Below, piece after piece: positions 1 through 64,000 of a stretch of 64,000 bases of DNA. The stretch covers positions 1 through 64,000 of IMG/VR virus record IMGVR_UViG_3300044680_000280; one strand, given 5' to 3'. Below the pieces are notes generated by a model. The model ran no database searches, was not told where the DNA came from, and worked only from the letters and a program-made list of their open reading frames with translations. Both the position numbers and the translations under genes were made by a program. Numbering within the stretch: the stretch's first letter is position 1; every line of letters begins with the position of its first letter.

Positions 1-159
1 ACGACCGCATTCCGAAAACTCAAGTCGTCTCTCGATGGAGTCCTGAAGGAAAGCATTAATCACGAAGTTCGGGACGAAGCTTTCCGCTCCTCCGTGAGCA
101 TGTCCTCGAAAGGTGACGATATGCTCGTCACCTGCGAGATCATTTTCCCTGACACTTGA
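1..159 (+). CDS. partial hypothetical protein (5' truncated by window edge)
   Basis: Frame +1 is open from base 1 (TTAFRKLKSSLDGV...IIFPDT) to TGA at 157-159; not in the ORF track. Confidence 0.4.
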   Translation, partial: TTAFRKLKSSLDGVLKESINHEVRDEAFRSSVSMSSKGDDMLVTCEIIFPDT

Positions 160-304
160 TCCGGTTCAGACGCCGAGCGACAGCACGAGCCAACGTTTCC
201 TTGTTCCTGTAGGCAGGCTTCGATAAGTCCACGCCAACGAATTTGGCGAGGCGCTCGATATTGGTGCGTATCGCCATAGAAATGTCGTCGGCATCAATGA
301 CCAT
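140..304 (-). CDS. small hypothetical protein, 54 aa
   Basis: Manual translation MVIDADDISMAIRTNIERLAKFVGVDLSKPAYRNKETLARAVARRLNRIKCQGK; purine-rich AAAGGGGC just before the ATG; below the ORF-track cutoff. Confidence 0.4.
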   Translation of the reverse strand: MVIDADDISMAIRTNIERLAKFVGVDLSKPAYRNKETLARAVARRLNRIKCQGK

Positions 305-373
305 GCCCCTTTACTACGTCACGAACTAGAAACAATCAAGACACACTTCAACGCTTTGTCGTGACTCTCTGCG

Positions 374-1171
374 TCATTGATTGAAACGCTTGGACTCCTC
401 GGTCTTGGCCGGAGATGTGTAGTATTCGAGAAGTGTGTACACGGTGGCTACCTTGTCTCCCTTACCGTGTAGGACTGCGGCCGCATCCCAGGGTCGCATT
501 CCTCGGGCGCATTCGTCGATGGCCACCAGAGCGCCGCGAAGGTCGAACATCTGGGCACCCTCGAAGTTCCCCTGGGCGATGAGCTCCGCGACCTTCTTGG
601 GCAGGGACAGGTCTCCCGTCCTCGTGCCGATGAGGAGGTCCGGTTCGATCTTGTCGATTTCCGTCTCAGAAAGATGAGCGTCCTTGGCCTCCGGCATGTC
701 GATGCGAACGGTCTTGATGACCCAACCGCCCTCCGCTCGAATGGCGTCGCCCTCGTTGGGAAACCGCGTATCGGGAACGAGGACGTGTTCGAAATCGGCA
801 GTGTCTTTGAAGAGTCGTCGGACCCAATAGTCGGACTGGGCCTTGCGAACGTACTCGGTGCCGATGAACTGCATGAGCTCTCTGGGAGAGTGGGCGATCA
901 TTCCCGCGGGCTTGAGGTCGAGACCGGTTGCCTCTCGCATTCCGTCGAGGTAGTCGTCCATAACGATCACGCGCCCGTCGGTGAAGGGGGCTTCCTTGAC
1001 GGCGGGATCGTACATCTCGTCGTGAGTGAGTCCGAACACGTCGGCGGCAATCTTCTTCAGGGCACCCGCGAAGTGGGCGATCTGAAAGTTCGGGTTCGCC
1101 TCCCGCACGAATCGAGCGAAAGTATCTTTTCCGTGGTATTTTTTACCTGAAATTCCATATAGTTCTCGCAT
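374..1171 (-). CDS. deoxynucleoside monophosphate kinase
   Basis: N-terminal P-loop GISGKKYHGKDT, FAGALK, SPRELMQFIGTE and VPDTRFPNE motifs typical of phage dNMP kinases. Confidence 0.85.
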   Translation of the reverse strand: MRELYGISGKKYHGKDTFARFVREANPNFQIAHFAGALKKIAADVFGLTHDEMYDPAVKEAPFTDGRVIVMDDYLDGMREATGLDLKPAGMIAHSPRELMQFIGTEYVRKAQSDYWVRRLFKDTADFEHVLVPDTRFPNEGDAIRAEGGWVIKTVRIDMPEAKDAHLSETEIDKIEPDLLIGTRTGDLSLPKKVAELIAQGNFEGAQMFDLRGALVAIDECARGMRPWDAAAVLHGKGDKVATVYTLLEYYTSPAKTEESKRFNQ

Positions 1172-1182
1172 GTTACGCTCCT

Positions 1183-1410
1183 TTAGGCACCTTTCCTAAG
1201 TGTTTTGATCTCAGACCTAAGCTCTTTGACTTCGGCTTCCAACTCGCGGACCCGACGTTCTGCTGCATCAGCTCGAGCCTCAGCATCGTTTGCTCGCCCC
1301 TGCAAAGTGAGCGTACTCTGACTATACGAACTTCTTGCGCGAACTAGCTCTTCTTCTCGCCTCATGAGCTCTTGTTCTAATTCACGTACTCGTGTGGACT
1401 CCGCACTCAT
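1183..1410 (-). CDS. coiled-coil hypothetical protein
   Basis: 75-aa heptad-rich ORF preceded by the CGGTGTA element. Confidence 0.65.
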   Translation of the reverse strand: MSAESTRVRELEQELMRREEELVRARSSYSQSTLTLQGRANDAEARADAAERRVRELEAEVKELRSEIKTLRKGA

Positions 1411-1420
1411 GGCGGCGCCC

Positions 1421-1427
1421 TACACCG
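1421..1427 (-). promoter_or_regulatory. CGGTGTA upstream element
   Basis: 10 nt before ATG 1410, in a divergent intergenic region. Confidence 0.65.
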
Positions 1428-1465
1428 ATTAAATTTTATCCGATTGGAAAACACTACTTGAGATC

Positions 1466-1723
1466 ATGCGATTTTTACCGATCCTCAAGTTTTTGATCGC
1501 TGCCGTGACGTCCGTTTGCATCGGAGCTGGATACCGTGCATATCAGCTCCGAGATGGCAGTTCCCTGGATGAGGACATCGTGATGTACCTCGTCTGGACG
1601 GGAGGCATCTCGTTCGCCGTCCTCGTCCTCGTCTATCTAGCGTCGTACCGCTCCGAACAGCGCTACCGAATCATGGTGGACAGCCTCTACTCATCTCGTC
1701 CGCCGCCCCTAAAACTCAAGTGA
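1466..1723 (+). CDS. small membrane protein (2 TM)
   Basis: Two hydrophobic stretches (FLIAAVTSVCIGAGY; IVMYLVWTGGISFAVLVLVYLA). Confidence 0.6.
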   Translation: MRFLPILKFLIAAVTSVCIGAGYRAYQLRDGSSLDEDIVMYLVWTGGISFAVLVLVYLASYRSEQRYRIMVDSLYSSRPPPLKLK

Positions 1724-2351
1724 GCTTATTGAGAGATCGAGTGATGTTCGCCTGAGCCATCGATTCGTAGTTTGCCCGAAATACGTCCGTCTCGTAGATG
1801 TAGGGCCTCTTCAGAAAGTCGATGAGTACCTTGGCACGACCTGCTCGGAACACGTTCTCTGGGACGAACGAATACTCGTATCGAACTCCCTTTTCATATT
1901 CATCAAAAATGGCTTCATTCTCCCCCAAGATCGAAAGATCGACGTCAACCAGGAAGAGATATCGTTCGTGCATTCCCCCAAGCTCCGCGGAATGCCTCGT
2001 GTACGGGATCATATCCATTACATCAGCGATAAACCGCTCTTTGAGGTCCATTCGCCGACCCCAACGTTGAAATTCAAGGGCGCTCTTCACCTCGTTGTCC
2101 GTTCGACCGGGAACGTAGACGAGGTCATGCCAGAAGATTGCCATATCGACCCAGGGCTTTACCTCTGAGGGCACGTGCTTGTCCGAAACCTCGAGACACG
2201 CTTTGATGTGCGAGAGAGAATGGTACATACGTGACGACGCGTCATACGACGGCACAAGCTCTTCCAAAAAGGCCTTTTCCGAAGGTAGCGTCTTCGCCCC
2301 CAAAGACTTTGTGAGGGTCATCCACCGCTTTTCAAGCTCCTCAACCAGCAT
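1716..2351 (-). CDS. HD-superfamily metal-dependent phosphohydrolase
   Basis: YHSLSHI...AIFWHDLVY...DNEVKSA...FLVDVDLSILG...VRYEY motifs; start trimmed to ATG 2351. Confidence 0.8.
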   Translation of the reverse strand: MLVEELEKRWMTLTKSLGAKTLPSEKAFLEELVPSYDASSRMYHSLSHIKACLEVSDKHVPSEVKPWVDMAIFWHDLVYVPGRTDNEVKSALEFQRWGRRMDLKERFIADVMDMIPYTRHSAELGGMHERYLFLVDVDLSILGENEAIFDEYEKGVRYEYSFVPENVFRAGRAKVLIDFLKRPYIYETDVFRANYESMAQANITRSLNKLT

Positions 2352-2703
2352 CGTCGTTCTCCTCGGCAAAAACCTGAGACGCCAGCTTGTCCATATGCTC
2401 GTCAACGAGCTTCTTCATGTGAGCTTCGATGGTCTCAAGAGCAGAACGAAGGGGTGCGACGAACTCGGAACTCATGTGAATCTTCTCGAATCCGGACAAT
2501 GAATTGACGTAAACCTGAGCCGCAAAGCAAAGTTCCCGAAGCTTTTCGACCTCGCCAAACTGCCCCACGGATTTGCCGAATTTGTCGACGTCCTCGGGCG
2601 TCGGGTCGACGGTGACCCTCAAGTTCACCGTCACCAGTGCCGGGGTCACGTCGAGAACGATCTTCGGCTCCTCGGGTACCCTGAAACGTGGCTCGCTGGG
2701 CAT
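2341..2703 (-). CDS. hypothetical protein
   Basis: ORF with ATG 2703 lying 10 nt after the CGGTGTA element. Confidence 0.6.
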   Translation of the reverse strand: MPSEPRFRVPEEPKIVLDVTPALVTVNLRVTVDPTPEDVDKFGKSVGQFGEVEKLRELCFAAQVYVNSLSGFEKIHMSSEFVAPLRSALETIEAHMKKLVDEHMDKLASQVFAEENDDAG

Positions 2704-2712
2704 ACCCAAAGG

Positions 2713-3981
2713 TTACACCGAGCGGCGGAGAACGGCCCGAACGGCTTCCCTGGCGGTACGATCGGACGCGACTTTGACGTCAGGCATGATGAGATTCAGC
2801 CAGTGTTTGACGATGGGCTGCACTGTAGCTGGACCGTACCCGACCAGCAAACCCATCACCTCGCAGAATGATTCTTCAACGTTCTTTCCACCGTAACCCG
2901 TGATGGGATGCTTGACGGTAACGAACTTGACCCCATCAGCAAGAAGCTTCTCGAAGTCTTCCCTCGTATTGAATTCAACTCCGCCCGATCGCGCTTGCCC
3001 GTGAGCTATGACGTCAACTTGAAGGGCTAAGAGTGGGTCCACGTCCACGAGTTTTTCTACGAGTTCATGAGCCCAAGCGCCTTCTGGCCAGACCTTCAAA
3101 AGCTTGTCAACGTCAAGAGGTTCGGCATCGTCGCTAATTGCTTTTGACCAGAACGTGCGGTCCGCCTCGCTCAGGTACACCTTGTAGATGTGGTGCCCCA
3201 TTTCATGGGCAATAACGTGAGCCACGATATTTGGATTCTTGTGATCAAAGAACCCGCCCATAGCGATTTCAATATGATCCCCCTCATACCTACCGCCCTC
3301 GCCCATGGTAACATATGCATTCAGTCGAATGGGCAGCATATGCTGTAGAAGCCAGGGAAATACCTGTTTTGCACGGCGTCGAAAAACCCTAAGTCCTTCC
3401 TTGAAACGTTCCAAGAAGCCGTCTTCGTCATTCTCATACCCGACGACTGAAACATGAAAGCCCTCCATCTCGACTTTCTCAGTGTCCCGGGTTTTCACCG
3501 TGTAGTTAGGGGTGCCCGTGACTCGTTCTCGGTATTCCACGAACTCCTTCATCTCTTTCCAAAAGAGCCGTGCCTTCTCCTTTACCTTGGCTGCCCACTT
3601 GTCCTTCTCCATTTCGAAGCTGGCAAACAACGACTCCTGAGACTGAGGATTGTACTTGCTATCCGGGTACCCAAGAGGGAGATTGAGTTCAATTGAAAAA
3701 TCCCACCCGGTCTTCCGAAGCTTGTCACCGTACCACTTACGGTCCGATTCAGAGACCTTGTCATCATACTTGAAGTCGTGATTGAGAAAGGTCTCGAAAA
3801 CGATATGGTCGAAGTTCTTACGAAAGGCTTTGACACCGTCCCGAACCTTGTCCGCATCCTTGTAGCTTTTGATGCGAGGAATGTTCTTCATGAGTGTGAG
3901 AAAGTCCTTACGCAGGTTCTCAATCCACTCGAGGTCCAACGTGATGTCCTTCGCCACTCGGCGATCATAGCTGTACGTCAT
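2713..3981 (-). CDS. zincin (HExxH) metallopeptidase, anthrax-lethal-factor-like, with YDRR leader
   Basis: VIAHEMGHHIY plus downstream GYGGKNVEESFCE; N-terminus MTYSYDRRVAK; C-terminus KVASDRTAREAVRAVLRRSV. Confidence 0.7.
   Translation of the reverse strand: MTYSYDRRVAKDITLDLEWIENLRKDFLTLMKNIPRIKSYKDADKVRDGVKAFRKNFDHIVFETFLNHDFKYDDKVSESDRKWYGDKLRKTGWDFSIELNLPLGYPDSKYNPQSQESLFASFEMEKDKWAAKVKEKARLFWKEMKEFVEYRERVTGTPNYTVKTRDTEKVEMEGFHVSVVGYENDEDGFLERFKEGLRVFRRRAKQVFPWLLQHMLPIRLNAYVTMGEGGRYEGDHIEIAMGGFFDHKNPNIVAHVIAHEMGHHIYKVYLSEADRTFWSKAISDDAEPLDVDKLLKVWPEGAWAHELVEKLVDVDPLLALQVDVIAHGQARSGGVEFNTREDFEKLLADGVKFVTVKHPITGYGGKNVEESFCEVMGLLVGYGPATVQPIVKHWLNLIMPDVKVASDRTAREAVRAVLRRSV
2714..2720 (-). 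promoter_or_regulatory. CGGTGTA upstream element
   Basis: 10 nt before ATG 2703; overlaps the upstream TAA. Confidence 0.6.
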
Positions 3982-4310
3982 ACCGCCTCGTCAAGGAGTA
4001 GGTCGTCCGAACCACGCTCGTCGGACTCGTCAACAAGAAAACCGCCGTGCATCCCCTCATGAACTTCTCGGTGGCAGCGGCAGCATAAAAGCACGCACTT
4101 TTCGAGCTCGGGGCGGATACGTTCCCAGGAAGTCATTCGGTCCGAAATCGTGAAGTCTTTCTCGAGCGGATTCACATGGTGAAAGTCAAACGCGGCGGGC
4201 GTCCCATCATAGGTACATATCCTACACCGACCGCCAAGGTGGGCTACCGCCATCGCCCGTAAATCAGTCCGGCGTTTGTGCGCCGCTCGCCTCTTCTCCC
4301 AAGCTCCCAC
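3978..4310 (-). CDS. HNH endonuclease family protein
   Basis: GGRCRICTY...FDFHHVNP...ELEKCVLLCCRCHREVH; probable GTG start at 4310 (the ORF track extends to 4394). Confidence 0.8.
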   Translation of the reverse strand: MGAWEKRRAAHKRRTDLRAMAVAHLGGRCRICTYDGTPAAFDFHHVNPLEKDFTISDRMTSWERIRPELEKCVLLCCRCHREVHEGMHGGFLVDESDERGSDDLLLDEAV

Positions 4311-4317
4311 GAGGAGG

Positions 4318-4324
4318 CGGTGTA
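4318..4324 (+). promoter_or_regulatory. CGGTGTA upstream element (plus strand)
   Basis: 11 nt before the rnhB ATG; orientation flips with the gene. Confidence 0.65.
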
Positions 4325-4335
4325 ACAAGAGGACT

Positions 4336-5046
4336 ATGGCGGATCTTGACCCACGGAAGGTCGCGGAATATAAGGCTCGAGCCGAAGAGCTCATCCGTGA
4401 ACGGTCCCCGGATTACCTGATCGGCGTGGATGAGGTCGGCTACGGACCAATCGCAGGGCCGGTCGTAATCGGCGCCGTGGGCGTGCCCGTCGATTGGACG
4501 CCACCCACGGGCCTTACTGACTCCAAAAACCTCTCCAGAAGGCAAATAATAACCTTGGCGGGGGCGTTCTACGACGAGGTCCTCTCACGGGGGATTGGGA
4601 TCAAGTACGCCCTTTTCTGGGGCGACTCCGAAGAGATCGACAGAGACGGACTCGGAAAGGTCCGTAAGGGACTTCTTCAGTCCGGGGTGGAGTACATCCG
4701 GAGCACGTATCTCGAAACGGAGCCTTTCACCACTCTAGCTATCGTCGACGGCAATCTCAACATTCCGAATGCGGTCAGCATCCCGAAAGCCGATCTTGTG
4801 TGCCCCGTGGTGTCCATGGCCGCCGTCCTTGCCAAGTGCGCCCGTGACACATGGATGATCAACGTCGCGGCCAAAAAGTACCCGGGGTACGGTTTTGAGG
4901 AATCTGTCGGATACGACACACTCGAGCACCGCAAGGCGATCAAGGCTCTAGGTCCGTGTCCGATCCATCGGATGAGCACCCGGACCTTGAAAGAACGAGA
5001 CGTCTGGTCTCAACTCCCCAATCTAGGGAGAGGGGGAAAGTCATGA
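4336..5046 (+). CDS. rnhB: ribonuclease HII
   Basis: IGVDEVGYGPIAGPVV, DSK, VDGN, KAD...SMAAVLAKCARD, GY.T.EH...GPCPIHRMS. Confidence 0.93.
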   Translation: MADLDPRKVAEYKARAEELIRERSPDYLIGVDEVGYGPIAGPVVIGAVGVPVDWTPPTGLTDSKNLSRRQIITLAGAFYDEVLSRGIGIKYALFWGDSEEIDRDGLGKVRKGLLQSGVEYIRSTYLETEPFTTLAIVDGNLNIPNAVSIPKADLVCPVVSMAAVLAKCARDTWMINVAAKKYPGYGFEESVGYDTLEHRKAIKALGPCPIHRMSTRTLKERDVWSQLPNLGRGGKS

Positions 5047-5900
5047 AATCCTTGATCAAGTGGGTCGGTGGGAAGACACAGCTCCTGCCCGAGCTGCTCC
5101 GTGTTTTTCCCAAATCCATTGAGAACTACTACGAACCGTTCCTCGGGGGAGGTGCTGTCTTCTTCGCTCTGGCTTCCTCCAAAGAACACCCGTTCGTAAT
5201 GGCACACCTGAACGATCTCAATGAAGAACTGGTCAACACGTACACTCAAGTCGCACATGACCACGAACGATTGTGCCTCCTGCTCACCCAGTGGAAAGAG
5301 ATGTACCTGAAGGATCCAAAGACCTTCTACTACGACGTTCGAAAGGACGACCCCAAGACGATGCTCCCGCTCGACCGGGCGGCTCGGTTCATCTTCCTCA
5401 ACAAGACGGGTTTCAACGGGCTCTACCGCGTAAACAAGTCGGGCGGGTTCAATGTCCCGTGGGGCAAACACGAGAACCCGACCTTGTTTGATCAGGACAA
5501 CATCGAGGCATGCTCCCGCGTTCTACGAAAGGCCAAAATCACCTCGGGGGACTATACAAGGATTTTGGACCGGGCGGGCATCGGAGATCTCGTCTACTTC
5601 GATCCTCCGTACGTGCCCCTCAACCCAACCTCAAACTTCACATCGTACACCTCGGACGGGTTCACTATCGAGAATCAGAAGCAGCTCGCCAGCACCTTCA
5701 GGGAGCTCTCAGACCGAGGCGTTCACGTCGTGCTGTCCAACTCGGATACCGAAGTCATCCGAGATTTGTACAAGGAGTTCGCCATTTTGACGATTTTCGC
5801 CCGTCGAGCGGTCAACAGCAAGGGGAGCGGCCGAGGACCCGTGAACGAAGTTCTGGTCTTGTCGAAAACGGCATCCGAAACTTTTGAGGGGACGATCTAA
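5043..5900 (+). CDS. dam: DNA adenine methyltransferase (Dam/D12 class)
   Basis: KWVGGKTQL, YYEPFLGGGAV, NKTGFNGLYRVN, VYFDPPY; ATGA overlap with rnhB. Confidence 0.93.
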   Translation: MKSLIKWVGGKTQLLPELLRVFPKSIENYYEPFLGGGAVFFALASSKEHPFVMAHLNDLNEELVNTYTQVAHDHERLCLLLTQWKEMYLKDPKTFYYDVRKDDPKTMLPLDRAARFIFLNKTGFNGLYRVNKSGGFNVPWGKHENPTLFDQDNIEACSRVLRKAKITSGDYTRILDRAGIGDLVYFDPPYVPLNPTSNFTSYTSDGFTIENQKQLASTFRELSDRGVHVVLSNSDTEVIRDLYKEFAILTIFARRAVNSKGSGRGPVNEVLVLSKTASETFEGTI

Positions 5901-5901
5901 G

Positions 5902-6138
5902 ATGGGTAACGAAGAGAAGGGCACTTTTGGTGCCTCATGCGATGGCTCGGTTCTGTTAGCCGAGCCTCAGTACGACGTGGACGGCACCATCCTCGACAAC
6001 GGCATCCAACTAATAGGAAACGCGACTAGGCAGTCGAACGGACTCTATACGTCTCTTGCCAATGTGAACGGCTCTTTATGTACCGTTGAGTTCAAACTGA
6101 CAACAGCGATTAGACCTTCGGTGGTTTCGGAAACTTGA
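5902..6138 (+). CDS. hypothetical protein
   Basis: ATG 1 nt after the dam stop codon. Confidence 0.5.
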   Translation: MGNEEKGTFGASCDGSVLLAEPQYDVDGTILDNGIQLIGNATRQSNGLYTSLANVNGSLCTVEFKLTTAIRPSVVSET

Positions 6139-6478
6139 GCAGAGCATTCCGGGTGAGTAGGTCATAGAGAACGGGCTCAAGGAAACTGACCACCATCTCC
6201 TCTCGGAACCATCGAGTCTCGAGCAAGTTGCCTCCCAGTACCGAATACTTTATGTCCCCGGAGTGTGGGGAGAAGCACACGTGCAGTAGCTCGTGCAGAA
6301 GTTTCATCTTCATAAAGTTGTCGTCTGGGCCCCAGGTGACCTCAATGCAATTGTTGTCCGAGTCGTAGAGAGCGTCGGCCACATTGCCGTCATCATCCTT
6401 GAGGACCCACTTGACGACGTAAACCCGGAGTTCGCCGCGTTGGGTCTGTAGCTTCACCCATATACGACGACCCCTCAT
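6110..6478 (-). CDS. small HExxH zincin-like protein
   Basis: LLHELLHVCF followed by EEMVV; start trimmed to ATG 6478. Confidence 0.6.
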   Translation of the reverse strand: MRGRRIWVKLQTQRGELRVYVVKWVLKDDDGNVADALYDSDNNCIEVTWGPDDNFMKMKLLHELLHVCFSPHSGDIKYSVLGGNLLETRWFREEMVVSFLEPVLYDLLTRNALLKFPKPPKV

Positions 6479-6486
6479 GACGGCCC

Positions 6487-6669
6487 CTAGGACGTTCGCT
6501 TGTTGTGTAGGGCCAGGATAATGACGGAGAGCAGAGAAATGCTCGCGGCGGTAAAAGTCACTATTGATAGCGTGTGCTCGGATGCGTGTGCCGCCACAGC
6601 TACGCCGATCGCAACCACGTTCCCTAGGTTTAGTCCCCCACAAAGCCCGGCTACCTCTCGTCGGTCCAT
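6487..6669 (-). CDS. small membrane protein
   Basis: 60 aa with two hydrophobic segments. Confidence 0.5.
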   Translation of the reverse strand: MDRREVAGLCGGLNLGNVVAIGVAVAAHASEHTLSIVTFTAASISLLSVIILALHNKRTS

Positions 6670-6692
6670 GTCCCTAAGCTTAGCACCAAAGG

Positions 6693-8117
6693 TTATCGGT
6701 CGGTAAGATCTTCCAATGGCTGAGGTGGAACACCGTGTAGCTGATTGGGAGCCTCCTCGTCGACCCAGAGAGAGGTCAACATCGATTTCCCGCGTTTTTT
6801 ATCCATGTAGTACATGGCTTGTTGGGGAACTTCGAAAGCTGCTCTGATACGTTGGCTGTAAGGCCCGTACCCAATGAGCGACCCATTGACTACGGCTCTA
6901 CCATAGTCAAGTAGGGAGTGATGGTGCCCTATGTTGTGGACGTCGGCCCTTTTGACAAGGTCCCACATTGGTAGGGACTTGAGCAACGGAATGCCGAGTC
7001 CACCGACCCCACCCATGTACTTCACATCGTCACCGTGGTGGAAGTGAAGAGTCCAATCGTAGACCTGAACGTACTGGTGTGGGGAGTTGGTGATTTCGAA
7101 GTGAATCCGTTTCTCATTGCGGAACTCATCCGCCAGGGAGTGGTACATGAGCCACTCAAAACTATTTGCAAATCCAGAGGAGATTCGAGGCTTTGCAGTC
7201 GTCCTTCCGTGATTACCGTAAGAACACGGAACCTCGATATGGGCAAAGTCGAGGCGATTCAGAAGGGTCCAAATCCCATCACGAATTCTAGGGAGTAGCC
7301 ATCGAATCGTTTCCGTGGGCGAGAGGGCATTCGTTTCAACCAGTTCCTCGTGAATGTAGCCGGTCATTAAATCGCCACCAAGCCAGAGCACCAGATCGTT
7401 GATGGTGAGTCGCTTGCTCGCACGATGGTGCTCGATGTTCCAAATGATTCCATCAAACAAGCGGCGAATTCTATGATCGGCGATATCGAGGTTATACTCG
7501 TTACGATAGGCAACGCTCTCCGGTTCAACCGGCTCTTCAACGTGCCAATCGGAACATAGGGCTACGGCTGTCATTTCTCTCACACCCGAGTTCTTCTCTC
7601 GAGGCATGATACGGGGCGGCGCCTTGAAGCTATGTACAACGTCGATGAACGACTGTCGAGCGCGGGCCTCACGTAGCTGGTCGACGAGCTGTCGGATCTG
7701 CCTCTTGTCCCGAGAGATTTCTTCTTGCTGTTCCCTTCGCTCCACCGGGTCGAAGTCGGGCTCGTCATCATCGCCCTCGTAGGCCTTCTTTTCTTCTTTA
7801 TCATCGAGGAGCTCTTCCTCGGAAGGGCTGAGTTCCTTGCAGTAGGAGGAGGGGGCGTTCAGCTTGTTTCGCTGAAACGCGGCTCTCAGTGCCCCTTGGG
7901 TGACCGGGTGGTCAACGTTGTCCTGGATCTCCTTCAGGGCTTCCCTGAATTGGTAGATGGGGTACTTCGACAAGATGAGTTTGGCAACACGAAGATCACT
8001 CTCACTCCATACTAAGGACATTGGCGCTCCGTCTTGGGGTTTGGTCACGTGCGCGTGAGCGCGCACGTACGTAGATGAAACTGTCGTATTGATTAGAGGT
8101 TCATCGACGAATTTCAC
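6693..8117 (-). CDS. calcineurin-like metallophosphoesterase with N-terminal helical/coiled-coil region
   Basis: SDWH, GGDLMTG, GNHG, HHGD and GHHH metal-binding motifs. Confidence 0.8.
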   Translation of the reverse strand: MKFVDEPLINTTVSSTYVRAHAHVTKPQDGAPMSLVWSESDLRVAKLILSKYPIYQFREALKEIQDNVDHPVTQGALRAAFQRNKLNAPSSYCKELSPSEEELLDDKEEKKAYEGDDDEPDFDPVERREQQEEISRDKRQIRQLVDQLREARARQSFIDVVHSFKAPPRIMPREKNSGVREMTAVALCSDWHVEEPVEPESVAYRNEYNLDIADHRIRRLFDGIIWNIEHHRASKRLTINDLVLWLGGDLMTGYIHEELVETNALSPTETIRWLLPRIRDGIWTLLNRLDFAHIEVPCSYGNHGRTTAKPRISSGFANSFEWLMYHSLADEFRNEKRIHFEITNSPHQYVQVYDWTLHFHHGDDVKYMGGVGGLGIPLLKSLPMWDLVKRADVHNIGHHHSLLDYGRAVVNGSLIGYGPYSQRIRAAFEVPQQAMYYMDKKRGKSMLTSLWVDEEAPNQLHGVPPQPLEDLTDR

Positions 8118-8123
8118 ACTCCC

Positions 8124-8162
8124 AAATGAAAAAGGGCTCGTCGGATGTTCCGACGAGCCCTT
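8124..8162 (-). terminator. intrinsic terminator downstream of the glycosyltransferase
   Basis: Perfect 14-bp inverted repeat aagggctcgtcgga-tgt-tccgacgagccctt (8132-8162), running into a T tract on the minus strand. Confidence 0.75.
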
Positions 8163-8168
8163 ACACCG
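8162..8168 (-). promoter_or_regulatory. CGGTGTA upstream element
   Basis: 44 nt before GTG 8117. Confidence 0.55.
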
Positions 8169-8190
8169 ACCCGAAATCGTAATCGTCAGA

Positions 8191-9270
8191 TTACGTGGGG
8201 TTACTGTCCAGATATTTCAGCCATTTGCAGAGACCCTCGGAAACGTACTTTTCGAGGGCGCAGAGACCCTCGGCGGCGCTGCCGGTGTCCCAGAGGAGAG
8301 CCGAGCCGACTCGAGCGATGTCATCGGCATCGTCCGGATCTGCCTGCCATGATTCGGGAACCCATTCGATGGCGGGACCTACGACGGCCGGAACTCCTTC
8401 GGAAACCGCGTCGGCCGTCACTATGTTAAAAGTTTCTGTGAATGAGGCTTGAACGACGAGGTCCATATGGGAGACGGTCAGTCGGAACTGGCTCCACTCT
8501 TCCCATGGAACCTGAACAATCTTCGCCCAGCGAAGATTGTTGAACATGTTGTTTAGCGCAAGCATGATGCTCTTGCTCTGAGGGTTCTCCGTGCGACCCG
8601 AATTCACGTAAAATTCGAGGTCGGAACCGCGTCGATTCGCCATCATGAGAGCGGCAGCGGCCGAGGTCGTGTGATTCTTCAACAGACGATGGGCGCCGAA
8701 GCAGCCGATGCGAAGGCTCCGATGATCATGGCTGACACCGGGCTTGCGGTTCTCGCGATCGACGTTGTAGAGATTCGGCAAGAGCAAGCATCGGCTCTTG
8801 TACGTACGATCGATGAACTGCTTGAGACGCAGCGTATTTGCCGAGACGGTGAGATTGAGTTGGACTTCTTGCAGGAGGAGCATATCCCGGAGAATCTTGA
8901 TGGCGCCCGGCTCGACTTGGAGGAAGCCGATCTGACTGTGGCAACGGACGACGAAGTGGACGCTGGGGAACTCCGTGAGAAGCGTGGACATGTCCGGAGC
9001 TTTGATCCAGAAGGCCTCGACGATCGCGTGAGTTGGCATGTACTTCTGGAGTGCCTTGCGAACGGAGTCGATGTTCCAGACGGGCGCGATATCGCATCGG
9101 ACCCCCGCCTTGCGGAGGACCTTGGCCGTGTGAAGGGCGTTGACACCGAGACCGCGATGGCACTTGCCGCCTTCGCTGTTGTAATCCTCGTAGTCTCCAC
9201 CGTAGGACTTGAAGTCGCGGTAGAAGATGACGACGTGAGCCGTTTCCTTGGTGGGGGTGAGGTAGTGCAT
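8191..9270 (-). CDS. GT-B glycosyltransferase (GT4-like)
   Basis: DLVVQASFTETFNIVTADAVSEGVPAVV matches the GT4 ExF...E/DA...G.P.V signature; GCFGAHRLLKN nucleotide-sugar loop. Confidence 0.8.
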   Translation of the reverse strand: MHYLTPTKETAHVVIFYRDFKSYGGDYEDYNSEGGKCHRGLGVNALHTAKVLRKAGVRCDIAPVWNIDSVRKALQKYMPTHAIVEAFWIKAPDMSTLLTEFPSVHFVVRCHSQIGFLQVEPGAIKILRDMLLLQEVQLNLTVSANTLRLKQFIDRTYKSRCLLLPNLYNVDRENRKPGVSHDHRSLRIGCFGAHRLLKNHTTSAAAALMMANRRGSDLEFYVNSGRTENPQSKSIMLALNNMFNNLRWAKIVQVPWEEWSQFRLTVSHMDLVVQASFTETFNIVTADAVSEGVPAVVGPAIEWVPESWQADPDDADDIARVGSALLWDTGSAAEGLCALEKYVSEGLCKWLKYLDSNPT

Positions 9271-9309
9271 CCTGATTTCCTGGGTTGTGGTTGGGGTTCG
9301 TTCTTAGAG

Positions 9310-9316
9310 TACACCG
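9310..9316 (-). promoter_or_regulatory. CGGTGTA upstream element
   Basis: 39 nt before ATG 9270. Confidence 0.6.
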
Positions 9317-9369
9317 TTCTCGACGCATCAAGACGAGGTTCTGTTACGTACCCTCAAAACTAAAGTGAA

Positions 9370-10104
9370 CTATCCGTGGAGTTTCTGAAACCGACTCGCA
9401 ACCTTCACGGTCAGCGGATCCAAAGAGGCTGTTTTCTCCAGGGTTCCATTGTCGAGGTAGGCGGCTTCCATTCCCGGATCAAGGCAATTAAATCGGATCA
9501 TGTCGGCCTCGAGTCCTACCTCTTCCGCAGTGGCTTCGAGTGCCTTGAGGAACTCCCCTTGAAGGAGCTTCGTTCTTGATCGTTTTTGCCTTGGGAGTTC
9601 GGGACCCTCAGATCGAACCTGAGACAACTTGGAAGACATGATTCTATTGGCGTTGAACCCTCGGATATCACTCATATTGAGCTTGAATCCGCCCAGGTAT
9701 TCGTTCACCATGTCCGCCGTCACGCGACCCGTGTCGTGTGCAAAGAGCTCGTCGTCCACATCCTCGACCGCTTCGTAGGCATCCGCCAAAGCTCTGACGA
9801 TCGATGCGTTGGTGATGGGCTTGCGTTTCCCCTTGGCTCGGAAGTACGCCTCTCGATCATCGAGCTGGACGTTCTTCTTCCGCCAAGAGAAGACGGGGTC
9901 CTCGCTCGTCTCAGCCATGAGTCCGACCGCCAACGCGGTGAGAAAACGATTGGGATCGCTCGAGCGTAGGTCTCGCTTGACTTTGGCTTGAAGCGCTTCC
10001 ATGGAGGATCGGACACGGCTCAGTCGTCGACTGCGAGACCGAAGCTGTCGCTCCTCACTGACAAGCCCTTTCGACCGGGCGCGGGCAACAACAAGGAACC
10101 TCAT
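9370..10104 (-). CDS. type IB topoisomerase-like protein, catalytically degenerate
   Basis: KVKRDLRSSDP...TALAVGLM, VTADMVNEYLGGF, SDIRGFNAN and LEATAEEVG resemble the Topo IB core; the catalytic His/Tyr positions read L/C. Confidence 0.6.
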   Translation of the reverse strand: MRFLVVARARSKGLVSEERQLRSRSRRLSRVRSSMEALQAKVKRDLRSSDPNRFLTALAVGLMAETSEDPVFSWRKKNVQLDDREAYFRAKGKRKPITNASIVRALADAYEAVEDVDDELFAHDTGRVTADMVNEYLGGFKLNMSDIRGFNANRIMSSKLSQVRSEGPELPRQKRSRTKLLQGEFLKALEATAEEVGLEADMIRFNCLDPGMEAAYLDNGTLEKTASLDPLTVKVASRFQKLHG

Positions 10105-11495
10105 TCGGGCTCTTCTGTGGGTACGGGTTCAGGCGCCTCGGGAGCTTTACCCGTCTTGACAACACTCTTGAGCCACTCGGACGGTTCTGGTTTTAGATGA
10201 CCAAGAATGTAGGTGGTCATCATCTCTGCAAAATACTCCATGTGGTTCTTACGGGCATAGTTCGTGGGGACCCAATCATGTAGATGGGTTTTGTAGTCAC
10301 TCCGTCCTTCGCCACTCTTTATGAGGGAGGACAACTCTACGTAAACCGTATGCCTTTCTTCCTCAACCTTTTTGAGTTCCGCCTCTTTGGCTTCGTCTTT
10401 ACCAGCATAGGTAAGGGAATCGACGGATTCAGGCACAATTAAGGGTCCAGGGCCTCGTCGGTAGATTTGCTGACGCTTGATATAAGCCTCTGGGGCGTCA
10501 ATGACCTCCACGTTGACAGTGCGACTATCCGCCTTACCAACGATGCGACCCTTCACATGGTACTGCACACCATTGACCCACGTATCGTATTCAAATACCT
10601 GTCCCTTGCGTGGCAATGGCTTTCGCTTGTTTTGCTCCTCACTCAGTCGGGAATACGCTTCATTCAGAGCCTTCATTTTTCGGTTCAGAATGTCAACCTT
10701 GTTGCTTTTACCGGTCGACTTCTGACGAACAGCCCACATGTGCTTACTGATGATTGCTGAGTTATTAATTCCACCTGGCACCACCTTATCGTGGCAGTAG
10801 TGTCCAAGCTCATGAATGACCGTATGGATAAGTTTAGGATCCTCGTAGGACTTCGGTGCAAACTGAATGGTAGGAGGCACACTACCCATTGTGTAAAGTG
10901 CGCCGGCATGGGAAGCACCTCGCCCGCTTAGTACAGACGAAATATCGTGAACGATGGGGACACCAGCAGCGGCGTACATACGCTCCGCTTCCTCGAGCAA
11001 AGCACCCAGCTTGTCCACGTGTTCTTCGTGCTGCTTCAGATAAATCACCTTGAATCGACCAAACTTCTTCTCGAGAACTACGGACGCCGCATAGCGCTCA
11101 ACGACTCGTTCGGCAGCCGTCTTCTTCTCTTCTTCTTCGGGGTCGGGCGGGTCGGGGTCGTGCCAGATCTTGTAGAGACCCATGATCTTGTTCTTTTTGC
11201 GGCCTTGTGGGACTGGACGAATCTCAATCATCGGGTGTCCACGATCATCGGCCCAAATGCGCTCGATGATGCCGTGCTTGTTCTTGTACTTCCCGAATAC
11301 AATTTCGTCCCCGGGGGCGAAGAACCCCCTGGCGATCAAAACTCGTGCGGCAACTCTGGCTGAGATTGCGTCGGTCGGAGCGACGTCGTCGTAGATTACG
11401 TCCTCAAGACCGTCCTCCCCCGAGCATGCGCTCATGGGTTGGCTACGGCACCACTCGAGGGCGGCGATGCCCCACTCAGGATCAATATCGTTCAT
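10101..11495 (-). CDS. multidomain protein: small beta-barrel module plus HExxH metallopeptidase
   Basis: VIHELGHYCH and NYARKNHMEYFAE; internal motifs RVAARVLIA and KKTAAERVVERYAAS; ATG 11495 overlaps the upstream stop. Confidence 0.7.
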   Translation of the reverse strand: MNDIDPEWGIAALEWCRSQPMSACSGEDGLEDVIYDDVAPTDAISARVAARVLIARGFFAPGDEIVFGKYKNKHGIIERIWADDRGHPMIEIRPVPQGRKKNKIMGLYKIWHDPDPPDPEEEEKKTAAERVVERYAASVVLEKKFGRFKVIYLKQHEEHVDKLGALLEEAERMYAAAGVPIVHDISSVLSGRGASHAGALYTMGSVPPTIQFAPKSYEDPKLIHTVIHELGHYCHDKVVPGGINNSAIISKHMWAVRQKSTGKSNKVDILNRKMKALNEAYSRLSEEQNKRKPLPRKGQVFEYDTWVNGVQYHVKGRIVGKADSRTVNVEVIDAPEAYIKRQQIYRRGPGPLIVPESVDSLTYAGKDEAKEAELKKVEEERHTVYVELSSLIKSGEGRSDYKTHLHDWVPTNYARKNHMEYFAEMMTTYILGHLKPEPSEWLKSVVKTGKAPEAPEPVPTEEPE

Positions 11496-12913
11496 CCTTG
11501 ATTCCATAGGGTGGTGGCTTCAGCACAATCGACATCAGGACAGAGATAAATGGCGTAGGCTGCCAAATCGTGAAGCCAGAACTTGCCCTCATCATGATTG
11601 TCGTACAGGTGGCACACAGCATCCCCGCCCGGCTTCTCCTTGATGGTAATAGCTAGCCTGGCATCCTTACCACATTTGAAGCACTTCGTAGTGGGGTCAA
11701 ACTCGGCCTGGTACGTCAGCCCCGTACCAGCGGGACCGTACCCGACATCCAAACCGCCATGCTCGGCGGCATAGCGGGCAGCAACTTTGAGGGTGAGCTT
11801 ACTCATAGTGGCTTTCTTTCGGATCAAGATGCGGTCACCACCACTATTCATCAATGCAATTTCAGGGTCCCCAAGACGGTTGGGGTGTTGGGCATAAAGA
11901 GAAACGGGGCGGTCTCCAATGATGAGCTTAACAGTAACAGTCCTATCCCCTGTCCGTTGATATACGTCGGCTACGGTAGCGCTCGAGTGAGCTGGAATGT
12001 TTAGTCCCCGAGAACCCTTCTCAACGAGCACACGATCTCTAGGCTTGAGAGAGAAGTCACCACGAATCTTGTTTGGGTCCTCATCCTGCTCAAAATGCTT
12101 TTCGTACTTTTTCTTTCGGAGTAGGATTTGGTAGGAGGTGGGCACGGGTTTCCCTGGCCGCAGGCGAATTCCAATCTTAGCTGTTTCGATCGCATCGTCC
12201 TTCGTCGGGGCGTCATTGACTATGACTCGATCATCATTGAGAATGACCTGCCACTTACCATCGGTCAGCCAAACCCGCACATCATGATCCAGAATGGAGC
12301 CCTGGTATAATTGCGGATTTATTTCTCGCAGGTCCACATCCTTCTTGGGTCGCTTCTCAACGTAATTTCTAGCCTCTTCCGTAGAGATTGGGTCCATCTG
12401 ATGATTTGAGTGCACGACGAATAGGTCGACATCCTCAAGTCCGACAATCATCGAGCACCCTAGTCCAAAACAGCAAGCGGAGTCTTCCATGACCCCGGAT
12501 TGATGAGGTGGCCCGTTCGGGTCAAAGGGCACCTTTGGATTCAAATGGTGAAATCGGACGCCCATTGCGTCCAAACGAGCGAGGAAGAGATCGTCTCCGT
12601 ACCGTTTTCCCCTGAGTTTATTCCCTATTTCAATGACTTCCGTGATGTTGTGCCCCCAAGACGCTCCGTGAGTTCGTTCCGCCTTGGCTGAGTAAGTCCC
12701 GCCCGTAATCCTTCCCGTTCGCAGAATACGACTCAACTCCTCCCCATCAAAAATGCGATACATTTTCACCGGAGACTCAAACGTACCGACGATTTGATCT
12801 GTCATCGATGGGAATTGCTGACGAGCTTTATTCGTGGCGTCACGATCTATCGTAATTTTGATAGCATTCGCTGACTTCCACCTGCTCAAAACTCGAAATT
12901 CGATGCGATCCAC
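11492..12913 (-). CDS. multidomain hypothetical protein with RV-x-x-R leader and C-terminal Cys-rich module
   Basis: Probable GTG start 12913 (MDRIEFRVLSRWKSA); internal MSKLTLKVAARYAA; C-terminal CFKC...CPDVDC. Confidence 0.65.
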   Translation of the reverse strand: MDRIEFRVLSRWKSANAIKITIDRDATNKARQQFPSMTDQIVGTFESPVKMYRIFDGEELSRILRTGRITGGTYSAKAERTHGASWGHNITEVIEIGNKLRGKRYGDDLFLARLDAMGVRFHHLNPKVPFDPNGPPHQSGVMEDSACCFGLGCSMIVGLEDVDLFVVHSNHQMDPISTEEARNYVEKRPKKDVDLREINPQLYQGSILDHDVRVWLTDGKWQVILNDDRVIVNDAPTKDDAIETAKIGIRLRPGKPVPTSYQILLRKKKYEKHFEQDEDPNKIRGDFSLKPRDRVLVEKGSRGLNIPAHSSATVADVYQRTGDRTVTVKLIIGDRPVSLYAQHPNRLGDPEIALMNSGGDRILIRKKATMSKLTLKVAARYAAEHGGLDVGYGPAGTGLTYQAEFDPTTKCFKCGKDARLAITIKEKPGGDAVCHLYDNHDEGKFWLHDLAAYAIYLCPDVDCAEATTLWNQG

Positions 12914-12924
12914 ACCTACCCAAC

Positions 12925-13638
12925 CTATCGAAAGAGCACCGTTCCAGGGGGGAGAATAAGGGTAATGAGCCAATCAACGGCAGCTTCTCGATCGGCAAAC
13001 TGCGGAAAGAAACGGGAGATACTCCCTACGTTAACTGTCTGCTCATCGAAGAGACGCACCGGGCACCCCGACTCGCACTGCCATGATGGTATCGTTTCCT
13101 TCCCATCGGCATCAGCGTGCCCCCTCCAGGCACCCGTACGAGTCGTTGCAGTGCCCTTCTGGGAGAACTGAGACGAGCTACCCCCTGGACCGTTCGGGTA
13201 TCCCCTGTGACCGTCCACTCTAGTATAACCCGGCTTGCATTCTGGGGAGTGAACAAAGATTATATTTGGTGGCCATCTACCAAGGGGAGACGGTCCAGCA
13301 AATTCGGACTCCGTGCGGAAGTGACCAAGTTGTCCCCCATTCATAATGCCTGAAAACTTGTCGGACGTACGCACCGTCATCTTCACCGGCTCGTTGTGTC
13401 TGATCCTACATGCGTCGATTTGAAGTGCCCCGGTACCAGTCAATATGGCCTGATCGATGACCGTAGGCGACGTGAGAGTCTTCCTACAAAGCAAAATGCA
13501 TTCAGTCGTGGGCCCAGGCTTCAACAGATGGATAGTATCATGAATATGGTGACCGTCCTTCCGCACTTGAATCGCACTGTCTTCGTCGCAATTGTAGACG
13601 AAAAAGTAAGCACCAGCGGAGAGGTCTAAGGGAGCCAT
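12925..13638 (-). CDS. DNA methyltransferase-related fragment lacking catalytic motifs
   Basis: GTGALQIDACRI, GRWPPNII and SISRFF resemble the central segment of phage N4/N6 MTases; no DPPY and no FxGxG. Confidence 0.6.
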   Translation of the reverse strand: MAPLDLSAGAYFFVYNCDEDSAIQVRKDGHHIHDTIHLLKPGPTTECILLCRKTLTSPTVIDQAILTGTGALQIDACRIRHNEPVKMTVRTSDKFSGIMNGGQLGHFRTESEFAGPSPLGRWPPNIIFVHSPECKPGYTRVDGHRGYPNGPGGSSSQFSQKGTATTRTGAWRGHADADGKETIPSWQCESGCPVRLFDEQTVNVGSISRFFPQFADREAAVDWLITLILPPGTVLFR

Positions 13639-15240
13639 TCAGAGCATACCCTGTAACATCATTGCCATCTGTTCCTTAGACCTGCGTTCCATGGCTTCAT
13701 GAGTCTGATCATAATTGTAGGGCACAACCAAACCTGGAAGCAGAGGGGAGTTGCCCAGTGAGAGGGTAGTTTCTATTTCGACGATTTGGATTTTCGGGAT
13801 ACTGTAGGAATCACCCCTACACTCAAGTACAAGACTACCACTATTAAACGCTCGGACACGCATGCTGTCTGTAATTGAGTCCCGAAAAGCGAAGTATAAC
13901 CCAGCTTTATGCTTCGTCAGAACGGTTGCAACGAAGTTGCCGAAATGATCGGAAATGTTGGCGCCGCCGGTGACCTGAACCACAAATCTCACTGGTCCCG
14001 CGAACGTGAGTAGCTCCAACGTTCCATCGATACCACCGTCCGCGCTCTTCTTTCCGCTATGACGACCTTTGATTTGGCGTACCACCCATCGCTCGAGAGC
14101 ATGCGGGTCAGACTTGGCCAAGTAACGGGCGTCCTCGATGTCCGAGGGGTATACATTTTTTTCACAGCACGTGCCGAACTCTTTGTAGATCCTCTCAAAA
14201 GCGACTTTTGCGGATTTGTGGGTGAGTTCGAAGCCTAACCATTGACGTCGGAGTCTTTGTGCCGCAATGGCAGTCGTGCCACTTCCCAGAAAGGGGTCCA
14301 ACACGAGATCTCCGGGATTGGAAAACATTTCGATCAAACGAGATATCAATCCCACAGGTTTCTGGCCTACGTAATTGGGGACCCTCTCCCTCGAGAAATA
14401 TGACACGTACGGTATGTCAGTCCACAGATCCTGTACCACCACCCCCTTGTGCTCATCCAAGAACCGTTTAATTCTGACTACACCTTTAGGTCGTTTTGGA
14501 TCCTGAAGTCGACCAAGTCGATCAAGCTCCTCCATTCTCTCTTTAGAGAATCTCCATTGCCGAAAAACTCCCTTCCATTCGTAGGAGTACCCACCTCCAT
14601 CGAGGCCATTGGCGGTAGGGTTATCTAAAGAGTACAATCGACCGTTATCATCCTTGTGTCGGTAGTGCCTCTTGATCCTTGCTTTCAGGCCTTCAGGAAG
14701 GTACTGGTTATAGGTGTAGGAATGAGACTTTGAGTAGATAAGGATCGTATCGTGCATTGCCCCAGGTCGATGTCCGTCACTGTGACCATTCGACCGTTTC
14801 CATACGATCTCAGAAACGAAATGGTCCGCTCCGAAAATAGCATCCAAAACCTCGCGCAAACGATGTGAGTACGTGGGACTACAATGGACCGCGATCGTAC
14901 CAGTGGACGTGAGCACGCGATGACACTGGATCAATCTAGGCCCCATCCGAAAGATATAGGCCAAAGAGTCCGGATCGGCGCATTGACGTATGTGTTCGTA
15001 ATAGCTCCACAAGCGAATTTCAACCGGGCTCTTGTTGACTTTCTCTTCGAATTCGCGGTAGTCCCTCATATCCGATTCCGACCACGACCACGTGTCTTGG
15101 TACGCTTTCTCGTGGGCTTCGCTATCATCGATGAGGTTGTGCCTTTTCCCTTTTCCGAATGGGGGATCCGCATAAATGAACTGGATAGTTAACGCATCCA
15201 ACTCTTCTAACAGAAGTAAGTTGTCACCTGTTTTGATCAT
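13639..15240 (-). CDS. N4/N6 DNA methyltransferase fused to a Mrr-like restriction-endonuclease-fold domain
   Basis: IYADPPF, GQKPVGLISRLI, VLDPFLGSGTT; C-terminal SADGGIDG...VVQVTGG. Confidence 0.85.
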   Translation of the reverse strand: MIKTGDNLLLLEELDALTIQFIYADPPFGKGKRHNLIDDSEAHEKAYQDTWSWSESDMRDYREFEEKVNKSPVEIRLWSYYEHIRQCADPDSLAYIFRMGPRLIQCHRVLTSTGTIAVHCSPTYSHRLREVLDAIFGADHFVSEIVWKRSNGHSDGHRPGAMHDTILIYSKSHSYTYNQYLPEGLKARIKRHYRHKDDNGRLYSLDNPTANGLDGGGYSYEWKGVFRQWRFSKERMEELDRLGRLQDPKRPKGVVRIKRFLDEHKGVVVQDLWTDIPYVSYFSRERVPNYVGQKPVGLISRLIEMFSNPGDLVLDPFLGSGTTAIAAQRLRRQWLGFELTHKSAKVAFERIYKEFGTCCEKNVYPSDIEDARYLAKSDPHALERWVVRQIKGRHSGKKSADGGIDGTLELLTFAGPVRFVVQVTGGANISDHFGNFVATVLTKHKAGLYFAFRDSITDSMRVRAFNSGSLVLECRGDSYSIPKIQIVEIETTLSLGNSPLLPGLVVPYNYDQTHEAMERRSKEQMAMMLQGML

Positions 15241-16238
15241 AAGTTGTTCCCATACACCGACGGTGCCCGCTCGAATTCTTCAATGAGGTACTCAATCACG
15301 GCGTAGGGATTACCCGTGTTGGGGTGCAGGGTAATGTTGAAGCCGGCCGCCTTCGTATGCCCGCCGCCCCCGTATAACTTGGCGAGCGCCGAACAATTGT
15401 ACGTTGTGCGACTCCGTGTAGAAACAACCATCTTGGTGACCCGACCTTGATCGGTATCCTCCTCGAAGAAGCTAAATCCTGCCGCAAGGTCAGCGTCCGA
15501 ACCGATATACTCCGCTACGCTGCTTGACTTCGTGGACCCCTCGAAGATTGCGACGCGAGTTCCCCGACTCGTAGTAAAGCGACGGGCCCCTTTCACCGTT
15601 TTTTCCGTGGATTGGTCATCTTTTTCAATGAGTACCTCCCCCACCCACTGAAATTGGGCTCGCCAGTTCTCACTAATGTCAGAAAGGTACATCTTCGACC
15701 AACGTTCCCACGGCATGAAAGACAGAACCTCTTTTTGAGCTCGAGCTTCCTCCCAAAATGGCGATTGCCGTTGCCAGGTATCGTAGACTCCAGCCAACAT
15801 GGCAAAGCGTTCGGCGAACAAGGACAGCCGATCAAATGAAGCCACGTGAATACAGGGGTCATCACGACGATAACCCCTCAAAACTTTCCAAACTTCACGG
15901 AAGGCGAGCGTTGCCCCACACACTCCTGGGTTTTCCAACTCATCAGCAAACACTCCCCGGTTCCCGAACTTGGCAACCGTCTCCTTTGCCGACTTGTGGT
16001 GGTCGAGCACGATGGCGCCCGCGTCAACGAACTCCTGTGCCCGTTCAGGTGGAGGAGAAAAGTCGACGAACAGCATCCCGGGTTCCGCTTTCATATTGCG
16101 GTACTCGTCGTTACCGTATTGGTGAAAGAGAATCTCTGCCGTAGGAATGGCGTCGTGGATCAAAATCGCAGAGGCCTTGCCATCTGCACAGTTGTCGTGA
16201 CTGATGACAACTTTGATACCGCTGAGGTCTAGGGTCAT
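15237..16238 (-). CDS. DHH/DHHA1 phosphoesterase (NrnB/oligoribonuclease-like)
   Basis: SHDNCADG, VDFS, VLDHHKS, GGGHTKAAGF. Confidence 0.85.
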   Translation of the reverse strand: MTLDLSGIKVVISHDNCADGKASAILIHDAIPTAEILFHQYGNDEYRNMKAEPGMLFVDFSPPPERAQEFVDAGAIVLDHHKSAKETVAKFGNRGVFADELENPGVCGATLAFREVWKVLRGYRRDDPCIHVASFDRLSLFAERFAMLAGVYDTWQRQSPFWEEARAQKEVLSFMPWERWSKMYLSDISENWRAQFQWVGEVLIEKDDQSTEKTVKGARRFTTSRGTRVAIFEGSTKSSSVAEYIGSDADLAAGFSFFEEDTDQGRVTKMVVSTRSRTTYNCSALAKLYGGGGHTKAAGFNITLHPNTGNPYAVIEYLIEEFERAPSVYGNNL

Positions 16239-16248
16239 ACCCCCTATC

Positions 16249-16255
16249 TACACCG
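16249..16255 (-). promoter_or_regulatory. CGGTGTA upstream element
   Basis: 10 nt before ATG 16238. Confidence 0.6.
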
Positions 16256-16263
16256 ACCTGGCC

Positions 16264-16851
16264 TCAATCCCGACGACGAAAGGCCTTCCAAACCTCGACA
16301 ACGTCACTCCCGAACATCTTCGACGGAGTTCGAAGTGTAAGCCACTGCTCCGTGAAGAGACCGCCTGCCGAATACAATGCGAGCGGTTGAATACTCTGAT
16401 GGCTGACGATATCGCCACTTTCCGTAACCTGCTCTTGCTCTATGCGATCGGCGTAGTAGAATCCAGCCGACAATCCGTACTGAATTGAGGGGTTTTTGTC
16501 AAACAGGTTACGGTAGATCTCGTACCGCTCCTCGGGGTAGTTGCACGGTTCAATCGAAAACAGGCTGATAAACGTGTTCGGTTTGAATGGGAGGTCCGTG
16601 TTCAGGTTGATTTTGCGATAATCGCCCTGAATGGTGTTTGCGCCGCGAGGCTCCAAGTCGATGCCTACGTACTTTGACCAGCTCCCATACTTCCAGAACT
16701 CCCCCAGACCGCAACCCAAGTCTACAACCTCAAGCCTATCCGGCCAGGATAGATTGCGGAACCACTTGAAAGCCGTGCTGTGACTCTCGCGAACCGAGTA
16801 CTCTTCCAGGTACTCGGCATAGGCTTTGAAAAAGTCACTATCGTATGCCAT
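16264..16851 (-). CDS. class I SAM-dependent methyltransferase-like protein
   Basis: VVDLGCGLGE and YVGIDL motifs I/II. Confidence 0.65.
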   Translation of the reverse strand: MAYDSDFFKAYAEYLEEYSVRESHSTAFKWFRNLSWPDRLEVVDLGCGLGEFWKYGSWSKYVGIDLEPRGANTIQGDYRKINLNTDLPFKPNTFISLFSIEPCNYPEERYEIYRNLFDKNPSIQYGLSAGFYYADRIEQEQVTESGDIVSHQSIQPLALYSAGGLFTEQWLTLRTPSKMFGSDVVEVWKAFRRRD

Positions 16852-16854
16852 GAT

Positions 16855-17601
16855 TCAGTTACTCCTCGGGATGAAATGGGACTGCTTTGCCCGAATCCCA
16901 TCGAACAGCTCATTTCTCAACTTCACGTCCACGATGGAGTCAATCTTGGCCCGGTTGACGCTATACCAACGGAGGAGCTCCTCGCGCGTCTTCATGGCAT
17001 CGAGATCTGCCATGAACTGCTGAAAGAGGTCGGTCTCTCCGAACTCTTTGGGTGGAGCCTTGTACTTCTCCGCTTCGGAGCTCGTTGCGGATTCGGGTAC
17101 TTCCTCGAGCTTCGACACAAGAACTGTGACATCAGCCGCGAGATCGAGACCTCGAAGAACGGCGTCACGTGAGGTGGCAGCGAGTTCTTTCTGCCCCAGA
17201 AATGTATGATTCATGTAGGCTCGAAGCGCGTCGAATGTCAGCATGAACGCCTCGAACTGAGCCTGGGTCTGAAGACCGGGCATCTGTTGGCGCAACTGTT
17301 GGAACATGAGCTGGTTCATACCCGAAACCTGGGGTGATGGGGGAACCGGCTGAGGTGGAACCGGCTGAGGGGGAACCGGCTGAGGGGGAACCGCCGCCTG
17401 CGGAGAATCGAGCTCGTCAAAGTTGACGACGTCCTTGAGTGCCTCCTTCACGACGCCCACGAGCTCGGGGTTCTCCGTGCCTGCCATGCGAAGGATCTCC
17501 GCTGCGGCCTGCTCGGCGGCTTTACGGAATGCTTCCTCACCGAACTTCTCTCGAATGGGGTTTAATCGGTTAATGATTGCATCAACGATCGGATGGGTCA
17601 T
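16855..17601 (-). CDS. hypothetical protein with Pro/Gln repeat linker
   Basis: 248-aa ORF containing (PVPPQ)n. Confidence 0.7.
   Translation of the reverse strand: MTHPIVDAIINRLNPIREKFGEEAFRKAAEQAAAEILRMAGTENPELVGVVKEALKDVVNFDELDSPQAAVPPQPVPPQPVPPQPVPPSPQVSGMNQLMFQQLRQQMPGLQTQAQFEAFMLTFDALRAYMNHTFLGQKELAATSRDAVLRGLDLAADVTVLVSKLEEVPESATSSEAEKYKAPPKEFGETDLFQQFMADLDAMKTREELLRWYSVNRAKIDSIVDVKLRNELFDGIRAKQSHFIPRSN
17342..17393. repeat. 15-bp coding tandem repeat (about 3.5 copies)
   Basis: ggaaccggctgagg(t/g) repeated; encodes PVPPQ. Confidence 0.85.
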
Positions 17602-17610
17602 GTTGGAACC

Positions 17611-17895
17611 TCAAGAGGGCTTGCCCCCGGCTTTGGACACCATCCTCGCTTGAACGGCGTCGGCGATACGTTCAGCCTGACTTACACCAGCAGCTCGTAG
17701 GTAAAGCTGCAACATTCCCTTGTAGAGCTGAGATCCCTGCACTTTGCTCGTAACGATCTTCCAACAGGCCTTGCAGTAGGTCGTTGTGTCGGGCGCAGGT
17801 TTACCAGTAGCTGAAGCAACCAGCAACTTCTCCTCAGACGTAAGAGTGAGGGTTTGGAAAGCTTCCTTGTCCCGGTGGCAAACGCAGCACTTCAT
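17611..17895 (-). CDS. small zinc-binding hypothetical protein
   Basis: CCVC...CKAC. Confidence 0.6.
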   Translation of the reverse strand: MKCCVCHRDKEAFQTLTLTSEEKLLVASATGKPAPDTTTYCKACWKIVTSKVQGSQLYKGMLQLYLRAAGVSQAERIADAVQARMVSKAGGKPS

Positions 17896-18524
17896 GTGTT
17901 TTCAACGTAGTCTTTAAAGATGGCCATGTCTGCCCCGTCCAAGTCATATTCCCCGTTGGATATCTTTTCCCCCACGAGAACCGCCACACTGAGGGGCATG
18001 ATGATGGTCGTGATTCCGTGCTTGCGTATCGCACGATTCACTCGACTGTGAAACTCCTCGGTCACATCCCTTTTATTGACGATTTCTGACTCAAGAATTC
18101 GATGGGGATGGCAATTGTAGGGATCCCCCGTGGAGTACGTAACTCGACATTGAAAAGGCCGTGCATTGTAAACCGTGCATTTCTTAGTCCCCTCATCGAG
18201 CAAGGGGCACGGAATCATACTGAGCAGCCAAACTTCGTAGGACGCATCCCTCACCTTGCTCGCGTGTTCCTCAAAGGTAGCCTTTAGGCTGGGCGTCCAG
18301 CGTCCCCTGGATACGAGGTTTTTATATAGAAGCATGCCCTCGACCACGGTCAAATGGACGGGGTGGTAGCAGCAATTCGAACACCCAGAACGACAAGACA
18401 CAGTGAGGCCCTCGTCGTGAGCCGTGTTGCGTACTAACGCCTCAAAGTTGGATGCTACCTCAATCTCGGCCGAATACACTTGAGAAAGACTGATCTCAGC
18501 AATGACTGGGAGTTTGCGGGACAT
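17892..18524 (-). CDS. YkgJ/FliB-like Cys-cluster (Fe-S or Zn) protein
   Basis: CRSGCSNCC...CPLLD...CTVYNARPFQCR. Confidence 0.8.
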   Translation of the reverse strand: MSRKLPVIAEISLSQVYSAEIEVASNFEALVRNTAHDEGLTVSCRSGCSNCCYHPVHLTVVEGMLLYKNLVSRGRWTPSLKATFEEHASKVRDASYEVWLLSMIPCPLLDEGTKKCTVYNARPFQCRVTYSTGDPYNCHPHRILESEIVNKRDVTEEFHSRVNRAIRKHGITTIIMPLSVAVLVGEKISNGEYDLDGADMAIFKDYVENT

Positions 18525-19030
18525 CAGGTATCCTCGTCATCTTTGAGCAAATGATCGAATACCGTTTTCACTTCGGCAACTTTCACCCTACCGAACCTTG
18601 AGGAGGCGGCCCTAATGGAGACGTTCCTGAAGTTCTTTGGCACAATGACGCTCGTGCTGCCCCTCGTGTAAGTAAGAACAATTCGGTCAAGATGCCGCAA
18701 CCTTAGCTTGGGATTCAGGTAGAGAGTTCCGCCGCTCCTCTCAGGTTCACCAAGGAGCCAATCCTGAAAGATTCGAAGCGGTACGGGTGTCTCAAGAAGA
18801 TTTGTAGGATGGGCCACAGAAGTAAGGTCACCCCACTTATAGGAGCGATGGGGCAACACGATAAAGGGCCACTGTTCAAACGGGTTGAACTCAACCTTGT
18901 ACTTTGGATCATCCGATTGGACAATCAACACAGTGTCATCCTTGTCCAAGAGGAGAGTGCTATCGTCCGAGTTGACCTGGACTACGACATACCAGGTCCC
19001 ATCACACGTTACGATGTCACCGCGGTTCAT
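18524..19030 (-). CDS. hypothetical protein
   Basis: Start trimmed to ATG 19030 (TGATG coupling with the upstream gene). Confidence 0.6.
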   Translation of the reverse strand: MNRGDIVTCDGTWYVVVQVNSDDSTLLLDKDDTVLIVQSDDPKYKVEFNPFEQWPFIVLPHRSYKWGDLTSVAHPTNLLETPVPLRIFQDWLLGEPERSGGTLYLNPKLRLRHLDRIVLTYTRGSTSVIVPKNFRNVSIRAASSRFGRVKVAEVKTVFDHLLKDDEDT

Positions 19031-19656
19031 CAGTTGGCCGGAAGAACGCCCGCGTCTCGAAGGATCTCGTCCGTATTGTTGAGCTGGGGAACTCCGTTTC
19101 GCAGCACTTCTGCCGTGGCGGTCGCACGGACACGGTAGTATCCACGACCTTTGGACGGTACCCGCTCGAAGGTCTCGCTGAATGAGGAAAGCAGATACGC
19201 AATGTACGCTCTCGGATTGCTCGAATTGGGAAGCCAATCTCGAACCTTCAGGTCCTCGTAGATACTGAGGGCGTTCATAATGTTCGTCCCCATTACCGTA
19301 ACCATGGCGTCGCGAATCTTCGGACGCCTTCCGTCCGCCACTTCACGGCGACCAACGGCGGCTCGATTGTTATTCGGGGGCTTGGAAGGCTTTGAGGAGG
19401 GGGCCGAGACTGTACGAGCGGTTGGAACAGCCTCGCTAACGACGGGCCGCCTAGAGGGCTCTGGCTCTGTACCGAAGATCGAATCGAACTTCTCAATCTT
19501 CAATCTAAGATGGTCCAGTTGGGCTGACTCATCCGCATATAGGGCGTCCAGCTCATCCTTTTGCTTTTGAATCTCCGAGAGCTTGTCCTGATGTCCCTGC
19601 AATTCTCTTTCGAGACGGCTCCGTAGCTCTTCTTCAATTTTGAGGGTTAGGGACAT
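19030..19656 (-). CDS. coiled-coil protein with probable C-terminal winged-helix-like domain
   Basis: N-terminal heptads; IRDAMVTVM...IYEDLKVRDW...FERVPSKGRGYYRV. Confidence 0.6.
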   Translation of the reverse strand: MSLTLKIEEELRSRLERELQGHQDKLSEIQKQKDELDALYADESAQLDHLRLKIEKFDSIFGTEPEPSRRPVVSEAVPTARTVSAPSSKPSKPPNNNRAAVGRREVADGRRPKIRDAMVTVMGTNIMNALSIYEDLKVRDWLPNSSNPRAYIAYLLSSFSETFERVPSKGRGYYRVRATATAEVLRNGVPQLNNTDEILRDAGVLPAN

Positions 19657-19691
19657 ACCACATCTCCATTTTAACTTGGGGGTACACTTAC

Positions 19692-20231
19692 CTATACACC
19701 GCCCAACAGAGTTTGAAGTACCCGAAGATGCCTTTTATCAAGGTTGCCCGCCTTGATATTCGTGAAATTGCAGGCTTTCACCTGGTAACAAGTAGCTTCT
19801 ACCCCCGGTCCAGCCTTCAAACCATCGCAATTTTCACACCTAGATGTCCCGAAGTTCAACCGAAACCTGAATTGGGCCGCCTCATGCTGAACCTCGCGGT
19901 AGTGCCTAATGAGCTCTTCCGCTGCCCTGTATACCCTCGTGGCGTCTCCTGTTTTGAAAGACTCTAATAGGTTTTCGGCTAGGTCTTCTTGGTCGGGAAC
20001 TCCCGTTGAAGGTCCACCGGACAGATGATCCCCTGTCTTCGTAGATACTGTTCGACCCGTCCCTCCGCGTTCGCCGCCATCAGTCCCGACAACCTCGGAT
20101 CCTTCGTCTTCTCGGCGAGATCGATTGCCGACCTCATGAGGCTCTGCCATTCGTCGTGGGTTTTGGCCGCTCGAATGGTGGATTTTTTGCCGGGAAGGGA
20201 CTTCAGACGAGGGCGGTTGACCATGACTCAC
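19692..20231 (-). CDS. Cys-rich hypothetical protein (the 5' half overlaps another ORF in the -1 frame)
   Basis: C-terminal CENC...C...C; the N-terminal half looks off-frame. Confidence 0.4.
   Translation of the reverse strand: MSHGQPPSSEVPSRQKIHHSSGQNPRRMAEPHEVGNRSRREDEGSEVVGTDGGERGGTGRTVSTKTGDHLSGGPSTGVPDQEDLAENLLESFKTGDATRVYRAAEELIRHYREVQHEAAQFRFRLNFGTSRCENCDGLKAGPGVEATCYQVKACNFTNIKAGNLDKRHLRVLQTLLGGV
19695..19701 (-). promoter_or_regulatory. CGGTGTA upstream element
   Basis: 38 nt before ATG 19656; overlaps the upstream TAG. Confidence 0.55.
19979..20224 (-). CDS. hypothetical protein, 81 aa
   Basis: Mostly G/C third codon positions in this frame; helical-looking sequence. Confidence 0.55.
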   Translation of the reverse strand: MVNRPRLKSLPGKKSTIRAAKTHDEWQSLMRSAIDLAEKTKDPRLSGLMAANAEGRVEQYLRRQGIICPVDLQREFPTKKT

Positions 20232-20620
20232 GATTCCTCTTTAGATTGAGCCTCTGCTTGTGCTTTCAGCATGAGACCACGAGAGATAGCATAAAGAGCA
20301 TCGTATTCGAAGCAGTATTGCTTCTCGAGCTCCTGGGCTTCCTCAAGGGGGTCCGATGGTTCGGATTTCGTGTGGTGATTGATAACGAACTTGGGCTTGT
20401 AAGCACCCTTGATCTCCATCACCATTCGCAGAAATACCGCCCGTTGTCGCCGAACCTGGTAGTCGAGATTGTCGAGCTCTTCTAGTACTTGAACGACGGC
20501 AGTTTGCGTGTCATCGATGGCGGGACGAAGACCTTTGAGAGAACCCACGGCCTTTGCGAGCTCGGGTGTCTTTGCGAGCTCCCTTGCTTGAGCTCGTCGC
20601 ATCTTTCTGCCTAAACTCAT
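20228..20620 (-). CDS. coiled-coil hypothetical protein
   Basis: GGAG SD before ATG 20620. Confidence 0.6.
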   Translation of the reverse strand: MSLGRKMRRAQARELAKTPELAKAVGSLKGLRPAIDDTQTAVVQVLEELDNLDYQVRRQRAVFLRMVMEIKGAYKPKFVINHHTKSEPSDPLEEAQELEKQYCFEYDALYAISRGLMLKAQAEAQSKEES

Positions 20621-20647
20621 CTGTAATCTCCATTTCAACTGCAAATG

Positions 20648-21085
20648 TCAGTCGTCGTCTACACAATCCTCAGTCCGTTTGGGCTGGGGAGTTGGTGGGT
20701 TCCCAGCGAAGGTATCGTAAAACGGATAGGACCCTTTGGTCCTAGACCGATTGAGATAGGCCTGTTCCATATCCACGAGTTCTTGCGTCGGCAGTCTGGT
20801 CACATTACACGCGAGATACTGGAGGTACGGATCAGATGTAACTCGCTTCAGATCTTTTGCCGCCCGCCAATCGTGCTCCAGAGAATAAATGATCTGGTAG
20901 GCGCTCATCGTATCGAGCAGACAGATTCCGGGACGTGCGTCGTCTCCTGGAAATGGGCCCCGTTCGACCCAAACGTTGTTTTTCGTATCCCTGTCGCACT
21001 TCGTGCATTCCCCATGTAGACCGCACCCACACGGGGAAGCCTGACATCGAGAGCACGGAGGTGTGAGGTCGTTACTGTTTCCCAT
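20648..21085 (-). CDS. Cys-rich hypothetical protein
   Basis: CSRC...CGCG...CTKC at the N-terminus. Confidence 0.55.
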   Translation of the reverse strand: MGNSNDLTPPCSRCQASPCGCGLHGECTKCDRDTKNNVWVERGPFPGDDARPGICLLDTMSAYQIIYSLEHDWRAAKDLKRVTSDPYLQYLACNVTRLPTQELVDMEQAYLNRSRTKGSYPFYDTFAGNPPTPQPKRTEDCVDDD

Positions 21086-21086
21086 G

Positions 21087-21344
21087 CTACAGACTTTTCA
21101 AAAGGAACAACTGACTGGTCTCGTGTCCAGCCTCGCATTTTACGGTCACCCGAGAGAAATGGGCGGGTTTACGGCGACGCCGTGTGTGCTTCACATGCGC
21201 AATTGAGGACTCACAAATGAGGCATTTCTCGGGAATATGTGAGATAACTTCCGAGTAGACCTCAATAGGAATAGACTTAGCGATCTCCGCATCCGAAAGA
21301 TCGTCGGAGTCCTCATCAGGTATCGCTAGCGGTTTGAGTGCCAT
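21087..21344 (-). CDS. zinc-ribbon hypothetical protein
   Basis: CLIC...CEAGH; start trimmed to ATG 21344. Confidence 0.55.
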   Translation of the reverse strand: MALKPLAIPDEDSDDLSDAEIAKSIPIEVYSEVISHIPEKCLICESSIAHVKHTRRRRKPAHFSRVTVKCEAGHETSQLFLLKSL

Positions 21345-21541
21345 TTTTCCAATACCCGGTCGAAGCAATACTTGAAGCAAGTGTCCCACCCCCCACCATG
21401 AGAGGCGGTAGAATTGCCATTTTTCGTGTACTCAATCGCCTGACGAATGGCCCTCTCCGACTCCCAAACAGCAATCCAACTAAGGGCATCGCTAAGTGTC
21501 GGTTCCCGGCACGCACGAGCGACAGCTTCGTCGATCTTCAT
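21326..21541 (-). CDS. small hypothetical protein
   Basis: ATGA overlap with the DUF1848-like stop; MKIDEAVARAC... Confidence 0.55.
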   Translation of the reverse strand: MKIDEAVARACREPTLSDALSWIAVWESERAIRQAIEYTKNGNSTASHGGGWDTCFKYCFDRVLEKWHSNR

Positions 21542-22371
21542 GGTATCACCACAAGACCCTTCGTGGAGTTCGACTTCTTCGGGGACAAGGACTTGTCCGA
21601 GGCATAACAGTAGCCACAAGATAGGGTGCACGATTCGTTGAAAGTGAACGGGTCGACCATGATGGCACAGCCACATGATTCGGATTGGGGTTTTGGCTCA
21701 CCCTCGCAGGGAACACATACGCCAGCGGATAGATTTTGCTGGGCCCCCAGGCCATCCAGGGAGTCCTTGTAAACGTTGCAGAGGCGAACCCTTATACGGT
21801 AGGCATCCGCAATCTGAGCCAATTCTCGCATGATTTGGAGACATTCCGTGGCGCTTCGGGTCTCTGGAATCATGTCGTTTGGTTGTAAAAAGGACAAATA
21901 GACGGAGTTCGTCTTCCCTGTCATCCGAGAGGCAATGGACTCGAAACGTTGGTACAAGCTTCGAACCGAGCTTAGAATCGGAACGGGCGAGAACCGCCAT
22001 GAAAGGTTCTCTCTGCCCACAAGATCCGAGAGGTTCGAAGCCCACTGCGTCGCGGTTTCGATGTTGGGCGCTCCCCGTTCCACTTCCTCCCAACCCGTAA
22101 TCGTCACGTGAACCTTGACCTTGTAGGCGGACAGTAAAGCGTAATCGGCGACCAAGTTCTTCGGGACTTTGGTCCAAAAAACCAGGCTGTGCGTTTCTTC
22201 TGGCGCTAAAGACCACCAGTCGGGAACGCCCGTGCGAACGTCGAATGCTTGCATTTTCCCAGAGAGCAGACTCGCCCGAAACCAATCCCATTTAGCTCCC
22301 GGGACATCGGTCCACCGCGAAAGGCTGTAAGGTACAACCTCAGCTCTACCAGAACGAAGAATCGGGGTCAT
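21538..22371 (-). CDS. DUF1848-like (radical-SAM-related) protein
   Basis: SLSRWTDVP, VFWTKVP, WRFSPV, CGC...DPF..NESCTLSCGYCYA. Confidence 0.75.
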   Translation of the reverse strand: MTPILRSGRAEVVPYSLSRWTDVPGAKWDWFRASLLSGKMQAFDVRTGVPDWWSLAPEETHSLVFWTKVPKNLVADYALLSAYKVKVHVTITGWEEVERGAPNIETATQWASNLSDLVGRENLSWRFSPVPILSSVRSLYQRFESIASRMTGKTNSVYLSFLQPNDMIPETRSATECLQIMRELAQIADAYRIRVRLCNVYKDSLDGLGAQQNLSAGVCVPCEGEPKPQSESCGCAIMVDPFTFNESCTLSCGYCYASDKSLSPKKSNSTKGLVVIP

Positions 22372-23249
22372 CCCTCAGAAGATACACCAGCGGCGTCTTC
22401 GAGGGCTTCCCTAATCGTATCCGGATCCAAATCTTTGAGTGCTTTCGCCGAAATGGCGGCGATGAGAGCCTGAAAAACCTCATCCTGAGTGGGGGGCCGG
22501 TCGTCTTTCGACGCGAGGCGCTCCATGAGCTTTGAGACCAGCTCGACCGAGTGGTGACCGATCTCCCCAAACTCGTGTAGAGTGGGTAGGTGCTGTAGGT
22601 GCTTCGTGACCGCTTTGACCGCGATCTTCTTTGCGGTAGAGCTAACGAACGAGCTCATCACGCCCTTCGTGATGGCAACGGCGCCCGCTCCAAGACCGAA
22701 CCCCGCCCCTAAGGCCCCTGAAACTGCCGCAACCGTACAGTGGATGGCCACTTCCCGTATGGCGTGCTTTTGCTTCTTGGAGACTTCCTTGCCGGTCATC
22801 CAAGCATGGATGCCCTCGCCCGCCTCCTTGAACTCCTTGACCTCATGTTTGGCTACATTGTAGGCACTCTCGACGTATTTCATCGGGGCGCTCAGAATCG
22901 ACTTGTGCGCCTTGAGTAGAGTTTCTCGACGATGATCCTCATCATCAACGAATTTTTTGACGGTCGACGGGGTCTTGTGGAGGAACTCCTGGGCCTTCGA
23001 GGACAGACTCTTTGCCAGGTCCTTCCAAGTCAACTTAGGCCCGGCACCGTGTTCGTGCTCATCGTGCTCGACACCGTGACCTCCGTCCGTCTTCTTTTCA
23101 GAAATCTCCCCCGGCTTCTTGACCGTATGATTTTTCGGGTCCGCCTTGGGATGTTCGTGCAGGTAGTCCTTCAGCGCCTTTGGAGTCGGAAACTCGAAGG
23201 CGAGCTGGTAACGAGCCGCCACACGCAGACTCAACACGTCCCTACGCAT
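22368..23249 (-). CDS. hypothetical protein with RVAARY leader
   Basis: MRRDVLSLRVAARYQLA; Gly/Ala hydrophobic segment VAAVSGALGAGFGLGAGAVA. Confidence 0.75.
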   Translation of the reverse strand: MRRDVLSLRVAARYQLAFEFPTPKALKDYLHEHPKADPKNHTVKKPGEISEKKTDGGHGVEHDEHEHGAGPKLTWKDLAKSLSSKAQEFLHKTPSTVKKFVDDEDHRRETLLKAHKSILSAPMKYVESAYNVAKHEVKEFKEAGEGIHAWMTGKEVSKKQKHAIREVAIHCTVAAVSGALGAGFGLGAGAVAITKGVMSSFVSSTAKKIAVKAVTKHLQHLPTLHEFGEIGHHSVELVSKLMERLASKDDRPPTQDEVFQALIAAISAKALKDLDPDTIREALEDAAGVSSEG

Positions 23250-23250
23250 T

Positions 23251-24465
23251 TCAGACCTTGGTGTACTTTTTAGCGAAATGCATGAGGTGGTCGTTGACGA
23301 ACTCTTCAGTGTCGATGTTCCTGTAATCGGACGACCACATGGAACGGGCCTCTCCGAAGTTGTTCACCTTAGGGCCGGCCGAGTAGTAAATGGCCTGCGG
23401 CTTGAACCAGAATCGGAAGTCTCCGTGGGGCGACACGGCGTACGGGATTTTCAGGTGATCGGTAACCCTCCAGCCCTTGGCCTTAAGTGATGCGAAAATC
23501 GCGTCCTGAGCCTGCTTGAAGGTCTTCTTTGCTTTGACCCGAGGCTTCTTCTCCCTCAGGGGATACGCGTCTACCTTCGGTCCTGGCTTCAGTCCCACTT
23601 GACGCATATAGTCCAAATTGATGATATCAGGTAGCTCATCGCAAAGGTCGAAGATGTCCTTGAAAACGTTCGTAACCTCGTGAGACTCAGAGGCGACCCG
23701 AGCGAAAAGCTGGCGCTGACCCTGAAGAAGCCTCTCGAGCTCGGTCAGATAGGTGCGAACCGAGTGAAGAGCTTCCTTGACCTCTTCACCCTCGAGCGTG
23801 GTGGCGTGTGAGAATCCTCGTAGCGCATGCCCCTCGATCTCTTTTGCTCGATGTTGCTCTTTGGCGGGAAGGTCGTTGACGAAGGGTTCTAGGCTCATGA
23901 TGAGATCACGAAACGTATCCGTGGCCTGAGGACCGGTCCTAATGTTCCAGGTCTTTGCCTTTTTCCCTTTTTTCTTATCCTCTAGCTGAAGCGTAACAAT
24001 GGCTTGTTTGGCAATCCGCTCGGGATCCATACTATGCTCGTCCCGAAGTTCGCGAAGGTCACCGACAAGACGATAGTACGTCGACGTAAACGAGGCTTCA
24101 CGTCCCATCGCCAATCGCACGGCGGCAACCGCTTCGGGGTCCTTATCGGGGAATCGAGACGAAGCCTCTGGGGCTGGGGGCGACAAATCGTCCGTCTTCA
24201 AGAGCTCGTTTTGGACTTGGTCGGCTTCCTTTTTTCCGCCCGGCTTGTCACCCTTGTTCTTCATCGACCAAGCAAGTGCCCACGGGTTATCGATCTCATC
24301 GTGTTTTTTCATCTTTTTGACGGTATTCTCCCACCCAGGAGGGGCTACCGCGAGGTGTTCGTCAAGAAGCGGATCTTGCGCCATGGGCCCGGGACGGCTG
24401 ATTGACGCCTCTTCCTCTTGAGTTTGGGCGATTCGTTGAGCAACACGAAGAGCTAGCTTGTCCAT
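23251..24465 (-). CDS. modular hypothetical protein with RVAQR leader
   Basis: MDKLALRVAQRIAQ; internal RLAMGREAS, RIAKQA, RVAS. Confidence 0.75.
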   Translation of the reverse strand: MDKLALRVAQRIAQTQEEEASISRPGPMAQDPLLDEHLAVAPPGWENTVKKMKKHDEIDNPWALAWSMKNKGDKPGGKKEADQVQNELLKTDDLSPPAPEASSRFPDKDPEAVAAVRLAMGREASFTSTYYRLVGDLRELRDEHSMDPERIAKQAIVTLQLEDKKKGKKAKTWNIRTGPQATDTFRDLIMSLEPFVNDLPAKEQHRAKEIEGHALRGFSHATTLEGEEVKEALHSVRTYLTELERLLQGQRQLFARVASESHEVTNVFKDIFDLCDELPDIINLDYMRQVGLKPGPKVDAYPLREKKPRVKAKKTFKQAQDAIFASLKAKGWRVTDHLKIPYAVSPHGDFRFWFKPQAIYYSAGPKVNNFGEARSMWSSDYRNIDTEEFVNDHLMHFAKKYTKV

Positions 24466-24469
24466 GGGT

Positions 24470-24475
24470 TACACC
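24470..24475 (-). promoter_or_regulatory. GGTGTA upstream element
   Basis: 4 nt before ATG 24465. Confidence 0.45.
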
Positions 24476-24493
24476 ACCCAATCAATAAGTGGA

Positions 24494-25213
24494 CTAGAGA
24501 AGTAACCCGGCCTCATCCAGAGCCATATACACGGCTTTCAAAATCTTGGCCTTACTTTGAGGGTTCATGTAGTCCCGAACCTTCTTCCAAGTTTCACTGA
24601 GGTCCACGACGGCTTCTACGAATTGGTGAGGTCTCCCCTTGTACTGCTTTCGCAGGAGGTAGCGGTTCGCGATGTCGAGGCATTGCGAAACAATCTGCTG
24701 CATGTACGCCCGCACCTCATGGGCTTGGTTGAAGTATGCGTTGCGCTCTTCTGGGCTCTCCTTAGGGTCCACAATCTCGTGGGGGAGAAAGCGACCTTCG
24801 GCCGCATGGGTTAACTCGTGAATGAGCACCTTGAAAATATCCGCTGAGACTAGGGGCTGATTTTCAGGATCCGCAAAGTCCCCGAATGTTTTCGAGCCGT
24901 TAATGTGCACCCATATTTCTCGTTTGACAACCGAGTACATCCCACCCACGGTAAAGGAAGTCGACTTGCTAAGAGTGCTTTCGAATAGAACCGGAATGGT
25001 GATGAAGTCGCCCCCGATTACCCAGACGCTGGTTTCCTGATTGTCGAAGATTTTGGCATGGCGACCGACAACCTGTTCCGACGGGAAATGAGCCGTGTAT
25101 TTTGTGATGTAGTGGGCTATACGGTCGGAATCTCTCTTAATCGCCCCGTGGTCGAGAGGAATTGGCCGGGCTTGAATAAACCTGGCAGCGACTCGGAGCG
25201 TGAGAACGTCCAC
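24494..25213 (-). CDS. HExxH metallopeptidase-like protein with RVAARF leader
   Basis: GTG start MDVLTLRVAARFIQA; LIHELTHAAE; YFNQAHEVRAY. Confidence 0.7.
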   Translation of the reverse strand: MDVLTLRVAARFIQARPIPLDHGAIKRDSDRIAHYITKYTAHFPSEQVVGRHAKIFDNQETSVWVIGGDFITIPVLFESTLSKSTSFTVGGMYSVVKREIWVHINGSKTFGDFADPENQPLVSADIFKVLIHELTHAAEGRFLPHEIVDPKESPEERNAYFNQAHEVRAYMQQIVSQCLDIANRYLLRKQYKGRPHQFVEAVVDLSETWKKVRDYMNPQSKAKILKAVYMALDEAGLLL

Positions 25214-25236
25214 AAGAACGCTACCCTATAGAAGGG

Positions 25237-26523
25237 CTAACCGTGAGTCAACAAACGTTCGGTGCGGGTGACGACGGCTTCCCCCCTCGCGCAAATGGAC
25301 TCAGCGGTAATCCGCAATCCGGTCGCATCCCCTTCGCTGGGAAGGTTGTACGCATAAGGTGCGAGGGTCTCCTCCACGATGGATCGCAACGACCGTGCGC
25401 CCGTCGGCCGCTTCTTTGCCTCCCGGCCGATCGCCAACAACGCTTCGTTGTCGAACTCGAGCGCAATGTCATCCATAGCGAACAGGGCCTTGTATTGCTT
25501 CACGATTGCGTTTTCCGGTTCCGTGAGGACTCGAACCATATCCTCCTCGCTAAGCTCGTACGTTGAGGTGAGGATCGGCAGACGCCCTAAAAGCTCTGGG
25601 ATGTAACCGAACTCAAGGACGTCGTCCGGAACAACCGTTCGGTATGCTTCGTCTAAGGAGAGCCTCTTTTTTTCGTTGGATTGGGAACCGAAACCCAGTC
25701 GGGACGCCTTGTTTACACGACGGTCAACGATTTCCTCGATGCCAGCAAAAGACCCAGCAAAGACGAATAAGATGTTCGTTGTGTCGATGACGTCGACATT
25801 GGAGCGAACTGTTCCGTCGGCGCCCACAGTCGTCACGGACGCGTTCTTTCCCATTCCTCGGGTGACGGGCACCTTGCACCCCTCAATGATGCGTAGGAGC
25901 CCCTGCTGGACGCCCTCGCCCGTGATGTCTCGATAACCCGACGCGGAACGCCCGCTCTTGCGAGCTATCTTGTCCGCCTCGTCACAAAGAATGATCCCCC
26001 ACTCGGCGCGGGCCACGTCTCCGCTCGCGTCCTGAATGAGACCCCGAAGCATGTCGTCGGCGTCATCCCCGACGTACCCCTGTTGCGTCAAACGAGAGCA
26101 GTCCTGGACGTAGAACGGAACCTTGAGGAGTCGGCTAATGGCGCGAAACGTTTCGGTCTTGCCGGATCCTGTCGGTCCGAGAACGAGCATGTTCGATTTT
26201 TGGATCGCTACACCCCCGGACTTGAGCATCTTCGATGCTTCGCGCCTCTTGAAGTGGTGGTAAACTGCCGTTGCGACGGTCGTCTTGAGCCGATCCTGGG
26301 AGATGATGTGCCGATCAAGGTACGCCTTGATTTCCTTAGGTTTACCCAGGGCAACCTCGCCCCTCTTTTCCCTCGTGATTTCCTTCAAAAAGATCTCCGA
26401 GGACCCCTTAGCACAATCGGCACAAATGTAGGTGCCTTCCTCTTGTCCCTTGATGAGCCGTCCGTCGGGGACCTCGTTCTTTGCGTGGAGGCAGAAAGAA
26501 CAATGCTGGTCGGTGGTGGGCAT
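25237..26523 (-). CDS. clpX: ATP-dependent Clp protease ATP-binding subunit ClpX
   Basis: C4 zinc finger CSFC...CADC, GPTGSGKT, LTQQGYVGDD, DEADKIARKS, GEGVQQGLL, LGF loop, PELLGRLP, TGARSLRSI. Confidence 0.95.
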   Translation of the reverse strand: MPTTDQHCSFCLHAKNEVPDGRLIKGQEEGTYICADCAKGSSEIFLKEITREKRGEVALGKPKEIKAYLDRHIISQDRLKTTVATAVYHHFKRREASKMLKSGGVAIQKSNMLVLGPTGSGKTETFRAISRLLKVPFYVQDCSRLTQQGYVGDDADDMLRGLIQDASGDVARAEWGIILCDEADKIARKSGRSASGYRDITGEGVQQGLLRIIEGCKVPVTRGMGKNASVTTVGADGTVRSNVDVIDTTNILFVFAGSFAGIEEIVDRRVNKASRLGFGSQSNEKKRLSLDEAYRTVVPDDVLEFGYIPELLGRLPILTSTYELSEEDMVRVLTEPENAIVKQYKALFAMDDIALEFDNEALLAIGREAKKRPTGARSLRSIVEETLAPYAYNLPSEGDATGLRITAESICARGEAVVTRTERLLTHG

Positions 26524-26534
26524 CTCTTCTTACT

Positions 26535-26541
26535 TACACCG
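26535..26541 (-). promoter_or_regulatory. CGGTGTA upstream element
   Basis: 11 nt before the clpX ATG. Confidence 0.6.
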
Positions 26542-26570
26542 GAAAGACGACCAATCGTTGACCTATCGCC

Positions 26571-26855
26571 TCACTCGATGCCCTCGCCCGCAAGAGCCTT
26601 GCTCTTGATCTCGCTCGCGAGCTGCTTTTTCAGAGCCTCAACCTCCTCCGAAACCATCACTGACTTAGCTAGGTGTTTAGCTCTGTACTCTTCTCCATCC
26701 ATGATGGCCCGAAAGTAAGCCTTGGCGATGATGGTCTCGAAGGAATCGTCGGGGAGTTTGGCAACGAGACGCGCCGCCGCCTGGCGAACCTCGGGTCCGC
26801 TCAGGATGGTGAGCCGCTCGGCAACTCGGGCTGCAACTCGATCGGCGATGCTCAC
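26571..26855 (-). CDS. small protein with RVAARVAER leader
   Basis: GTG 26855 overlaps the nitrilase TGA; MSIADRVAARVAERL. Confidence 0.6.
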   Translation of the reverse strand: MSIADRVAARVAERLTILSGPEVRQAAARLVAKLPDDSFETIIAKAYFRAIMDGEEYRAKHLAKSVMVSEEVEALKKQLASEIKSKALAGEGIE

Positions 26856-27625
26856 TTCTTCAGCTCCGCGTACACGATGCAATCTTCGGACCATTTGAGT
26901 CCGTCACAATGAACTTTACCACTTTTTTCGATGACGCAAACGCCACCCTCACCAAAATCGTTGTTTGCTTCCTTTCCCCACACGTTGGAGACAGCGAGTG
27001 CCGTTTGATTCTCTTCCACAAAGTCCATCCATCCGTTGGCAGGCACACCCCCGTCACCCCAGGCACTAACCATTAGAACCAGATCCGCATCCCCAGGTTC
27101 ATAAAAGCTGTTCCATTTGTCGTCTTTTTTGTCCCTTACGTCACGGCAAATAAGCAGACCAATCTTCCACTGTTCCCCATCTATTGTCGTGCGAATTACG
27201 GGAGGGTTGCTTTGGCCCCGACCGGCCCAAATGTAATCGTTACCAAAAGGGCAAATCTTTCGATAACTTTCATGGTATCCGTCCGGACCAATGAAGACCT
27301 GCGAATTGTAGAGCTTGTTGGTACCCAAATCGACCTCAACGAAGCCGAAAGTAATGGTCACCTGAAGATTGCGAGAGATTGACAATGCTCGACCCATCAT
27401 TGTACACGGGCTTACCCCGTTCCAATCGTCTAACCACTGGGGACTCTCTGCGAACGGGCGAGCCTCCTCCTCTGACATGAAAGAGTACCCGGTAGTCGCC
27501 AACTCAGGAGCGCATATTACTTTTGCCCCGTTCCTCGCTGCCTCAACAATCAGTGCGGACAACCGCTCGATGTTGCCCTTCTTATCCTTGAACGTAGGCT
27601 TGAATTGTATTACGGCGACACGCAT
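26852..27625 (-). CDS. carbon-nitrogen hydrolase (nitrilase superfamily)
   Basis: MRVAVIQF, PELATTGY (E), YRK (K), LICRD (C): intact catalytic triad. Confidence 0.9.
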   Translation of the reverse strand: MRVAVIQFKPTFKDKKGNIERLSALIVEAARNGAKVICAPELATTGYSFMSEEEARPFAESPQWLDDWNGVSPCTMMGRALSISRNLQVTITFGFVEVDLGTNKLYNSQVFIGPDGYHESYRKICPFGNDYIWAGRGQSNPPVIRTTIDGEQWKIGLLICRDVRDKKDDKWNSFYEPGDADLVLMVSAWGDGGVPANGWMDFVEENQTALAVSNVWGKEANNDFGEGGVCVIEKSGKVHCDGLKWSEDCIVYAELKK

Positions 27626-28584
27626 TTGGAGGCCCACCTTTTTTCCCACCTAGAGTCCCTGTTGCCATCCCTTATCTCTTTGAACGTTTTACCATAGACT
27701 TTTTGGAAACGTCCGACCTCCAGGAACATAGGACCTAACTTTTTTCTCTCTTTCATGTACTCCATTTGGGTCATATGCTGAATAGCATCTCTCAAGGTAG
27801 CTTCATCTACGGGGACCACTCCACGGCGGTGACCATCTCGAATCTCCTGGAATGTCTTGCCGTACAGGTCTACAAACAGCGCAGCCTTTGGAAATTGAAG
27901 ACCCCAATCTCTTTTCTTGACTTCGTACTCATCTACTTTGAGTCCCTGGATGAGATGACGCAGCTCATTCTCGGATGCCCATTCTCCACGCCTAGCCAAA
28001 TGGGGGTACCAACGAACGGCGGACCCTTTCTTACCTAACACACCCATTTGAGTTCGAAGTGTCTGATCATTCCTATGCTTTTCTCTCATGATTGCCGAAT
28101 GTCGCACCCCATGCTGAACCGCTGCTAGTGGGTTCTTTCGATAGTACTCCCTCATAACGAATGATTGGTGTTCTCTTACACTGGGATCGGACAACCGCCT
28201 CTTTTGTGCTTTAGAAATCTTTATTTTGTACGACGAGGTTCGTTCATACCCGGCCTCACCGCCGCTTGTACAGTTGTACCCAACGCCAGAAGTGGTACTG
28301 TTCAACTTCTCCACCCACTTAGATTCCCCTAGGCACAACGCTTCTTGATCGGAGCATTGTTCTAACTCTTCGATCGTAAAGGCACCCGGGCCGTACTTAC
28401 GAATAGCTCGGTGAAAGGGTACTTGAGACCCCCCACGCGAAGCCGCTTTGTGACGGTTCCAACGAGTCTTGAGGGTGCACACTGTCTGTCCAATGTAAAC
28501 CTTCCCGTTCACCGTATTGGTAACCAGGTAGACTACTCCGTAAGGTCGATTGGGTGACACTTCCACTTCCACATCCAGGTACAA
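27610..28584 (-). mobile_element. free-standing GIY-YIG homing endonuclease gene
   Basis: VYLVTNTVNGKVYIGQT, RWNRH, GYNCTSGGE; NUMOD-like KIKISKAQK; duplicated C-terminal YGKTFxEIRDG. Confidence 0.85.
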
Positions 28585-28597
28585 CCCATAGAAAGAA

Positions 28598-28981
28598 CTA
28601 CGCGAATTGAGCTTGCCAGCCCTCCGTTCGGGGGCCCTGGTACTTGCGGTGGTGCCGCGCCATCGGAACCTGGTGCATTGCCGTCCCAGGTACCCTTCCG
28701 TTCTTTCCGCTCACCTCTCGAAGTAGGTACGTTCCAGGACTTGCGCTGATGTTTGAGCGCCCTTCTCTAAGGAGGCGGTCAAGTACGGGAAACGGGTTGA
28801 TGACGTCGGATTGGAACCTTACGAACGATTTGCCACCGATCTGAATGATGTCAAGCGTATCGAGCCTTCGGAAACGACTCCGCAACTCGTCAGCAATATG
28901 TAGGACGAGAGCGGCCAGTTGATGGGGTGTCTCACCTGGTCGTAATTGGACAGCGAAAAACGTATTGACCTCGGGCTCCAT
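28598..28981 (-). CDS. hypothetical protein
   Basis: 127-aa ORF immediately after folA. Confidence 0.55.
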   Translation of the reverse strand: MEPEVNTFFAVQLRPGETPHQLAALVLHIADELRSRFRRLDTLDIIQIGGKSFVRFQSDVINPFPVLDRLLREGRSNISASPGTYLLREVSGKNGRVPGTAMHQVPMARHHRKYQGPRTEGWQAQFA

Positions 28982-28984
28982 GGC

Positions 28985-29524
28985 TCATGTAAGACGCTCG
29001 TATCTCCGATGTATGAGTCGAGGGTCTTCCTCGTTAGTTGTTTCTGACACCAACTGAAATCCGTCAAGAAGATTAGGCGGGAAAGTTGTGACGATACTCC
29101 CCTTTTCAAGATTCTCCTTAGCCACCTCGGGGACCAAGGTCAAATCAATTTCGTCGATGCCTTCCCTGTGATCTTCGAGCGCCATGCGGTATACTTCACC
29201 GCCACCGGCTATCCAAACGTCTCCGGTTTCCCCCTCGAGCGGAACGATCGCGGAACGCATCGCTTTAACGAAGTCCTGGAAGTACTCGCACGAACCCGCG
29301 GGGTGCTTCGACTGAGGTTTGATCTGACGGGTGATGACGACCGTGCGCCTCCCCGGTAACGGCTTCGGAAGAGACTCCCACGTGAGCCGCCCCATGACCA
29401 GAACGCCGCCCATAGTGATCTTTTTGAACCGTTTGAAGTCAGCCTTGTAGTGCCAAGGCATATCACCGTCGACTCCAATCACACCATTCGGATCCGTCGC
29501 AGCGATGACTCTGATTGTACCCAT
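28985..29524 (-). CDS. folA: dihydrofolate reductase
   Basis: GVIGVDGDMPWH...DFKRFKKIT..G.LVMGRLTWESL..PLPGRR, WIAGGGEVY. Confidence 0.93.
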   Translation of the reverse strand: MGTIRVIAATDPNGVIGVDGDMPWHYKADFKRFKKITMGGVLVMGRLTWESLPKPLPGRRTVVITRQIKPQSKHPAGSCEYFQDFVKAMRSAIVPLEGETGDVWIAGGGEVYRMALEDHREGIDEIDLTLVPEVAKENLEKGSIVTTFPPNLLDGFQLVSETTNEEDPRLIHRRYERLT

Positions 29525-29535
29525 AATGGTCTACC

Positions 29536-29542
29536 TACACCG
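29536..29542 (-). promoter_or_regulatory. CGGTGTA upstream element
   Basis: 11 nt before the folA ATG. Confidence 0.6.
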
Positions 29543-29543
29543 G

Positions 29544-30500
29544 TTAGACTGCCACCTTAAACGAAATCGCAGGATAAGGATCATACCCCTCGAGCACGAA
29601 GTGGCTCATGACCTCGTCTGTCGTGAGCTTCGGATCCATGAGGGCCTCAATGTCCTGGAGATCTCGAAGGGTCGGATCGATAACGAGACGGGGAAGCGGT
29701 TTCGGCTCCCGAGCGATCTGTTGCATGAGACCTGGAATATGATCGAACTCGGCTTTGCTACCGTCGGGCTTCATCGTGTACACGTGCGCGTCAACGAGAG
29801 TGTGGCCGAAGATTCCAGGCTCAATGCCGCTGAACTGAGAAAAGAGGCTGAGAAGTAGGGCGTAGCTTGCGATGTTGTATGGCACCCCAAGTGCGACGTC
29901 GCATGATCTCTGCGTAAGGTGCAAACAGAGCCGCTGCTTGTCCCCGTATTCGGTGTCCCCATTTTTCATACTGTTGAACTTGACCCACGGATCGTTCTGC
30001 ACGTTGAACATGAAAAGGCAATGACACGGAGGGAGCTTGCTCGTCTGAGCATTGCCGGGTGCCCATGCAGACACCACCATGCGACGGCTCATGGGGTTTC
30101 GCTTCAGTTCTTCCAACACCCAGCGGATCTGGTCGTTGAACTCTCCAATCGGTTCCGACCCCTCGGACGCCAAAGTGACGTCTTTTCCGTGTATGGGAAA
30201 ATGCCTCCAGAAATTTCCATACGCGCTTGGAACTTTCCCGCTCTCGTCGGCCCACGCATCCCAGAACTTGCAGCCGTGCCGCTTGAGGATGTCAATGTTT
30301 GTTTGCCCAGAAAGGAACCATAACATCTCAATGACGATGTTCTTCCAGCTCACGGCCTTCGTAGTGAGCAAGGGAAATCCGTTCCTCAAGTCGACTTCGT
30401 AGTAGTACCCGAAAGTCGATATGGTGTCTACGCCCGTACGATTTTCCTTACGGGTGCCCTCGTGCAGAACGTGACGAACGAGGTCGAGGTATTGCTTCAT
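29544..30500 (-). CDS. thyA: thymidylate synthase
   Basis: NRTGVDT, FPLLTTK, EMLWFLSG, RRMVVSAW, LPPCH, QRSCDVALGVPYNIASY. Confidence 0.96.
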   Translation of the reverse strand: MKQYLDLVRHVLHEGTRKENRTGVDTISTFGYYYEVDLRNGFPLLTTKAVSWKNIVIEMLWFLSGQTNIDILKRHGCKFWDAWADESGKVPSAYGNFWRHFPIHGKDVTLASEGSEPIGEFNDQIRWVLEELKRNPMSRRMVVSAWAPGNAQTSKLPPCHCLFMFNVQNDPWVKFNSMKNGDTEYGDKQRLCLHLTQRSCDVALGVPYNIASYALLLSLFSQFSGIEPGIFGHTLVDAHVYTMKPDGSKAEFDHIPGLMQQIAREPKPLPRLVIDPTLRDLQDIEALMDPKLTTDEVMSHFVLEGYDPYPAISFKVAV

Positions 30501-30508
30501 GACCCCCT

Positions 30509-31333
30509 CTACACCTCTGAGAGACCGTGCTTGATCATCTTCCGAACGAAATCCGCTTGGCGAAGTTCCCTAACGCACAAGGTCGGGTCTGCCGGGTATG
30601 ACTCTGCTATAGCCTGACATGAGTCACACACATTGATGTACGGTCTCTCGTACGTTGCTGGCTGATAACAGATTCCACACTTCGTGAGGAGTTCGGCCGC
30701 CATCTTGAGGTCATCTTTCAAGTTCTGAATTTGACGATGCGCCGAGAGGTCGTAGTGCCGCGTCCCCGAGAAGTTTTTGACCCGTTCAATAACGTGAGCC
30801 CAGTCACGTACTCGGTACTGCTCCTCAACCGGTATATTTCGTGTGTGAAAAGTCGGCCACACCATTGCGAGACCGTGCGGGTGATGTTCGTGCCAAGTGT
30901 AAACGTTCGACGGTTTGTCATCTAGGCAGATATCGGCGTCCACGAGATACTTGGCCGCCGTGTGAACTACGTGCTCATGCCGTTTGAACCCGAAGTGCTT
31001 CTCGAGCCACGCGTCTCGCTCGTAAACCCAATGCCGCGAATCGAATGGGGAGGTCACGACAAACAGATCGACGTGTCTGCGTAGCTCCTCGACGGCCTCC
31101 TGTGACCCGGCACGAATGGGTAGGGACCAGCAAAAGCCTTGAGACCCCGCGATTTCAAAGAGAATCTTGTTCTCCTCGGGGGTGAAGATATCGAACACGT
31201 CCCAAGACGTGCCAGGATGGTCGAAAAGGTCGATTTCCTTGTGGAGAACCTTTCGGGCAATATCGAGAATCGCCATTCGGTACTCATTAAGTACCTCATC
31301 CACGTCAATCCACATTCGTTTGCGGGGCTTCAC
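30509..31333 (-). CDS. 5'(3')-deoxyribonucleotidase (NT5C, HAD) with C-terminal Cys module
   Basis: IDVDEVL, VVTSP, LDDKPSN; C-terminal CGIC...CDSC. Confidence 0.85.
   Translation of the reverse strand: MKPRKRMWIDVDEVLNEYRMAILDIARKVLHKEIDLFDHPGTSWDVFDIFTPEENKILFEIAGSQGFCWSLPIRAGSQEAVEELRRHVDLFVVTSPFDSRHWVYERDAWLEKHFGFKRHEHVVHTAAKYLVDADICLDDKPSNVYTWHEHHPHGLAMVWPTFHTRNIPVEEQYRVRDWAHVIERVKNFSGTRHYDLSAHRQIQNLKDDLKMAAELLTKCGICYQPATYERPYINVCDSCQAIAESYPADPTLCVRELRQADFVRKMIKHGLSEV
30510..30515 (-). promoter_or_regulatory. GGTGTA upstream element
   Basis: 9 nt before the thyA ATG; overlaps the upstream TAG. Confidence 0.55.
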
Positions 31334-31343
31334 ACCCTATTCC

Positions 31344-31350
31344 TACACCG
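31344..31350 (-). promoter_or_regulatory. CGGTGTA upstream element
   Basis: 10 nt before GTG 31333. Confidence 0.6.
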
Positions 31351-31355
31351 GGAAT

Positions 31356-31685
31356 CTATCGCAAACGTTCTGGAATGTCCCCAAGGATACTCGATGGGAT
31401 GAGGTCCCAATCACCTTTGGGTATAGCACGAACGTCCACCAGTAGGTAAGCGTACCCTTCCGTAAAATCGGGGGGAAGCTCTTTTCCCTCGGCCGGACGA
31501 ATCAGACGCTTCTCAACGAGGTCCGTTAGAATCGCTTCCGTTTCCTTCAGATTCATCCCCAACCACAAGGAAATCTCCCCCAAAAGGGCCGGTCGGTGGC
31601 GATCCCTCAAGTACGACAGGGTTCTCAGCGCCAATTGGGACCAAAACGTCGGATTGAAGCTGCGGGGCACCGGTCGTATGGACAT
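31356..31685 (-). CDS. winged-helix-like hypothetical protein
   Basis: LGEISLWLGMNLKETEAILTDLVEKRLIR; start inferred at ATG 31685. Confidence 0.5.
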   Translation of the reverse strand: MSIRPVPRSFNPTFWSQLALRTLSYLRDRHRPALLGEISLWLGMNLKETEAILTDLVEKRLIRPAEGKELPPDFTEGYAYLLVDVRAIPKGDWDLIPSSILGDIPERLR

Positions 31686-31911
31686 CCTGTAACAACCCCC
31701 CATAAAGAGAATCCTTTGGAAGCGGGGTGTGATCGTCCAGTATGTTGTACCGAATGAGCCTAACCCCGTTGGCACTGAGCTTGTTCTTGAACGCGTCAAT
31801 GTCGTCGACGAATCCGTTGAAGGCGGTTTGTCCTCTCTCAAGTACCTCTCCCATCTCAGGAAGGGGTACTTCACCAGGGGACCAGACGACGAAGCTGTAG
31901 AACCGTTTCAT
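31513..31911 (-). CDS. hypothetical protein
   Basis: ATGA coupling to the upstream gene; its 3' end overlaps the next ORF. Confidence 0.5.
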   Translation of the reverse strand: MKRFYSFVVWSPGEVPLPEMGEVLERGQTAFNGFVDDIDAFKNKLSANGVRLIRYNILDDHTPLPKDSLYGGLLQDVHTTGAPQLQSDVLVPIGAENPVVLEGSPPTGPFGGDFLVVGDESEGNGSDSNGPR

Positions 31912-33050
31912 CGTACTACTTCCGCGGCAAACACTGGAGTTGGCATATCCGTAAGAATGGTAGGCGTGGCCAAATCCGCACGCAGGTGGAGGTCATAATC
32001 CAACTGCGCCACAATCTCCCATCGATCGTGAATCTCTCGACTTGCGAGGCTGGTGTTTCTTACATCAAGTCGTCCGACCACTCCATTGAATCTCGTGACT
32101 GGCACTCCCTCGATGGGAATGGTCGTGATTCCCGTGTGCATCCCCCGTCGTAGGACCATCGACTCCTCAGGGGACGCAACCCAGATACCAGAGGGCAACT
32201 TGTCTCTTGAGCTCTGCGCAACGGCTGGCTTCAGGTCATGCATGAGGGAGCTGACGGTCAGGGCGATGTCTCGTGCCCATTGAGCAGCAATCGTGGACCT
32301 GTGGGACCCAGCGATGTTGAACAGCAGATTACGAGCTTTCGCATCTTGAAGGCCCAACTTGACCCTGGCGAACGACTGAAAACTCAAGTACGACGTCATT
32401 CCCGTGGTATCACCTTCCAAGGAAAGAAGATCTATAAATCGACGTAGACCACCGCTCACGAATGTGGGAATGAGACTAGGGAGAGCGGTTCGGAGTTCAT
32501 CGACGATGAACGACCGCCCCTTGCGGGTTGTGGCAAGTAGGCGTCGATCCCCGAGTGCCTTGTCCTCATCGGTTTGGGCAAGACGAGAAGACAAGTCCCT
32601 GAGCAGAATCTCCTCTCTCTTTTTCTCGAACTTCCAACTGATGACAAGCGCCTCAACCTTGGGATTGATCCGTGGAAGCGGCTTCACCATCCTTCCACTC
32701 TCACGAGGGACATCAGGCGGCTGCCATATATCCTCTTCCGTGAGGGTGGCAATGGCTTTTCCTGTCTCTCGATCAATCAGCAGGACCTTATCTCCGATTT
32801 GCAGGTATTCGTCGGCTAGGTACCGTGCTACCTCCTGGAGATCCTCAACCGAGCCCTCCTGAAGCTCTGTGAGAGGCTCCAGTAGCTCGCGGGCGAGGTT
32901 AGTGGAAGCTTCCTCGCCCGACTGTCCAGCGTACTTTTCGAAGATCGATCGGAGAGCCCGGTTTCGCTGAACCTCGAACCTTGCGCCCAGCAACTGTTTG
33001 GACTTGGGAGAGGCCAGACTCGTTACATTGGGTAGGGTGAGGTCAGCCAT
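31908..33050 (-). CDS. hypothetical protein, 380 aa
   Basis: Long ORF directly downstream of the AAA ATPase; no recognised motif. Confidence 0.7.
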   Translation of the reverse strand: MADLTLPNVTSLASPKSKQLLGARFEVQRNRALRSIFEKYAGQSGEEASTNLARELLEPLTELQEGSVEDLQEVARYLADEYLQIGDKVLLIDRETGKAIATLTEEDIWQPPDVPRESGRMVKPLPRINPKVEALVISWKFEKKREEILLRDLSSRLAQTDEDKALGDRRLLATTRKGRSFIVDELRTALPSLIPTFVSGGLRRFIDLLSLEGDTTGMTSYLSFQSFARVKLGLQDAKARNLLFNIAGSHRSTIAAQWARDIALTVSSLMHDLKPAVAQSSRDKLPSGIWVASPEESMVLRRGMHTGITTIPIEGVPVTRFNGVVGRLDVRNTSLASREIHDRWEIVAQLDYDLHLRADLATPTILTDMPTPVFAAEVVR

Positions 33051-33065
33051 AGGACACTCCCGGTT

Positions 33066-34670
33066 TCAAACGATTTTCAGGGCGGCGGGCGGCGGTGCGT
33101 TTTTCCGAGTGGGAGGGGCCGCGTAGCGTGCCCGAATCCCGTCGTCGGCTTTGTCGTCGTAACCGACCCATTCGATGAGTCCTTTGACCTCGTCGACCAT
33201 CGTATTTGCGAGGCGCGGCTTCCGCTCGAGCGTCAAGTGTAGAACGTCGAAGCTGAGAGCTGAAAACTTCTTGTTGAAGCTTTCAGTCATCGCCGCCTTG
33301 ATGGCCTGTTCGATCTCTCGACCGACCATCATGTTAGCGGCTTCCGCCAAAGCGTCAAGATCGAATCGTCGCGGGTCCTGCTTGTTCTTCGCCAAGTGAA
33401 TCTTGAGGATTTCGATGCGATCCTTCTTTGAGGGGAGGTCGAAGAAGAATCGCTCATCCAGTCGGTTGATAAATTCGATGGGCAAAGACGCGAGGGAGTT
33501 CGCCGTCAGAGCGAGGCAGATGGGGGCCGTCGTTTCTTGCAGCCACGTCGAAAGGATACCGATCATACGGCTCGTCGTACCGCTATCGGTGTGATCGCTC
33601 GACTTGCCGCCAGCAAGGCTCTTTTCCGCCTCGTCAATCCAGACGATGCACGGGGAAACCTGCTCGATCATGCGGATAGCCTGGTAAACATTGGCTTCCG
33701 AAGCTCCCTGTTGAGACGAGCGTAGCTTACCCGTTTCGAGTTGGACAACGGGGAGACCCCAGGCAGTGCCCATCGCCTTGACGCTGAGGGACTTACCGCA
33801 ACCCCAGACGCCGACGTTGAGAATTCCCTTTGGCGGGGTAAGGCCGAACTGTTTCCCCTCCGGAGACCACGCGGATGCCGTGCTGACGGCCCAATCCTTG
33901 AATCTCTGAACGCCGCCGAGCTGGTCGAATGTAAAATTGCTCGTGTCGACGTACTGAAGGAGTCCGGTTTGCTTGATCGCACGCTGGCGATAGGTCGTAA
34001 TGATGTGCGGTTCGATTCGAAACCGTTTGGCCGGGTCCGGATCCTTCTTCGTGGTGACAACCGACTGGGAAATGGCGGCTGTGATCTCCCACGAGGTCAT
34101 GCCTCGGAAGATCGAGATGTCGTCGGGAACGGGAACCTTGGTGCTCCCCATCGTCTTGTTGAGGTTGGCACACGTCTCCTGGATGAGGGTTTGAATCTCC
34201 TCGTCGGTCAGTCCCGTATCGTGAACGATCTCCATGTACCGAGAAAGCTTCTCAGGAATCGACCGGCGGGGACCGACGAAGATGAGGACCTTCACCGTAT
34301 GGATATCGTTGTGCAGGCAGTGCACGATGTTGAGGATGCGCCGGGTAACGTGCTCGTCCTTGAAGAGCCGCTCGGGGTCCAGGAAGACGTAGAAGCTCTG
34401 ATCGTTGTGCAGGTCTTCTCTGTAGATGCCTTCGAGAACCGAGTTGATTTCGAGCTTCTCCTTATTTACGGTGTGCTTGTGCGCCTCCCAGTCGGCGATG
34501 ACGTCACTGATCTGGTGGAGACCCGTCGTGAAGTTGTAAACCCACGTTCGGGGAAGCCACTTCTTGTTCACCGTCGTCGATAGGTTCATGAGAAATCGAT
34601 CCTCCTCGTCCGTGACGAAGTAGATCAACCGGGAAAGGGACTTGAGGTGCTTATCGAATTCGGGCGTCAT
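33066..34670 (-). CDS. Ycf46-like AAA+ ATPase
   Basis: Degenerate N-terminal AAA-like region, then GVWGCGKSL, WIDEAEK, TAN...LPIEFINRLDERFFFDLP; start set at ATG 34670. Confidence 0.85.
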   Translation of the reverse strand: MTPEFDKHLKSLSRLIYFVTDEEDRFLMNLSTTVNKKWLPRTWVYNFTTGLHQISDVIADWEAHKHTVNKEKLEINSVLEGIYREDLHNDQSFYVFLDPERLFKDEHVTRRILNIVHCLHNDIHTVKVLIFVGPRRSIPEKLSRYMEIVHDTGLTDEEIQTLIQETCANLNKTMGSTKVPVPDDISIFRGMTSWEITAAISQSVVTTKKDPDPAKRFRIEPHIITTYRQRAIKQTGLLQYVDTSNFTFDQLGGVQRFKDWAVSTASAWSPEGKQFGLTPPKGILNVGVWGCGKSLSVKAMGTAWGLPVVQLETGKLRSSQQGASEANVYQAIRMIEQVSPCIVWIDEAEKSLAGGKSSDHTDSGTTSRMIGILSTWLQETTAPICLALTANSLASLPIEFINRLDERFFFDLPSKKDRIEILKIHLAKNKQDPRRFDLDALAEAANMMVGREIEQAIKAAMTESFNKKFSALSFDVLHLTLERKPRLANTMVDEVKGLIEWVGYDDKADDGIRARYAAPPTRKNAPPPAALKIV

Positions 34671-34680
34671 GAGATACCCA

Positions 34681-34686
34681 TACACC
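34681..34686 (-). promoter_or_regulatory. GGTGTA upstream element
   Basis: 10 nt before ATG 34670. Confidence 0.55.
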
Positions 34687-34726
34687 ACAAAAGCGAAACG
34701 GCGCAGCCTAATTTAGGTGCGCCGCT
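34686..34726 (-). terminator. putative terminator hairpin upstream of the AAA gene
   Basis: cggcgca-g-cctaa-t-ttagg-tgcgccg stem followed by TTTCGCTTTT on the minus strand. Confidence 0.5.
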
Positions 34727-34732
34727 CACGGC

Positions 34733-34756
34733 TTGGGACTGGGACCCCAGTCCCAA
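34733..34756. other. perfect 10-bp hairpin
   Basis: ttgggactgg-gacc-ccagtcccaa. Confidence 0.7.
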
Positions 34757-34778
34757 TTGAGGGGTGATTGAGGTGGTG

Positions 34779-35102
34779 TTAGCCGACCTGGTAGATGATC
34801 TCGATGTCGCCCTCGGACGTGACGTTCCGGCTGTGGATCGAGGCGCCCTTTTGCTGAAGCGTCCAGAGATACGACTTCTCGGCGTAGTGCTGCTTGAGCG
34901 TATCGAAGTCGCTGTCGTGGAAGCTCATGTCGTCGCCTTCGATCTGGCCCGTGGTCAAATCGAGGATACCGGTCGAGCGGCCGACGGTGATCTCGTACTT
35001 GGTCTTCGAGTGTTCACGGACATGCGCTCCGCAGGAGGCGAAAGCCTGTACGGCAATCGAACGATCGGTGATGGTGGATTCGGTGGTTACTCGCTTGGAC
35101 AT
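34779..35102 (-). CDS. DUF1257 (Ycf35)-like protein
   Basis: MSKRVTTESTITD...LKQHYAEK...QQKG...EGDIEI resembles DUF1257; context next to the Ycf46-like ATPase. Confidence 0.65.
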   Translation of the reverse strand: MSKRVTTESTITDRSIAVQAFASCGAHVREHSKTKYEITVGRSTGILDLTTGQIEGDDMSFHDSDFDTLKQHYAEKSYLWTLQQKGASIHSRNVTSEGDIEIIYQVG

Positions 35103-35141
35103 GGTTCCCTCTTTCGATGATTCTAACGTGGTTTCGGTATT

Positions 35142-35324
35142 TCAGCCAGCCGAGGTGGTTTCCGTTTGGGGATCGCACTCCGGTCCGGTGTCCTCGTCGC
35201 TCAACTGGCGACCGAGACTGTTCGTGATGGTATACACCGTCGAACAAAGATGTTCCTGGCGATCGACAACTTCGGTGACGACTCGTCCGGCAGGCTTCTT
35301 CTTGATGGTAGCTTTGACAATCAT
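35142..35324 (-). CDS. DUF2997-like protein
   Basis: 60 aa: TIKKKPAGRVVTEV...C...LG; GGAG SD; context. Confidence 0.65.
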   Translation of the reverse strand: MIVKATIKKKPAGRVVTEVVDRQEHLCSTVYTITNSLGRQLSDEDTGPECDPQTETTSAG

Positions 35325-35363
35325 TGGGGTCTCCTAATCGGTTCCGTAGCCGCTCTAGGTTTT

Positions 35364-35939
35364 CTATACACCGGGAGTCGAGCGGAATCGTACTTTTGAT
35401 CCAGGACTCACGACCTTTTCGTTGGTCTTCTCCGGTTCAGCTACCTCCCAAGCGTCCTTCTTTTCCTGGGGGAGAACATTTCCCACCATACGGGGTCCCT
35501 GATCCGGAGTATTCAACGTTGGCAAACGGATGAGCTGAGAACGTTCGAGCTTTAGTGGATGAGCTGGGACTGGGAACGGTTCAGCTACGCCTTTCGTTTC
35601 AGTCTGAATAGAAGCGGGCTTGACCGCTTCCTTGTCGTTCAGATCTCGAGGATCCACCCACGAGGAGGTCCAAACCTCGGGCGCCGGACCAGGATCGATC
35701 ATGAGGAACTTCTTCCCCGAAATAGTCTCGTAGCGTGAATCGCTAGGGTCCAGCCTCGGTGGATTGGCGAAAAGGTTCTCGTACCAGGAACCAACACGCT
35801 TTTCGAACTTGCTTTGACCAACTCGACTCCTCGTGCACTCCGTCTGCATGCATCGATCGCAGAAGGTCATCTTGAACTGGTCAAGAGGAACGTTCTGATC
35901 ATTACACACCTTGAGAAGGTCACTTCTATTCGAGGGCAT
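35364..35939 (-). CDS. hypothetical protein with N-terminal Cys motif
   Basis: CDRCMQTEC. Confidence 0.65.
   Translation of the reverse strand: MPSNRSDLLKVCNDQNVPLDQFKMTFCDRCMQTECTRSRVGQSKFEKRVGSWYENLFANPPRLDPSDSRYETISGKKFLMIDPGPAPEVWTSSWVDPRDLNDKEAVKPASIQTETKGVAEPFPVPAHPLKLERSQLIRLPTLNTPDQGPRMVGNVLPQEKKDAWEVAEPEKTNEKVVSPGSKVRFRSTPGV
35367..35373 (-). promoter_or_regulatory. CGGTGTA upstream element
   Basis: 42 nt before ATG 35324. Confidence 0.55.
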
Positions 35940-35959
35940 CGTTCCCTAACATAGCAATT

Positions 35960-38812
35960 TCATAAACACTTTGGGCTTAAGTTCTGCTCGTAAAGGTGTT
36001 GGGCGAAGCGCTCTGGATTGACCCGAATGTTCAAGCTAGCTGGAATAAGAACCTCTCCCGTACCAGCCAAAGTCAGACTGAGGACCTTATTTCCTGGAGC
36101 CTCCGCATCGTAGAGCTTTCCACAGATGCCAAGTAGATCGTCCAAGGTTTTCTGTGTGGCGTACACGATCTGTTGGTGAAATACGTCTCCTGATGTTGAG
36201 GCTGGCGGCGGTGTTGAGGCTGGCGGCGGTGTTGAAGCCCTAGAAGGAGTGACTGAGACAGGTGCTGGGGTCTCGGACATTGGTGAGGCGGAAGGAACGC
36301 TGGCAGCAATGATTTCCGCAACAACTTCAGGTTGTTTTTCTGTTGTTTCCACCGCCTCGTACCCGGGTCGAAAGAGTCCCTCGAGCCAAGGGGGAACCTT
36401 ATGATATACCCGTTCCCCAACGAGGACTTCGAGCCCCTTGATCTTGTCCCCTTCCTTGTAAGGGCGTCCGTGAGTGAGCATTCCGTAGTCATATTCACCG
36501 CCCCAACTATCTCCGATTAACGGTTCGACGATGAGGGGCACCTTCCACTTGGGAGAGTGCGGCGGAACTGCCATCATCTTAGGGGAGGCCATCACACGAG
36601 TGATAACATCGAGTGCCTGCTGTACTCTAGAGTGTTTGATCTCGAAGACTATTTCGTCATGTACGGAGAGTAGCAGGCGAACCGAGTCATCCCCGTTCTG
36701 CCTCAACCACCCTAACCTGAAAAATTCCCTACAGAGGAGAACGAGGCTGATCTTCATGATGTCGGCGCCCGTTCCCTGAATAGGGAAGTTCGTCGACTTT
36801 CGTTCGCACCCAGCAACGACTTTTTTATCCATCGAGTCGATGTCAGGAATGGCGATCCATCGACCCAATGCTGTCCAGACGCCCTTGTCCCGCTTGACCT
36901 TCTGGTGCTGACCTTTGATCCAAGAGGCGAATGTCGGAACCGCTTTATCGAACGCCCCTTTTCTCCGTGTCGCCTCAAGCTTGTCGCAACCCGTTGCACG
37001 CATGATCGATGCAGGACCGCCCCCGTAAAGTAGGGCGAAGTTGGCAATTTTGCCCATCTTACGAAGTTCTTTTTTGCGGTCTTTATTGGCTTCGTCGTAG
37101 TCGGGAAAGAATGCCCTAGCTGTAATGGTGTGTAGGTCTCCGTCTCCCTCCAAAAACTCTTTGATCCAAACCTGCTCTCCGGACACGTTAGCGGCGATGC
37201 GGAGCTCTTCTCCCGCATAGTCCGCTTTGACCATTGTGTACCCCTCCCGAGCCTCAAAGCAGGTTCGCAGGGCGGAAGTCGCTGGAATGCCGTGAATGGG
37301 TATACCGGAAAAGCCTTGCGAAGGATCGCCCGCGGGAGCGCTAAAACGACCCGTTGCGGCGCCCGTCTGCTTGAACTGAAACCGCATCTCCGAATTGTCG
37401 TCGATGTTCCTCGACATGTTGCGAAGGTAGGTTGAGTCCATCTTCTCGTATCCGCGCCACTCAACGATCCAGAGAAGGATTTCAGGAAGATTGGCGTGCT
37501 CAGCTACGAGGCGCTCCAACGTGTCCGCATCCGTCTTGTACTGATTGCTCTTTTCGTTGCGGGGAGGTTTGCCCTCAGGCCAGTCCGCACTGGGCGGTAC
37601 CGTGATATCCAAACCGCTCTTACTAAATAGGAATTCGCCAAGAGCCTTAGAGCTGGATGGATCAAAACTCACGAGACCCTTGGAGGCAGCGACCTCCTTG
37701 ATCTTGGCAAGAATCTTGTCCTTCTCGGCAGTATTCGCCTCCAGAAGCTTTAGGATCTTGTCCTTGTTGACCCGAACCCTAGGTCGCTCCATCCAACGAA
37801 CAGCGTTCGAACACTGCTTCTCGACTCGATACGTTCGATTGTACTTCGTGCTGCAAAGCCCCATGACGTCTTCGTGCTTGTCCGACTTCCTGGGTTTTCG
37901 GCAGAGAAGATACGTACAGATGGCGTCCGAACAGGCGTACTTGACGCAACCGGGCTCATCGGGATAGACGTTTTGGAACTTGATTTTGGAACCCTTGACG
38001 GGAAAGAGATCCTGAATCTCAATCATCTCGTAGGGGTTGCCCTTGTCGTCCCGCAGGAGTTCGAAAGCCTTCCACTTGAGACTGAGCCTCTTGTCGTCCG
38101 AATAGTATGTGTAGAAAGCGAGGTTGCCGTCCTCGAAGCTGTCGGGGTGCCACCAATCGATGCCCGTGACCGGAAAGAGGAATTCCTGGTCGAACTTCGC
38201 ATTCCAGAAGTAAATGACAGGCTTCGGAGGCGCTGCCACTTCCTTGAAGGATAGAGGATCCTTCAGAAGCACGTCAGGCGTCTTCGGGACTGGCTGAGAG
38301 GCTTTGCAGAGCCGTGTGATCGCCGCCTCCGCCTTCTCAACGGGTAGATTGATCTCACACGGGCGACCGTCCGTGACGTGCCTTATCGGAGCGTAGTAGC
38401 CCGTCAACCCATCGTACGTGAGACAGAAACCAACGATCTTATGTTTCGTGTAAGGTTTGTCATTCGCATCGTAATAGATGCGGTTATCGAGCCCCTCGGT
38501 TTCCAAGTCGAGGGCACACTCCCCAGCCGCAATCGCACTATCGACAATGCTTTCAAGTTCCTCGATCGTTTTAACGAGGTTGAACTTGTGGTTATCCATC
38601 CAAGGGCGATGAATGTTCGTCGGACTGCTAGAGCTAGCCTTTAGTTCTAACGCGGCACGATAGTCGTCAGGGTCAACCTCAACGACCGAAACGTCGTTCT
38701 TCGGCGCGGGGGTTGGAGCCGGCGAAGCAGCGGCGACAGTCTCAGTCTGGACTTGGGGAATTTCCTCGTCGTCCAACGAGATCAGGTCGTCAATTTCAAT
38801 CTCATCCGGCAT
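35960..38812 (-). CDS. polA: family A DNA polymerase with 3'-5' exonuclease domain
   Basis: ALDLETEG, WNAKFDQ, YACSDA (exo I-III); ATGRFS, KADYAGEELR, RKMGKIANFALLYGG, NFPIQGTGADIMK, SVHDEIVFE. Confidence 0.95.
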   Translation of the reverse strand: MPDEIEIDDLISLDDEEIPQVQTETVAAASPAPTPAPKNDVSVVEVDPDDYRAALELKASSSSPTNIHRPWMDNHKFNLVKTIEELESIVDSAIAAGECALDLETEGLDNRIYYDANDKPYTKHKIVGFCLTYDGLTGYYAPIRHVTDGRPCEINLPVEKAEAAITRLCKASQPVPKTPDVLLKDPLSFKEVAAPPKPVIYFWNAKFDQEFLFPVTGIDWWHPDSFEDGNLAFYTYYSDDKRLSLKWKAFELLRDDKGNPYEMIEIQDLFPVKGSKIKFQNVYPDEPGCVKYACSDAICTYLLCRKPRKSDKHEDVMGLCSTKYNRTYRVEKQCSNAVRWMERPRVRVNKDKILKLLEANTAEKDKILAKIKEVAASKGLVSFDPSSSKALGEFLFSKSGLDITVPPSADWPEGKPPRNEKSNQYKTDADTLERLVAEHANLPEILLWIVEWRGYEKMDSTYLRNMSRNIDDNSEMRFQFKQTGAATGRFSAPAGDPSQGFSGIPIHGIPATSALRTCFEAREGYTMVKADYAGEELRIAANVSGEQVWIKEFLEGDGDLHTITARAFFPDYDEANKDRKKELRKMGKIANFALLYGGGPASIMRATGCDKLEATRRKGAFDKAVPTFASWIKGQHQKVKRDKGVWTALGRWIAIPDIDSMDKKVVAGCERKSTNFPIQGTGADIMKISLVLLCREFFRLGWLRQNGDDSVRLLLSVHDEIVFEIKHSRVQQALDVITRVMASPKMMAVPPHSPKWKVPLIVEPLIGDSWGGEYDYGMLTHGRPYKEGDKIKGLEVLVGERVYHKVPPWLEGLFRPGYEAVETTEKQPEVVAEIIAASVPSASPMSETPAPVSVTPSRASTPPPASTPPPASTSGDVFHQQIVYATQKTLDDLLGICGKLYDAEAPGNKVLSLTLAGTGEVLIPASLNIRVNPERFAQHLYEQNLSPKCL
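36194..36238. repeat. 18-bp coding tandem repeat (2.5 copies)
   Basis: tgttgaggctggcggcgg repeated; encodes PPPAST in the polA C-terminal linker. Confidence 0.8.
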
Positions 38813-39242
38813 CGGTCACCTCTTGAACGATAATTACATACACCCCCTCCCGCCAAAGCTTGATAATATCGTTGCCAAGCTGGCGAACTTTCTCATCCTC
38901 CGAGATCTCGGGCTCGTAACACCAGGGGAGCCTCTTCGCGACAGGAAAACACGTCTTTTTGTCAAAGAAAACGCAGTTTTTCCGTTGGTAACAGCGTGTG
39001 GCCTCTTCTGGCAGTTTTTTGAGGGCCCCCCACGGCGGTAACCCGAGTGTCTTGAACAGAGGGCTGGACCACCCGTAGAGGCAATGATCCATGACCTCTT
39101 GGGACACGACCGTCAGAAGGGAACACACCGATGACCCCTGCAAAGGGCGCCACTCCTCTTCCCAGACGCCGTCGAGCTCGTAGATAAGGAAAAGCTCGAG
39201 CGGTCCCATCTCCGATGTATTGACCCTCAACCGTCTGGACAC
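38802..39242 (-). CDS. hypothetical protein in the replication operon
   Basis: 146 aa with Cys cluster CYQRKNC...TC...WC. Confidence 0.65.
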   Translation of the reverse strand: MSRRLRVNTSEMGPLELFLIYELDGVWEEEWRPLQGSSVCSLLTVVSQEVMDHCLYGWSSPLFKTLGLPPWGALKKLPEEATRCYQRKNCVFFDKKTCFPVAKRLPWCYEPEISEDEKVRQLGNDIIKLWREGVYVIIVQEVTDAG

Positions 39243-39907
39243 GGTATGTCCCCCTCGCGAGCTGCTTCTTTCTCCGTGATCTTGTTACGTATACGCTGGA
39301 GGATCGACTCGGCTTTGCTGTAGGAAACGAGTTTCTTCATGACTTGAAAGTGCAGTCGATCGAGCACAACACATAACTTCAAAAACCCGGTCATGTCGAA
39401 AGCAGCACGGTACTTTCGTAGTCGGCTCTCACACAACCTGAAGTCGGATTCAAATTGTTCGAGTTCAACATTGACCGTCTCCTCCCCAGCGCTCGGACTC
39501 GAATGGTCCGCAGGACGAGGCGGAGGTGTGATACCAAAATGCTCCTCAATACCACGTAGAATAGCCCCGAACTTGGCGTCTTCCTGTCCCTCGAATTTCT
39601 TCCAGAGTCCAATGCAATCCCACCGCTCATTGCAGGCAAAACACCATACGTGACTAGGACTCTGCGGATCCTGTGGGTATACTCGAGCGGACGGGCGGCG
39701 ATCTTGACCGTGAAAAGGGCAGGAGATTTGCTCTTCACCCTCGGTATAACGAAGAGCTACCCCGTTCTTGGAAAGGACGTCGTAGACCGAGACTCGGCGA
39801 TGGATCTCGGCGATCCTCTCTTGGATCCAGACTCGCCAAGCTTCCCGAGACTGTACCTCCCTCTCAAATCGTACCGCCTCACGGGCCAAGGATTGTGGCA
39901 ATTTCAT
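39227..39907 (-). CDS. CHC2 zinc-finger (primase N-terminal domain) protein
   Basis: SCPFHGQDRRPS...WCFAC; no TOPRIM motifs. Confidence 0.8.
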   Translation of the reverse strand: MKLPQSLAREAVRFEREVQSREAWRVWIQERIAEIHRRVSVYDVLSKNGVALRYTEGEEQISCPFHGQDRRPSARVYPQDPQSPSHVWCFACNERWDCIGLWKKFEGQEDAKFGAILRGIEEHFGITPPPRPADHSSPSAGEETVNVELEQFESDFRLCESRLRKYRAAFDMTGFLKLCVVLDRLHFQVMKKLVSYSKAESILQRIRNKITEKEAAREGDIPCPDG

Positions 39908-41351
39908 CTCCCTCTTGTACGTTCATCCCGCAGTCGGAATCCGTGTCGAGATTTCTCATACGACGGCACAGAAATTCGACTTGCGCGTTGAACGGTTCGA
40001 ACTGAGGATTGTCCCGGTTTTTGGGATTGCAGAACTTCGTTTGCCCCTCTCGACGAAGAGCGTCATCAAGGTAGGTTGCCGTGACAACGTCCGCCGACCG
40101 CTCCGCCTCGTTGGCGTATGCAAGAGCGTTCATGCGGTAGATACCTTCGTTCTTCTCTGCTTCGATCTTACCTTGACGGTTGATCTGAAACAGCATGAGA
40201 ACGGGGATTCCGTTACCGTGATCGAAGTGGAGAGCGAATCGTTTGGCATCTCGAATGACGGAGTTCAGCTCGATCGTGTAGTTGTTGTTCTTTTTCTTCT
40301 TGCGGGGTTCCATCAAACCGCCGTGGTCCAAAACAACGAAGCCGATTTCTGTCTGCTTGTTGAGGAGCTCAGCCTTGAATCGTGCGTCGTCCATCGAAAC
40401 GTCGTCGTCTGGCTCCCAGACATGGAACTCGCAGTACTCAGGATTCGTCGTGAAATCCTCAATGACTAGCTGGTAAAAAGCCTCCTCCTCTGGAGAAAGC
40501 TCCCCGTCTCTCACCTTGCGGTAGTCGAGAGGTTTTGGGAACCCGAGAAGGGGCCATCGAGCGTGAGCCGAATGGATCGTGTAGAGAAGTCTTCGAATAT
40601 GGGAGTACTTCATTTCGAAGGAGGCATAGAAAACGTTCGTACGGTACCTTGTGACGAGGTTGTAGCACCAGTTCATGGCAAAAGTGGACTTCAATTCCCC
40701 CGCGTACGCCGCATGCAGGTGGAGTTCCCCCTTCTTCAATCCGTGGCAGACGACGTCAATCTTTTCGAGGCCGGTCGCCTTACCCCACGACTTGTCTTTA
40801 TTCAATTTGGCGGTAATGTACTCGTTCCAAACCTCTTGACCGTCTCTTCGAATGTCCCCGTCGTGTCGGTCGCTCCGCTCGGGAAGGATCAACTGCAAAG
40901 CCTTCTCTTGGAAGTAGAGCAGGCCATCCCGAACACCTTGCTTCTTGACTTTCTCTCGCCCCTCCTCAATCATCAAGCCCTTGGTGATGATCTCCCCACA
41001 GATCTTGACCAGGGCCTCCGCTTTGAACCTGTTCTGATTCTCGAGTAGGTGAGTAAGGAGGCTGGCGAATCCAGTACGAACGTAGTGCTTAGCCGACTCG
41101 ATGTCCTTCAATCGCTCGAAGGCTTCCGTGTCATTTGTACCGGAGGGTCCAAAATAGTCCCGAACCGTCACTAAGGTCGGAAGCTCAAAGTGCGTAATGA
41201 AGTACGTCGAAATGTACTTGAAGATCGCCTCGTCCTCGGGCTGAGTCCACTCAATTTTGGAGTCCCGAAGTCTCGTGTAGTTGTGGATGAGCATCTCTTG
41301 GGTGACGCCCTCTGAACCCATATCCAGAACTGATCGAAGTAAGCGCTTCAT
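39879..41351 (-). CDS. dnaB: DnaB-like replicative helicase
   Basis: AYAGELKSTF Walker A, SFEM, VVLDH, FQINR, AERSADVV, KNRD. Confidence 0.85.
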   Translation of the reverse strand: MKRLLRSVLDMGSEGVTQEMLIHNYTRLRDSKIEWTQPEDEAIFKYISTYFITHFELPTLVTVRDYFGPSGTNDTEAFERLKDIESAKHYVRTGFASLLTHLLENQNRFKAEALVKICGEIITKGLMIEEGREKVKKQGVRDGLLYFQEKALQLILPERSDRHDGDIRRDGQEVWNEYITAKLNKDKSWGKATGLEKIDVVCHGLKKGELHLHAAYAGELKSTFAMNWCYNLVTRYRTNVFYASFEMKYSHIRRLLYTIHSAHARWPLLGFPKPLDYRKVRDGELSPEEEAFYQLVIEDFTTNPEYCEFHVWEPDDDVSMDDARFKAELLNKQTEIGFVVLDHGGLMEPRKKKKNNNYTIELNSVIRDAKRFALHFDHGNGIPVLMLFQINRQGKIEAEKNEGIYRMNALAYANEAERSADVVTATYLDDALRREGQTKFCNPKNRDNPQFEPFNAQVEFLCRRMRNLDTDSDCGMNVQEGDEIATILGP

Positions 41352-42257
41352 TTAGTGCCTCCATTTTTTATTGGGGCTGTTTCGCCTGCCGTACTTCGTC
41401 TTCTTTGGCTTGTGCTCCAACACCATGAGGGACTCTTCCACTGAGAGGTCTGATGAAACCACCTCGTCCTCATCAGATGTGACCATCATGTCGGGCTCCT
41501 CTTCAATAGAACCCGTAATCGGATCGGACTCCCCTGACTGCATAACGGTCACGGGCGACGAAACATACTCTTTATCGTCGCCCGTAGTAAGGTCGAACTC
41601 CTCAAAATGATCGTGAATGTACCCAGCGGTTTCCTCACTGTAGGAGTAATTTCCCTGAAGCGTGCCGTCAATCATGACGGCAGTGTACGGGTTGTCAGGT
41701 TCCTCAACGAGCCAGGTCGGTTTGTTGTTGACCTCACGAATCATGAGAGCTTCTTTCAAGTAGCCGGCCGCCGCGATATTTTTGTGGCCGAGCTTCCCAA
41801 GACGAACAATGACGAGGTCTGGATCCTCAAGCAGGTCATAGAGAGAGTCGTAGAACTGATGCTTCCCGTCCTCTCTTTCCGATCTTGACTTGAGTATGGC
41901 GGACTCCTTTCCGAGTCGAACATTGAGAATCCGCTCATCCGTGACGATACGGAACCTGAAGTTCAGCCCCTTGTAGAATAGGGTCCACTTCAAATGTGGC
42001 AGAAGAGTGCGCCAGGACGACTTGACGAACATGTTCTGCTTGGTCAGATCAACGGAGGGCCTCCGACGGACCGCACCAAGGACATAAAATGGGCTGCTCT
42101 TCACATTCTCGGCCGCTAGAATCTCAGGACCCAGGTGAGTCCTGAACATACGGCGCTTACCGCAAACGCAAAGCTGCACATGCAGGTCATCGATATCGAT
42201 GACCCCTTTTCCGCCGCATATCTCGCAAAGGGGCTCGTCCTCAAAGAATGTGGGCAT
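41352..42257 (-). CDS. DnaC/IstB-like helicase-loader homologue with degenerate ATPase motifs
   Basis: CEICGGKG...CVC zinc motif; PDLVIVRLG at the Walker B position; R...KPTW; no GxxGxGKT. Confidence 0.55.
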   Translation of the reverse strand: MPTFFEDEPLCEICGGKGVIDIDDLHVQLCVCGKRRMFRTHLGPEILAAENVKSSPFYVLGAVRRRPSVDLTKQNMFVKSSWRTLLPHLKWTLFYKGLNFRFRIVTDERILNVRLGKESAILKSRSEREDGKHQFYDSLYDLLEDPDLVIVRLGKLGHKNIAAAGYLKEALMIREVNNKPTWLVEEPDNPYTAVMIDGTLQGNYSYSEETAGYIHDHFEEFDLTTGDDKEYVSSPVTVMQSGESDPITGSIEEEPDMMVTSDEDEVVSSDLSVEESLMVLEHKPKKTKYGRRNSPNKKWRH

Positions 42258-42266
42258 TAGGACTCC

Positions 42267-43985
42267 TTACTTGTCTTGCTTCATGCGAGAAACCAGGTCT
42301 CGAATCGAAGATTTCTCCTTCTGAAAGTCGAGGGCCCCGACGGCTGTCTCCCCGATTACGGAATCCACGAACTCTTTCTTACTACGAAGCAGTTCGAGTA
42401 CGTGGTGGTCGATCGTACGTTTCTGCTTGACCGTTCGACCGGGACGTACGGCAACAAGATGGTACACCACTACGTTCTGGTGCACAGATCCGATTCGAAT
42501 GGGTCGGCCCAACAGTTGAATGTAGTTGCCCCAAGACCACGGGGCGTCCATGAATACCATTGAGGAGGCGGCCTGGAGATTGATCGCTTCGGAACCAGCG
42601 TCAGATATGAATATGACATTCGTCCCACTATTCGTATCCTGAAAGGTCTCCCTCGAGCGCTTTCTAGCGGCGTCGTTCTCGGCGCCAGTAATTCGGACGC
42701 TCTTGATCTTGGCATCCTTGAGCAGCGCGGATAGCCTGGTGATGAACTTCTCGAATCGAGAGTAGATGATGACCTTCTCCCCATCGAGCTCATTTGCCAG
42801 CAAGTCAAGAAGAGTCGACTCTTTGGCGCTCGTGATGTTCTCCTCGTACTTGATAAGGCTCAGAGAATTGACGATCTCTTGGCAATAGATAAGAGACGCC
42901 ATGGCCTTCGTTTCCTGGTAGTCTTTGATCTCCCCGTCTCCGAGCGTGAGAATACCGGATAGAGCCTCCTCGTACTTCATGTTCTCACCCGGACCGAGCT
43001 CACATACAATCTCTTTCGTCACAAGCTGGGGGAGCTCATTTGAAACTGCGTGCTTCGGACGTCCAAGAAAAAAGGGGTCGATGGTGGCGCGGAACTGGTC
43101 TAGGTTCTTGTACCCAACGATGATCGGAACCTTTCTGCGTGACCCGGGAATCGCCTGGAGCTTGGTGACGCAGTAGTCCTTCATGAACTGCGATACGTTG
43201 GTGAAGAGCCTCGGTTGAATGACCTTGTAGATGGCAAATCCCTCGATGAGGTTGTTCTTCAAGAGAGTCGCGGTCAATCCGTAGACCCTCTTGCCCTTCT
43301 TCGAGAGGAAAGAACACGTCTGCCAGGTCTTGGTCCTGGAATTTTTGAAGGCGGTCGCCTCGTCAAAAATTACGACGGGCCGCTCGAGCTTGGACGTTAC
43401 ACTATCGAGGAGACCGGGGACAACGGGCTTGTTCGGGTCCGGTCTACCTTTCTCATCCACTGGCTGGAAGCCTCCGGCATCCCAATCGCGAATGAGAATG
43501 GCATAATTGATGAGCAAGACGACCTTTTCAGCGTTCGCCCCGGTGGGCGCCTGGGCGAAGTCCTCGTACGCCTTTTTGCGATCTTCAGGCTTGCCAGCCG
43601 CAACAATGGGACGAACGCCGACCATGAACCTTTCGATCTCCGTCGCCCATTGCCAGAGGGCGCTCTTTGGGGTCACGACGATGACCTTGTTATCGTGTTC
43701 TTTTTCCCAGAGATAGGCGAGCGCCCCGATGAGCTGGATCGTTTTTCCCAAACCCGTGCCATCACCAAGGACCATCCGATCCATCACAAGTAGATGGTAG
43801 ACGCCGATATACTGGTAGTACCGAAAGGTAAAGGGGACCATCTTCCCGTCGACCTCGATCTCCTGACGTAACATCGAGATGGGCTTCAACTTGAGATCCG
43901 TAGATGCCCGGATTTTCAGAAGAGATTGCCTACGGCGCTCCATCTCTTGGAGCCACGGGGAGGCGTCGATTTTCTTGGCGGCCAT
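42267..43985 (-). CDS. SNF2-family helicase
   Basis: LGDGTGLGKT, FDEATAFKN, GLTATLLKN, KVIIYS, SDAGSEAINLQ, QLLGRPIRIG. Confidence 0.92.
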   Translation of the reverse strand: MAAKKIDASPWLQEMERRRQSLLKIRASTDLKLKPISMLRQEIEVDGKMVPFTFRYYQYIGVYHLLVMDRMVLGDGTGLGKTIQLIGALAYLWEKEHDNKVIVVTPKSALWQWATEIERFMVGVRPIVAAGKPEDRKKAYEDFAQAPTGANAEKVVLLINYAILIRDWDAGGFQPVDEKGRPDPNKPVVPGLLDSVTSKLERPVVIFDEATAFKNSRTKTWQTCSFLSKKGKRVYGLTATLLKNNLIEGFAIYKVIQPRLFTNVSQFMKDYCVTKLQAIPGSRRKVPIIVGYKNLDQFRATIDPFFLGRPKHAVSNELPQLVTKEIVCELGPGENMKYEEALSGILTLGDGEIKDYQETKAMASLIYCQEIVNSLSLIKYEENITSAKESTLLDLLANELDGEKVIIYSRFEKFITRLSALLKDAKIKSVRITGAENDAARKRSRETFQDTNSGTNVIFISDAGSEAINLQAASSMVFMDAPWSWGNYIQLLGRPIRIGSVHQNVVVYHLVAVRPGRTVKQKRTIDHHVLELLRSKKEFVDSVIGETAVGALDFQKEKSSIRDLVSRMKQDK

Positions 43986-43996
43986 CGGAAGCCACC

Positions 43997-44003
43997 TACA
44001 CCG
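43997..44003 (-). promoter_or_regulatory. CGGTGTA upstream element
   Basis: 11 nt before the SNF2 ATG. Confidence 0.6.
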
Positions 44004-44009
44004 AGATCG

Positions 44010-45323
44010 TCACCCCAGAACGGGTAAAAGGAGATCCATCTGTTCCTTGGGGAGCTTCCCGATGGCGTAGAAAGACACCATCTCAGCGAAGTTCTCCTCA
44101 GGGCCGCCCCGCTTGGCGTACGAGGTGATGAAGTCCAGAAAACCAGTCGATGCCAATGGCGTCCCTTTTAACTCAAAGAACGTAGTCACGGGCATCGTGT
44201 AGACGCTAATACGCCCGTCTGGACGAGGCGTGGGATCCTGAAGCTTCACGGATTTTCGTCTGAAATCTCGGTCCGTCACCTTGAGTTCTACGCCCTTGTA
44301 TAGAAGGGTGTCTCCCCTCTCAGGATAATCTTTGAAGCTCGGGCCACTGACTTTGGAGTGGACGCTGATCGTATTGTAGATCTTGACGATCTCGCTTTTT
44401 TTGGAAGACAGAAACTTTTCGCAAAGTCGGTGCGTGAGCTCGTGACAGACCACTCGAACCGTGTCCGTAGTCATTTTGGCATCGGCTCGGACGAACATCT
44501 CATCCTTAGAGGGGAGGTAGAACGCAGCGATCCTCTCCCCAGACAGGCGGTTCGTAATAAGGACGTCGCCATAACAGACTTTCCCCAAACCAATCCCTTC
44601 CATTTTGAGGGCGGCTTCCTCACACAGACGAGCCTTCTCTTCCATCAACTTCGTGTCAAACCCACCCGTATTGACCACGACGAAGGGTCCAGCCTTGAAT
44701 CTAGTAACCACGTCCCCCGTATCCGAGTGGCTCTTCCCCGAAGTCAGGGCTTCCATAAATAACTTTTCGTGCTTACGGAAGAGTTCCAGATGCTCCAGAT
44801 AAAGTTCAGTGCGTTCAACGTACATGTCCTCAACTGTCTTACCCCTCGGGAGACGGATGTTTCGGGCCCAAAATTTGGACGCGACCTCGATGGACTTTCG
44901 CAATTTGGGCGAAAGGACCATCTGTTGTAGGATGGCAAGGCAAAGAAGACGTGCGGTGTCCTTCAAACGGTCGAACCCATGCTGCTGCATGTGTATCGAG
45001 ATGGCGGCCCCCTTGTCGCTCCACTGCCTGGAGGATGGGTCACGGCCATCCCTTTGAGCTTGGAGTTGCTCGATTCTTTCACGAACTGCTTTGTAAGCCT
45101 CGTGGCCAGCCTCTGGTTTGAGCTCTTCTCGAGTTTTTACAATCTCAGCATGAAGGCGCAGGTACTCCTTGGCATCGGCTTCTTTCTCTGCGTATTTCGC
45201 CACGCCGATCCTGAAGAGGAGGAGAAGCTCCTTCGGGTCGCCGATGGAGTCCCCACGCTTAGTCCGTTCTGCTACACGGATTGCGAGTTGATATCGCTCG
45301 GCGACTCGAAGCGAAACGTCCAT
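44010..45323 (-). CDS. HExxH metallopeptidase (lethal-factor-like) with doubled RVAER leader
   Basis: MDVSLRVAERYQLAIRVAERTKR; VCHELTHRL; SYAKRGGPEENFAEMV. Confidence 0.75.
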   Translation of the reverse strand: MDVSLRVAERYQLAIRVAERTKRGDSIGDPKELLLLFRIGVAKYAEKEADAKEYLRLHAEIVKTREELKPEAGHEAYKAVRERIEQLQAQRDGRDPSSRQWSDKGAAISIHMQQHGFDRLKDTARLLCLAILQQMVLSPKLRKSIEVASKFWARNIRLPRGKTVEDMYVERTELYLEHLELFRKHEKLFMEALTSGKSHSDTGDVVTRFKAGPFVVVNTGGFDTKLMEEKARLCEEAALKMEGIGLGKVCYGDVLITNRLSGERIAAFYLPSKDEMFVRADAKMTTDTVRVVCHELTHRLCEKFLSSKKSEIVKIYNTISVHSKVSGPSFKDYPERGDTLLYKGVELKVTDRDFRRKSVKLQDPTPRPDGRISVYTMPVTTFFELKGTPLASTGFLDFITSYAKRGGPEENFAEMVSFYAIGKLPKEQMDLLLPVLG

Positions 45324-45844
45324 CAGTGACCCGAGTGCCAGCCCTTCAAAACTGTCAGGCCCGCGTGGGCATCTGCAAGAGCCGATTGCGCAATCGCAAG
45401 GGTTGCCTGGGGGGCGGGAGCGGCGAGGTGGACGACTCCAGCGACGGGCGCGGTCACGTTTCCACCGAACTGATCCACGATGGCGATCACCTGTCCGACC
45501 GCGGTTGTAACATCGCCCATAAGCGCCGTAAAGTCGGGGCTCGGGGTCTGCGCCGTCGCGGCCGCCTGAAGGGCCGCGTTGAGGGCTGCTACCGCGTGGT
45601 TGACCGCTGTAAGAGCCGTCTCATAGTCAGCGGTGACGGCGGTGACGTTGGCGGCAGGAATGAGGGGTTGAACGGTGCTCCAGGCAACCGAGACGTCCGC
45701 GAGAACAGTCTCCTCGACCGACTCGAAAGCCGAAACGACTTCCGCTGGGTTTGATTGGAACTGATCCCACCAGTTGGTAAGAGTGGCACAGCCGGTCCCA
45801 AGGACGCTGAGCCCGATGACAGTGGCAATGAGAATGTTTTTCAT
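45323..45844 (-). CDS. putative lipoprotein
   Basis: MKNILIATVIGLSVLGTGC signal peptide with a weak lipobox; Ala-rich amphipathic body. Confidence 0.6.
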   Translation of the reverse strand: MKNILIATVIGLSVLGTGCATLTNWWDQFQSNPAEVVSAFESVEETVLADVSVAWSTVQPLIPAANVTAVTADYETALTAVNHAVAALNAALQAAATAQTPSPDFTALMGDVTTAVGQVIAIVDQFGGNVTAPVAGVVHLAAPAPQATLAIAQSALADAHAGLTVLKGWHSGH

Positions 45845-46116
45845 GGTTCCTTCTCCGTGTGCAATAGAAAGTTTCGTGTTCCTCCGGTGTGGTGGGTCCA
45901 AGTCCCCTCACCGGTGTACCCAATGTTGTACTTTGCGAGTATCTTCTCGATCTCGGCAGCAACAGCCTTTTCTCCTGGTTCCTCAACCCATCCGTGAGAC
46001 TTGCCCTTACGGATGACCTCACTCGCAATCCAAGCTGCGTCCTCCTCGGCGGAGTCATAGTGAAGGTTGGCTCGCCTCTCAAAAGAGGAGCGTCGGTCGT
46101 AAAAGTAATCACTCAT
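45841..46116 (-). CDS. small protein with YDRR leader
   Basis: MSDYFYDRRSSFERRA; ATGA-coupled on both sides. Confidence 0.65.
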   Translation of the reverse strand: MSDYFYDRRSSFERRANLHYDSAEEDAAWIASEVIRKGKSHGWVEEPGEKAVAAEIEKILAKYNIGYTGEGTWTHHTGGTRNFLLHTEKEP

Positions 46117-46562
46117 TGTGGTGGTGGACTGGATGGCTTTCGAGGACCAAAAGCGCCAGCGGGTACGGAGGGGGTAGAGTTTATCACCTTCGATACCACC
46201 TTCTGAACAAGTGGGTTATTCGACTCGGCGGCAACTCCGAACCATTCCTTAACACGAGCAAAGACCCACCCACAACCGACTCCACAAGCAGCCCCGTACA
46301 TGAGCTTAGCACTCAAGATATTTGACACGGGCATGGGCCAGGGAAACTTCTTGCAAACGACTGCAAGCAGCATTCCAGCTCCTACAGGGCCAAACGGCAA
46401 AAGTACCGTTTGCCATATCCAACCCTGAGAAAAGGACTTCGTTGCGGGCATGTGCTCAACGATGGAACGAAAGAACTGGGTAAGAAGATAGACGGACATG
46501 CAGAACAGAATCGTCTGCCAATTCGCAAATACCTCAATACCGTCTCTGAGTTCAGGAGCCAC
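46113..46562 (-). CDS. holin-like membrane protein (about 3 TM)
   Basis: Three hydrophobic segments and a charged, Pro-rich C-terminus. Confidence 0.5.
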   Translation of the reverse strand: MAPELRDGIEVFANWQTILFCMSVYLLTQFFRSIVEHMPATKSFSQGWIWQTVLLPFGPVGAGMLLAVVCKKFPWPMPVSNILSAKLMYGAACGVGCGWVFARVKEWFGVAAESNNPLVQKVVSKVINSTPSVPAGAFGPRKPSSPPPQ

Positions 46563-46586
46563 AAATAGGGGCCACCATAAAAGGAA

Positions 46587-46781
46587 TCAGCTCTGAGGAC
46601 GTAAAGGGATATACCCTCGTTCCCACTGGTCGAGTCGACTCAATCTATCTTGAAGTCGAGAGATCTGCTCAGTGGAAAGAACGTTTCCGATCATCACACC
46701 ACGAATTTGCTCCCGCATGCGAGCGGCTGCCTTGGAACGAACATCAGCAGGAATGTCGAGATATGTCAGGTGACCAATCAC
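46587..46781 (-). CDS. small hypothetical protein
   Basis: ATGA coupling to the 1450-aa gene. Confidence 0.55.
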   Translation of the reverse strand: MIGHLTYLDIPADVRSKAAARMREQIRGVMIGNVLSTEQISRLQDRLSRLDQWERGYIPLRPQS

Positions 46782-49700
46782 GAGTCCCTCCTCGACAGGG
46801 TGATCGTTGCGGGATTGGTGTCAAGGCGAACATTGTCGTTCAGGACAGGATGTCCTTCGATACGGTAGAGGTCCGCTGCCGAGTATCCCTCGTTCGCGCC
46901 GTTCGTTCCGATGTAAACGAACGCCGGGTGGGGATTGTTGTCCGTCAACTGCTGAACGTTCGTCAAAACGAGTAGCATGAGCTCGTCGCCAGCACTGACC
47001 TCGTTTCCTCCAACGGAGGTTACCGCGTTGCGAACGAGCATCGCGCGACCAGCTAGTACGTTCGAGTGGCTGGCTGGAGCCGTTACGGAAGTGTATTCTG
47101 CTGCCACTTCCCCGCCCGGGTGTGCCCCATTCATGGTAAAGAGAGATCCCCCTCGATTGACGCGGAAATTCACGAGGAGGTTGTAGCTGACTGGTTCCCC
47201 GTCGACCTGAGCCACCAAATCACCGGCAGTGCCAGACGCCACGGAAGCTGTATCGAGAGGAACCTCGATTTGTTCGTATTGGGTGTTCGAGGTAAGGTTC
47301 GAACGAGAAGACGCCTCTCCGTGAGCTCCAAGATAGAGGAGCGGTGCAAAGGTGCCATTACCCAAACTACCGCCTCGGAAGTCCTTGTCGCGCCACAGGG
47401 CGCCCAAGGGAAGCCTTTCGGTAGCTCCTAGGTACTGTGTCCCGACCTCGGTCGTGTCGTCCGCTAGGGCGCCGACGAGAGTCGTGGGACGCGCCTGACC
47501 TGAGGTCGAGGGCGGGTACTGGGAGGGGTTCTCGTAACCAACATTACGGAAGTCCATCGAAGTTGCAGAAGCAACGTCCCCAGAAAATCGACCCGTACCC
47601 ATCGTGGTGACGAACCCAACAGACGCGAGGACCTCGAGAGCCTTCTGGTTCGGTCGAGTCAGTGCGGTCTCCGTGAGCTCCGTGGAATCGACCTGGTAAG
47701 CGCTAGCGGTCTGAATCGGGCCTAGGTACTGAGGAATGTCGACGTAGTTTGTTTGGCTGCCCCACGGATCGCCCTGGTAGGGGGTCCTGGAATAGTTGAC
47801 CAAAACGGTGTCGGTTGGCGTTGCAGGGCCTGGGAGAACGCTCGTCGGACCCGAAATACTGACCCCGATGTTCGAGGCTCGTGTCACGGTGTTACCAGCC
47901 TGTGACGTCTGACGCGACCTGGAAAGAACGAAACGAGGCTCCTGGGTGATGTCGAACGTCCCTCGGTCGAAGCCGAAGACGCTAGCCTCGATGACGTAGT
48001 TCCCGCTGGAGAAGCTCGTAATCGGGTTGACCGTGGAACGTGTGATATCGATGCAATCGGCGTTCAAAACGAAGGTTGAGTCGCCGTCCGCATCAATTTC
48101 GATCCAGAACGTCGCCGTGCTGACATTTTGGCGAAGAAGGTTCGTTGCGGTCGTACCCGTTTTGGGAGTACGATCCGTGCCGTTATAGGCGGAACCGTTG
48201 AGCTTGTAATCACCCGCTTCGTAAACGGCGAAGAGCCGAGCGATCCCGTAGAAGGGCGGAAGCTGTAGACCTTGACGGTTCAGATTGCGTGTATCCGAGA
48301 AGAACTGCATGCCCGCGCCCGTTAGGCTGCCAGGCAGGGAAACCGCCGTGTTGTATGTTGCGACGGGGAACGGAGAGGACCCACTGAAGTTGGCCGTGGT
48401 GAACACAGCCCACGTGAGGCTTCCGGAGGCAGCATAAGAGACGTAATTGCTATCTCCCGTTGCGGGTGATGCGTACTCACCCGAAAGGAACATGAAGTTG
48501 ATACCCTCGGAAAACGTCGTTGACGCCGCGTTGACGGGCAGAATCGGAACGTCGACTTCACCCCAGTTGGGGACCATCGAACGTGGGAGGGTGACATAAA
48601 TGTTCTTCGTGTTCAAGTAGCCTGTTGAGCTGAAATCGGTTGAGCACGAAAAGAGTCCGAGAGGGTCCGTCGTAGTCCACTTGGACGTGACACCGTCCGC
48701 CGCCTTGGTGGGCATCAATCCTTGAGCGAGGGTAACCGTATAGCTAAGAGAGGAGCCTGTCGGAACAGAACGGTCAAGAACGACGTGTCCGCTGTCCGTG
48801 TAAGAAACGATGGTGTAACGCCCGGGTTGTGAACCGTTCGTGATTTGAAGGGCATATCCGACTTGACCGCTTGTAAATGCCGCAGCAGTCGTATCCGCAA
48901 AGGTCGTCGACCCGTTGGCCGTACCCGTCGAACTTGTGACAACTGGCGATGGAGGAGTGAGCGCGGGGTTGTAGGAGCTTGCGACGTTCGCTGCCGTACC
49001 ATCGAGCGTGATGAAGGACGTCGGCCAAATGATCTGACGGAACGGCGCGATGATAGCGGTTTTGCTTCCCAGATCCGCGTAAAATGTGGCCGTAACGGGA
49101 AGATTTCGCTTGTATAGGGCGTTCGTTGTATTTCCGCCTCGGTAACGACTCCAGAGAGGGGCCCAACCAATCTTGGCCGGAAAATTCGTTGAGGGAACGC
49201 CCGCGGTGTTGACAAGGAGTTCGGACGCGGGGGAGACGAAAGTCATACTTTGAATGCTGTTCGGCCGACGGGCAAGTCCACGTCCGGGTCCGTACTGCAC
49301 GTGCAACGTGACGTAGATCTGATTTGCCGTTGCGGGGAAGCCCCCACCAAGTGTGACGACAAGGTTCGTATTTGGAGCCCCGCCCCCGGTTACCGTGTAC
49401 AAACTCGTCGGAACGTTCTCTTGTTGACCATCGATTCGAAGGGTAACGGCTGAGCTCAAGCTGTCATTGACCCAACGGATTTGATCGGTATCCGAACCAG
49501 GGACCGACGTTTGAAGAGCAGCAATCGGGAAAGTGAAAGAGTCCCCGGCACTGAACATGCTGGATGTTGCCTGGACCGTCTGGGTTGCCGTGACTGACAG
49601 GGAGTAGCCAGTATTGCTCACCGTGGCGGGAGGGACAGATCCAGTCGGCTGAATAACGGTTTCGATCTTTTGAATGACGGCAGCGTCTGAGAAAATCTGT

Positions 49701-51130
49701 CGGAATCCATCGGGAGCATCGAGTTCCGTGATGCCAAGTCCGGCTGTGTTCTGCGAGATCTTGTCTTGATAAACGACGTAAGGCCCTTGAGGACCCGCAC
49801 CCGTGCGCTTCCAGGTCGAACGGAGTGTGCCTCGAAGGAGTTTATCGAGGTTCGTGTCAAGCAGAGCCTGGTAATCGAACCCGTTGGGGTTGACCACGTG
49901 ACGAAGATCGAGAAGGTCCGTGAAGGCGATTTGGTCCGAAAAAAGTCCGTCGGGGCGAGTTGAAATGACCGAGATGGTCGACCCTGACGCGTGGGCGTCC
50001 GCCCGCGTGCCATTGACGCCTCGAACGAGACCGCTGATCGTAGTCCCCGTGATGGCGGAATACGTCAAAAGCTCGTCGCCGATTTGAATCAGAACGGCGG
50101 TCGCAGGAGTTGCGGGTAGCGGGATGTTCGTGGCGCTGACCAATGTCGCCATCGTGGCAGTCGAGGAGATGGTAGCGGAGAGAGTCGGAACCGTTGAAAA
50201 TGTCGCGATACCCGTACGATCCACAGCGAGAGGATTGCGATTGAATCCACCGTTCAGATTCTGAGAGGGGTCACCATTCCAGTTCACCGAGTTTCGACGG
50301 AAAACACCCGCAAGCGGAATCGCGTAGGTGTAGCCGTCCACCGTACCGAGAGCGTTCTGGGTGCCGTCGCCAGCTCGCCAAAGACCCGGGTCTCCTAGCG
50401 TAGAACGCATGTTCGTGAACGTATAGTTCGTCGCGGATGAGGCGGCACCCTGACCGAAAACCACCGTCGGGTCGAATCCATCGGGATTCGTCGTGAGACC
50501 AACGAGCCCCTTAGCAACCCGAATACGGTACTGAACCTGCACTCGTTCCGTCGTCTCGAAACCGAGTTCCGGATCGATGAGATCGTCGGCGAGGTAGGAG
50601 TACCCTCCCTCCACATTGCCGTATTTGTAAACGGCAGAGCTAGAAGGTTTGTTCGTTGCACTGGGATTGGGGGCGAGCTGCGCAAGCCAAACTTCGAGAA
50701 AAACGAAGTCCACGCGAGAGTCGCCGCTGTTCGAGGGTGGGGGATCCATCGCGATGACGTTGTACGTGTCCACGTCGTCTGGAGATCCAGGAGGAGTGCC
50801 CGTGCGGGTGCCCGTGACCGGAATCAACCAACCGTTAACCACGGCCCATTCGACGGCCTGAACCTCTCCTGTTCGCTGACGGCCAAAACGCCACCAATTG
50901 CTATACGTGGAATTCGTGATGAAAGAAGTCGGGTTGTTCATCTCGTTGCCGAGCCAACCTGAGACCGTGTCACGAAGAACGATCTTTCGGCGCCAACCGG
51001 TCGCGAGATCTTGCAGCAAAGTGAGCTCGGAATCGAGCGGTGGTTTACCTTGCTGCCAAATGACATCCAGGTATTGGGTGGACGACGGGTCCAACACTCG
51101 GGAAACACCTGAACCGTAGTAAAGAGTCAT
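46778..51130 (-). CDS. large virion structural protein (baseplate/tail), paralogue of 54306-57371
   Basis: 1450 aa, S/T/G-rich; N-terminal QQGKPPLDSEL resembles phage baseplate/tail N-termini. Confidence 0.75.
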   Translation of the reverse strand: MTLYYGSGVSRVLDPSSTQYLDVIWQQGKPPLDSELTLLQDLATGWRRKIVLRDTVSGWLGNEMNNPTSFITNSTYSNWWRFGRQRTGEVQAVEWAVVNGWLIPVTGTRTGTPPGSPDDVDTYNVIAMDPPPSNSGDSRVDFVFLEVWLAQLAPNPSATNKPSSSAVYKYGNVEGGYSYLADDLIDPELGFETTERVQVQYRIRVAKGLVGLTTNPDGFDPTVVFGQGAASSATNYTFTNMRSTLGDPGLWRAGDGTQNALGTVDGYTYAIPLAGVFRRNSVNWNGDPSQNLNGGFNRNPLAVDRTGIATFSTVPTLSATISSTATMATLVSATNIPLPATPATAVLIQIGDELLTYSAITGTTISGLVRGVNGTRADAHASGSTISVISTRPDGLFSDQIAFTDLLDLRHVVNPNGFDYQALLDTNLDKLLRGTLRSTWKRTGAGPQGPYVVYQDKISQNTAGLGITELDAPDGFRQIFSDAAVIQKIETVIQPTGSVPPATVSNTGYSLSVTATQTVQATSSMFSAGDSFTFPIAALQTSVPGSDTDQIRWVNDSLSSAVTLRIDGQQENVPTSLYTVTGGGAPNTNLVVTLGGGFPATANQIYVTLHVQYGPGRGLARRPNSIQSMTFVSPASELLVNTAGVPSTNFPAKIGWAPLWSRYRGGNTTNALYKRNLPVTATFYADLGSKTAIIAPFRQIIWPTSFITLDGTAANVASSYNPALTPPSPVVTSSTGTANGSTTFADTTAAAFTSGQVGYALQITNGSQPGRYTIVSYTDSGHVVLDRSVPTGSSLSYTVTLAQGLMPTKAADGVTSKWTTTDPLGLFSCSTDFSSTGYLNTKNIYVTLPRSMVPNWGEVDVPILPVNAASTTFSEGINFMFLSGEYASPATGDSNYVSYAASGSLTWAVFTTANFSGSSPFPVATYNTAVSLPGSLTGAGMQFFSDTRNLNRQGLQLPPFYGIARLFAVYEAGDYKLNGSAYNGTDRTPKTGTTATNLLRQNVSTATFWIEIDADGDSTFVLNADCIDITRSTVNPITSFSSGNYVIEASVFGFDRGTFDITQEPRFVLSRSRQTSQAGNTVTRASNIGVSISGPTSVLPGPATPTDTVLVNYSRTPYQGDPWGSQTNYVDIPQYLGPIQTASAYQVDSTELTETALTRPNQKALEVLASVGFVTTMGTGRFSGDVASATSMDFRNVGYENPSQYPPSTSGQARPTTLVGALADDTTEVGTQYLGATERLPLGALWRDKDFRGGSLGNGTFAPLLYLGAHGEASSRSNLTSNTQYEQIEVPLDTASVASGTAGDLVAQVDGEPVSYNLLVNFRVNRGGSLFTMNGAHPGGEVAAEYTSVTAPASHSNVLAGRAMLVRNAVTSVGGNEVSAGDELMLLVLTNVQQLTDNNPHPAFVYIGTNGANEGYSAADLYRIEGHPVLNDNVRLDTNPATITLSRRDS

Positions 51131-51166
51131 TTACATTCCTCGCACTTGTCGGGGTTATCAGTAAGT

Positions 51167-51173
51167 TACACCG
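51167..51173 (-). promoter_or_regulatory. CGGTGTA upstream element
   Basis: 36 nt before ATG 51130. Confidence 0.55.
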
Positions 51174-51176
51174 GAG

Positions 51177-51845
51177 CTAAAAGATCAAAGCCCACGACCC
51201 AACGAAGAGTTTCGAGGGGGTATTGTTGGTAATTTGCACCGAAAAGTTCATTCCCTGGTCGGCGGATGGGATGCTGAAGTCCATGGAGTCGGAGATTGGT
51301 AGATAGGTCACTCCGTTATTGAAGCTCACCTGAGCCGTTGTGTTTCCAGGAGAGGTTGGAATTTCATTGTACATTCTCGAATACCGCCCACCGGACGGAT
51401 CGGAATCGATGTACGAAAAGACTTCCCACGTAAAAACCCCGTTCGTAGGCGCTTCCGTAAGAGTGGCAGTCGAGGTAAGGGTACCGCCGGGATTGATCCA
51501 AATCGAGCCCCGATCCCCCAACCCTCCCGACGTAACGGTAACGCCCGTCGTAGAAAGCATATCGTTGAATGTGATGTAGGGGTAGCCTGCAAACGCACTG
51601 AGCAGACCCGTGTACTTTTTGGCGAGTAGGTCCCCCAAGTTTTGAGGAATTGACGGTTGAAGAGTTACAGGATCGATGAGAGCCGCGTTGTTTGGGACTC
51701 TCACAACGAAAGCTCCATTCACGAGTGTCTGGCCGCTCGGAGAATTGTCGACGGCAATGATCGGCGCCCCCTCGAATGGAGGCGATGATGGTGGGGCCAC
51801 CGTCGCAACGGTCGAAAATAGGTCTATGAGGTAGTGGGAGCTCAT
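51177..51845 (-). CDS. putative virion structural protein
   Basis: S/T/P/G-rich beta-type sequence within the tail cluster. Confidence 0.6.
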   Translation of the reverse strand: MSSHYLIDLFSTVATVAPPSSPPFEGAPIIAVDNSPSGQTLVNGAFVVRVPNNAALIDPVTLQPSIPQNLGDLLAKKYTGLLSAFAGYPYITFNDMLSTTGVTVTSGGLGDRGSIWINPGGTLTSTATLTEAPTNGVFTWEVFSYIDSDPSGGRYSRMYNEIPTSPGNTTAQVSFNNGVTYLPISDSMDFSIPSADQGMNFSVQITNNTPSKLFVGSWALIF

Positions 51846-51903
51846 GTATACTCACTCGGGGTTGCAGGTGACGGACTGCACTCCGTTTCGTAGATTTTTA
51901 AGC

Positions 51904-51910
51904 TACACCG
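51904..51910 (-). promoter_or_regulatory. CGGTGTA upstream element
   Basis: 58 nt before ATG 51845. Confidence 0.55.
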
Positions 51911-51912
51911 GA

Positions 51913-54306
51913 TCAAGTTACAACCTGATCGGGATTCGAAGACACGTATGAGAACCTAAGTGGGGCAACCGTTGGGTAGGTCGTGCTGGGAGACGCCGCG
52001 GCCATGAAAGGCGAACACGCCAGCAGCGGGGAGGAGGTTCCAGCCGGGTTCGGAATAACGGCCTGGGATTGATACCACGTGATGGCATTGTACGAATACA
52101 GAATCACGTTCGGTCCACCGAATCCAGCGACCGCACTGGCAATCCACGTGCCGTCAATCGAACCTAGGGCCACCGACGAGGCGGTTCCCTGGGTCATGCT
52201 GAGATTCAACGTGGACTGGAGACTCATGTGAATGGCGTCCGTAGACGTGTAGAATCGCCACAGACTGGAACCCTCGTCAAATGTGACAAGGAGCCATTCT
52301 TGTTTTGCGCTGCTCCAAATGAGGTCATTTGGATACTCGTTTGCACTATCGGCCAGACCGACGAGTGAGATAGGGTTCCAGGTGAAACCGTTGTTTGTCG
52401 AATAAAGCAATTCTGGTGAAGTGCTTTGAATGAGCGCGGCTACTATGGTCCCATTGTATCTGAGGATCCACCCAGGAACCGGGAGGTTCGGTGCCGTTGC
52501 TGTATAGGTGCCCGTGGCCAGATACCCGAGCGATGCGTGACTGCCACTGCTGCAAGAAACCGCAGCAACAACCGCGCCCGAACCCGCTCCAACGAGCTTT
52601 GCACCATTAACGTTGGTAACCGCAGTTGTCGAGTAGAGACCAGAACTCGTAAACCCGCTAGGAGCCCCCAAGTAGGAATAAAAATTTGTGGAGTCCACGG
52701 CGGCGACCCAAACGTTACCGCTTGTGTCCACAGCAATACTGGTCGGAGGACTCGAGGCGCCCGCGAAAGCGACACCGAAGGCAGCCAAGTTGTAGTCCAA
52801 ACCTGTACCGTAAAAGACCGTGAATGTCGTGGAGGGACCAGGGTCGTAACCAGCAATCAACCAACTCTGAGCGGACAGACCACCTGACGAGGTGGGCATG
52901 TCATTCCAGATCATGGCAAAAGGTCCTGAGTTACCCGTATTGAAACTGTTGCAGTATCCGAGGGTACCGATGTTTGAAAAAGGAGTTCCCGCGAACGCGC
53001 CCAGGGGCTGCCAGTTCTTGATCCCGTTTGTACGATCCGAATTGTCCCACGAAAGAACCGTGCCGTTGTAGTTGAGATACCCGGATGCCCCAGAGAATGA
53101 CGGAAGAGCCTTACTATTGAGCTGGACGACAGTTCCAGCTATGGATCCCCCAGCACCGGTACCGATCACGTCTCCAGTCAGAGTGATTGTACCCAGATTA
53201 GCTGGTGGAAGTTGATTCGATACATAATTCGAGCCCCCTGCCAAGTTAAGGGATCCAGCAGTCCATGCGGATCCGTTCCAATACGCCGTGTTGCCAGTTG
53301 CCGCAGACGATTGCGTAAGCTGGGAAAGTGGAATTGCAATGTTCGTGTTCGTAACGGAAGTAACACGACCTTTTGCATCGATAGTGATGGCAGGTACAGA
53401 AGTGGCGGAACCGTGAGACCCGGCCGTTGTGATCGAAGCCAGCGTGATAGGAATGTTACCACCTGACAGGGCTCCAATCGTCGCGTCACCGCTGAACCCG
53501 ACGGCCGTCAGATCAAGTGAGCCACTCGCACTGTACCAGAATCCCGTGCCACTGACAGAACTAGCCGTAAGACCCGTACCGCTTGGAGTACTCCAAACGA
53601 AGCCAGTTCCGTTGTACTCTAGATACCCAGTGGCTAGTGGGAGAATCGTCTTGTTGTCAAGCGCACTGACCAGGGTCGCAATGGTTCCTGCTGCGCCCGA
53701 CCCAGACGCATCCCCAGTCAGTGTGATGGTGGGAAGATTGCTGGAGGTCGGAGTAACGGCAGTCGTCGAAACGGATGTAATCAAGCCCTTGGCATTGACC
53801 GTAAAGACCGGAACGGCATTTCCGCCTCCGAAGGTTCCGACATTCGAATTCACGGTCGAAAGAATGAGATCCCCATTCGATATGGAACCATCTCCCCCGA
53901 GAGAGAAGTATGCGACGGTTGACCCCGCATGATTCATTCCAAGTAGCTGATCCGCCGTACCCAAGGACCATTGGAAAGCGGAACCCGTGTACTTGAGGAA
54001 GCCTATTCCGAGAGCAGGAATCGAGACCGTACGGATACCGACAACGATCAGGTCACCGGGGGTCCCGGTGGGGGTAACGTCACCTGAAAAGGCCGTCGGA
54101 ACAAGTTCGGTGCCCGCAGCATTCTCGATGTAGACCTCGCCAGGGGGGATCGCGCCAGGGGCAACCGGATTTCCCTGAATGTTTGTGACCAAACCCTCGC
54201 CTCCCCCGCCTGCGGGAACGAGAAGCGCTGAAGCCGGAACGCTACCAGCAGGTAGCCTACCGGGACCAACGTTTACGGCTGAATTGGGATCGATATTCGA
54301 AGGCAT
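51913..54306 (-). CDS. tail fibre / receptor-binding protein
   Basis: Repeats TITLTGD.SG.G..G.I and TVNAKGLITSV / TIDAKGRVTSV; beta-propeller-like C-terminus. Confidence 0.75.
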   Translation of the reverse strand: MPSNIDPNSAVNVGPGRLPAGSVPASALLVPAGGGGEGLVTNIQGNPVAPGAIPPGEVYIENAAGTELVPTAFSGDVTPTGTPGDLIVVGIRTVSIPALGIGFLKYTGSAFQWSLGTADQLLGMNHAGSTVAYFSLGGDGSISNGDLILSTVNSNVGTFGGGNAVPVFTVNAKGLITSVSTTAVTPTSSNLPTITLTGDASGSGAAGTIATLVSALDNKTILPLATGYLEYNGTGFVWSTPSGTGLTASSVSGTGFWYSASGSLDLTAVGFSGDATIGALSGGNIPITLASITTAGSHGSATSVPAITIDAKGRVTSVTNTNIAIPLSQLTQSSAATGNTAYWNGSAWTAGSLNLAGGSNYVSNQLPPANLGTITLTGDVIGTGAGGSIAGTVVQLNSKALPSFSGASGYLNYNGTVLSWDNSDRTNGIKNWQPLGAFAGTPFSNIGTLGYCNSFNTGNSGPFAMIWNDMPTSSGGLSAQSWLIAGYDPGPSTTFTVFYGTGLDYNLAAFGVAFAGASSPPTSIAVDTSGNVWVAAVDSTNFYSYLGAPSGFTSSGLYSTTAVTNVNGAKLVGAGSGAVVAAVSCSSGSHASLGYLATGTYTATAPNLPVPGWILRYNGTIVAALIQSTSPELLYSTNNGFTWNPISLVGLADSANEYPNDLIWSSAKQEWLLVTFDEGSSLWRFYTSTDAIHMSLQSTLNLSMTQGTASSVALGSIDGTWIASAVAGFGGPNVILYSYNAITWYQSQAVIPNPAGTSSPLLACSPFMAAASPSTTYPTVAPLRFSYVSSNPDQVVT

Positions 54307-57300
54307 TAGGTATTCCGGCGATTGAGTAGGTTGCCTTTGATTCGGAACATACTGGCAGTGGTCGTGTTGACGGTCAGACTCTCGAAGAACACGCCATTGA
54401 CCGCGTCAAAGACGGCCCATCGAATGAGTAGCACAAGAATGAGTTGACCCTTATGACCGTAAGAGCTTGTGCTCGAGAGTTCAGCCAACATCGGCTGAAT
54501 GACCTTGTGCACCGTAGGATCGGAAAGATTCTGAGCATAGGCGTTCGGCACGTATCCAGCGCCAACGGTTTTGAAGAACGAACGACCCTCAATATCCACG
54601 TCCGCAGAAGCCGCCCGCATAAAGCTCACAAGTTCGGGGTCTGGCATGTACGGAACGAATGACGGAAGCTTCAAAAATCCCGTCGTTGCATTGAAGTCGG
54701 AAACAGAAATGGCAGCTCGACCGTTCAATTGTTGCTCACCCGCGTACGGAAGTGCAGACGACGTATTGTAGATTCCGCCAGTCTGGACATAAGCATTGGG
54801 GAAAGGATAACCGTAATCCTCAGAAGCGGGTCCTGATGTAATCACGTAGAGGCTCGGAGAGATGTGCCTGGGAATGACCGACAACGAGGTGATCGACCCC
54901 CCCGAGTAACCATCGAAGCGCCCCGCTTGAGGGGCACGAGCCTGGTACCAGACGTTCATGCGAAGATTACTCGTGCCCGTCTGGGGCATCGGACGAAGCG
55001 CCTGATACGTAACCTGAAGGGTGTCCCCCGAGGATGTGTAGTCGGCCGAGTTCGTGAACTGCCACCTGCGTCCGCTTTGATCGTATGAGGGCAGAACAAC
55101 GGTTCCTGCGATGGTCGTACCGTTTCTCTTGACATTCGATATCAATTGTGCCCGTTCTGGCAGACGGAACGTTGTACCGGCCACTTGCCACGTGATGGAC
55201 CCACTGTTCGCGTCAGGGTACACACCAGACGCGTTCGTAACCACAACAGAGGTGGGGCTCAGAACTTGAATGATCGGGAAGGCCCCATTATTTCCAGCAT
55301 TTGCGGCACCGGACAACGTGATGGTATTCCCCACGTCATTTGGAGTCCGATCCGTGAGTCCCGTCAAAGTCAGACTCGGAGTTGTAAACGCAGAGATAGA
55401 AGCCGTCGTACCCTTCGTATCCGTCGAGGCATCGAACACGTTGGTCGTGATCGACACGGTCGTGTACTCGAGCTGAACTTCTCGATGCGTCGAATCGATG
55501 TTCGTGTTGGCGAGGGCCGAAAAGTAAATGGGAGACGTATTGGGAAGGGATGACGGGTTGTCGACCTCAAAGCTCGTAGGACCGAAAGTGTTCGTTGCGG
55601 TTTTCGTGAGGCCACCCGACGGGTACGCAACAAGGATATCGAGGTACAGGGTTTCCGTCGTGATTCCAAGCCCTGTTAGAGCGTCGAGCCCAAAGTATAT
55701 TGGTGAAACCGGATTCGTACCGAGACCCGTAACACTGTTCAGGTGACTCAAAACGTTGGCAGTCTTGGACCCGTTACCGTCGAAGTCTCCGATGAAGTGA
55801 GCTCCAACGATATCGATTGCGATAACGCTTCCTGGAGCGAAAGAGGCCCAGTTGAACGAGGAGTAGGGGTAAACGGCGAGCGTCGTGAAGTTGACCTCGA
55901 TACCCGAGGAGTTCGCCCAACCCCCACCAGGTTTGGGCACGGGAATAGTGAGAACTTCGTAGACCGGTCGATCCGAAAAGGTTCGGCGAACCGCATCAAA
56001 ATTCCCAATGTTTGGGGCACTAGGGTCCGACGGAGTGGGACCAATTTGGTCCGCCCAAAGGAATGTATGTCCGTTTTGACCGCCCCCAAATGAACCCGTA
56101 TTGGTCCACTCGGTTGTGAGGGCGTTGTCGAGAAGATACGTGAAATTCTTCTCGAGGAGTTCCTGATAGTTCCAACCGAACGGGGAGACTCCGAGTCGGA
56201 GGTCCGCCACGTCCGTTGGGACAATGAGATCCGAGTTCAACCCGTCAGGACGATCCGAGAGTAGCGTTGCCAAGGTGGACGGATTCGTCGTGCCCGTGTA
56301 GTTCCCGGTCAAAGTTATTGAATTCGTAGTGAGGGACTGAACCGTGTAGTTCACCCCAACTTGGGAAGCAAATGTGATAGAGAAGCCCGGTTGGAGAGTG
56401 CCGATGGTATCCAGAGTTGTCGTAACCGTGGGGCTGCTGTTAGTAACCCCGTAAAACCCAGAAAGGACTTCACCAGGTGAATTAATACCGCCGTTCTGAT
56501 TGCTTGTCGCAATGAACCCGCCCGAATTGCGTCGGAAGATGGCCATGAGCGGAATGGCGTACATGTACCCATCGACCGTACCGAGCGAATTCGCAGGATT
56601 ACCGTCACCCGCAACCCAAAGTCCCGGGTCTCCGTTCGAGGCCTGGTTGACATAGTTGAACGATGTAACCGTTCCGTCGGGTGCCGATGGGCTCGTAGGA
56701 ACCGAATTCGCAAACACGTTCGTGGTGTCGTCCAGCGCGTAAGGGTACGAAAATACGTTGACGCCAGAAATGACTCGAAGTCGGTATTGTACCTGAACTC
56801 GTTTGGTCGACTCTTGCCCGAGAGTGGCGTTGAGAATATCGTCCGCGTAATTCAGAACGGAATCGTTTGCTGGATCGTTCTTGACGTTTCCGTTGCCCCA
56901 AATGTTACCGAGGGGGCTCTTCCCCGCCGTGCTTGGAGACGGGTAGAGAAGGAATCTCCAAACCTCGAGAACGACGACATCCGTGCGAGTACCGCTTCCA
57001 GGCGGTGCGGGAAGGACGAGCTGATTGGTACTGATGAGACCCGTATTAGCAACGTCGAGGAGCCACCCGTTGACGAAAGCTTTGAGGCCCTGGGGAATCT
57101 GAATCGTGTTGGACGTAACGGTCGGAATGAAGATGCCCGACGTGGGATTCGAGGAGCCGACGAAGTCGTCGGCGATCCATCCCGACGGCATCGAGTTGCG
57201 TAGATTGTTTTCGTCACCACCGTTATCGATGTCCTGCTGAAGGTTCAGCTCCACATCGAGTACAGGCTTGCCCGCCTGGAAAACAACCGTTTCCCAGTTC

Positions 57301-57371
57301 CTTCCCGTCGGATCAAGAAATCCGGAGACAGCGGAACCGTAATTCTTAGTGGGGTCTGTGGGGCTGGTCAT
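54306..57371 (-). CDS. large virion structural protein (baseplate/tail), paralogue of 46778-51130
   Basis: 1021 aa; FQAGKPVLDVEL, RVQVQYRLRV, GDPGLW.AGDG...GTVDGY.YAIPL...RRNS shared with its paralogue. Confidence 0.75.
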   Translation of the reverse strand: MTSPTDPTKNYGSAVSGFLDPTGRNWETVVFQAGKPVLDVELNLQQDIDNGGDENNLRNSMPSGWIADDFVGSSNPTSGIFIPTVTSNTIQIPQGLKAFVNGWLLDVANTGLISTNQLVLPAPPGSGTRTDVVVLEVWRFLLYPSPSTAGKSPLGNIWGNGNVKNDPANDSVLNYADDILNATLGQESTKRVQVQYRLRVISGVNVFSYPYALDDTTNVFANSVPTSPSAPDGTVTSFNYVNQASNGDPGLWVAGDGNPANSLGTVDGYMYAIPLMAIFRRNSGGFIATSNQNGGINSPGEVLSGFYGVTNSSPTVTTTLDTIGTLQPGFSITFASQVGVNYTVQSLTTNSITLTGNYTGTTNPSTLATLLSDRPDGLNSDLIVPTDVADLRLGVSPFGWNYQELLEKNFTYLLDNALTTEWTNTGSFGGGQNGHTFLWADQIGPTPSDPSAPNIGNFDAVRRTFSDRPVYEVLTIPVPKPGGGWANSSGIEVNFTTLAVYPYSSFNWASFAPGSVIAIDIVGAHFIGDFDGNGSKTANVLSHLNSVTGLGTNPVSPIYFGLDALTGLGITTETLYLDILVAYPSGGLTKTATNTFGPTSFEVDNPSSLPNTSPIYFSALANTNIDSTHREVQLEYTTVSITTNVFDASTDTKGTTASISAFTTPSLTLTGLTDRTPNDVGNTITLSGAANAGNNGAFPIIQVLSPTSVVVTNASGVYPDANSGSITWQVAGTTFRLPERAQLISNVKRNGTTIAGTVVLPSYDQSGRRWQFTNSADYTSSGDTLQVTYQALRPMPQTGTSNLRMNVWYQARAPQAGRFDGYSGGSITSLSVIPRHISPSLYVITSGPASEDYGYPFPNAYVQTGGIYNTSSALPYAGEQQLNGRAAISVSDFNATTGFLKLPSFVPYMPDPELVSFMRAASADVDIEGRSFFKTVGAGYVPNAYAQNLSDPTVHKVIQPMLAELSSTSSYGHKGQLILVLLIRWAVFDAVNGVFFESLTVNTTTASMFRIKGNLLNRRNT

Positions 57372-57378
57372 CGTGCTC

Positions 57379-58023
57379 TCAGAAGGTCAGGCGCCAAACG
57401 ATCGTCATCGTGCTCGTTGCGGGCTTGTTTACGACCGGAAACGTCAAGTAATTGATAAGGGTCTCGAAATCCGTAAGATCAACCGTCGGATCGTACGTCC
57501 CGTTGGGGGGCGTGACGGGGTTTCGAATCGACAAGTTGGAACTCACATTTCCGCCAATGAGTCCCATCTCAACGAGGGGGCCGACCGCTTCCGACTCCGA
57601 AAAGGTCGTCGTGAAATCGACAACGTGCGTTGGATAAGCGGCAGGTACACCGTTCGCGTCCACAAAGTTCGTAGTAGCGAATGTTTTGCGGCTGAGCTCG
57701 GACCAAAGAGCTCGTTGGGTGTTCGTTGGTGCGGGAGGGCTCTGAAGGTTCCACCCGGCCGCGCCCGTACCGACGGCCAGACAGAAAGCCCCGTTCGGTG
57801 GCTCGGCATTGTCCTTCATGAGACGAGCGATGAGGATCGAAGCATCGAGGACGACAAGGTTGTACCTTCTCGCATCTTGAACGTCGCCCGTAGCGGCGTC
57901 CTTGAGGGTGATGAAGACTTCTCCCTTGATCTTGTACCGTGCATCCTCTTCGTAGCGGGAACTGAACGCCGTCTTCAGCGTACCGCCCACTCGTCGAAAT
58001 CTCTCGATCATCCTCATGTCCAT
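57379..58023 (-). CDS. baseplate/tail-collar-like structural protein
   Basis: FTTTFSESEAVG.LVEMGL...TFPVVNK....TIVWRLTF; GGAG SD before ATG 58023. Confidence 0.65.
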   Translation of the reverse strand: MDMRMIERFRRVGGTLKTAFSSRYEEDARYKIKGEVFITLKDAATGDVQDARRYNLVVLDASILIARLMKDNAEPPNGAFCLAVGTGAAGWNLQSPPAPTNTQRALWSELSRKTFATTNFVDANGVPAAYPTHVVDFTTTFSESEAVGPLVEMGLIGGNVSSNLSIRNPVTPPNGTYDPTVDLTDFETLINYLTFPVVNKPATSTMTIVWRLTF

Positions 58024-58066
58024 CTCTCCGTTGGTATCACTCGATGTTGAGTCATAAGAAGAACCC

Positions 58067-60040
58067 TCAAGGGGCCGAGGCTGAGGAACCAGCCATAAGC
58101 TGAGCCTTGAGAATAAGAATCTGACTGGCAATCCCAGGAAGGTTCGATGGGTTCAAAAGGTCAGCACAAATGAATACGTAGGGCGGGGTTGGGAACGGCT
58201 GGTTGGCCCGAGCCTCCACATACGAACCCGACGCCATTTCAGCGCTCGCAGGGTGCACAAGAGAGCTGAAGGCGGAAATTGAGGAATCCGCCTCGACTTG
58301 GGCGTCCCCACTGATACCCGTCAAGATGTTGGACTCAGCCGTGACAGCCGCTTCCGCATCATAACCGAACCCGCTCCTCATACCTGCGTCTCCATTCAGA
58401 TCCGCCCCTACACTAGTCAGAGCTCTAGCGTTGGCATTAATCTGAGAACCGCCAAAAATTCGGGAGCTTGCCGCCTCTTTTGACCCCCCACTTTTGAACA
58501 TGACCCACTGAGGATCGTTCAAAAGCGAGACGTAAAGGGGGTTCCAGATCTGTTTGATACAGAGTGAGCAGCTCGTGTCGTTCACAAGCGGAACGACATC
58601 GTTCTGGTACTCTCCCGAGTTACTGAGCTCAATTTGAACCTCGAAGTTTCTCGGAAACGGAGCCCACAGCACCGTGTTTTTGGCCAGAGTATCAGTCATC
58701 GCCAAGGCGCCCGCGCTGGATGACCCTATGTATATCGATGAGAGGGTCAACTGCATATCGTCTAGGATCGATGCAATGATGTACGTACCGTACGCGGTTG
58801 GAGTGCCCCCACTGAATGTAATCGTTTGACCTGGAACGAATGAATTGAAGTCGGATCCCGTCACAACGGCTGAACCGTTCGTGAGGGTCACGGTGGAGGT
58901 ACGGACCAGAGAAAAAAGAGGTCCGAGTACGGTACTAGAAGCCGTGCTTGGGGCGTACGTGTACAGAACAGGAGGATCTACAGTCTGGGGGAACTCATAC
59001 GTATCGAATGCATACGTGCAGACCGAAATGTCCTCAACTTGAATCGTCGAATTGGAAACCGGGTAATCAAGTGCTGGCGAGAAAAAGACCTGCCCGTCGG
59101 GTATGCCAAGTGGACCACCCGGCATAAAGTTCGAAAAAGGTATGACGAGAGGTCGAGAGTCCGGCAAACCCAAACGATCAAAGGGTTGTACCCAGTCGTC
59201 AACCCAGTGAAACGTAACCGTGCTTGGGACGATCGGGAGAGACCCGGCCGTGGTGATGCCAGTTACCGTCACCTGATACGTATTTTGCGTAATGAGAGGA
59301 GTACTTGAGCTGAGAACAAGAGCGACCGACGTCGGATTCAACAACTGCTCTGGAGTAGCGGAAATGATTGTAAGAGGACCATCGAACAGGTTTTGAACCG
59401 AGTAATTCGTAACAGTACTGAGTCCCGAAGCACTCATCGTAGTGCCAAACACGAGTCGAACCTTCGTCGGGGACACTGCAATTGCAGTCATCGTCGAGGA
59501 TGGTGCTGTCCCCACGAAAGAAGCCGATTGCAAGGATAGGTCGAGAGTCTGACCCTCACTGCTAAACGCCTGAGCAACAGTGACCGTGTATGAAATACCG
59601 CTCTGAGTGCTGGTGGTGAGCTCTACAGAAAAATCGAGTAGACCCGAGACCCCAGTAACGGTGAGACCTGGTATCGAATAATTCGACGCGTCAATGAGTG
59701 GGGCGAACTCTGACTCGAGCTCGGCGTTGAACCGAACCTCAATGAGGGTGGGACTCAACGAAACGGCAGTGAGGACCCCGAAAGGAGGGTAATCCTCGGC
59801 ATTTTTAATGGCAGTTGCGACGACATTCGAAGAAGAGTAGGCGGCCCCCTCAACGGGATGGTCCAGTCCAACCGAAAGAGCCTCACCAATGGGTACCGTG
59901 TCCGTTGGCAAATTCGCAAAAGTGTGGACAATCGATTGCGCATTAAAAGTCGAGTCACCTACGAAGATGCCGCCTTCAGAGGGGATCGCCTCAACGGTAG
60001 AGGTGGCATTGACGGTTGCGGTTACGGGATGGTCCGACAT
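58067..60040 (-). CDS. Ig-like repeat virion protein
   Basis: Repeated AVS.SPT.(I/V)...F...(NY)S(I/V)..LT beta-sandwich-like units. Confidence 0.6.
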   Translation of the reverse strand: MSDHPVTATVNATSTVEAIPSEGGIFVGDSTFNAQSIVHTFANLPTDTVPIGEALSVGLDHPVEGAAYSSSNVVATAIKNAEDYPPFGVLTAVSLSPTLIEVRFNAELESEFAPLIDASNYSIPGLTVTGVSGLLDFSVELTTSTQSGISYTVTVAQAFSSEGQTLDLSLQSASFVGTAPSSTMTAIAVSPTKVRLVFGTTMSASGLSTVTNYSVQNLFDGPLTIISATPEQLLNPTSVALVLSSSTPLITQNTYQVTVTGITTAGSLPIVPSTVTFHWVDDWVQPFDRLGLPDSRPLVIPFSNFMPGGPLGIPDGQVFFSPALDYPVSNSTIQVEDISVCTYAFDTYEFPQTVDPPVLYTYAPSTASSTVLGPLFSLVRTSTVTLTNGSAVVTGSDFNSFVPGQTITFSGGTPTAYGTYIIASILDDMQLTLSSIYIGSSSAGALAMTDTLAKNTVLWAPFPRNFEVQIELSNSGEYQNDVVPLVNDTSCSLCIKQIWNPLYVSLLNDPQWVMFKSGGSKEAASSRIFGGSQINANARALTSVGADLNGDAGMRSGFGYDAEAAVTAESNILTGISGDAQVEADSSISAFSSLVHPASAEMASGSYVEARANQPFPTPPYVFICADLLNPSNLPGIASQILILKAQLMAGSSASAP

Positions 60041-60052
60041 ATCTCACTAACC

Positions 60053-63000
60053 TCAACTATCGATAAAGACACTGAACGTGCCCTTTGTGGGGTCCCGGAG
60101 AAGCCTGTACTGGTGGCTGTTTCCGTCCAAAAAGTCGAACCTGCGACCCCCGACAACCTGACCCGAGTTTTGGTCAAAAACGAGGACGTAACGCTCACCT
60201 GAAGGTAGTGTTACGAAGCCCAAGGCGAGGGACACACCAGAAGAGGTGATGCCAAATCGAACCTGGGTGTCTCCCAGGCCAAACGTGGCATCAGCTAGTA
60301 GTTTGAGAGTGTACGTGACCTGGGTAATAAGCCCGGTAGAGTTGAGGAGAGGCGTTCGGTTCGAATACGACGTTCGTGTGCTGCCAGTTGTTCCATAAGT
60401 GAGAGTCCCAGAGAACGTTGTCTTCGTGACGAAAGACGGGTCATCCGCCTCAAAACTCCATGGGGAAGCAGAGGTCGTGTCATCCTCAGGAAGAGTCGAC
60501 GCGTCGTAAGTCAGGCAAACCTCATTCTGGAGGGTGATGGTGTCGAAGCTCTTCACATGATCCTTGAAGGGAGCGATCAGACCGGTAACTCCAGTATCGT
60601 GCTCAATCACTTGCAAACTGTTGTAAAGAACGTCGTTGGGTACAACCAGGGTAGTCTTGTACTCCGAATTGTTCAGGGTAAAAGCTTGAGAATTGAGGAC
60701 CTCACCTGGAGTGTTGAGACCCGCTACGGGAACGTTGACAACCGTCGGGCGTCGAACCTCGAAAGTTTGGGTCTGAGGTACAAGCGGAGTCCCTTCGTTG
60801 AGCAACGTAAACGCAATGAGTCCTGGATTCTCGAGAAAGTCAGGCGCTATTTCTGGCGGAATGCCCGTCGAACTACTCCAAAAGTCCGTGTGCGTATGGG
60901 GGATGTTCGTGAAAAGGTGCTCGGGCGACGCAATGACGTTTCGCTGATTCAAGTTCTGGTGCGGAGGGACGATCCTTGTAGCAGAAGGGGAGCTCGTGAT
61001 TCCGTACCTAACGAAATTCCACGCCGTCTGAGATATGTTGGTCGGATCAAAGGCTCCAAACACAATCGACGGTAAGGCTCCGTTAATGACCCGTGGAACT
61101 CCCAAGAGGCTCTGGGGAACATTGGAGTACCCCGCACGGATAAGAGGCGTGGCGGTCGTGTCCAGGAGCACGGAAATGCCTCCTGAGGGATCTCTGACAA
61201 TACGATAACGGTGATTTTGCGTCCAGTCTACTTGAATTGCGATACGATAGTCTACCGTCGAAGGTTGGGCAGGAAAAACCGTCGTAAAAGTAAGGACGTT
61301 TTGAGCAACGGAAGCAACCGTGTAGACGCCCTTGTTGGAACCTGCATCGACGATGAGGGAATCACCAACCTGGACCTCAGCTTCTGTGAAGTTTGCTGAG
61401 AGGTCCTCGAGTGCATTGCCTACCACACGAGCTCCACTGCCCGTGGCGGACACGGGCAGGTAATAGCCCGTCAGAGAGTTGGGATCCGTACCCTTCCAAA
61501 TGCCGACGAACTTGCTAAATGAAGACAGCACCCTCCAAGCATTACAGTAGATCCAGTCGACCGTTGAAGTGGATGCCAGGGACGCGGGCGTCGTTGAACC
61601 GAAACTGATGACCCCTACGAGTCCAGCTCCGGGTGCGGAGAAGTTCGCATATGTCGTGGACCCTATGTAGACCGTATCGATGAACAAGCTCACGAGGTTT
61701 CCCGACGTGCTCTTCACCATTCTGTAGGTGTGCTCGTTTCCGTCGTTCCAATCGAAAGGGAAGGACTGAACGGCAACACCATCCGAGTGCAGAGTAACAT
61801 TTGGAACACCGCTGAACTGCGTGAGCATCACGCCAAGGGACCGTGCACCGTCATAAATGTCCGCATTGACGCCACAGAAACTTGTCGGACCGGGGTCGAC
61901 CGTAAAGGCCCGAACCAGAACACGAAACTCGAGGATGTAGTCGTTGGCAGCCCCAACGACACGGTTACTCGCCGTGGGGGGAGCCGTGTCGTCGATATAG
62001 TAGAGGAGTCCGTCCGATGAGCTGGAATCCGTGATCCTTAGGGTACGACCGTACATGGCTCCAGTCTGGGAACCCATGGAAGACCATGTGTAGGGCTGGA
62101 ACTGAGTGGGAAGAGTTCGGCCACCGTAACTGAATAGGGGCGACGACTGGTCTGGAAAGAAGCACAACTGAATGACTCGGTTACCGTCATCAATGGCCGC
62201 CATTACTGAGTTCGGCGAAATCCCATGGGTGAAGGTTCGAAGTTGCACAGAAACGTCGAGGACGACGTCCGAGGAGATCGACAAAAGTGGTTCGATGCGG
62301 TCATACCCTCGGAAATCTCCGCCTATGAGTCCGACTTGGCTCTCAACGCTTGTTGTCGTAGCGCTCGTCGAATCGATAATCAGAGACTTAGCAAGAGCGG
62401 TTGAGAGGAGAGTTTCCGTGCCCGCGTACCCTATGGGCGTCCACGGTTGAGACGCCGCCTCTGGGGTGGTCGTACCCTCATAGCTCACGAAGACAGATGG
62501 TGCTGTCTGAAGAGGGTTCGTCGGAATGATGTCGTACTTGACGAAATCCCATAGAGAGGTGTTGACCGACTCATAGGACATCGACCCAAAGAAAACGCCC
62601 TGGAGCTGATTGAACGGTGCCGTGAGCTCCTCAAGTGCAGGGAGTTGGCTCTCCAGAACTTGAAGCGTAGGCGTAACGTCTCCATCCAGGTAAACAGAGA
62701 TGTTTCCTGACGGATCCCGAAAGAGTCGGTAGCTGTGGATAACGGTCCAGTCCAACGTAGCGGGGGAGCCCGTTGGACTTCCGTTTGAAATTCCCCCACT
62801 CCAAGCTGTAATAACCGACGGGTCATTTCCACCCCCCGATACGAGGAGTCCAATCTGATTGACACCCCCGCTCGTAAGGTACCCGAGAACAATGGCTTTG
62901 GATGAATCCGAGTAACCCGCCGCAATGCCCGTGAAAACTCCTTCAGTTGTCGTAGCGATCGTGATGTAATTTCGCCATGTAGCTGCAAAGACATGCTGAA

Positions 63001-63961
63001 AAGTGAGATCGACTTGACGCGTCCAAAATAGCACCCGCCCATTTGGAAAGGGACCAGCCACAGTCTTCGTGACAGTCAGAAGGCTGTTGGCGATAGACGT
63101 TGTGCCCGTACCTGTTCGATCCCACGGGGCAATCGGATCGTTTTCGGGAAGGGCCGTCGCCCCGTAAGAAACGAAGGTCGAGGTCACTTCCCTTGAAAGG
63201 GGCGGGTATGCGATCTTGTGAAGGGGTGAATTCAGAACAAGAAGGTTCGGATCGTTCAAAACCGCAGTGTACGCCCGCTCGTAGGCACGGTACTTGAGAT
63301 CTCTTTGTTGAGGCTGAGGAAGAGTCGATTGGGAATTGCTCGGAACGTAATTGCTGGGGACGATGAGCTGATTGTTGTAGCGGTATTTGTGACCTGTACC
63401 GTCATCGGCATATCCCACGTCACGGTTCCAGGAATTCAAGCGAAACGCAGGACTATTCAACGAGCGAAAATCAACCGTAGGGTTCTCAATCCAAGAATAG
63501 GAGACTTTGACATCATCTCCCGGGTTTGGGGGATTCGTCAGAATGATCTGTCCAAGAAGCCCGTTCACCTGTTCTGGGATAACCTGAACGTTGTTGATGA
63601 GAACCGTGACATCATCGGCTCTCTCGGCAATTTGCCCGTTACGTGGGTCAAAAACCTCCCAGGAGATGTCAGTATTGTCTGGGTCCGGAAGGTAGAAGCA
63701 TGACACGAGCTTGACAGCCGTCGTGCTCAAAATCGTTGCAATGCGGTACGTGCCCGCATTAACGTTCGTCCCACTCAGAGTAACGTAGAGCCCGAGCATG
63801 GACGGGGTGATGAGGCCGCCGGGCAGCACAACCGTAACTGGGTCCAGAATGGTTGCCCCCGATCCGCTCGCCAGGGTAAGCGGAGGTCTTGATATTGGCC
63901 CATGATCGACGAAAATCGACCTAGAGGTTATAGCCGGGGTTGTTGTGACCGCGAAACTCAT
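60053..63961 (-). CDS. large virion protein with repeated lectin/concanavalin-like modules (baseplate wedge/tail)
   Basis: 1302 aa; repeated H.YR(L/I/M).R(D)P.G..SV(F/Y)(I/L)D motif and (T/L)PE...PW units. Confidence 0.65.
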   Translation of the reverse strand: MSFAVTTTPAITSRSIFVDHGPISRPPLTLASGSGATILDPVTVVLPGGLITPSMLGLYVTLSGTNVNAGTYRIATILSTTAVKLVSCFYLPDPDNTDISWEVFDPRNGQIAERADDVTVLINNVQVIPEQVNGLLGQIILTNPPNPGDDVKVSYSWIENPTVDFRSLNSPAFRLNSWNRDVGYADDGTGHKYRYNNQLIVPSNYVPSNSQSTLPQPQQRDLKYRAYERAYTAVLNDPNLLVLNSPLHKIAYPPLSREVTSTFVSYGATALPENDPIAPWDRTGTGTTSIANSLLTVTKTVAGPFPNGRVLFWTRQVDLTFQHVFAATWRNYITIATTTEGVFTGIAAGYSDSSKAIVLGYLTSGGVNQIGLLVSGGGNDPSVITAWSGGISNGSPTGSPATLDWTVIHSYRLFRDPSGNISVYLDGDVTPTLQVLESQLPALEELTAPFNQLQGVFFGSMSYESVNTSLWDFVKYDIIPTNPLQTAPSVFVSYEGTTTPEAASQPWTPIGYAGTETLLSTALAKSLIIDSTSATTTSVESQVGLIGGDFRGYDRIEPLLSISSDVVLDVSVQLRTFTHGISPNSVMAAIDDGNRVIQLCFFPDQSSPLFSYGGRTLPTQFQPYTWSSMGSQTGAMYGRTLRITDSSSSDGLLYYIDDTAPPTASNRVVGAANDYILEFRVLVRAFTVDPGPTSFCGVNADIYDGARSLGVMLTQFSGVPNVTLHSDGVAVQSFPFDWNDGNEHTYRMVKSTSGNLVSLFIDTVYIGSTTYANFSAPGAGLVGVISFGSTTPASLASTSTVDWIYCNAWRVLSSFSKFVGIWKGTDPNSLTGYYLPVSATGSGARVVGNALEDLSANFTEAEVQVGDSLIVDAGSNKGVYTVASVAQNVLTFTTVFPAQPSTVDYRIAIQVDWTQNHRYRIVRDPSGGISVLLDTTATPLIRAGYSNVPQSLLGVPRVINGALPSIVFGAFDPTNISQTAWNFVRYGITSSPSATRIVPPHQNLNQRNVIASPEHLFTNIPHTHTDFWSSSTGIPPEIAPDFLENPGLIAFTLLNEGTPLVPQTQTFEVRRPTVVNVPVAGLNTPGEVLNSQAFTLNNSEYKTTLVVPNDVLYNSLQVIEHDTGVTGLIAPFKDHVKSFDTITLQNEVCLTYDASTLPEDDTTSASPWSFEADDPSFVTKTTFSGTLTYGTTGSTRTSYSNRTPLLNSTGLITQVTYTLKLLADATFGLGDTQVRFGITSSGVSLALGFVTLPSGERYVLVFDQNSGQVVGGRRFDFLDGNSHQYRLLRDPTKGTFSVFIDS

Positions 63962-64000
63962 TGATTTGTCACATAATTTCTGGATATGTCTTTGGGACCA

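Follow-up and report, generated by a model that had tools for sequence, protein, structure and literature searches.

The capsid targeting sequence of phage T4 is a short N-terminal peptide on unrelated internal proteins, which brings them to one destination and is tied to proteolytic maturation. The cargo-loading peptides of encapsulins and the encapsulation peptides of microcompartments are short and position-flexible, lie on flexible linkers, and bring unrelated enzymes into a shell of the HK97 fold or of another type. In polymorphic toxins, the border of the variable modules (the VENN motif of CdiA or the Rhs core motif) is conserved as DNA and works through homologous recombination. Polyvalent proteins, as passages of two sources describe them (Iyer et al. 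2017, PMC5512222; PMC9503650), consist of unrelated effector domains strung together in combinations that differ between relatives, and a zincin peptidase was proposed to release the units; Alt and head-packaged ADP-ribosyltransferases (ARTs) are treated in a part of PMC9503650. The proteins analyzed here resembled the polyvalent proteins in this architecture and, as far as these passages go, in the domains themselves, which included an ART-PolyVal-type ADP-ribosyltransferase, zincin peptidases, and a 2H phosphoesterase. They differed in that the units were small (86-853 aa) and often separate genes, and the ORF under study, with 468 aa and two modules, was not a large multidomain protein. Additionally, this ORF matched no Pfam polyvalent family, its zincin being recognized by fold only, and each unit carried a conserved short tag that was not found described in the same passages of PMC5512222 and PMC9503650.

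The window, which is the whole analyzed stretch of 64,000 nucleotides from IMG/VR virus record IMGVR_UViG_3300044680_000280, contained the ORF at positions 10101-11507 of the minus strand, as are all features described below. The start given earlier, 11495, was equivalent to Met5 of this 468-aa frame. The ORF was an in-frame fusion of a leader, a tag-led SH3-like cassette, and a tag-led zincin cassette, and the layout that the sequence-only reading had claimed for it proved to be real, with an acidic leader followed by tag 1, a β barrel, an acidic Pro-rich linker, tag 2, and an HExxH zincin. The acidic leader (11373-11507, residues 1-45) was predicted to be disordered with pLDDT <50 and was partly conserved in P0002. 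Tag 1 (11328-11372, residues 46-60, core R51) scored 13.0 bits with the tag profile. Module S (11163-11327, residues 61-115) was a basic, SH3/Tudor-like small β barrel, the strands of which spanned residues 68-110 with pLDDT 71-81 in the AlphaFold2 model, and the fold matched DUF4926, DUF2158, Tudor-knot, and SH3 models with TM scores of 0.60-0.66. The acidic Pro-rich linker (11121-11162, residues 116-129, pLDDT <50) led to tag 2 (11082-11120, residues 130-142, core R134), which scored 10.2 bits; in 19 homologues, RV.ARY preceded the peptidase as the majority consensus.

Module P (10143-11081, residues 143-455), a zincin metallopeptidase of the gluzincin fold, was modeled with pLDDT >85. The HExxH motif was located at nt 10800-10814, and an alignment of homologues revealed that H232, E233, H236, E424, and E428 were invariant. 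Structural matches with Z scores of 10-11 were found among the M1 aminopeptidases and the catalytic domain of anthrax lethal factor, with 11.2 for APN1 and 11.1 for the lethal factor catalytic domain; PPEP-3 and PPEP-2 gave 9.4 and 8.7. The module thus combined the features of a gluzincin (M1 / M34-like fold), namely the HExxH motif, a downstream Glu ligand, and the zincin fold. By sequence, no Pfam family was found for module P at E <= 0.1, and a tagged paralogue gave a weak ATLF match of 16 bits. Pfam and PHROGs assigned no family to the ORF or to most of the tagged proteins, the profile search of the PDB with the ORF returned no match, and neither the ORF nor module A of the neighboring gene was matched by tblastn in 50,697 phage records. 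Foldseek against the PDB with the models of the 468-aa protein and of the neighbor found nothing at E <= 0.001. One weak Foldseek row, an Rhs ADP-ribosyltransferase toxin, hinted at an ART-like N-terminal part in module A, for which no claim is made.

The upstream neighbor (11492-12973) encoded 493 aa (473 aa in the protein database) and consisted of a weak N-terminal tag remnant (nt 12866-12910), module A (nt 11801-12865), an internal tag of 15.7 bits (nt 11756-11800), and a C-terminal Cys-rich module Z (nt 11495-11740). The downstream neighbor (9370-10104, 244 aa) contained a Topoisomerase-IB-like module T, assigned from a weak match, and ended in a C-terminal tag of 8.7 bits (nt 9376-9417). 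In the AlphaFold2 model of the 468-aa protein, the tags were located at residues 45-59, as a low-confidence helix, and at residues 131-141, beside the disordered segments 1-52 and 116-129 and adjoining the confident domains. The internal tag of the upstream neighbor (residues 372-386 in the numbering of P0033) had pLDDT <50 and directly followed the final strand of module A. At the other end of this module, the weak N-terminal tag was next to the first strand with pLDDT 73-79 and may pack on its domain in the model. The models and the census of tags in the relatives bore out the earlier proposal that the motifs sit in linkers at domain edges and not inside folds. Of the two findings that had been named as refuting the proposal, full-length proteins only and motifs inside folded domains, neither was obtained.

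The tag was a conserved peptide of 12-15 residues with the core RVAARY. The pentapeptide RVAAR was counted 7 times versus 0.06 in shuffles, and a looser core motif 11 times versus 0.07. The tag profile gave 12 matches of >=8 bits in the 151 ORFs of the 156-kb record and none in 20 shuffled proteomes, and no other exact pentapeptide of the ~454-kb phage was shared as widely as RVAAR, which was present in 8 proteins. The DNA encoding the tags showed a mean pairwise identity of 0.515 versus 0.512 +/- 0.011 for random back-translation, the longest exact run common to the tag-coding segments was 10 nt, where simulations gave a mean maximum of 11, and the codons varied freely. The tag is kept at the peptide level only and not as DNA, and a reading as a DNA repeat or recombination site was rejected on the back-translation-level identity together with the free codon variation. 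In the form of a β-strand the tag was amphipathic. A membrane-binding amphipathic helix was disfavored, as the mean helical hydrophobic moment was 0.31 and the strand moment was higher.

A set of 66 related proteins, from source samples that included JGI 3300044680, 3300031772, and 3300028800, contained 59 tags, of which 51 were of the RVAARY type and 8 were YSYDR; every one was located at a terminus or where two modules meet, never within a module, a result that is partly built in since the module borders were partly drawn from the tag positions of the protein under study. Placement in relatives (n=50) was N-terminal in 30, with the core Arg usually at residue 5-8, C-terminal in 2, and internal in 18. 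YSYDR was a second motif that a sister lineage carried in the places of the tag, which would be expected if labels are exchangeable, and it occurred together with an RVAARY-type tag in P0061; in the short contigs L026 and L028, YSYDR tags were found in the peptidase only. Fewer tags (4-5) were present in G003, a complete related genome. When the modules between the motifs were searched one by one in related huge phages, each was found as a stand-alone gene and in other combinations, as the sequence-only reading had led us to look for. Stand-alone genes of tag and barrel (86-118 aa, including P0029-P0032) ended exactly at the acidic tail, tag and peptidase alone measured 321-344 aa, and tag and module A alone ~365 aa. 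The fusions found were T-P, Q-S-P, HAD-P, A-Z, A-T, A-S, Q-A, and A-ART, with module T joined to P (P0003) or to A (P0048, P0050), and module Q joined to S and P (P0004, P0005) or to A (P0062); some of the fusions could be artefacts of metagenomic gene calls. In total, at least 17 architectures were built from ~9 modules among relatives of 86-853 aa, and the peptidase module was usually C-terminal in fusions. The syntenic loci L003 and L068 kept the gene neighborhood and differed in the fusion states. The tagged modules had unrelated folds, including ART-PolyVal (PF18760), 2H/LigT, DnaJ, zincin, and the SH3-like barrel, so common descent of the whole tagged proteins was excluded. PF18760 was above the cut-off in a tagged protein of G001 (214971-215861) and in the fusion P0061.

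Further tagged genes were found in the window. The 404-aa ORF at 23251-24465, for which a similar multi-tag layout had been proposed, did not hold up as a second example, and only its N-terminal tag (nt 24418-24462; 12.5 bits, PSSM score 26.9) was real. The internal strings scored like random positions: 1.9% of random positions reached the PSSM score of RLAMGR (-11.7) and 2% that of RIAKQA (-12.2), whose companions KKEA and RVAS scored -22 and -2.0; for the latter, ~0.5 such matches are expected at this protein length. A 293-aa ORF (22368-23249) carried an N-terminal tag of 19.5 bits (nt 23196-23240). Module Q, a 239-aa HExxH protein (24494-25213) with an N-terminal tag of 18.5 bits (nt 25166-25210), was directly downstream of a phage ClpX (25237-26523), and a 107-aa ORF (26571-26894) with a tag at residues 15-28 (nt 26811-26852; 13.4 bits) was directly upstream. 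The ClpX had an N-terminal C4 zinc-finger domain (zf-C4_ClpX, residues 7-45, 28.6 bits versus a cut-off of 27) and tag-bearing genes on both sides, five flanking tagged genes being counted. A 437-aa ORF (44010-45323) with a weak metallopeptidase signal carried a double N-terminal tag of 14.0 bits (nt 45264-45323). The tagged genes were surrounded by replication genes, nucleotide-metabolism genes, and ClpX, downstream of the tail/baseplate block, and no recognizable head module was found around them. Searches of the three phage records G000 and G001 (~630 ORFs together) and G003 with ClpP (PF00574), the T4-type prohead protease (PF03420), and Terminase_6N (PF03237) gave no match, and these are weak negatives; Peptidase_S77 also had no match there, and the S77 control matched nowhere.

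Compared with the T4 capsid targeting sequence, the tag had a different sequence, was also internal and C-terminal, and had no head context, and the prohead protease was among the weak negatives above. The motifs of the encapsulin and microcompartment peptides were unrelated to the tag, the likeness being one of logic only. The XB peptide of SspB was similar in being a short linear peptide on a flexible tail and in sharing ALRV with the tag, and a zinc-finger ClpX was encoded beside the five tagged genes; XB is C-terminal on an adaptor, whereas the tag was mostly N-terminal on enzymes. As in polymorphic toxins, a conserved short motif marked the exchange point of modules, but the conservation of the tag at the peptide level only did not fit a border kept as DNA.

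The sequence-only reading had taken such ORFs for true polyproteins, in which the tag is or marks a cleavage site used in head maturation to release small independent proteins inside the capsid. The internal tags lay exactly at module junctions in disordered linkers, as this would require, and a protease was encoded in cis, with the invariant HExxH and the downstream Glu residues on a zincin fold. Its usual C-terminal place in fusions would fit a proposal, in passages of PMC5512222, that polyvalent proteins and P1 DdrB process themselves, the repertoire of ART-PolyVal, 2H, and zincin matched proteins predicted to be head-packaged and injected (in passages of PMC9503650), and the keeping of one tag per module in fusions would be easily explained if the modules separated later. 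However, a polyprotein should have sites only between its mature products, and 32 of the 50 tags were terminal (30 N-terminal and 2 C-terminal); cutting at such a place, as in ORF 9370-10104, which ends in a tag, would free nothing useful. Furthermore, the column information contained no conserved scissile-site-like residue pattern just before the tag, the tagged genes were outside any recognizable head module, and the weak negatives for the prohead protease and ClpP also spoke against it. Since most tags were terminal, cleavage is not favored as the main role of the tag, and we consider polyprotein processing in the head unlikely. That the tag is a domain-shuffling cassette boundary stood in part: the boundary role was supported, but the shuffling was not driven by DNA homology of the tag (0.515 versus 0.512). 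A recombination boundary in the tag-coding DNA that drives cassette exchange, as at the VENN or Rhs borders, could draw on the coincidence of tags with the points of fusion and fission and is nevertheless highly improbable in view of the random-level identity, the common run no longer than simulated, and the freely varying codons.

Alternatively, the phage ClpX could recognize the tag as a docking peptide or degron. The tag would then be a tether to the zinc finger, like XB of SspB, or a signal at the N-terminus or in a linker, and tagged proteins would be unfolded, timed for destruction with host ClpP, or translocated. The C4 zinc finger of this ClpX pointed in this direction, as did the five flanking tagged genes, the tagged gene just downstream of ClpX in L030, L031, and L036, and the amphipathic character of the tag as a β strand. 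The ALRV common to the tag and XB also agreed with it, as XB docks on the ClpX zinc-binding domain (PMC3983244; PMC7226468), and so did the proposal (PMC7824862) that phage ClpX translocates unfolded proteins or aids assembly; E. coli ClpX is reported also to read sites in disordered linkers (PMC3983244). Against this, the likeness to XB covered 4 residues only, no tags were found near ClpX in the related loci L034 and L035, and ClpP was absent from the phage records searched, a weak negative. The complex prediction of two ClpX zinc-finger domains (with Zn) and residues 1-40 of ORF 22368-23249 lent no support, its score of 0.01 counting neither way. On balance, a role of the tag in ClpX docking or degradation appears unlikely. 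It seems improbable that the tag has no common partner and instead caps each module structurally, serves its self-association, or descends from the N-terminus of a paralogous gene family and was kept after fusions. The N-terminal tag remnant of module A, modeled with pLDDT 73-79 beside the first strand, was consistent with such a cap, and a Met within 12 residues upstream of 6 of the 18 internal tags (33%) would be expected of former start codons, but this enrichment over the background of 18% was not significant, the tags were of low confidence and unpacked in two models, and C-terminal tags exist. Internal translation starts before the internal tags were also disfavored, the Met enrichment not being significant; Shine-Dalgarno signals are too weak in this phage to speak for or against them.

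We favor the explanation that the tag is probably a shared, position-independent recognition peptide on effector cassettes of the polyvalent-protein kind. The tagged proteins form an accessory, effector-like set in a clade of uncultured phages of ~400-460 kb. Zincins are represented several times in this set, beside an ART-PolyVal ADP-ribosyltransferase, a J-domain protein, a 2H phosphoesterase, and the Topo-IB-like and HAD-like modules. Each module of the set bears the tag at its edge, within a flexible linker; the tag mostly precedes the module, and in some proteins it stands at the C-terminus. The tag would serve as an “address label” read by one shared factor. ORF 10101-11507 would then be a leader with two independently evolving cassettes joined in frame, one of tag, SH3-like barrel, and acidic tail and the other of tag and zincin peptidase, and modules could fuse, split, and re-order while each keeps its own label. 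The common reader may be the zinc finger of the ClpX that is encoded next to tagged genes, or a factor for loading into virions such as was proposed for polyvalent proteins. After translation, fused cassettes may be taken apart by the peptidase modules. A more specific form of this explanation is offered only tentatively. An RVAARY-type label of ~12 residues and a YSYDR-type label may act as a peptide “zip-code” that directs enzymes of counter-defense and host takeover, in a changing set, to a single machine. This machine would be the ClpX of the phage, acting as unfoldase or translocase, or else a virion-loading site; label-and-domain units would be exchanged, and embedded zincins would separate the fused cassettes post-translationally.

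Should all accessory effector modules of the clade be marked by one short peptide, this would provide a sequence handle to host-takeover and counter-defense proteins that are mostly unannotated. The sorting of many large-phage proteins to one destination, whether the capsid, ClpX, or another hub, becomes testable through the tag, and for targeting to a defined phage machine, a portable tag would be a useful tool. As to the evolution of modular proteins, the case shows that multi-domain phage proteins can evolve as self-contained units of label and domain fuse and split, without a recombination signal at the DNA level.

The 468-aa ORF at 10101-11507 on the minus strand had exactly the layout claimed for it in the sequence-only reading: an acidic leader, an RVAARV-type motif and a basic beta module of about 55 residues were followed by an acidic proline-rich linker, a second, more diverged motif and an HExxH protein. 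In the AlphaFold2 model of this ORF (alignment of 19 sequences, mean pLDDT 79), residues 1-52 and 116-129 had pLDDT values below 50, and both copies of the motif, hereafter the tag, were modelled as short low-confidence helices (45-59 and 131-141). Directly after the first tag came a confident beta barrel (strands 68-110, pLDDT 71-81), and directly after the second the peptidase (144-455, mostly pLDDT above 85). In the upstream neighbour (11492-12973, minus strand), modelled in its 473-aa database form, module A was confident to residue 368, and the internal tag (372-386) lay within a stretch of pLDDT below 50. Both AlphaFold2 models made therefore predicted that the tags lie in linkers rather than inside folds.

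The tag is a real, repeated feature of this genome. Shuffled proteins contained 0.06 copies of RVAAR and 0.07 of a somewhat looser core; the real ones contained 7 and 11. When the instances were turned into a profile, 12 matches reached the threshold of 8 bits, in 11 of the 151 ORFs, and none in the 20 shuffled proteomes that served as the control; both copies in the 468-aa ORF exceeded the threshold (13.0 and 10.2 bits). The rest of G001, the 406,734-bp IMG/VR record whose bases 1-64000 are identical to the window, held four more tags, and RVAAR was the most widely shared exact pentapeptide across the whole phage. The codons of the tag varied freely, and the mean DNA identity of the tag-coding segments (0.515) was close to that of random back-translation (0.512), so the conservation is that of a peptide, not of DNA. 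For the ORF at 23251-24465, where a similar layout had been proposed, only the N-terminal tag was significant and the other quoted strings scored like random positions, so the observation did not hold there.

In the comparison that the sequence-only reading had suggested, the modules between the tags were found in related phages both as stand-alone genes and in other combinations. In some homologues the peptidase stood by itself behind an N-terminal tag (321-344 aa); in others it formed the rear part of a fusion with a Topo-like module, with a second HExxH module and the barrel, or with a HAD-like module. A search with the barrel alone returned stand-alone genes of 86-118 aa, consisting of tag, barrel and acidic tail, which stopped exactly where the second tag of the 468-aa ORF starts; the barrel was present in ORFs of varying length in all five other related huge-phage records searched. 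Module A was mostly encoded on its own, as a protein of about 365 aa tagged at the N-terminus, and its fusion partners were a Cys-rich module, the Topo-like module, the barrel, the second HExxH module and ART-PolyVal. Two syntenic loci showed the same neighbourhood in different fusion states: in L068 the barrel had an 88-aa gene to itself and the peptidase was preceded by a Topo-like cassette and its tags, and in L003 the second HExxH module was fused ahead of barrel and peptidase. A scripted map of 66 proteins contained at least 17 architectures and placed each of its 59 tags at a terminus or a junction, never within a module, with the caveat that the borders of the modules were taken from proteins of this same genome. 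These results support, at the protein level, the proposed role of the tag as a cassette boundary, with tag-led cassettes freely fused and split.

A sister lineage carried a different short motif, YSYDR, in positions equivalent to the tag. It stood at the N-terminus and module junctions of the same zincin in four homologues (P0008, P0009, P0011 and P0013), and another protein, P0061, carried both motifs, with YSYDR separating module A from ART-PolyVal. In this phage YSYDR(R) started two proteins, encoded at 2713-3981 on the minus strand (motif at nt 3958-3978) and from 226182 of G001. YSYDR may be a second label.

The predicted barrel resembled small SH3/Tudor-like proteins (TM 0.60-0.66 to DUF4926, DUF2158, Tudor-knot and SH3 models). 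The peptidase, with invariant residues H232, E233, H236, E424 and E428, matched no curated sequence family; its model aligned with the gluzincin catalytic domains of M1 aminopeptidases (Z 10-11), the anthrax lethal factor catalytic domain (Z 11.1) and Pro-Pro endopeptidases (Z 9.4 and 8.7). A DPDPPDPE stretch in the linker before the second tag (11121-11162, minus strand) was conserved, and the stand-alone barrel genes retained it at their end. The alignment of the zincin module with Pro-Pro endopeptidases, at Z of about 9, makes this Pro-Pro stretch a conceivable candidate processing site. Further tagged proteins of the phage included four more with HExxH, an ART-PolyVal ADP-ribosyltransferase scoring over the Pfam cut-off, and one with a weak Topo-IB-like match. 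A weak J domain with an HPD motif was found in a tagged protein at 277059-278258 of G001 (L018:17059-18258), which shared homology over its C-terminal part with an untagged protein of L003 (391 aa). Outside the window, in the overlapping record G000, a 2H/LigT phosphoesterase with a weak Acb1-like match, tagged internally and Cys-rich in its C-terminal part (115021-116040; L065:5871-6890), was followed by another tagged HExxH protein (116037-116885; L065:6887-7735); both domains are typical of counter-defence.

G000 (156,162 bp) and G001 share 109,150 identical bases and together span about 454 kb of a single uncultured phage; neither is complete (estimated completeness 33% and 85%). Nearly all window genes lay on the minus strand, and those named included DNA polymerase A, DnaB helicase, SNF2 helicase, thymidylate synthase, a nucleotidase, a DNA methylase and an AAA ATPase. 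A 237-aa ORF (12925-13638, minus strand; 282 aa in L003) with a weak DNA-methyltransferase PHROG match adjoined a full N6/N4 methylase (13639-15240, minus strand) and could be a methylase that has been split or has degenerated. Giant ORFs of 657-2706 aa, almost without family matches, began at 46.8 kb (46778-63961, minus strand) and extended to about 128 kb of G001. This block is probably a myovirus tail and fibre module because it contains a baseplate wedge protein (G001 86770-90246) and a tail sheath (G001 123668-128143).

Cleavage of the fusions during head maturation, as first proposed, is a hypothesis and a minority reading. The tags of the homologue set were mostly terminal (30 N-terminal and 2 C-terminal, with 18 internal), the core Arg was mostly at residue 5-8 of N-terminal tags, and the ORF at 9370-10104 ends in a tag. 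Because most tags are terminal, a position-independent recognition peptide fits better than a scissile site.

The phage ClpX (25237-26523, minus strand), which combines a C4 zinc finger with a GYVG pore loop and an LGF (IGF-like) loop, is a candidate reader of such a recognition peptide. It was flanked by five tagged genes, and a tagged gene lay directly downstream of ClpX in three related loci; two other related ClpX loci, however, had no tag nearby, and the complete relative G003 held just 4-5 tags. The tag is amphipathic when taken as a beta strand and has ALRV in common with the XB peptide of SspB, a peptide that docks on the ClpX zinc-binding domain (PMC3983244; PMC7226468), and a role of phage ClpX in assembly or unfolded-protein translocation was proposed earlier (PMC7824862). 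ClpP, a T4-type prohead protease and Terminase_6N were not detected in the phage records searched, all weak negatives; ClpP was absent from the matches in G000 and G001 despite the phage ClpX, which may partner host ClpP or act as a stand-alone unfoldase. A 540-aa AAA ATPase of the phage-specific family phrog_8638 (33066-34688, minus strand; E 3.5e-83), near tagged genes, is another candidate for an unfoldase or translocase. The tag may equally well serve in virion loading, as the polyvalent-protein and T4 models have it.

Polyvalent proteins are strings of effector domains in which ART-PolyVal and zincin peptidases are prominent, and packaging, injection and self-processing have been proposed for them (PMC5512222; PMC9503650). 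They are the closest published concept to the tagged cassettes. The tagged set shares their repertoire and combinatorial logic, but it is dispersed over small genes and fusions, and, unlike polyvalent proteins as described in excerpts of those two papers, each of its units bears a conserved label. The tag itself seems not to have been described before and merits an experiment.

What the first reader, a model, noticed from the sequence alone, without database searches (positions are those of the whole stretch)
9370..10104. Catalytically dead type IB topoisomerase homologue carrying a C-terminal tag
SEEN: the Topo IB-like scaffold (KVKRDLRSSDP..TALAVGLM; VTADMVNEYL; SDIRGFNAN; LEATAEEVG) is present. 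The segment that normally carries the first catalytic Arg (RVG) appears deleted (ETSEDPVFSW). The VGH...Y region reads VGLEADMIRFNCL, with no catalytic His/Asn and no Tyr nucleophile. The protein ends KTASLDPLTVKVASRF. ESTABLISHED: Topo IB needs the R-K-R-H/N-Y pentad. INFERENCE: an enzyme repurposed as a DNA clamp or binding protein, possibly a packaged nucleoid/DNA-protecting factor or a decoy.
Basis: partly seen in the sequence, partly recalled or inferred. Interest (0 to 1): 0.6.

Follow-up and report, generated by a model that had tools for sequence, protein, structure and literature searches.

The report
Dead topoisomerase IB paralogue, huge phage
A roughly 450-kb phage from peat carries, next to its working type IB topoisomerase, a second selected copy that has lost the residues needed to cut DNA and ends in a short helical tag shared by about twenty other proteins of the phage.

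Summary
Window 9370..10104 (-) encodes a 244-aa protein with the Topo IB catalytic-domain fold (AF2 pLDDT 87; variola TopIB Z 17.1, Deinococcus TopIB Z 16.7).

Against 19 active relatives carrying R-K-R-H/N-Y, it and its 11 sister sequences lack the Arg-I segment. His is Leu198 and the Tyr nucleophile is Cys207. Lys (K93) and Arg-II (R148) remain.

It is not decaying. The clade is one branch (100/100), dN is 0.2-0.47 against saturated dS, pI is 9.5-10, and the sequence is identical in three peat samples.

In two relatives that intact gene lies directly upstream with an ATGA overlap. Twenty other huge-phage genomes with this family hold only the active type.

The "C-terminal tag" is real but not private. 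An RVAxR[F/Y] helix stands at N-termini, C-termini or domain junctions of about 18 proteins here (24 hits against 6.4 expected), and is enriched more than tenfold across 22 related genomes.

Most likely it is a non-cleaving, nucleic-acid-binding pseudoenzyme docked to a shared partner through that helix. The partner is unknown. The phage's own ClpX is the best lead. The "DNA clamp" and "packaged decoy" ideas are untested.

The parts
9370..10104 (-). Gene of the 244-aa catalytically disabled Topo IB paralogue (P0001); stop codon at 9370-9372
   Evidence: ORF and translation. Homologues. AF2 model pLDDT 87. Topo IB fold at Z 16.7-17.1. Hit of 197 bits to the active-clade profile.
10101..10104 (-). 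ATGA overlap of this gene's start with the stop of the upstream gene (translational coupling)
   Evidence: Sequence read. The same 4-base overlap with whatever gene lies upstream is seen in L003, L040, L041, L042 and L043 (coordinates).
10066..10101 (-). Residues 2-13: degenerate N-terminal copy of the RVAxR[F/Y] helix
   Evidence: In alignment A1 it falls in the columns of the RVAARYKxKK motif that precedes the active enzymes. Helix 2-11 in the model. R8 is invariant in the dead clade.
9898..9903 (-). Codons E68-D69: junction where the Arg-I segment (ERVGN...GVT in active relatives) is missing
   Evidence: Pentad table: gap in all 12 dead-clade rows, Arg in all 19 active rows. The active segment aligns with FRVGSD of Deinococcus TopIB and IRFGKM of variola TopIB.
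9826..9828 (-). K93, in the column of the catalytic Lys (variola K167); the hairpin after it is 5 residues shorter
9661..9663 (-). R148 = Arg-II (variola R223), invariant in all 31 aligned sequences
9511..9513 (-). L198 in the column of the catalytic His/Asn
   Evidence: L/I/V in 11 of 12 dead-clade rows, H or N in 19 of 19 active rows.
9484..9486 (-). C207 (TGC) in the column of the Tyr nucleophile
   Evidence: dead clade Y 7, F 4, C 1; active clade Y 19 of 19. Codon read. Identical in peat contigs.
9418..9444 (-). Residues 221-229: flexible linker before the tag
   Evidence: pLDDT 54 for residues 221-230, below 50 for 225-229. Variable and gapped in the alignment.
9388..9414 (-).
   Evidence: Conserved at the C-terminus of the dead clade and of many active members. 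Motif HMM hit E 1.3e-5. Helix 230-243 in the model.
10101..11507 (-). Upstream gene, 468 aa: small GKYKNK domain plus zincin-like HELGH domain, with two internal copies of the motif. The zincin domain is fused to the active Topo IB in relative L041.
   Evidence: 71% identity to L041 residues 287-605. Zincin lead. No Pfam hit.
11492..12973 (-). Next gene upstream, 493 aa: conserved module of unknown family, motif at residue 396, then a Cys-rich C-terminal domain
   Evidence: No Pfam hit and no atlas hit.
8191..9270 (-). Downstream gene, 359 aa, GT4-like glycosyltransferase; directly follows the dead Topo IB gene in 5 of 7 loci
   Evidence: Pfam GT4-conflict E 5.5e-4, below cut-off. 65-80% identity across loci.
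8132..8162 (-). Terminator-like hairpin (14-bp stem, T-run) that closes this gene row
25237..26523 (-). Phage ClpX with its zinc-binding N-domain; candidate receptor of the motif (a lead only)
   Evidence: NCBIfam ClpX equivalog 411 bits against a cut-off of 359. zf-C4_ClpX. GYVG and LGF loops. No ClpP in the genome.
22368..25213 (-). Three genes directly downstream of clpX (293, 404 and 239 aa), each beginning with the motif
   Evidence: The orthologues in G002 keep the motif.

Best explanation
The gene encodes a pseudoenzyme: a duplicate of the Topo IB that this group of huge (about 400-570 kb) phages carries.

After the duplication the copy lost several parts:
- the short N-terminal beta-hairpin;
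- the 12-14-residue segment holding Arg-I;
- five residues of the Lys hairpin;
- the general-acid His;
- in several lineages independently, the Tyr nucleophile (Cys207 here, Phe in four sisters).

It can therefore no longer form the covalent 3'-phosphotyrosyl intermediate. It is nevertheless kept by purifying selection. It stays strongly basic and retains the phosphate-contacting Lys and Arg-II. It keeps, on a flexible linker, the C-terminal RVAxR[F/Y] helix that the active enzyme and about 18 other proteins of this phage also carry.

Inferred mechanism: it binds nucleic acid, or a Topo IB partner, without cutting. The shared helix docks it to the same still unidentified partner as the active Topo IB and the neighbouring zincin-like, unknown-family and GT4-like modules. 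It thus works as a non-catalytic binding or scaffolding module of that set.

Shown: homology, fold, loss of catalytic residues, selection, paralogy, motif enrichment. Inferred: nucleic-acid binding, docking, and any role in the phage cycle.
For: Homology and fold:
- The family profile hits Deinococcus TopIB at E 5.7e-12 and variola TopIB at 2.5e-10.
- AF2 model pLDDT 87.
- Foldseek's top 22 hits are all Topo IB.
- VIA-align gives Z 17.1 and 16.7, against about 11.8 for Cre.

Loss of the pentad. Arg-I is deleted in 12 of 12 rows, His is L/I/V in 11 of 12, and Tyr is Y7/F4/C1. All 19 active relatives have R-K-R-H/N-Y.

Single origin: the dead/active split has 100/100 support, and the active paralogues of the same genomes fall in the active clade.

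Selection:
- dN 0.20-0.47 against dS above 1.1; omega 0.12-0.34 where computable. The active paralogues give 0.10-0.125.
- 47 columns are invariant within the clade.
- No stops or frameshifts in 12 sequences.

Basic character is kept: pI 9.5-10.0.

Intact paralogue: P0033 lies in the same phage at G001:122011-122976, scores 100 bits to PF01028 and has the full pentad.

Tandem arrangement: the active gene lies directly upstream with ATGA coupling in L041 and L043.

Co-occurrence: active and dead forms share contig lengths in three further cases.

Motif:
- 9 strict hits against 0.44 expected.
- 24 against 6.4 genome-wide, and 8 against 0.7 within the first 25 residues.
- Synonymous codons vary freely, so the constraint is on the peptide.
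- 58 against 3-5 control hits across 22 genomes.
Against: No assay was possible.
- Nucleic-acid binding is inferred from charge and two retained residues only. The loss of the N-terminal hairpin and of the Arg-I segment removes the main DNA-reading elements.
- Seven sister sequences still have the Tyr, and P0012 keeps both His and Tyr, so residual chemistry in some members cannot be excluded.
- dS is saturated, so omega values are rough.
- The docking partner of the helix is unknown.
- The active Topo IB of LR745208 keeps its N-terminal motif in a genome where the motif is not enriched. For the topoisomerases the helix could therefore be partly structural.
- The predicted heterodimer with the active paralogue got only weak support.
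Confidence: 0.6

Rival explanations
1. Partner or regulator of the active Topo IB. The dead copy pairs with the active paralogue, or competes for its DNA sites. It would tune relaxation or trap or target the enzyme, as many pseudoenzymes do with their active relatives.
For: The two genes are adjacent and translationally coupled in L041 and L043. They co-occur in every genome where the contig is long enough to tell. Complex prediction of P0033 with P0001 gave a median score of 0.39 against a best control of 0.00. The mark was reached by 51 of 78 solved complexes and 2 of 108 mismatches. Run agreement was at least 52% of contacts and partner pLDDT at least 71. The tool's verdict was 'weak support'.
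Against: The tool states that a pass at 0.60 or under is more often wrong than right unless the pair was likely beforehand. In the window's own phage the two genes are 112 kb apart. Topo IB enzymes are known as monomers on DNA (established knowledge). In most loci the gene upstream of the dead copy is not the topoisomerase.
Confidence: 0.15
2. SspB-like adaptor or client of the phage's own ClpX. The RVAxR[F/Y] peptide on its flexible linker would dock to the zinc-binding N-domain of the phage ClpX. This would tether the dead Topo IB, and whatever it holds, to the unfoldase. The other motif-bearing proteins would be clients or adaptors too.
For: - The E. coli SspB tail that binds the ClpX N-domain is RGGRPALRVVK (PMC3983244). 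Many phage copies read A-L-R-V-A-A-R.
- Like SspB, the dead Topo IB has a folded domain, a disordered linker and a terminal peptide.
- The phage encodes a full ClpX with the zinc finger and GYVG and LGF loops, but no ClpP.
- clpX is flanked by four motif-bearing genes, here and in G002.
- Across 22 genomes motif density is 0.78 per 100 kb with a ClpX zinc finger and 0.26 without (one-sided Mann-Whitney p 0.007).
Against: The likeness to the SspB tail is four or five residues, which is easily chance. From my own knowledge, the SspB peptide binds as an extended strand, whereas the motif is modelled as a helix. The correlation is not corrected for relatedness; G020 and G021 are near-duplicates and five genomes carry the contrast. 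Genomes without the zinc finger still hold a few copies.
Confidence: 0.13
3. One reading: a virion-packaged protein injected with the DNA, acting as a DNA-protecting factor or decoy. The shared helix would be a capsid-targeting signal, as in the T4 internal proteins and Alt.
For: - Motif-bearing proteins include effector-like domains typical of packaged polyvalent proteins. One is ART-PolyVal PF18760 at E 3e-9; there are also zincin-like peptidase domains (PMC5512222).
- The modules are shuffled and fused differently between relatives, with the motif at the junctions.
- In other huge phages the Topo IB domain sits inside ORFs of 600-1800 aa.
- Most copies of the motif lie at the extreme N-terminus, as the T4 targeting sequence does.
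- Poxviruses package their Topo IB (established knowledge).
Against: The gene sits in a replication and DNA-metabolism module: PolA, DnaB-like, SNF2, ThyA, methylases, SbcD-like. No head, portal or prohead-protease gene was identified nearby. No conserved cleavage site follows the motif. No virion proteome exists, because no cultured phage holds the family.
Confidence: 0.1
4. Still an enzyme: a Topo IB or recombinase-like protein that cuts DNA with a non-canonical set of residues.
For: K93 and R148 are kept. Seven sisters keep Tyr, and P0012 keeps both His and Tyr. H123 and D124 are newly conserved in the dead clade.
Against: Arg-I is deleted in all 12 rows. The nucleophile column is Phe in four sisters and Cys here; Tyr to Phe is the classic inactivating change. 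By parsimony on the tree the Tyr was lost about five separate times, which shows it is no longer needed. No other Tyr lies in the active-site helix of the query.
Confidence: 0.02

Closest known systems
Type IB topoisomerases with solved structures (variola/vaccinia virus, Deinococcus radiodurans)
   Same: Same catalytic-domain fold: Z 17.1 over 210 residues and Z 16.7 over 199 residues at rmsd 3.2. The Lys and Arg-II columns, the DIRGF/DFRTW box and the C-terminal helices align.
   Different: No N-terminal domain. The Arg-I segment is deleted, the His is Leu and the Tyr is Cys. An added C-terminal linker and helix are not found in those enzymes.
The huge-phage Topo IB family itself: P0033 in this phage, and more than 535 database proteins at E <= 1e-20. 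'Phage-specific topoisomerase I' has been reported for jumbo phages such as phiRSL1, Lu11 and PaBG (PMC7824862).
   Same: Direct paralogue: 38% identity, E 2e-36. Same RVAxR[F/Y] helices at the ends. Same genomes.
   Different: The active family keeps the full pentad and a TVYEYS hairpin. The dead clade is a narrow offshoot: 12 sequences found, and only 2 of 22 surveyed genomes. No cultured phage in the collection holds either form at E <= 1e-5. Kinship to the phiRSL1-type enzymes was not tested.
Polyvalent proteins of phages and conjugative elements (Iyer et al. 2017, PMC5512222)
   Same: Effector-like domains (ART, zincin peptidase, DNA-acting domains) are combined in variable order. There are fusions and fissions between relatives.
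   Different: Here most modules are separate genes, each with its own short helix. No MuF, portal or packaging gene is linked, and delivery with the DNA is not shown.
SspB adaptor and its ClpX-binding tail (PMC3983244)
   Same: A folded domain, a flexible linker and a short terminal peptide with an L-R-V core. A ClpX with the zinc-binding N-domain is encoded by the phage.
   Different: No sequence or fold kinship to SspB. The motif is longer, ends in an aromatic residue, is modelled as a helix, and is mostly N-terminal in the other proteins.
Capsid-targeting sequence of T4 internal proteins and Alt; encapsulation peptides of microcompartments and encapsulins (recalled, not tested here)
   Same: A short amphipathic helix at a terminus, shared by unrelated cargo proteins.
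   Different: No shell, scaffold or protease partner was identified, and no cleavage site follows the motif.

Membership tests
Type IB topoisomerase (PF01028), as a homologous family | Catalytic-domain fold | tested here: met
   AF2 pLDDT 87. Foldseek's top 22 hits are all Topo IB, best E 2.5e-7. VIA-align Z 16.7-17.1 against about 11.8 for tyrosine recombinases.
Type IB topoisomerase (PF01028), as a homologous family | Significant sequence match to family models | tested here: inconclusive
   The query alone scores 15.4 bits, below the Pfam cut-off of 23.7, and gets no PDB hit by phmmer. It scores 197 bits (E 2.4e-59) against the profile of active relatives. The joint profile hits solved Topo IB at E 5.7e-12. 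Homology is therefore secure, but the curated threshold is not reached.
Type IB topoisomerase, as an enzyme | Catalytic pentad Arg-Lys-Arg-His/Asn-Tyr | tested here: not met
   Arg-I deleted, K93 kept, R148 kept, His is L198, Tyr is C207.
Type IB topoisomerase, as an enzyme | N-terminal domain plus catalytic domain that together clamp duplex DNA | tested here: not met
   The model aligns only with the catalytic domain (Deinococcus residues 88-316). The short TVYEYS hairpin of the active paralogues is deleted.
Type IB topoisomerase, as an enzyme | Relaxation of supercoils through a covalent 3'-phosphotyrosyl intermediate | not testable with these tools
   Needs purified protein.
Tyrosine recombinase / integrase | R-H-R-Y catalytic set and a closer fold match than to Topo IB | tested here: not met
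   Recombinases score Z 8-12, below every Topo IB. There is no Pfam integrase hit, and the catalytic Tyr and first Arg are absent.
Pseudoenzyme (selected, inactive paralogue) | Active paralogue present; catalytic residues lost; purifying selection | tested here: met
Polyvalent / injected effector proteins (PMC5512222) | Variable multi-domain combinations of conflict-type domains | tested here: inconclusive
   Module shuffling and a Topo IB-zincin fusion. One motif-bearing protein has an ART-PolyVal domain. Topo IB sits inside 600-1800-aa ORFs elsewhere. Most neighbours have no recognised domain.
Polyvalent / injected effector proteins (PMC5512222) | Packaging in the virion and delivery with the DNA | not testable with these tools
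   No cultured relative.
SspB-type ClpX adaptor | A ClpX with a zinc-binding N-domain is available | tested here: met
SspB-type ClpX adaptor | The terminal peptide binds the ClpX N-domain | not tested
   There is only a four- to five-residue likeness to RGGRPALRVVK and a genome-level correlation.

The most novel reading that the evidence does not exclude
The RVAxR[F/Y] helix is a lineage-wide docking tag. Through it a phage-encoded ClpX, working with host ClpP or alone, would recognise a whole set of phage proteins. The dead Topo IB would then be an SspB-like adaptor: a former enzyme whose DNA- or Topo-IB-binding body holds a cargo while its tail tethers that cargo to the unfoldase. That would be a phage-built substrate-selection system for a hijacked protease, and a new use of the Topo IB fold.
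Probability: 0.12. Interest if true: 0.8.

Novelty: new variant of a known kind. Interest (0 to 1): 0.58.

Why it matters
Topo IB is a textbook enzyme. My three literature searches aimed at this found no report of a naturally selected, catalytically dead paralogue in a virus.

The pair is well suited to asking what a topoisomerase fold does once it stops cutting. The active and dead copies lie in one genome and are tandem in relatives. The losses came in steps: Arg-I first, then His, then repeated loss of Tyr.

The tag matters more widely. A six-residue core shared by about twenty otherwise unrelated proteins, and enriched more than tenfold in 20 of 22 related huge-phage genomes, points to an unrecognised sorting or docking system in a group of phages with no cultured member. 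A peptide pull-down or an in-silico screen of about 600 proteins would make it directly testable.

Tried and rejected
- Single-sequence searches of the query gave nothing useful: PDB phmmer, 0 hits at E <= 10; PHROGs, only E > 0.2; NCBIfam, a spurious IS630 hit at 13.6 bits.
- PF01028 was not found in the 156-kb record G000. The intact paralogue lies outside that record and appeared only in the overlapping 406-kb record G001.
- The whole contigs behind L001 and L003 could not be searched because they are not held. Co-occurrence there rests on matching contig lengths. No active partner was seen for P0006 among the 120 listed rows.
- G002 (76% complete) shows only the dead copy.
- I rejected the idea that the motif reflects a repeated DNA element, such as a recombination linker or a translation signal. 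Codons at synonymous sites differ freely among 13 copies.
- I rejected decay or pseudogene status.
- Complex prediction of the active and dead paralogues gave score 0.39 against a best control of 0.00. The mark was reached by 51 of 78 solved complexes and 2 of 108 mismatches, with run agreement of at least 52% of contacts and partner pLDDT of at least 71. The verdict was 'weak support', so it is not used as evidence of binding.
- The protein atlas gave no usable hit for the 493-aa neighbour and only sub-0.9 zincin leads for the 468-aa neighbour.
- No RNA run holds the stretch, so expression could not be checked. The reads step showed identity only.
- The large representative search was not run.
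Full report
WHAT IS THERE

Window 9370..10104 on the minus strand is an open frame of 244 codons.

The ATG at 10104 overlaps the TGA of the upstream gene as ATGA. The same four-base overlap with whatever gene lies upstream recurs in five related loci (coordinates).

A database gene call of 210 aa begins at Met35 (P0002). Residues 1-34 are conserved among homologues, with R8, R26, R27 and L28 invariant. The long form is therefore the better model.

The stretch is letter-identical in contigs from three peat metagenome runs, two of which may be the source. The unusual codons are thus not a one-off assembly error.

THE GENOME

- The window is the first 64 kb of a 406,734-bp IMG/VR record (G001). 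That record overlaps the 156-kb record G000 without a mismatch. Together they give 453,746 bp.
- The same proteins stand on a 463,523-bp contig in the protein collection.
- GC content is 55%.
- The surroundings are a replication and DNA-metabolism module:
  - family A DNA polymerase (35960..38812);
  - DnaB-like helicase;
  - SNF2 helicase;
  - thymidylate-synthase homologue;
  - two DNA methylases;
  - SbcD-like exonuclease (6693..8117);
  - DHH-like protein;
  - ClpX.
- This is a huge phage from peat. No cultured phage in the collection holds a relative of the gene. The only hit is the uncultured 485-kb record LR745208.

IS IT TOPO IB-LIKE?

By itself the protein is weak against Pfam Topoisom_I (15.4 bits, cut-off 23.7) and finds nothing in the PDB by sequence.

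The word search found 31 relatives. Twelve, including the query, are about 240-250 aa and 44-72% identical. Nineteen are about 40% identical, carry PF01028, and some are named DNA topoisomerase by their sources.

- A profile of all 31 hits Deinococcus radiodurans TopIB at E 5.7e-12 and variola TopIB at 2.5e-10, with the catalytic boxes in register.
- The AF2 model built on this alignment has mean pLDDT 87.
- Foldseek's best 22 PDB matches are all Topo IB.
- VIA-align gives Z 17.1 (variola, 210 residues) and 16.7 (Deinococcus, 199 residues, rmsd 3.2). Cre and Xer recombinases follow at Z 8-12.

Homology and fold are secure. The match covers only the catalytic domain.

IS IT DEAD?

Pentad columns read from the alignment:

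| Position | 19 active relatives | 12 dead-clade sequences | Query |
|---|---|---|---|
| Arg-I | Arg, in ERVGN | gap in all 12 (12-14-residue deletion) | deleted |
| Lys | Lys, in GKSGVKH | K in 8, R in 4; next five residues missing | K93 |
| Arg-II | Arg, in DIRGF | Arg in all 12 | R148 |
| His/Asn | H or N, in VGH | L, I or V in 11; His only in P0012 | L198 |
| Tyr | Tyr, nine residues after the His | Tyr in 7, Phe in 4, Cys in 1 | C207 |

Variola has the same His-to-Tyr spacing (H265 to Y274).

- The short TVYEYS hairpin that the active phage enzymes keep from the N-terminal domain is also deleted.
- No other Tyr lies in the query's active-site helix.
- On the family tree the Tyr losses are scattered: P0011, P0005, P0003, P0010 and the query. 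My parsimony reading of the tree needs about five separate losses, though some inner branches are weak.
- Repeated Tyr-to-Phe changes are what one expects once the nucleophile no longer matters.
- The order of events is readable. The Arg-I segment went first (all 12), then His (11 of 12), then Tyr (five times).

IS IT DECAYING?

No.

- The 12 sequences form one side of a branch with 100/100 support. The active paralogues from the same genomes fall on the other side. The duplication is therefore old and both copies have been kept.
- Pairwise dN is 0.20-0.47 while dS is above 1.1 or not computable. Omega is 0.12-0.34 where computable, against 0.10-0.125 for the active paralogues of the same genomes. 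The synonymous distances are saturated, so these ratios are rough. Still, dN is several-fold below dS in every pair where dS could be computed.
- Length is constant and there are no stops. Forty-seven columns are invariant within the clade, some of them new to it, such as H123.
- The proteins remain strongly basic: pI 9.5-10.0 and net charge +7 to +14. That is at least as basic as the active enzymes.

THE INTACT PARALOGUE

- G000 has none. G001 has one at 122011..122976 on the minus strand, 112 kb from the dead copy.
- It is 321 aa, scores 100 bits to PF01028, matches the active profile at E 1.1e-133, and has the full pentad.
- The two paralogues are 38% identical.
- In two relatives the active gene lies immediately upstream of the dead one with an ATGA overlap (L041 and L043).
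- In three further cases an active and a dead protein share the same longest contig: 569,965, 483,777 and 13,704 bp.
- Conversely, among 22 huge-phage genomes that hold this Topo IB family, only G001 and G002 have a dead-clade copy (415 and 385 bits).
- The other 20 genomes have a single active-type copy. Nine of the IMG/VR records searched are at least 94% complete.
- The dead copy is thus a lineage-specific addition, not a replacement.

THE TAG

The C-terminal peptide is conserved in the dead clade and in many active members. A related copy precedes the active enzymes, sometimes twice.

Within this phage:
- A strict pattern for the core ([KR][VIL][AV]x[RK][FY], with a limited set at x) finds 9 copies in the 156-kb record, against 0.44 expected from shuffled proteins and a maximum of 3 in 500 shuffles.
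- In the merged 454-kb genome a looser core gives 24 against 6.4 +/- 2.4, and 8 against 0.7 within the first 25 residues.
- G002, a relative with 63% GC, gives 15 against 4.4, and 7 against 0.4 N-terminally.
- With weaker copies, about 18 proteins carry the motif. Most have it directly after the initiator Met. Others have it between domains or at the C-terminus.

Level of constraint:
- Thirteen copies use different synonymous codons, so the constraint is on the peptide and not on a DNA element.

Across genomes:
- DNA that encodes RVAAR[FY] occurs 58 times in the 22 genomes. The backwards control gives 5 and the reversed peptide gives 3.
- In LR745208 the motif is not enriched: 8 against 5.1.

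In the model:
- The C-terminal copy is a helix (230-243, pLDDT about 70). It follows a linker with pLDDT below 50.

THE NEIGHBOURHOOD

The dead gene is the last but one in a co-directional row: a 493-aa gene, a 468-aa gene, the dead Topo IB, a GT4-like gene, and then a strong terminator-like hairpin at 8162..8132.

- The GT4-like gene follows directly in 5 of 7 loci at 65-80% identity.
- Upstream, the same few modules are cut and joined differently in each relative, with the motif at each junction. The modules are:
  - a zincin-like HELGH domain;
  - a second zincin-like domain;
  - a small GKYKNK domain;
  - a conserved domain of unknown family;
  - a Cys-rich domain;
  - the active Topo IB.
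- In L041 the active Topo IB is fused to the zincin domain, which is a separate gene in the window.
- Elsewhere in the genome, motif-bearing proteins include an ART-PolyVal domain (E 3e-9) and weaker DRAT-like, zincin and DnaJ-like matches.
- In other huge phages the Topo IB domain lies inside ORFs of 600-1800 aa.
- This resembles the polyvalent-protein theme of Iyer et al. (PMC5512222). Here, however, most modules are separate genes and no packaging gene is linked.

A LEAD FOR THE RECEPTOR

- The phage encodes a full ClpX at 25237..26523. It passes both NCBIfam ClpX equivalog cut-offs, has the zinc-finger N-domain, and has GYVG and LGF loops. The genome has no ClpP.
- Three genes directly downstream and one directly upstream of clpX begin with the motif. 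This arrangement is kept in G002.
- The E. coli adaptor SspB binds the ClpX N-domain through its tail RGGRPALRVVK (PMC3983244). Many phage copies read A-L-R-V-A-A-R.
- Motif density is three times higher in the 17 genomes with a ClpX zinc finger than in the 5 without (one-sided p 0.007). This is not corrected for relatedness.
- It is a lead, not a result.

WHAT IT MOST LIKELY DOES

Shown:
- It is a selected, catalytically disabled paralogue of the phage's own Topo IB.
- It carries a docking-type peptide shared with the active enzyme and many other proteins.

Inferred:
- It still binds nucleic-acid backbone, or a partner of Topo IB. The grounds are its charge, K93 and R148.
- It is brought to the same place as the other tagged proteins.

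It cannot clamp DNA as Topo IB does, because the N-terminal domain and the Arg-I segment are gone.

Rivals, in order of my odds:
1. A regulator or partner of the active enzyme. The evidence is tandem coupling in relatives. Complex prediction gave 0.39 against a best control of 0.00. The mark was reached by 51 of 78 solved complexes and 2 of 108 mismatches, with run agreement of at least 52% of contacts and partner pLDDT of at least 71. The verdict was weak support.
2. An SspB-like ClpX adaptor or client.
4. A still-active enzyme, which is very unlikely.

NOVELTY

Active Topo IB in jumbo phages is known (PMC7824862). My three literature searches aimed at this found no report of a natural dead paralogue or of this motif.

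I file it as a new variant of a known kind: a Topo IB pseudoenzyme. The shared tag is the part most likely to lead somewhere new.

Noticed in passing
whole window and G001; copies at 22368..25213, 26571..26894, 44010..45323, 10101..12973 (all -): A short helix motif, hxxLxxRVAxR[F/Y], stands at the N-terminus, C-terminus or a domain junction of about 18 proteins of this phage. Counts are 24 against 6.4 expected, and 8 against 0.7 within the first 25 residues. DNA coding RVAAR[FY] is enriched 58 against 3-5 across 22 related huge-phage genomes. Codons vary, so the constraint is on the peptide.
   Followed up: partly
window 25237..26523 (-): The phage encodes a full ClpX that passes the NCBIfam equivalog cut-offs, with a zinc-finger N-domain and GYVG and LGF loops. 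No ClpP was found in 454 kb. Motif-bearing genes flank it on both sides, here and in G002. The motif shares an L-R-V core with the SspB tail that binds the ClpX N-domain.
   Followed up: partly
G001:122011-122976 (-), outside the window; neighbour at G001:123000-123644 (-): The intact Topo IB paralogue (321 aa, full pentad) has two N-terminal motif copies. The gene next to it (214 aa, no Pfam family) also begins with the motif.
   Followed up: yes
window 10101..12973 (-) compared with L003, L040, L041, L042, L043: The same five or six domains are fused and split differently in each related phage, always with the motif at the joints. L041 has one 612-aa protein of active Topo IB plus the zincin-like domain. 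L003 has a 749-aa protein with two zincin-like domains.
   Followed up: partly
window 8191..9270 (-) and 8132..8162 (-): A GT4-like glycosyltransferase gene (Pfam GT4-conflict, below cut-off) follows the dead Topo IB gene in 5 of 7 loci at 65-80% identity, so it is better conserved than the dead Topo IB itself. A 14-bp-stem terminator-like hairpin closes the row. A thymidylate-synthase-family gene lies at 29544..30500, so a role in DNA modification is conceivable. This was not examined.
   Followed up: no
window 46778..63961 (-): Five large consecutive genes (1450, 797, 1021, 657 and 1302 aa; a 222-aa and a 250-aa gene lie among them) have no Pfam family at E <= 0.001.
   Followed up: no
G001:214971-215861 (-) (L026:14974-15861): A 296-aa protein has an ART-PolyVal ADP-ribosyltransferase domain (E 3e-9, above cut-off). 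Two tandem copies of the motif precede the domain.
   Followed up: no
G007, G008, G017, G020, G021 (IMG/VR records reached through L095, L096, L114, L152, L153): In other huge phages the active-type Topo IB domain lies inside open frames of 1171 to 1808 aa. In those phages the enzyme is one domain of a giant multi-domain protein.
   Followed up: no
L003:13674-14030 (-) and G002:67611-67700 (+): A stand-alone protein of about 120 aa with a ClpX-type zinc finger (listed with Pfam Acb5) lies 3 kb from the dead Topo IB gene in the G002/L003 phage. No counterpart was found in the window's phage.
   Followed up: no
records G000, G001, G002: IMG/VR labels these 156-407-kb records 'provirus'. The two records of the window's phage overlap perfectly and extend each other to 454 kb. 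No integrase or host flank was looked for.
   Followed up: no
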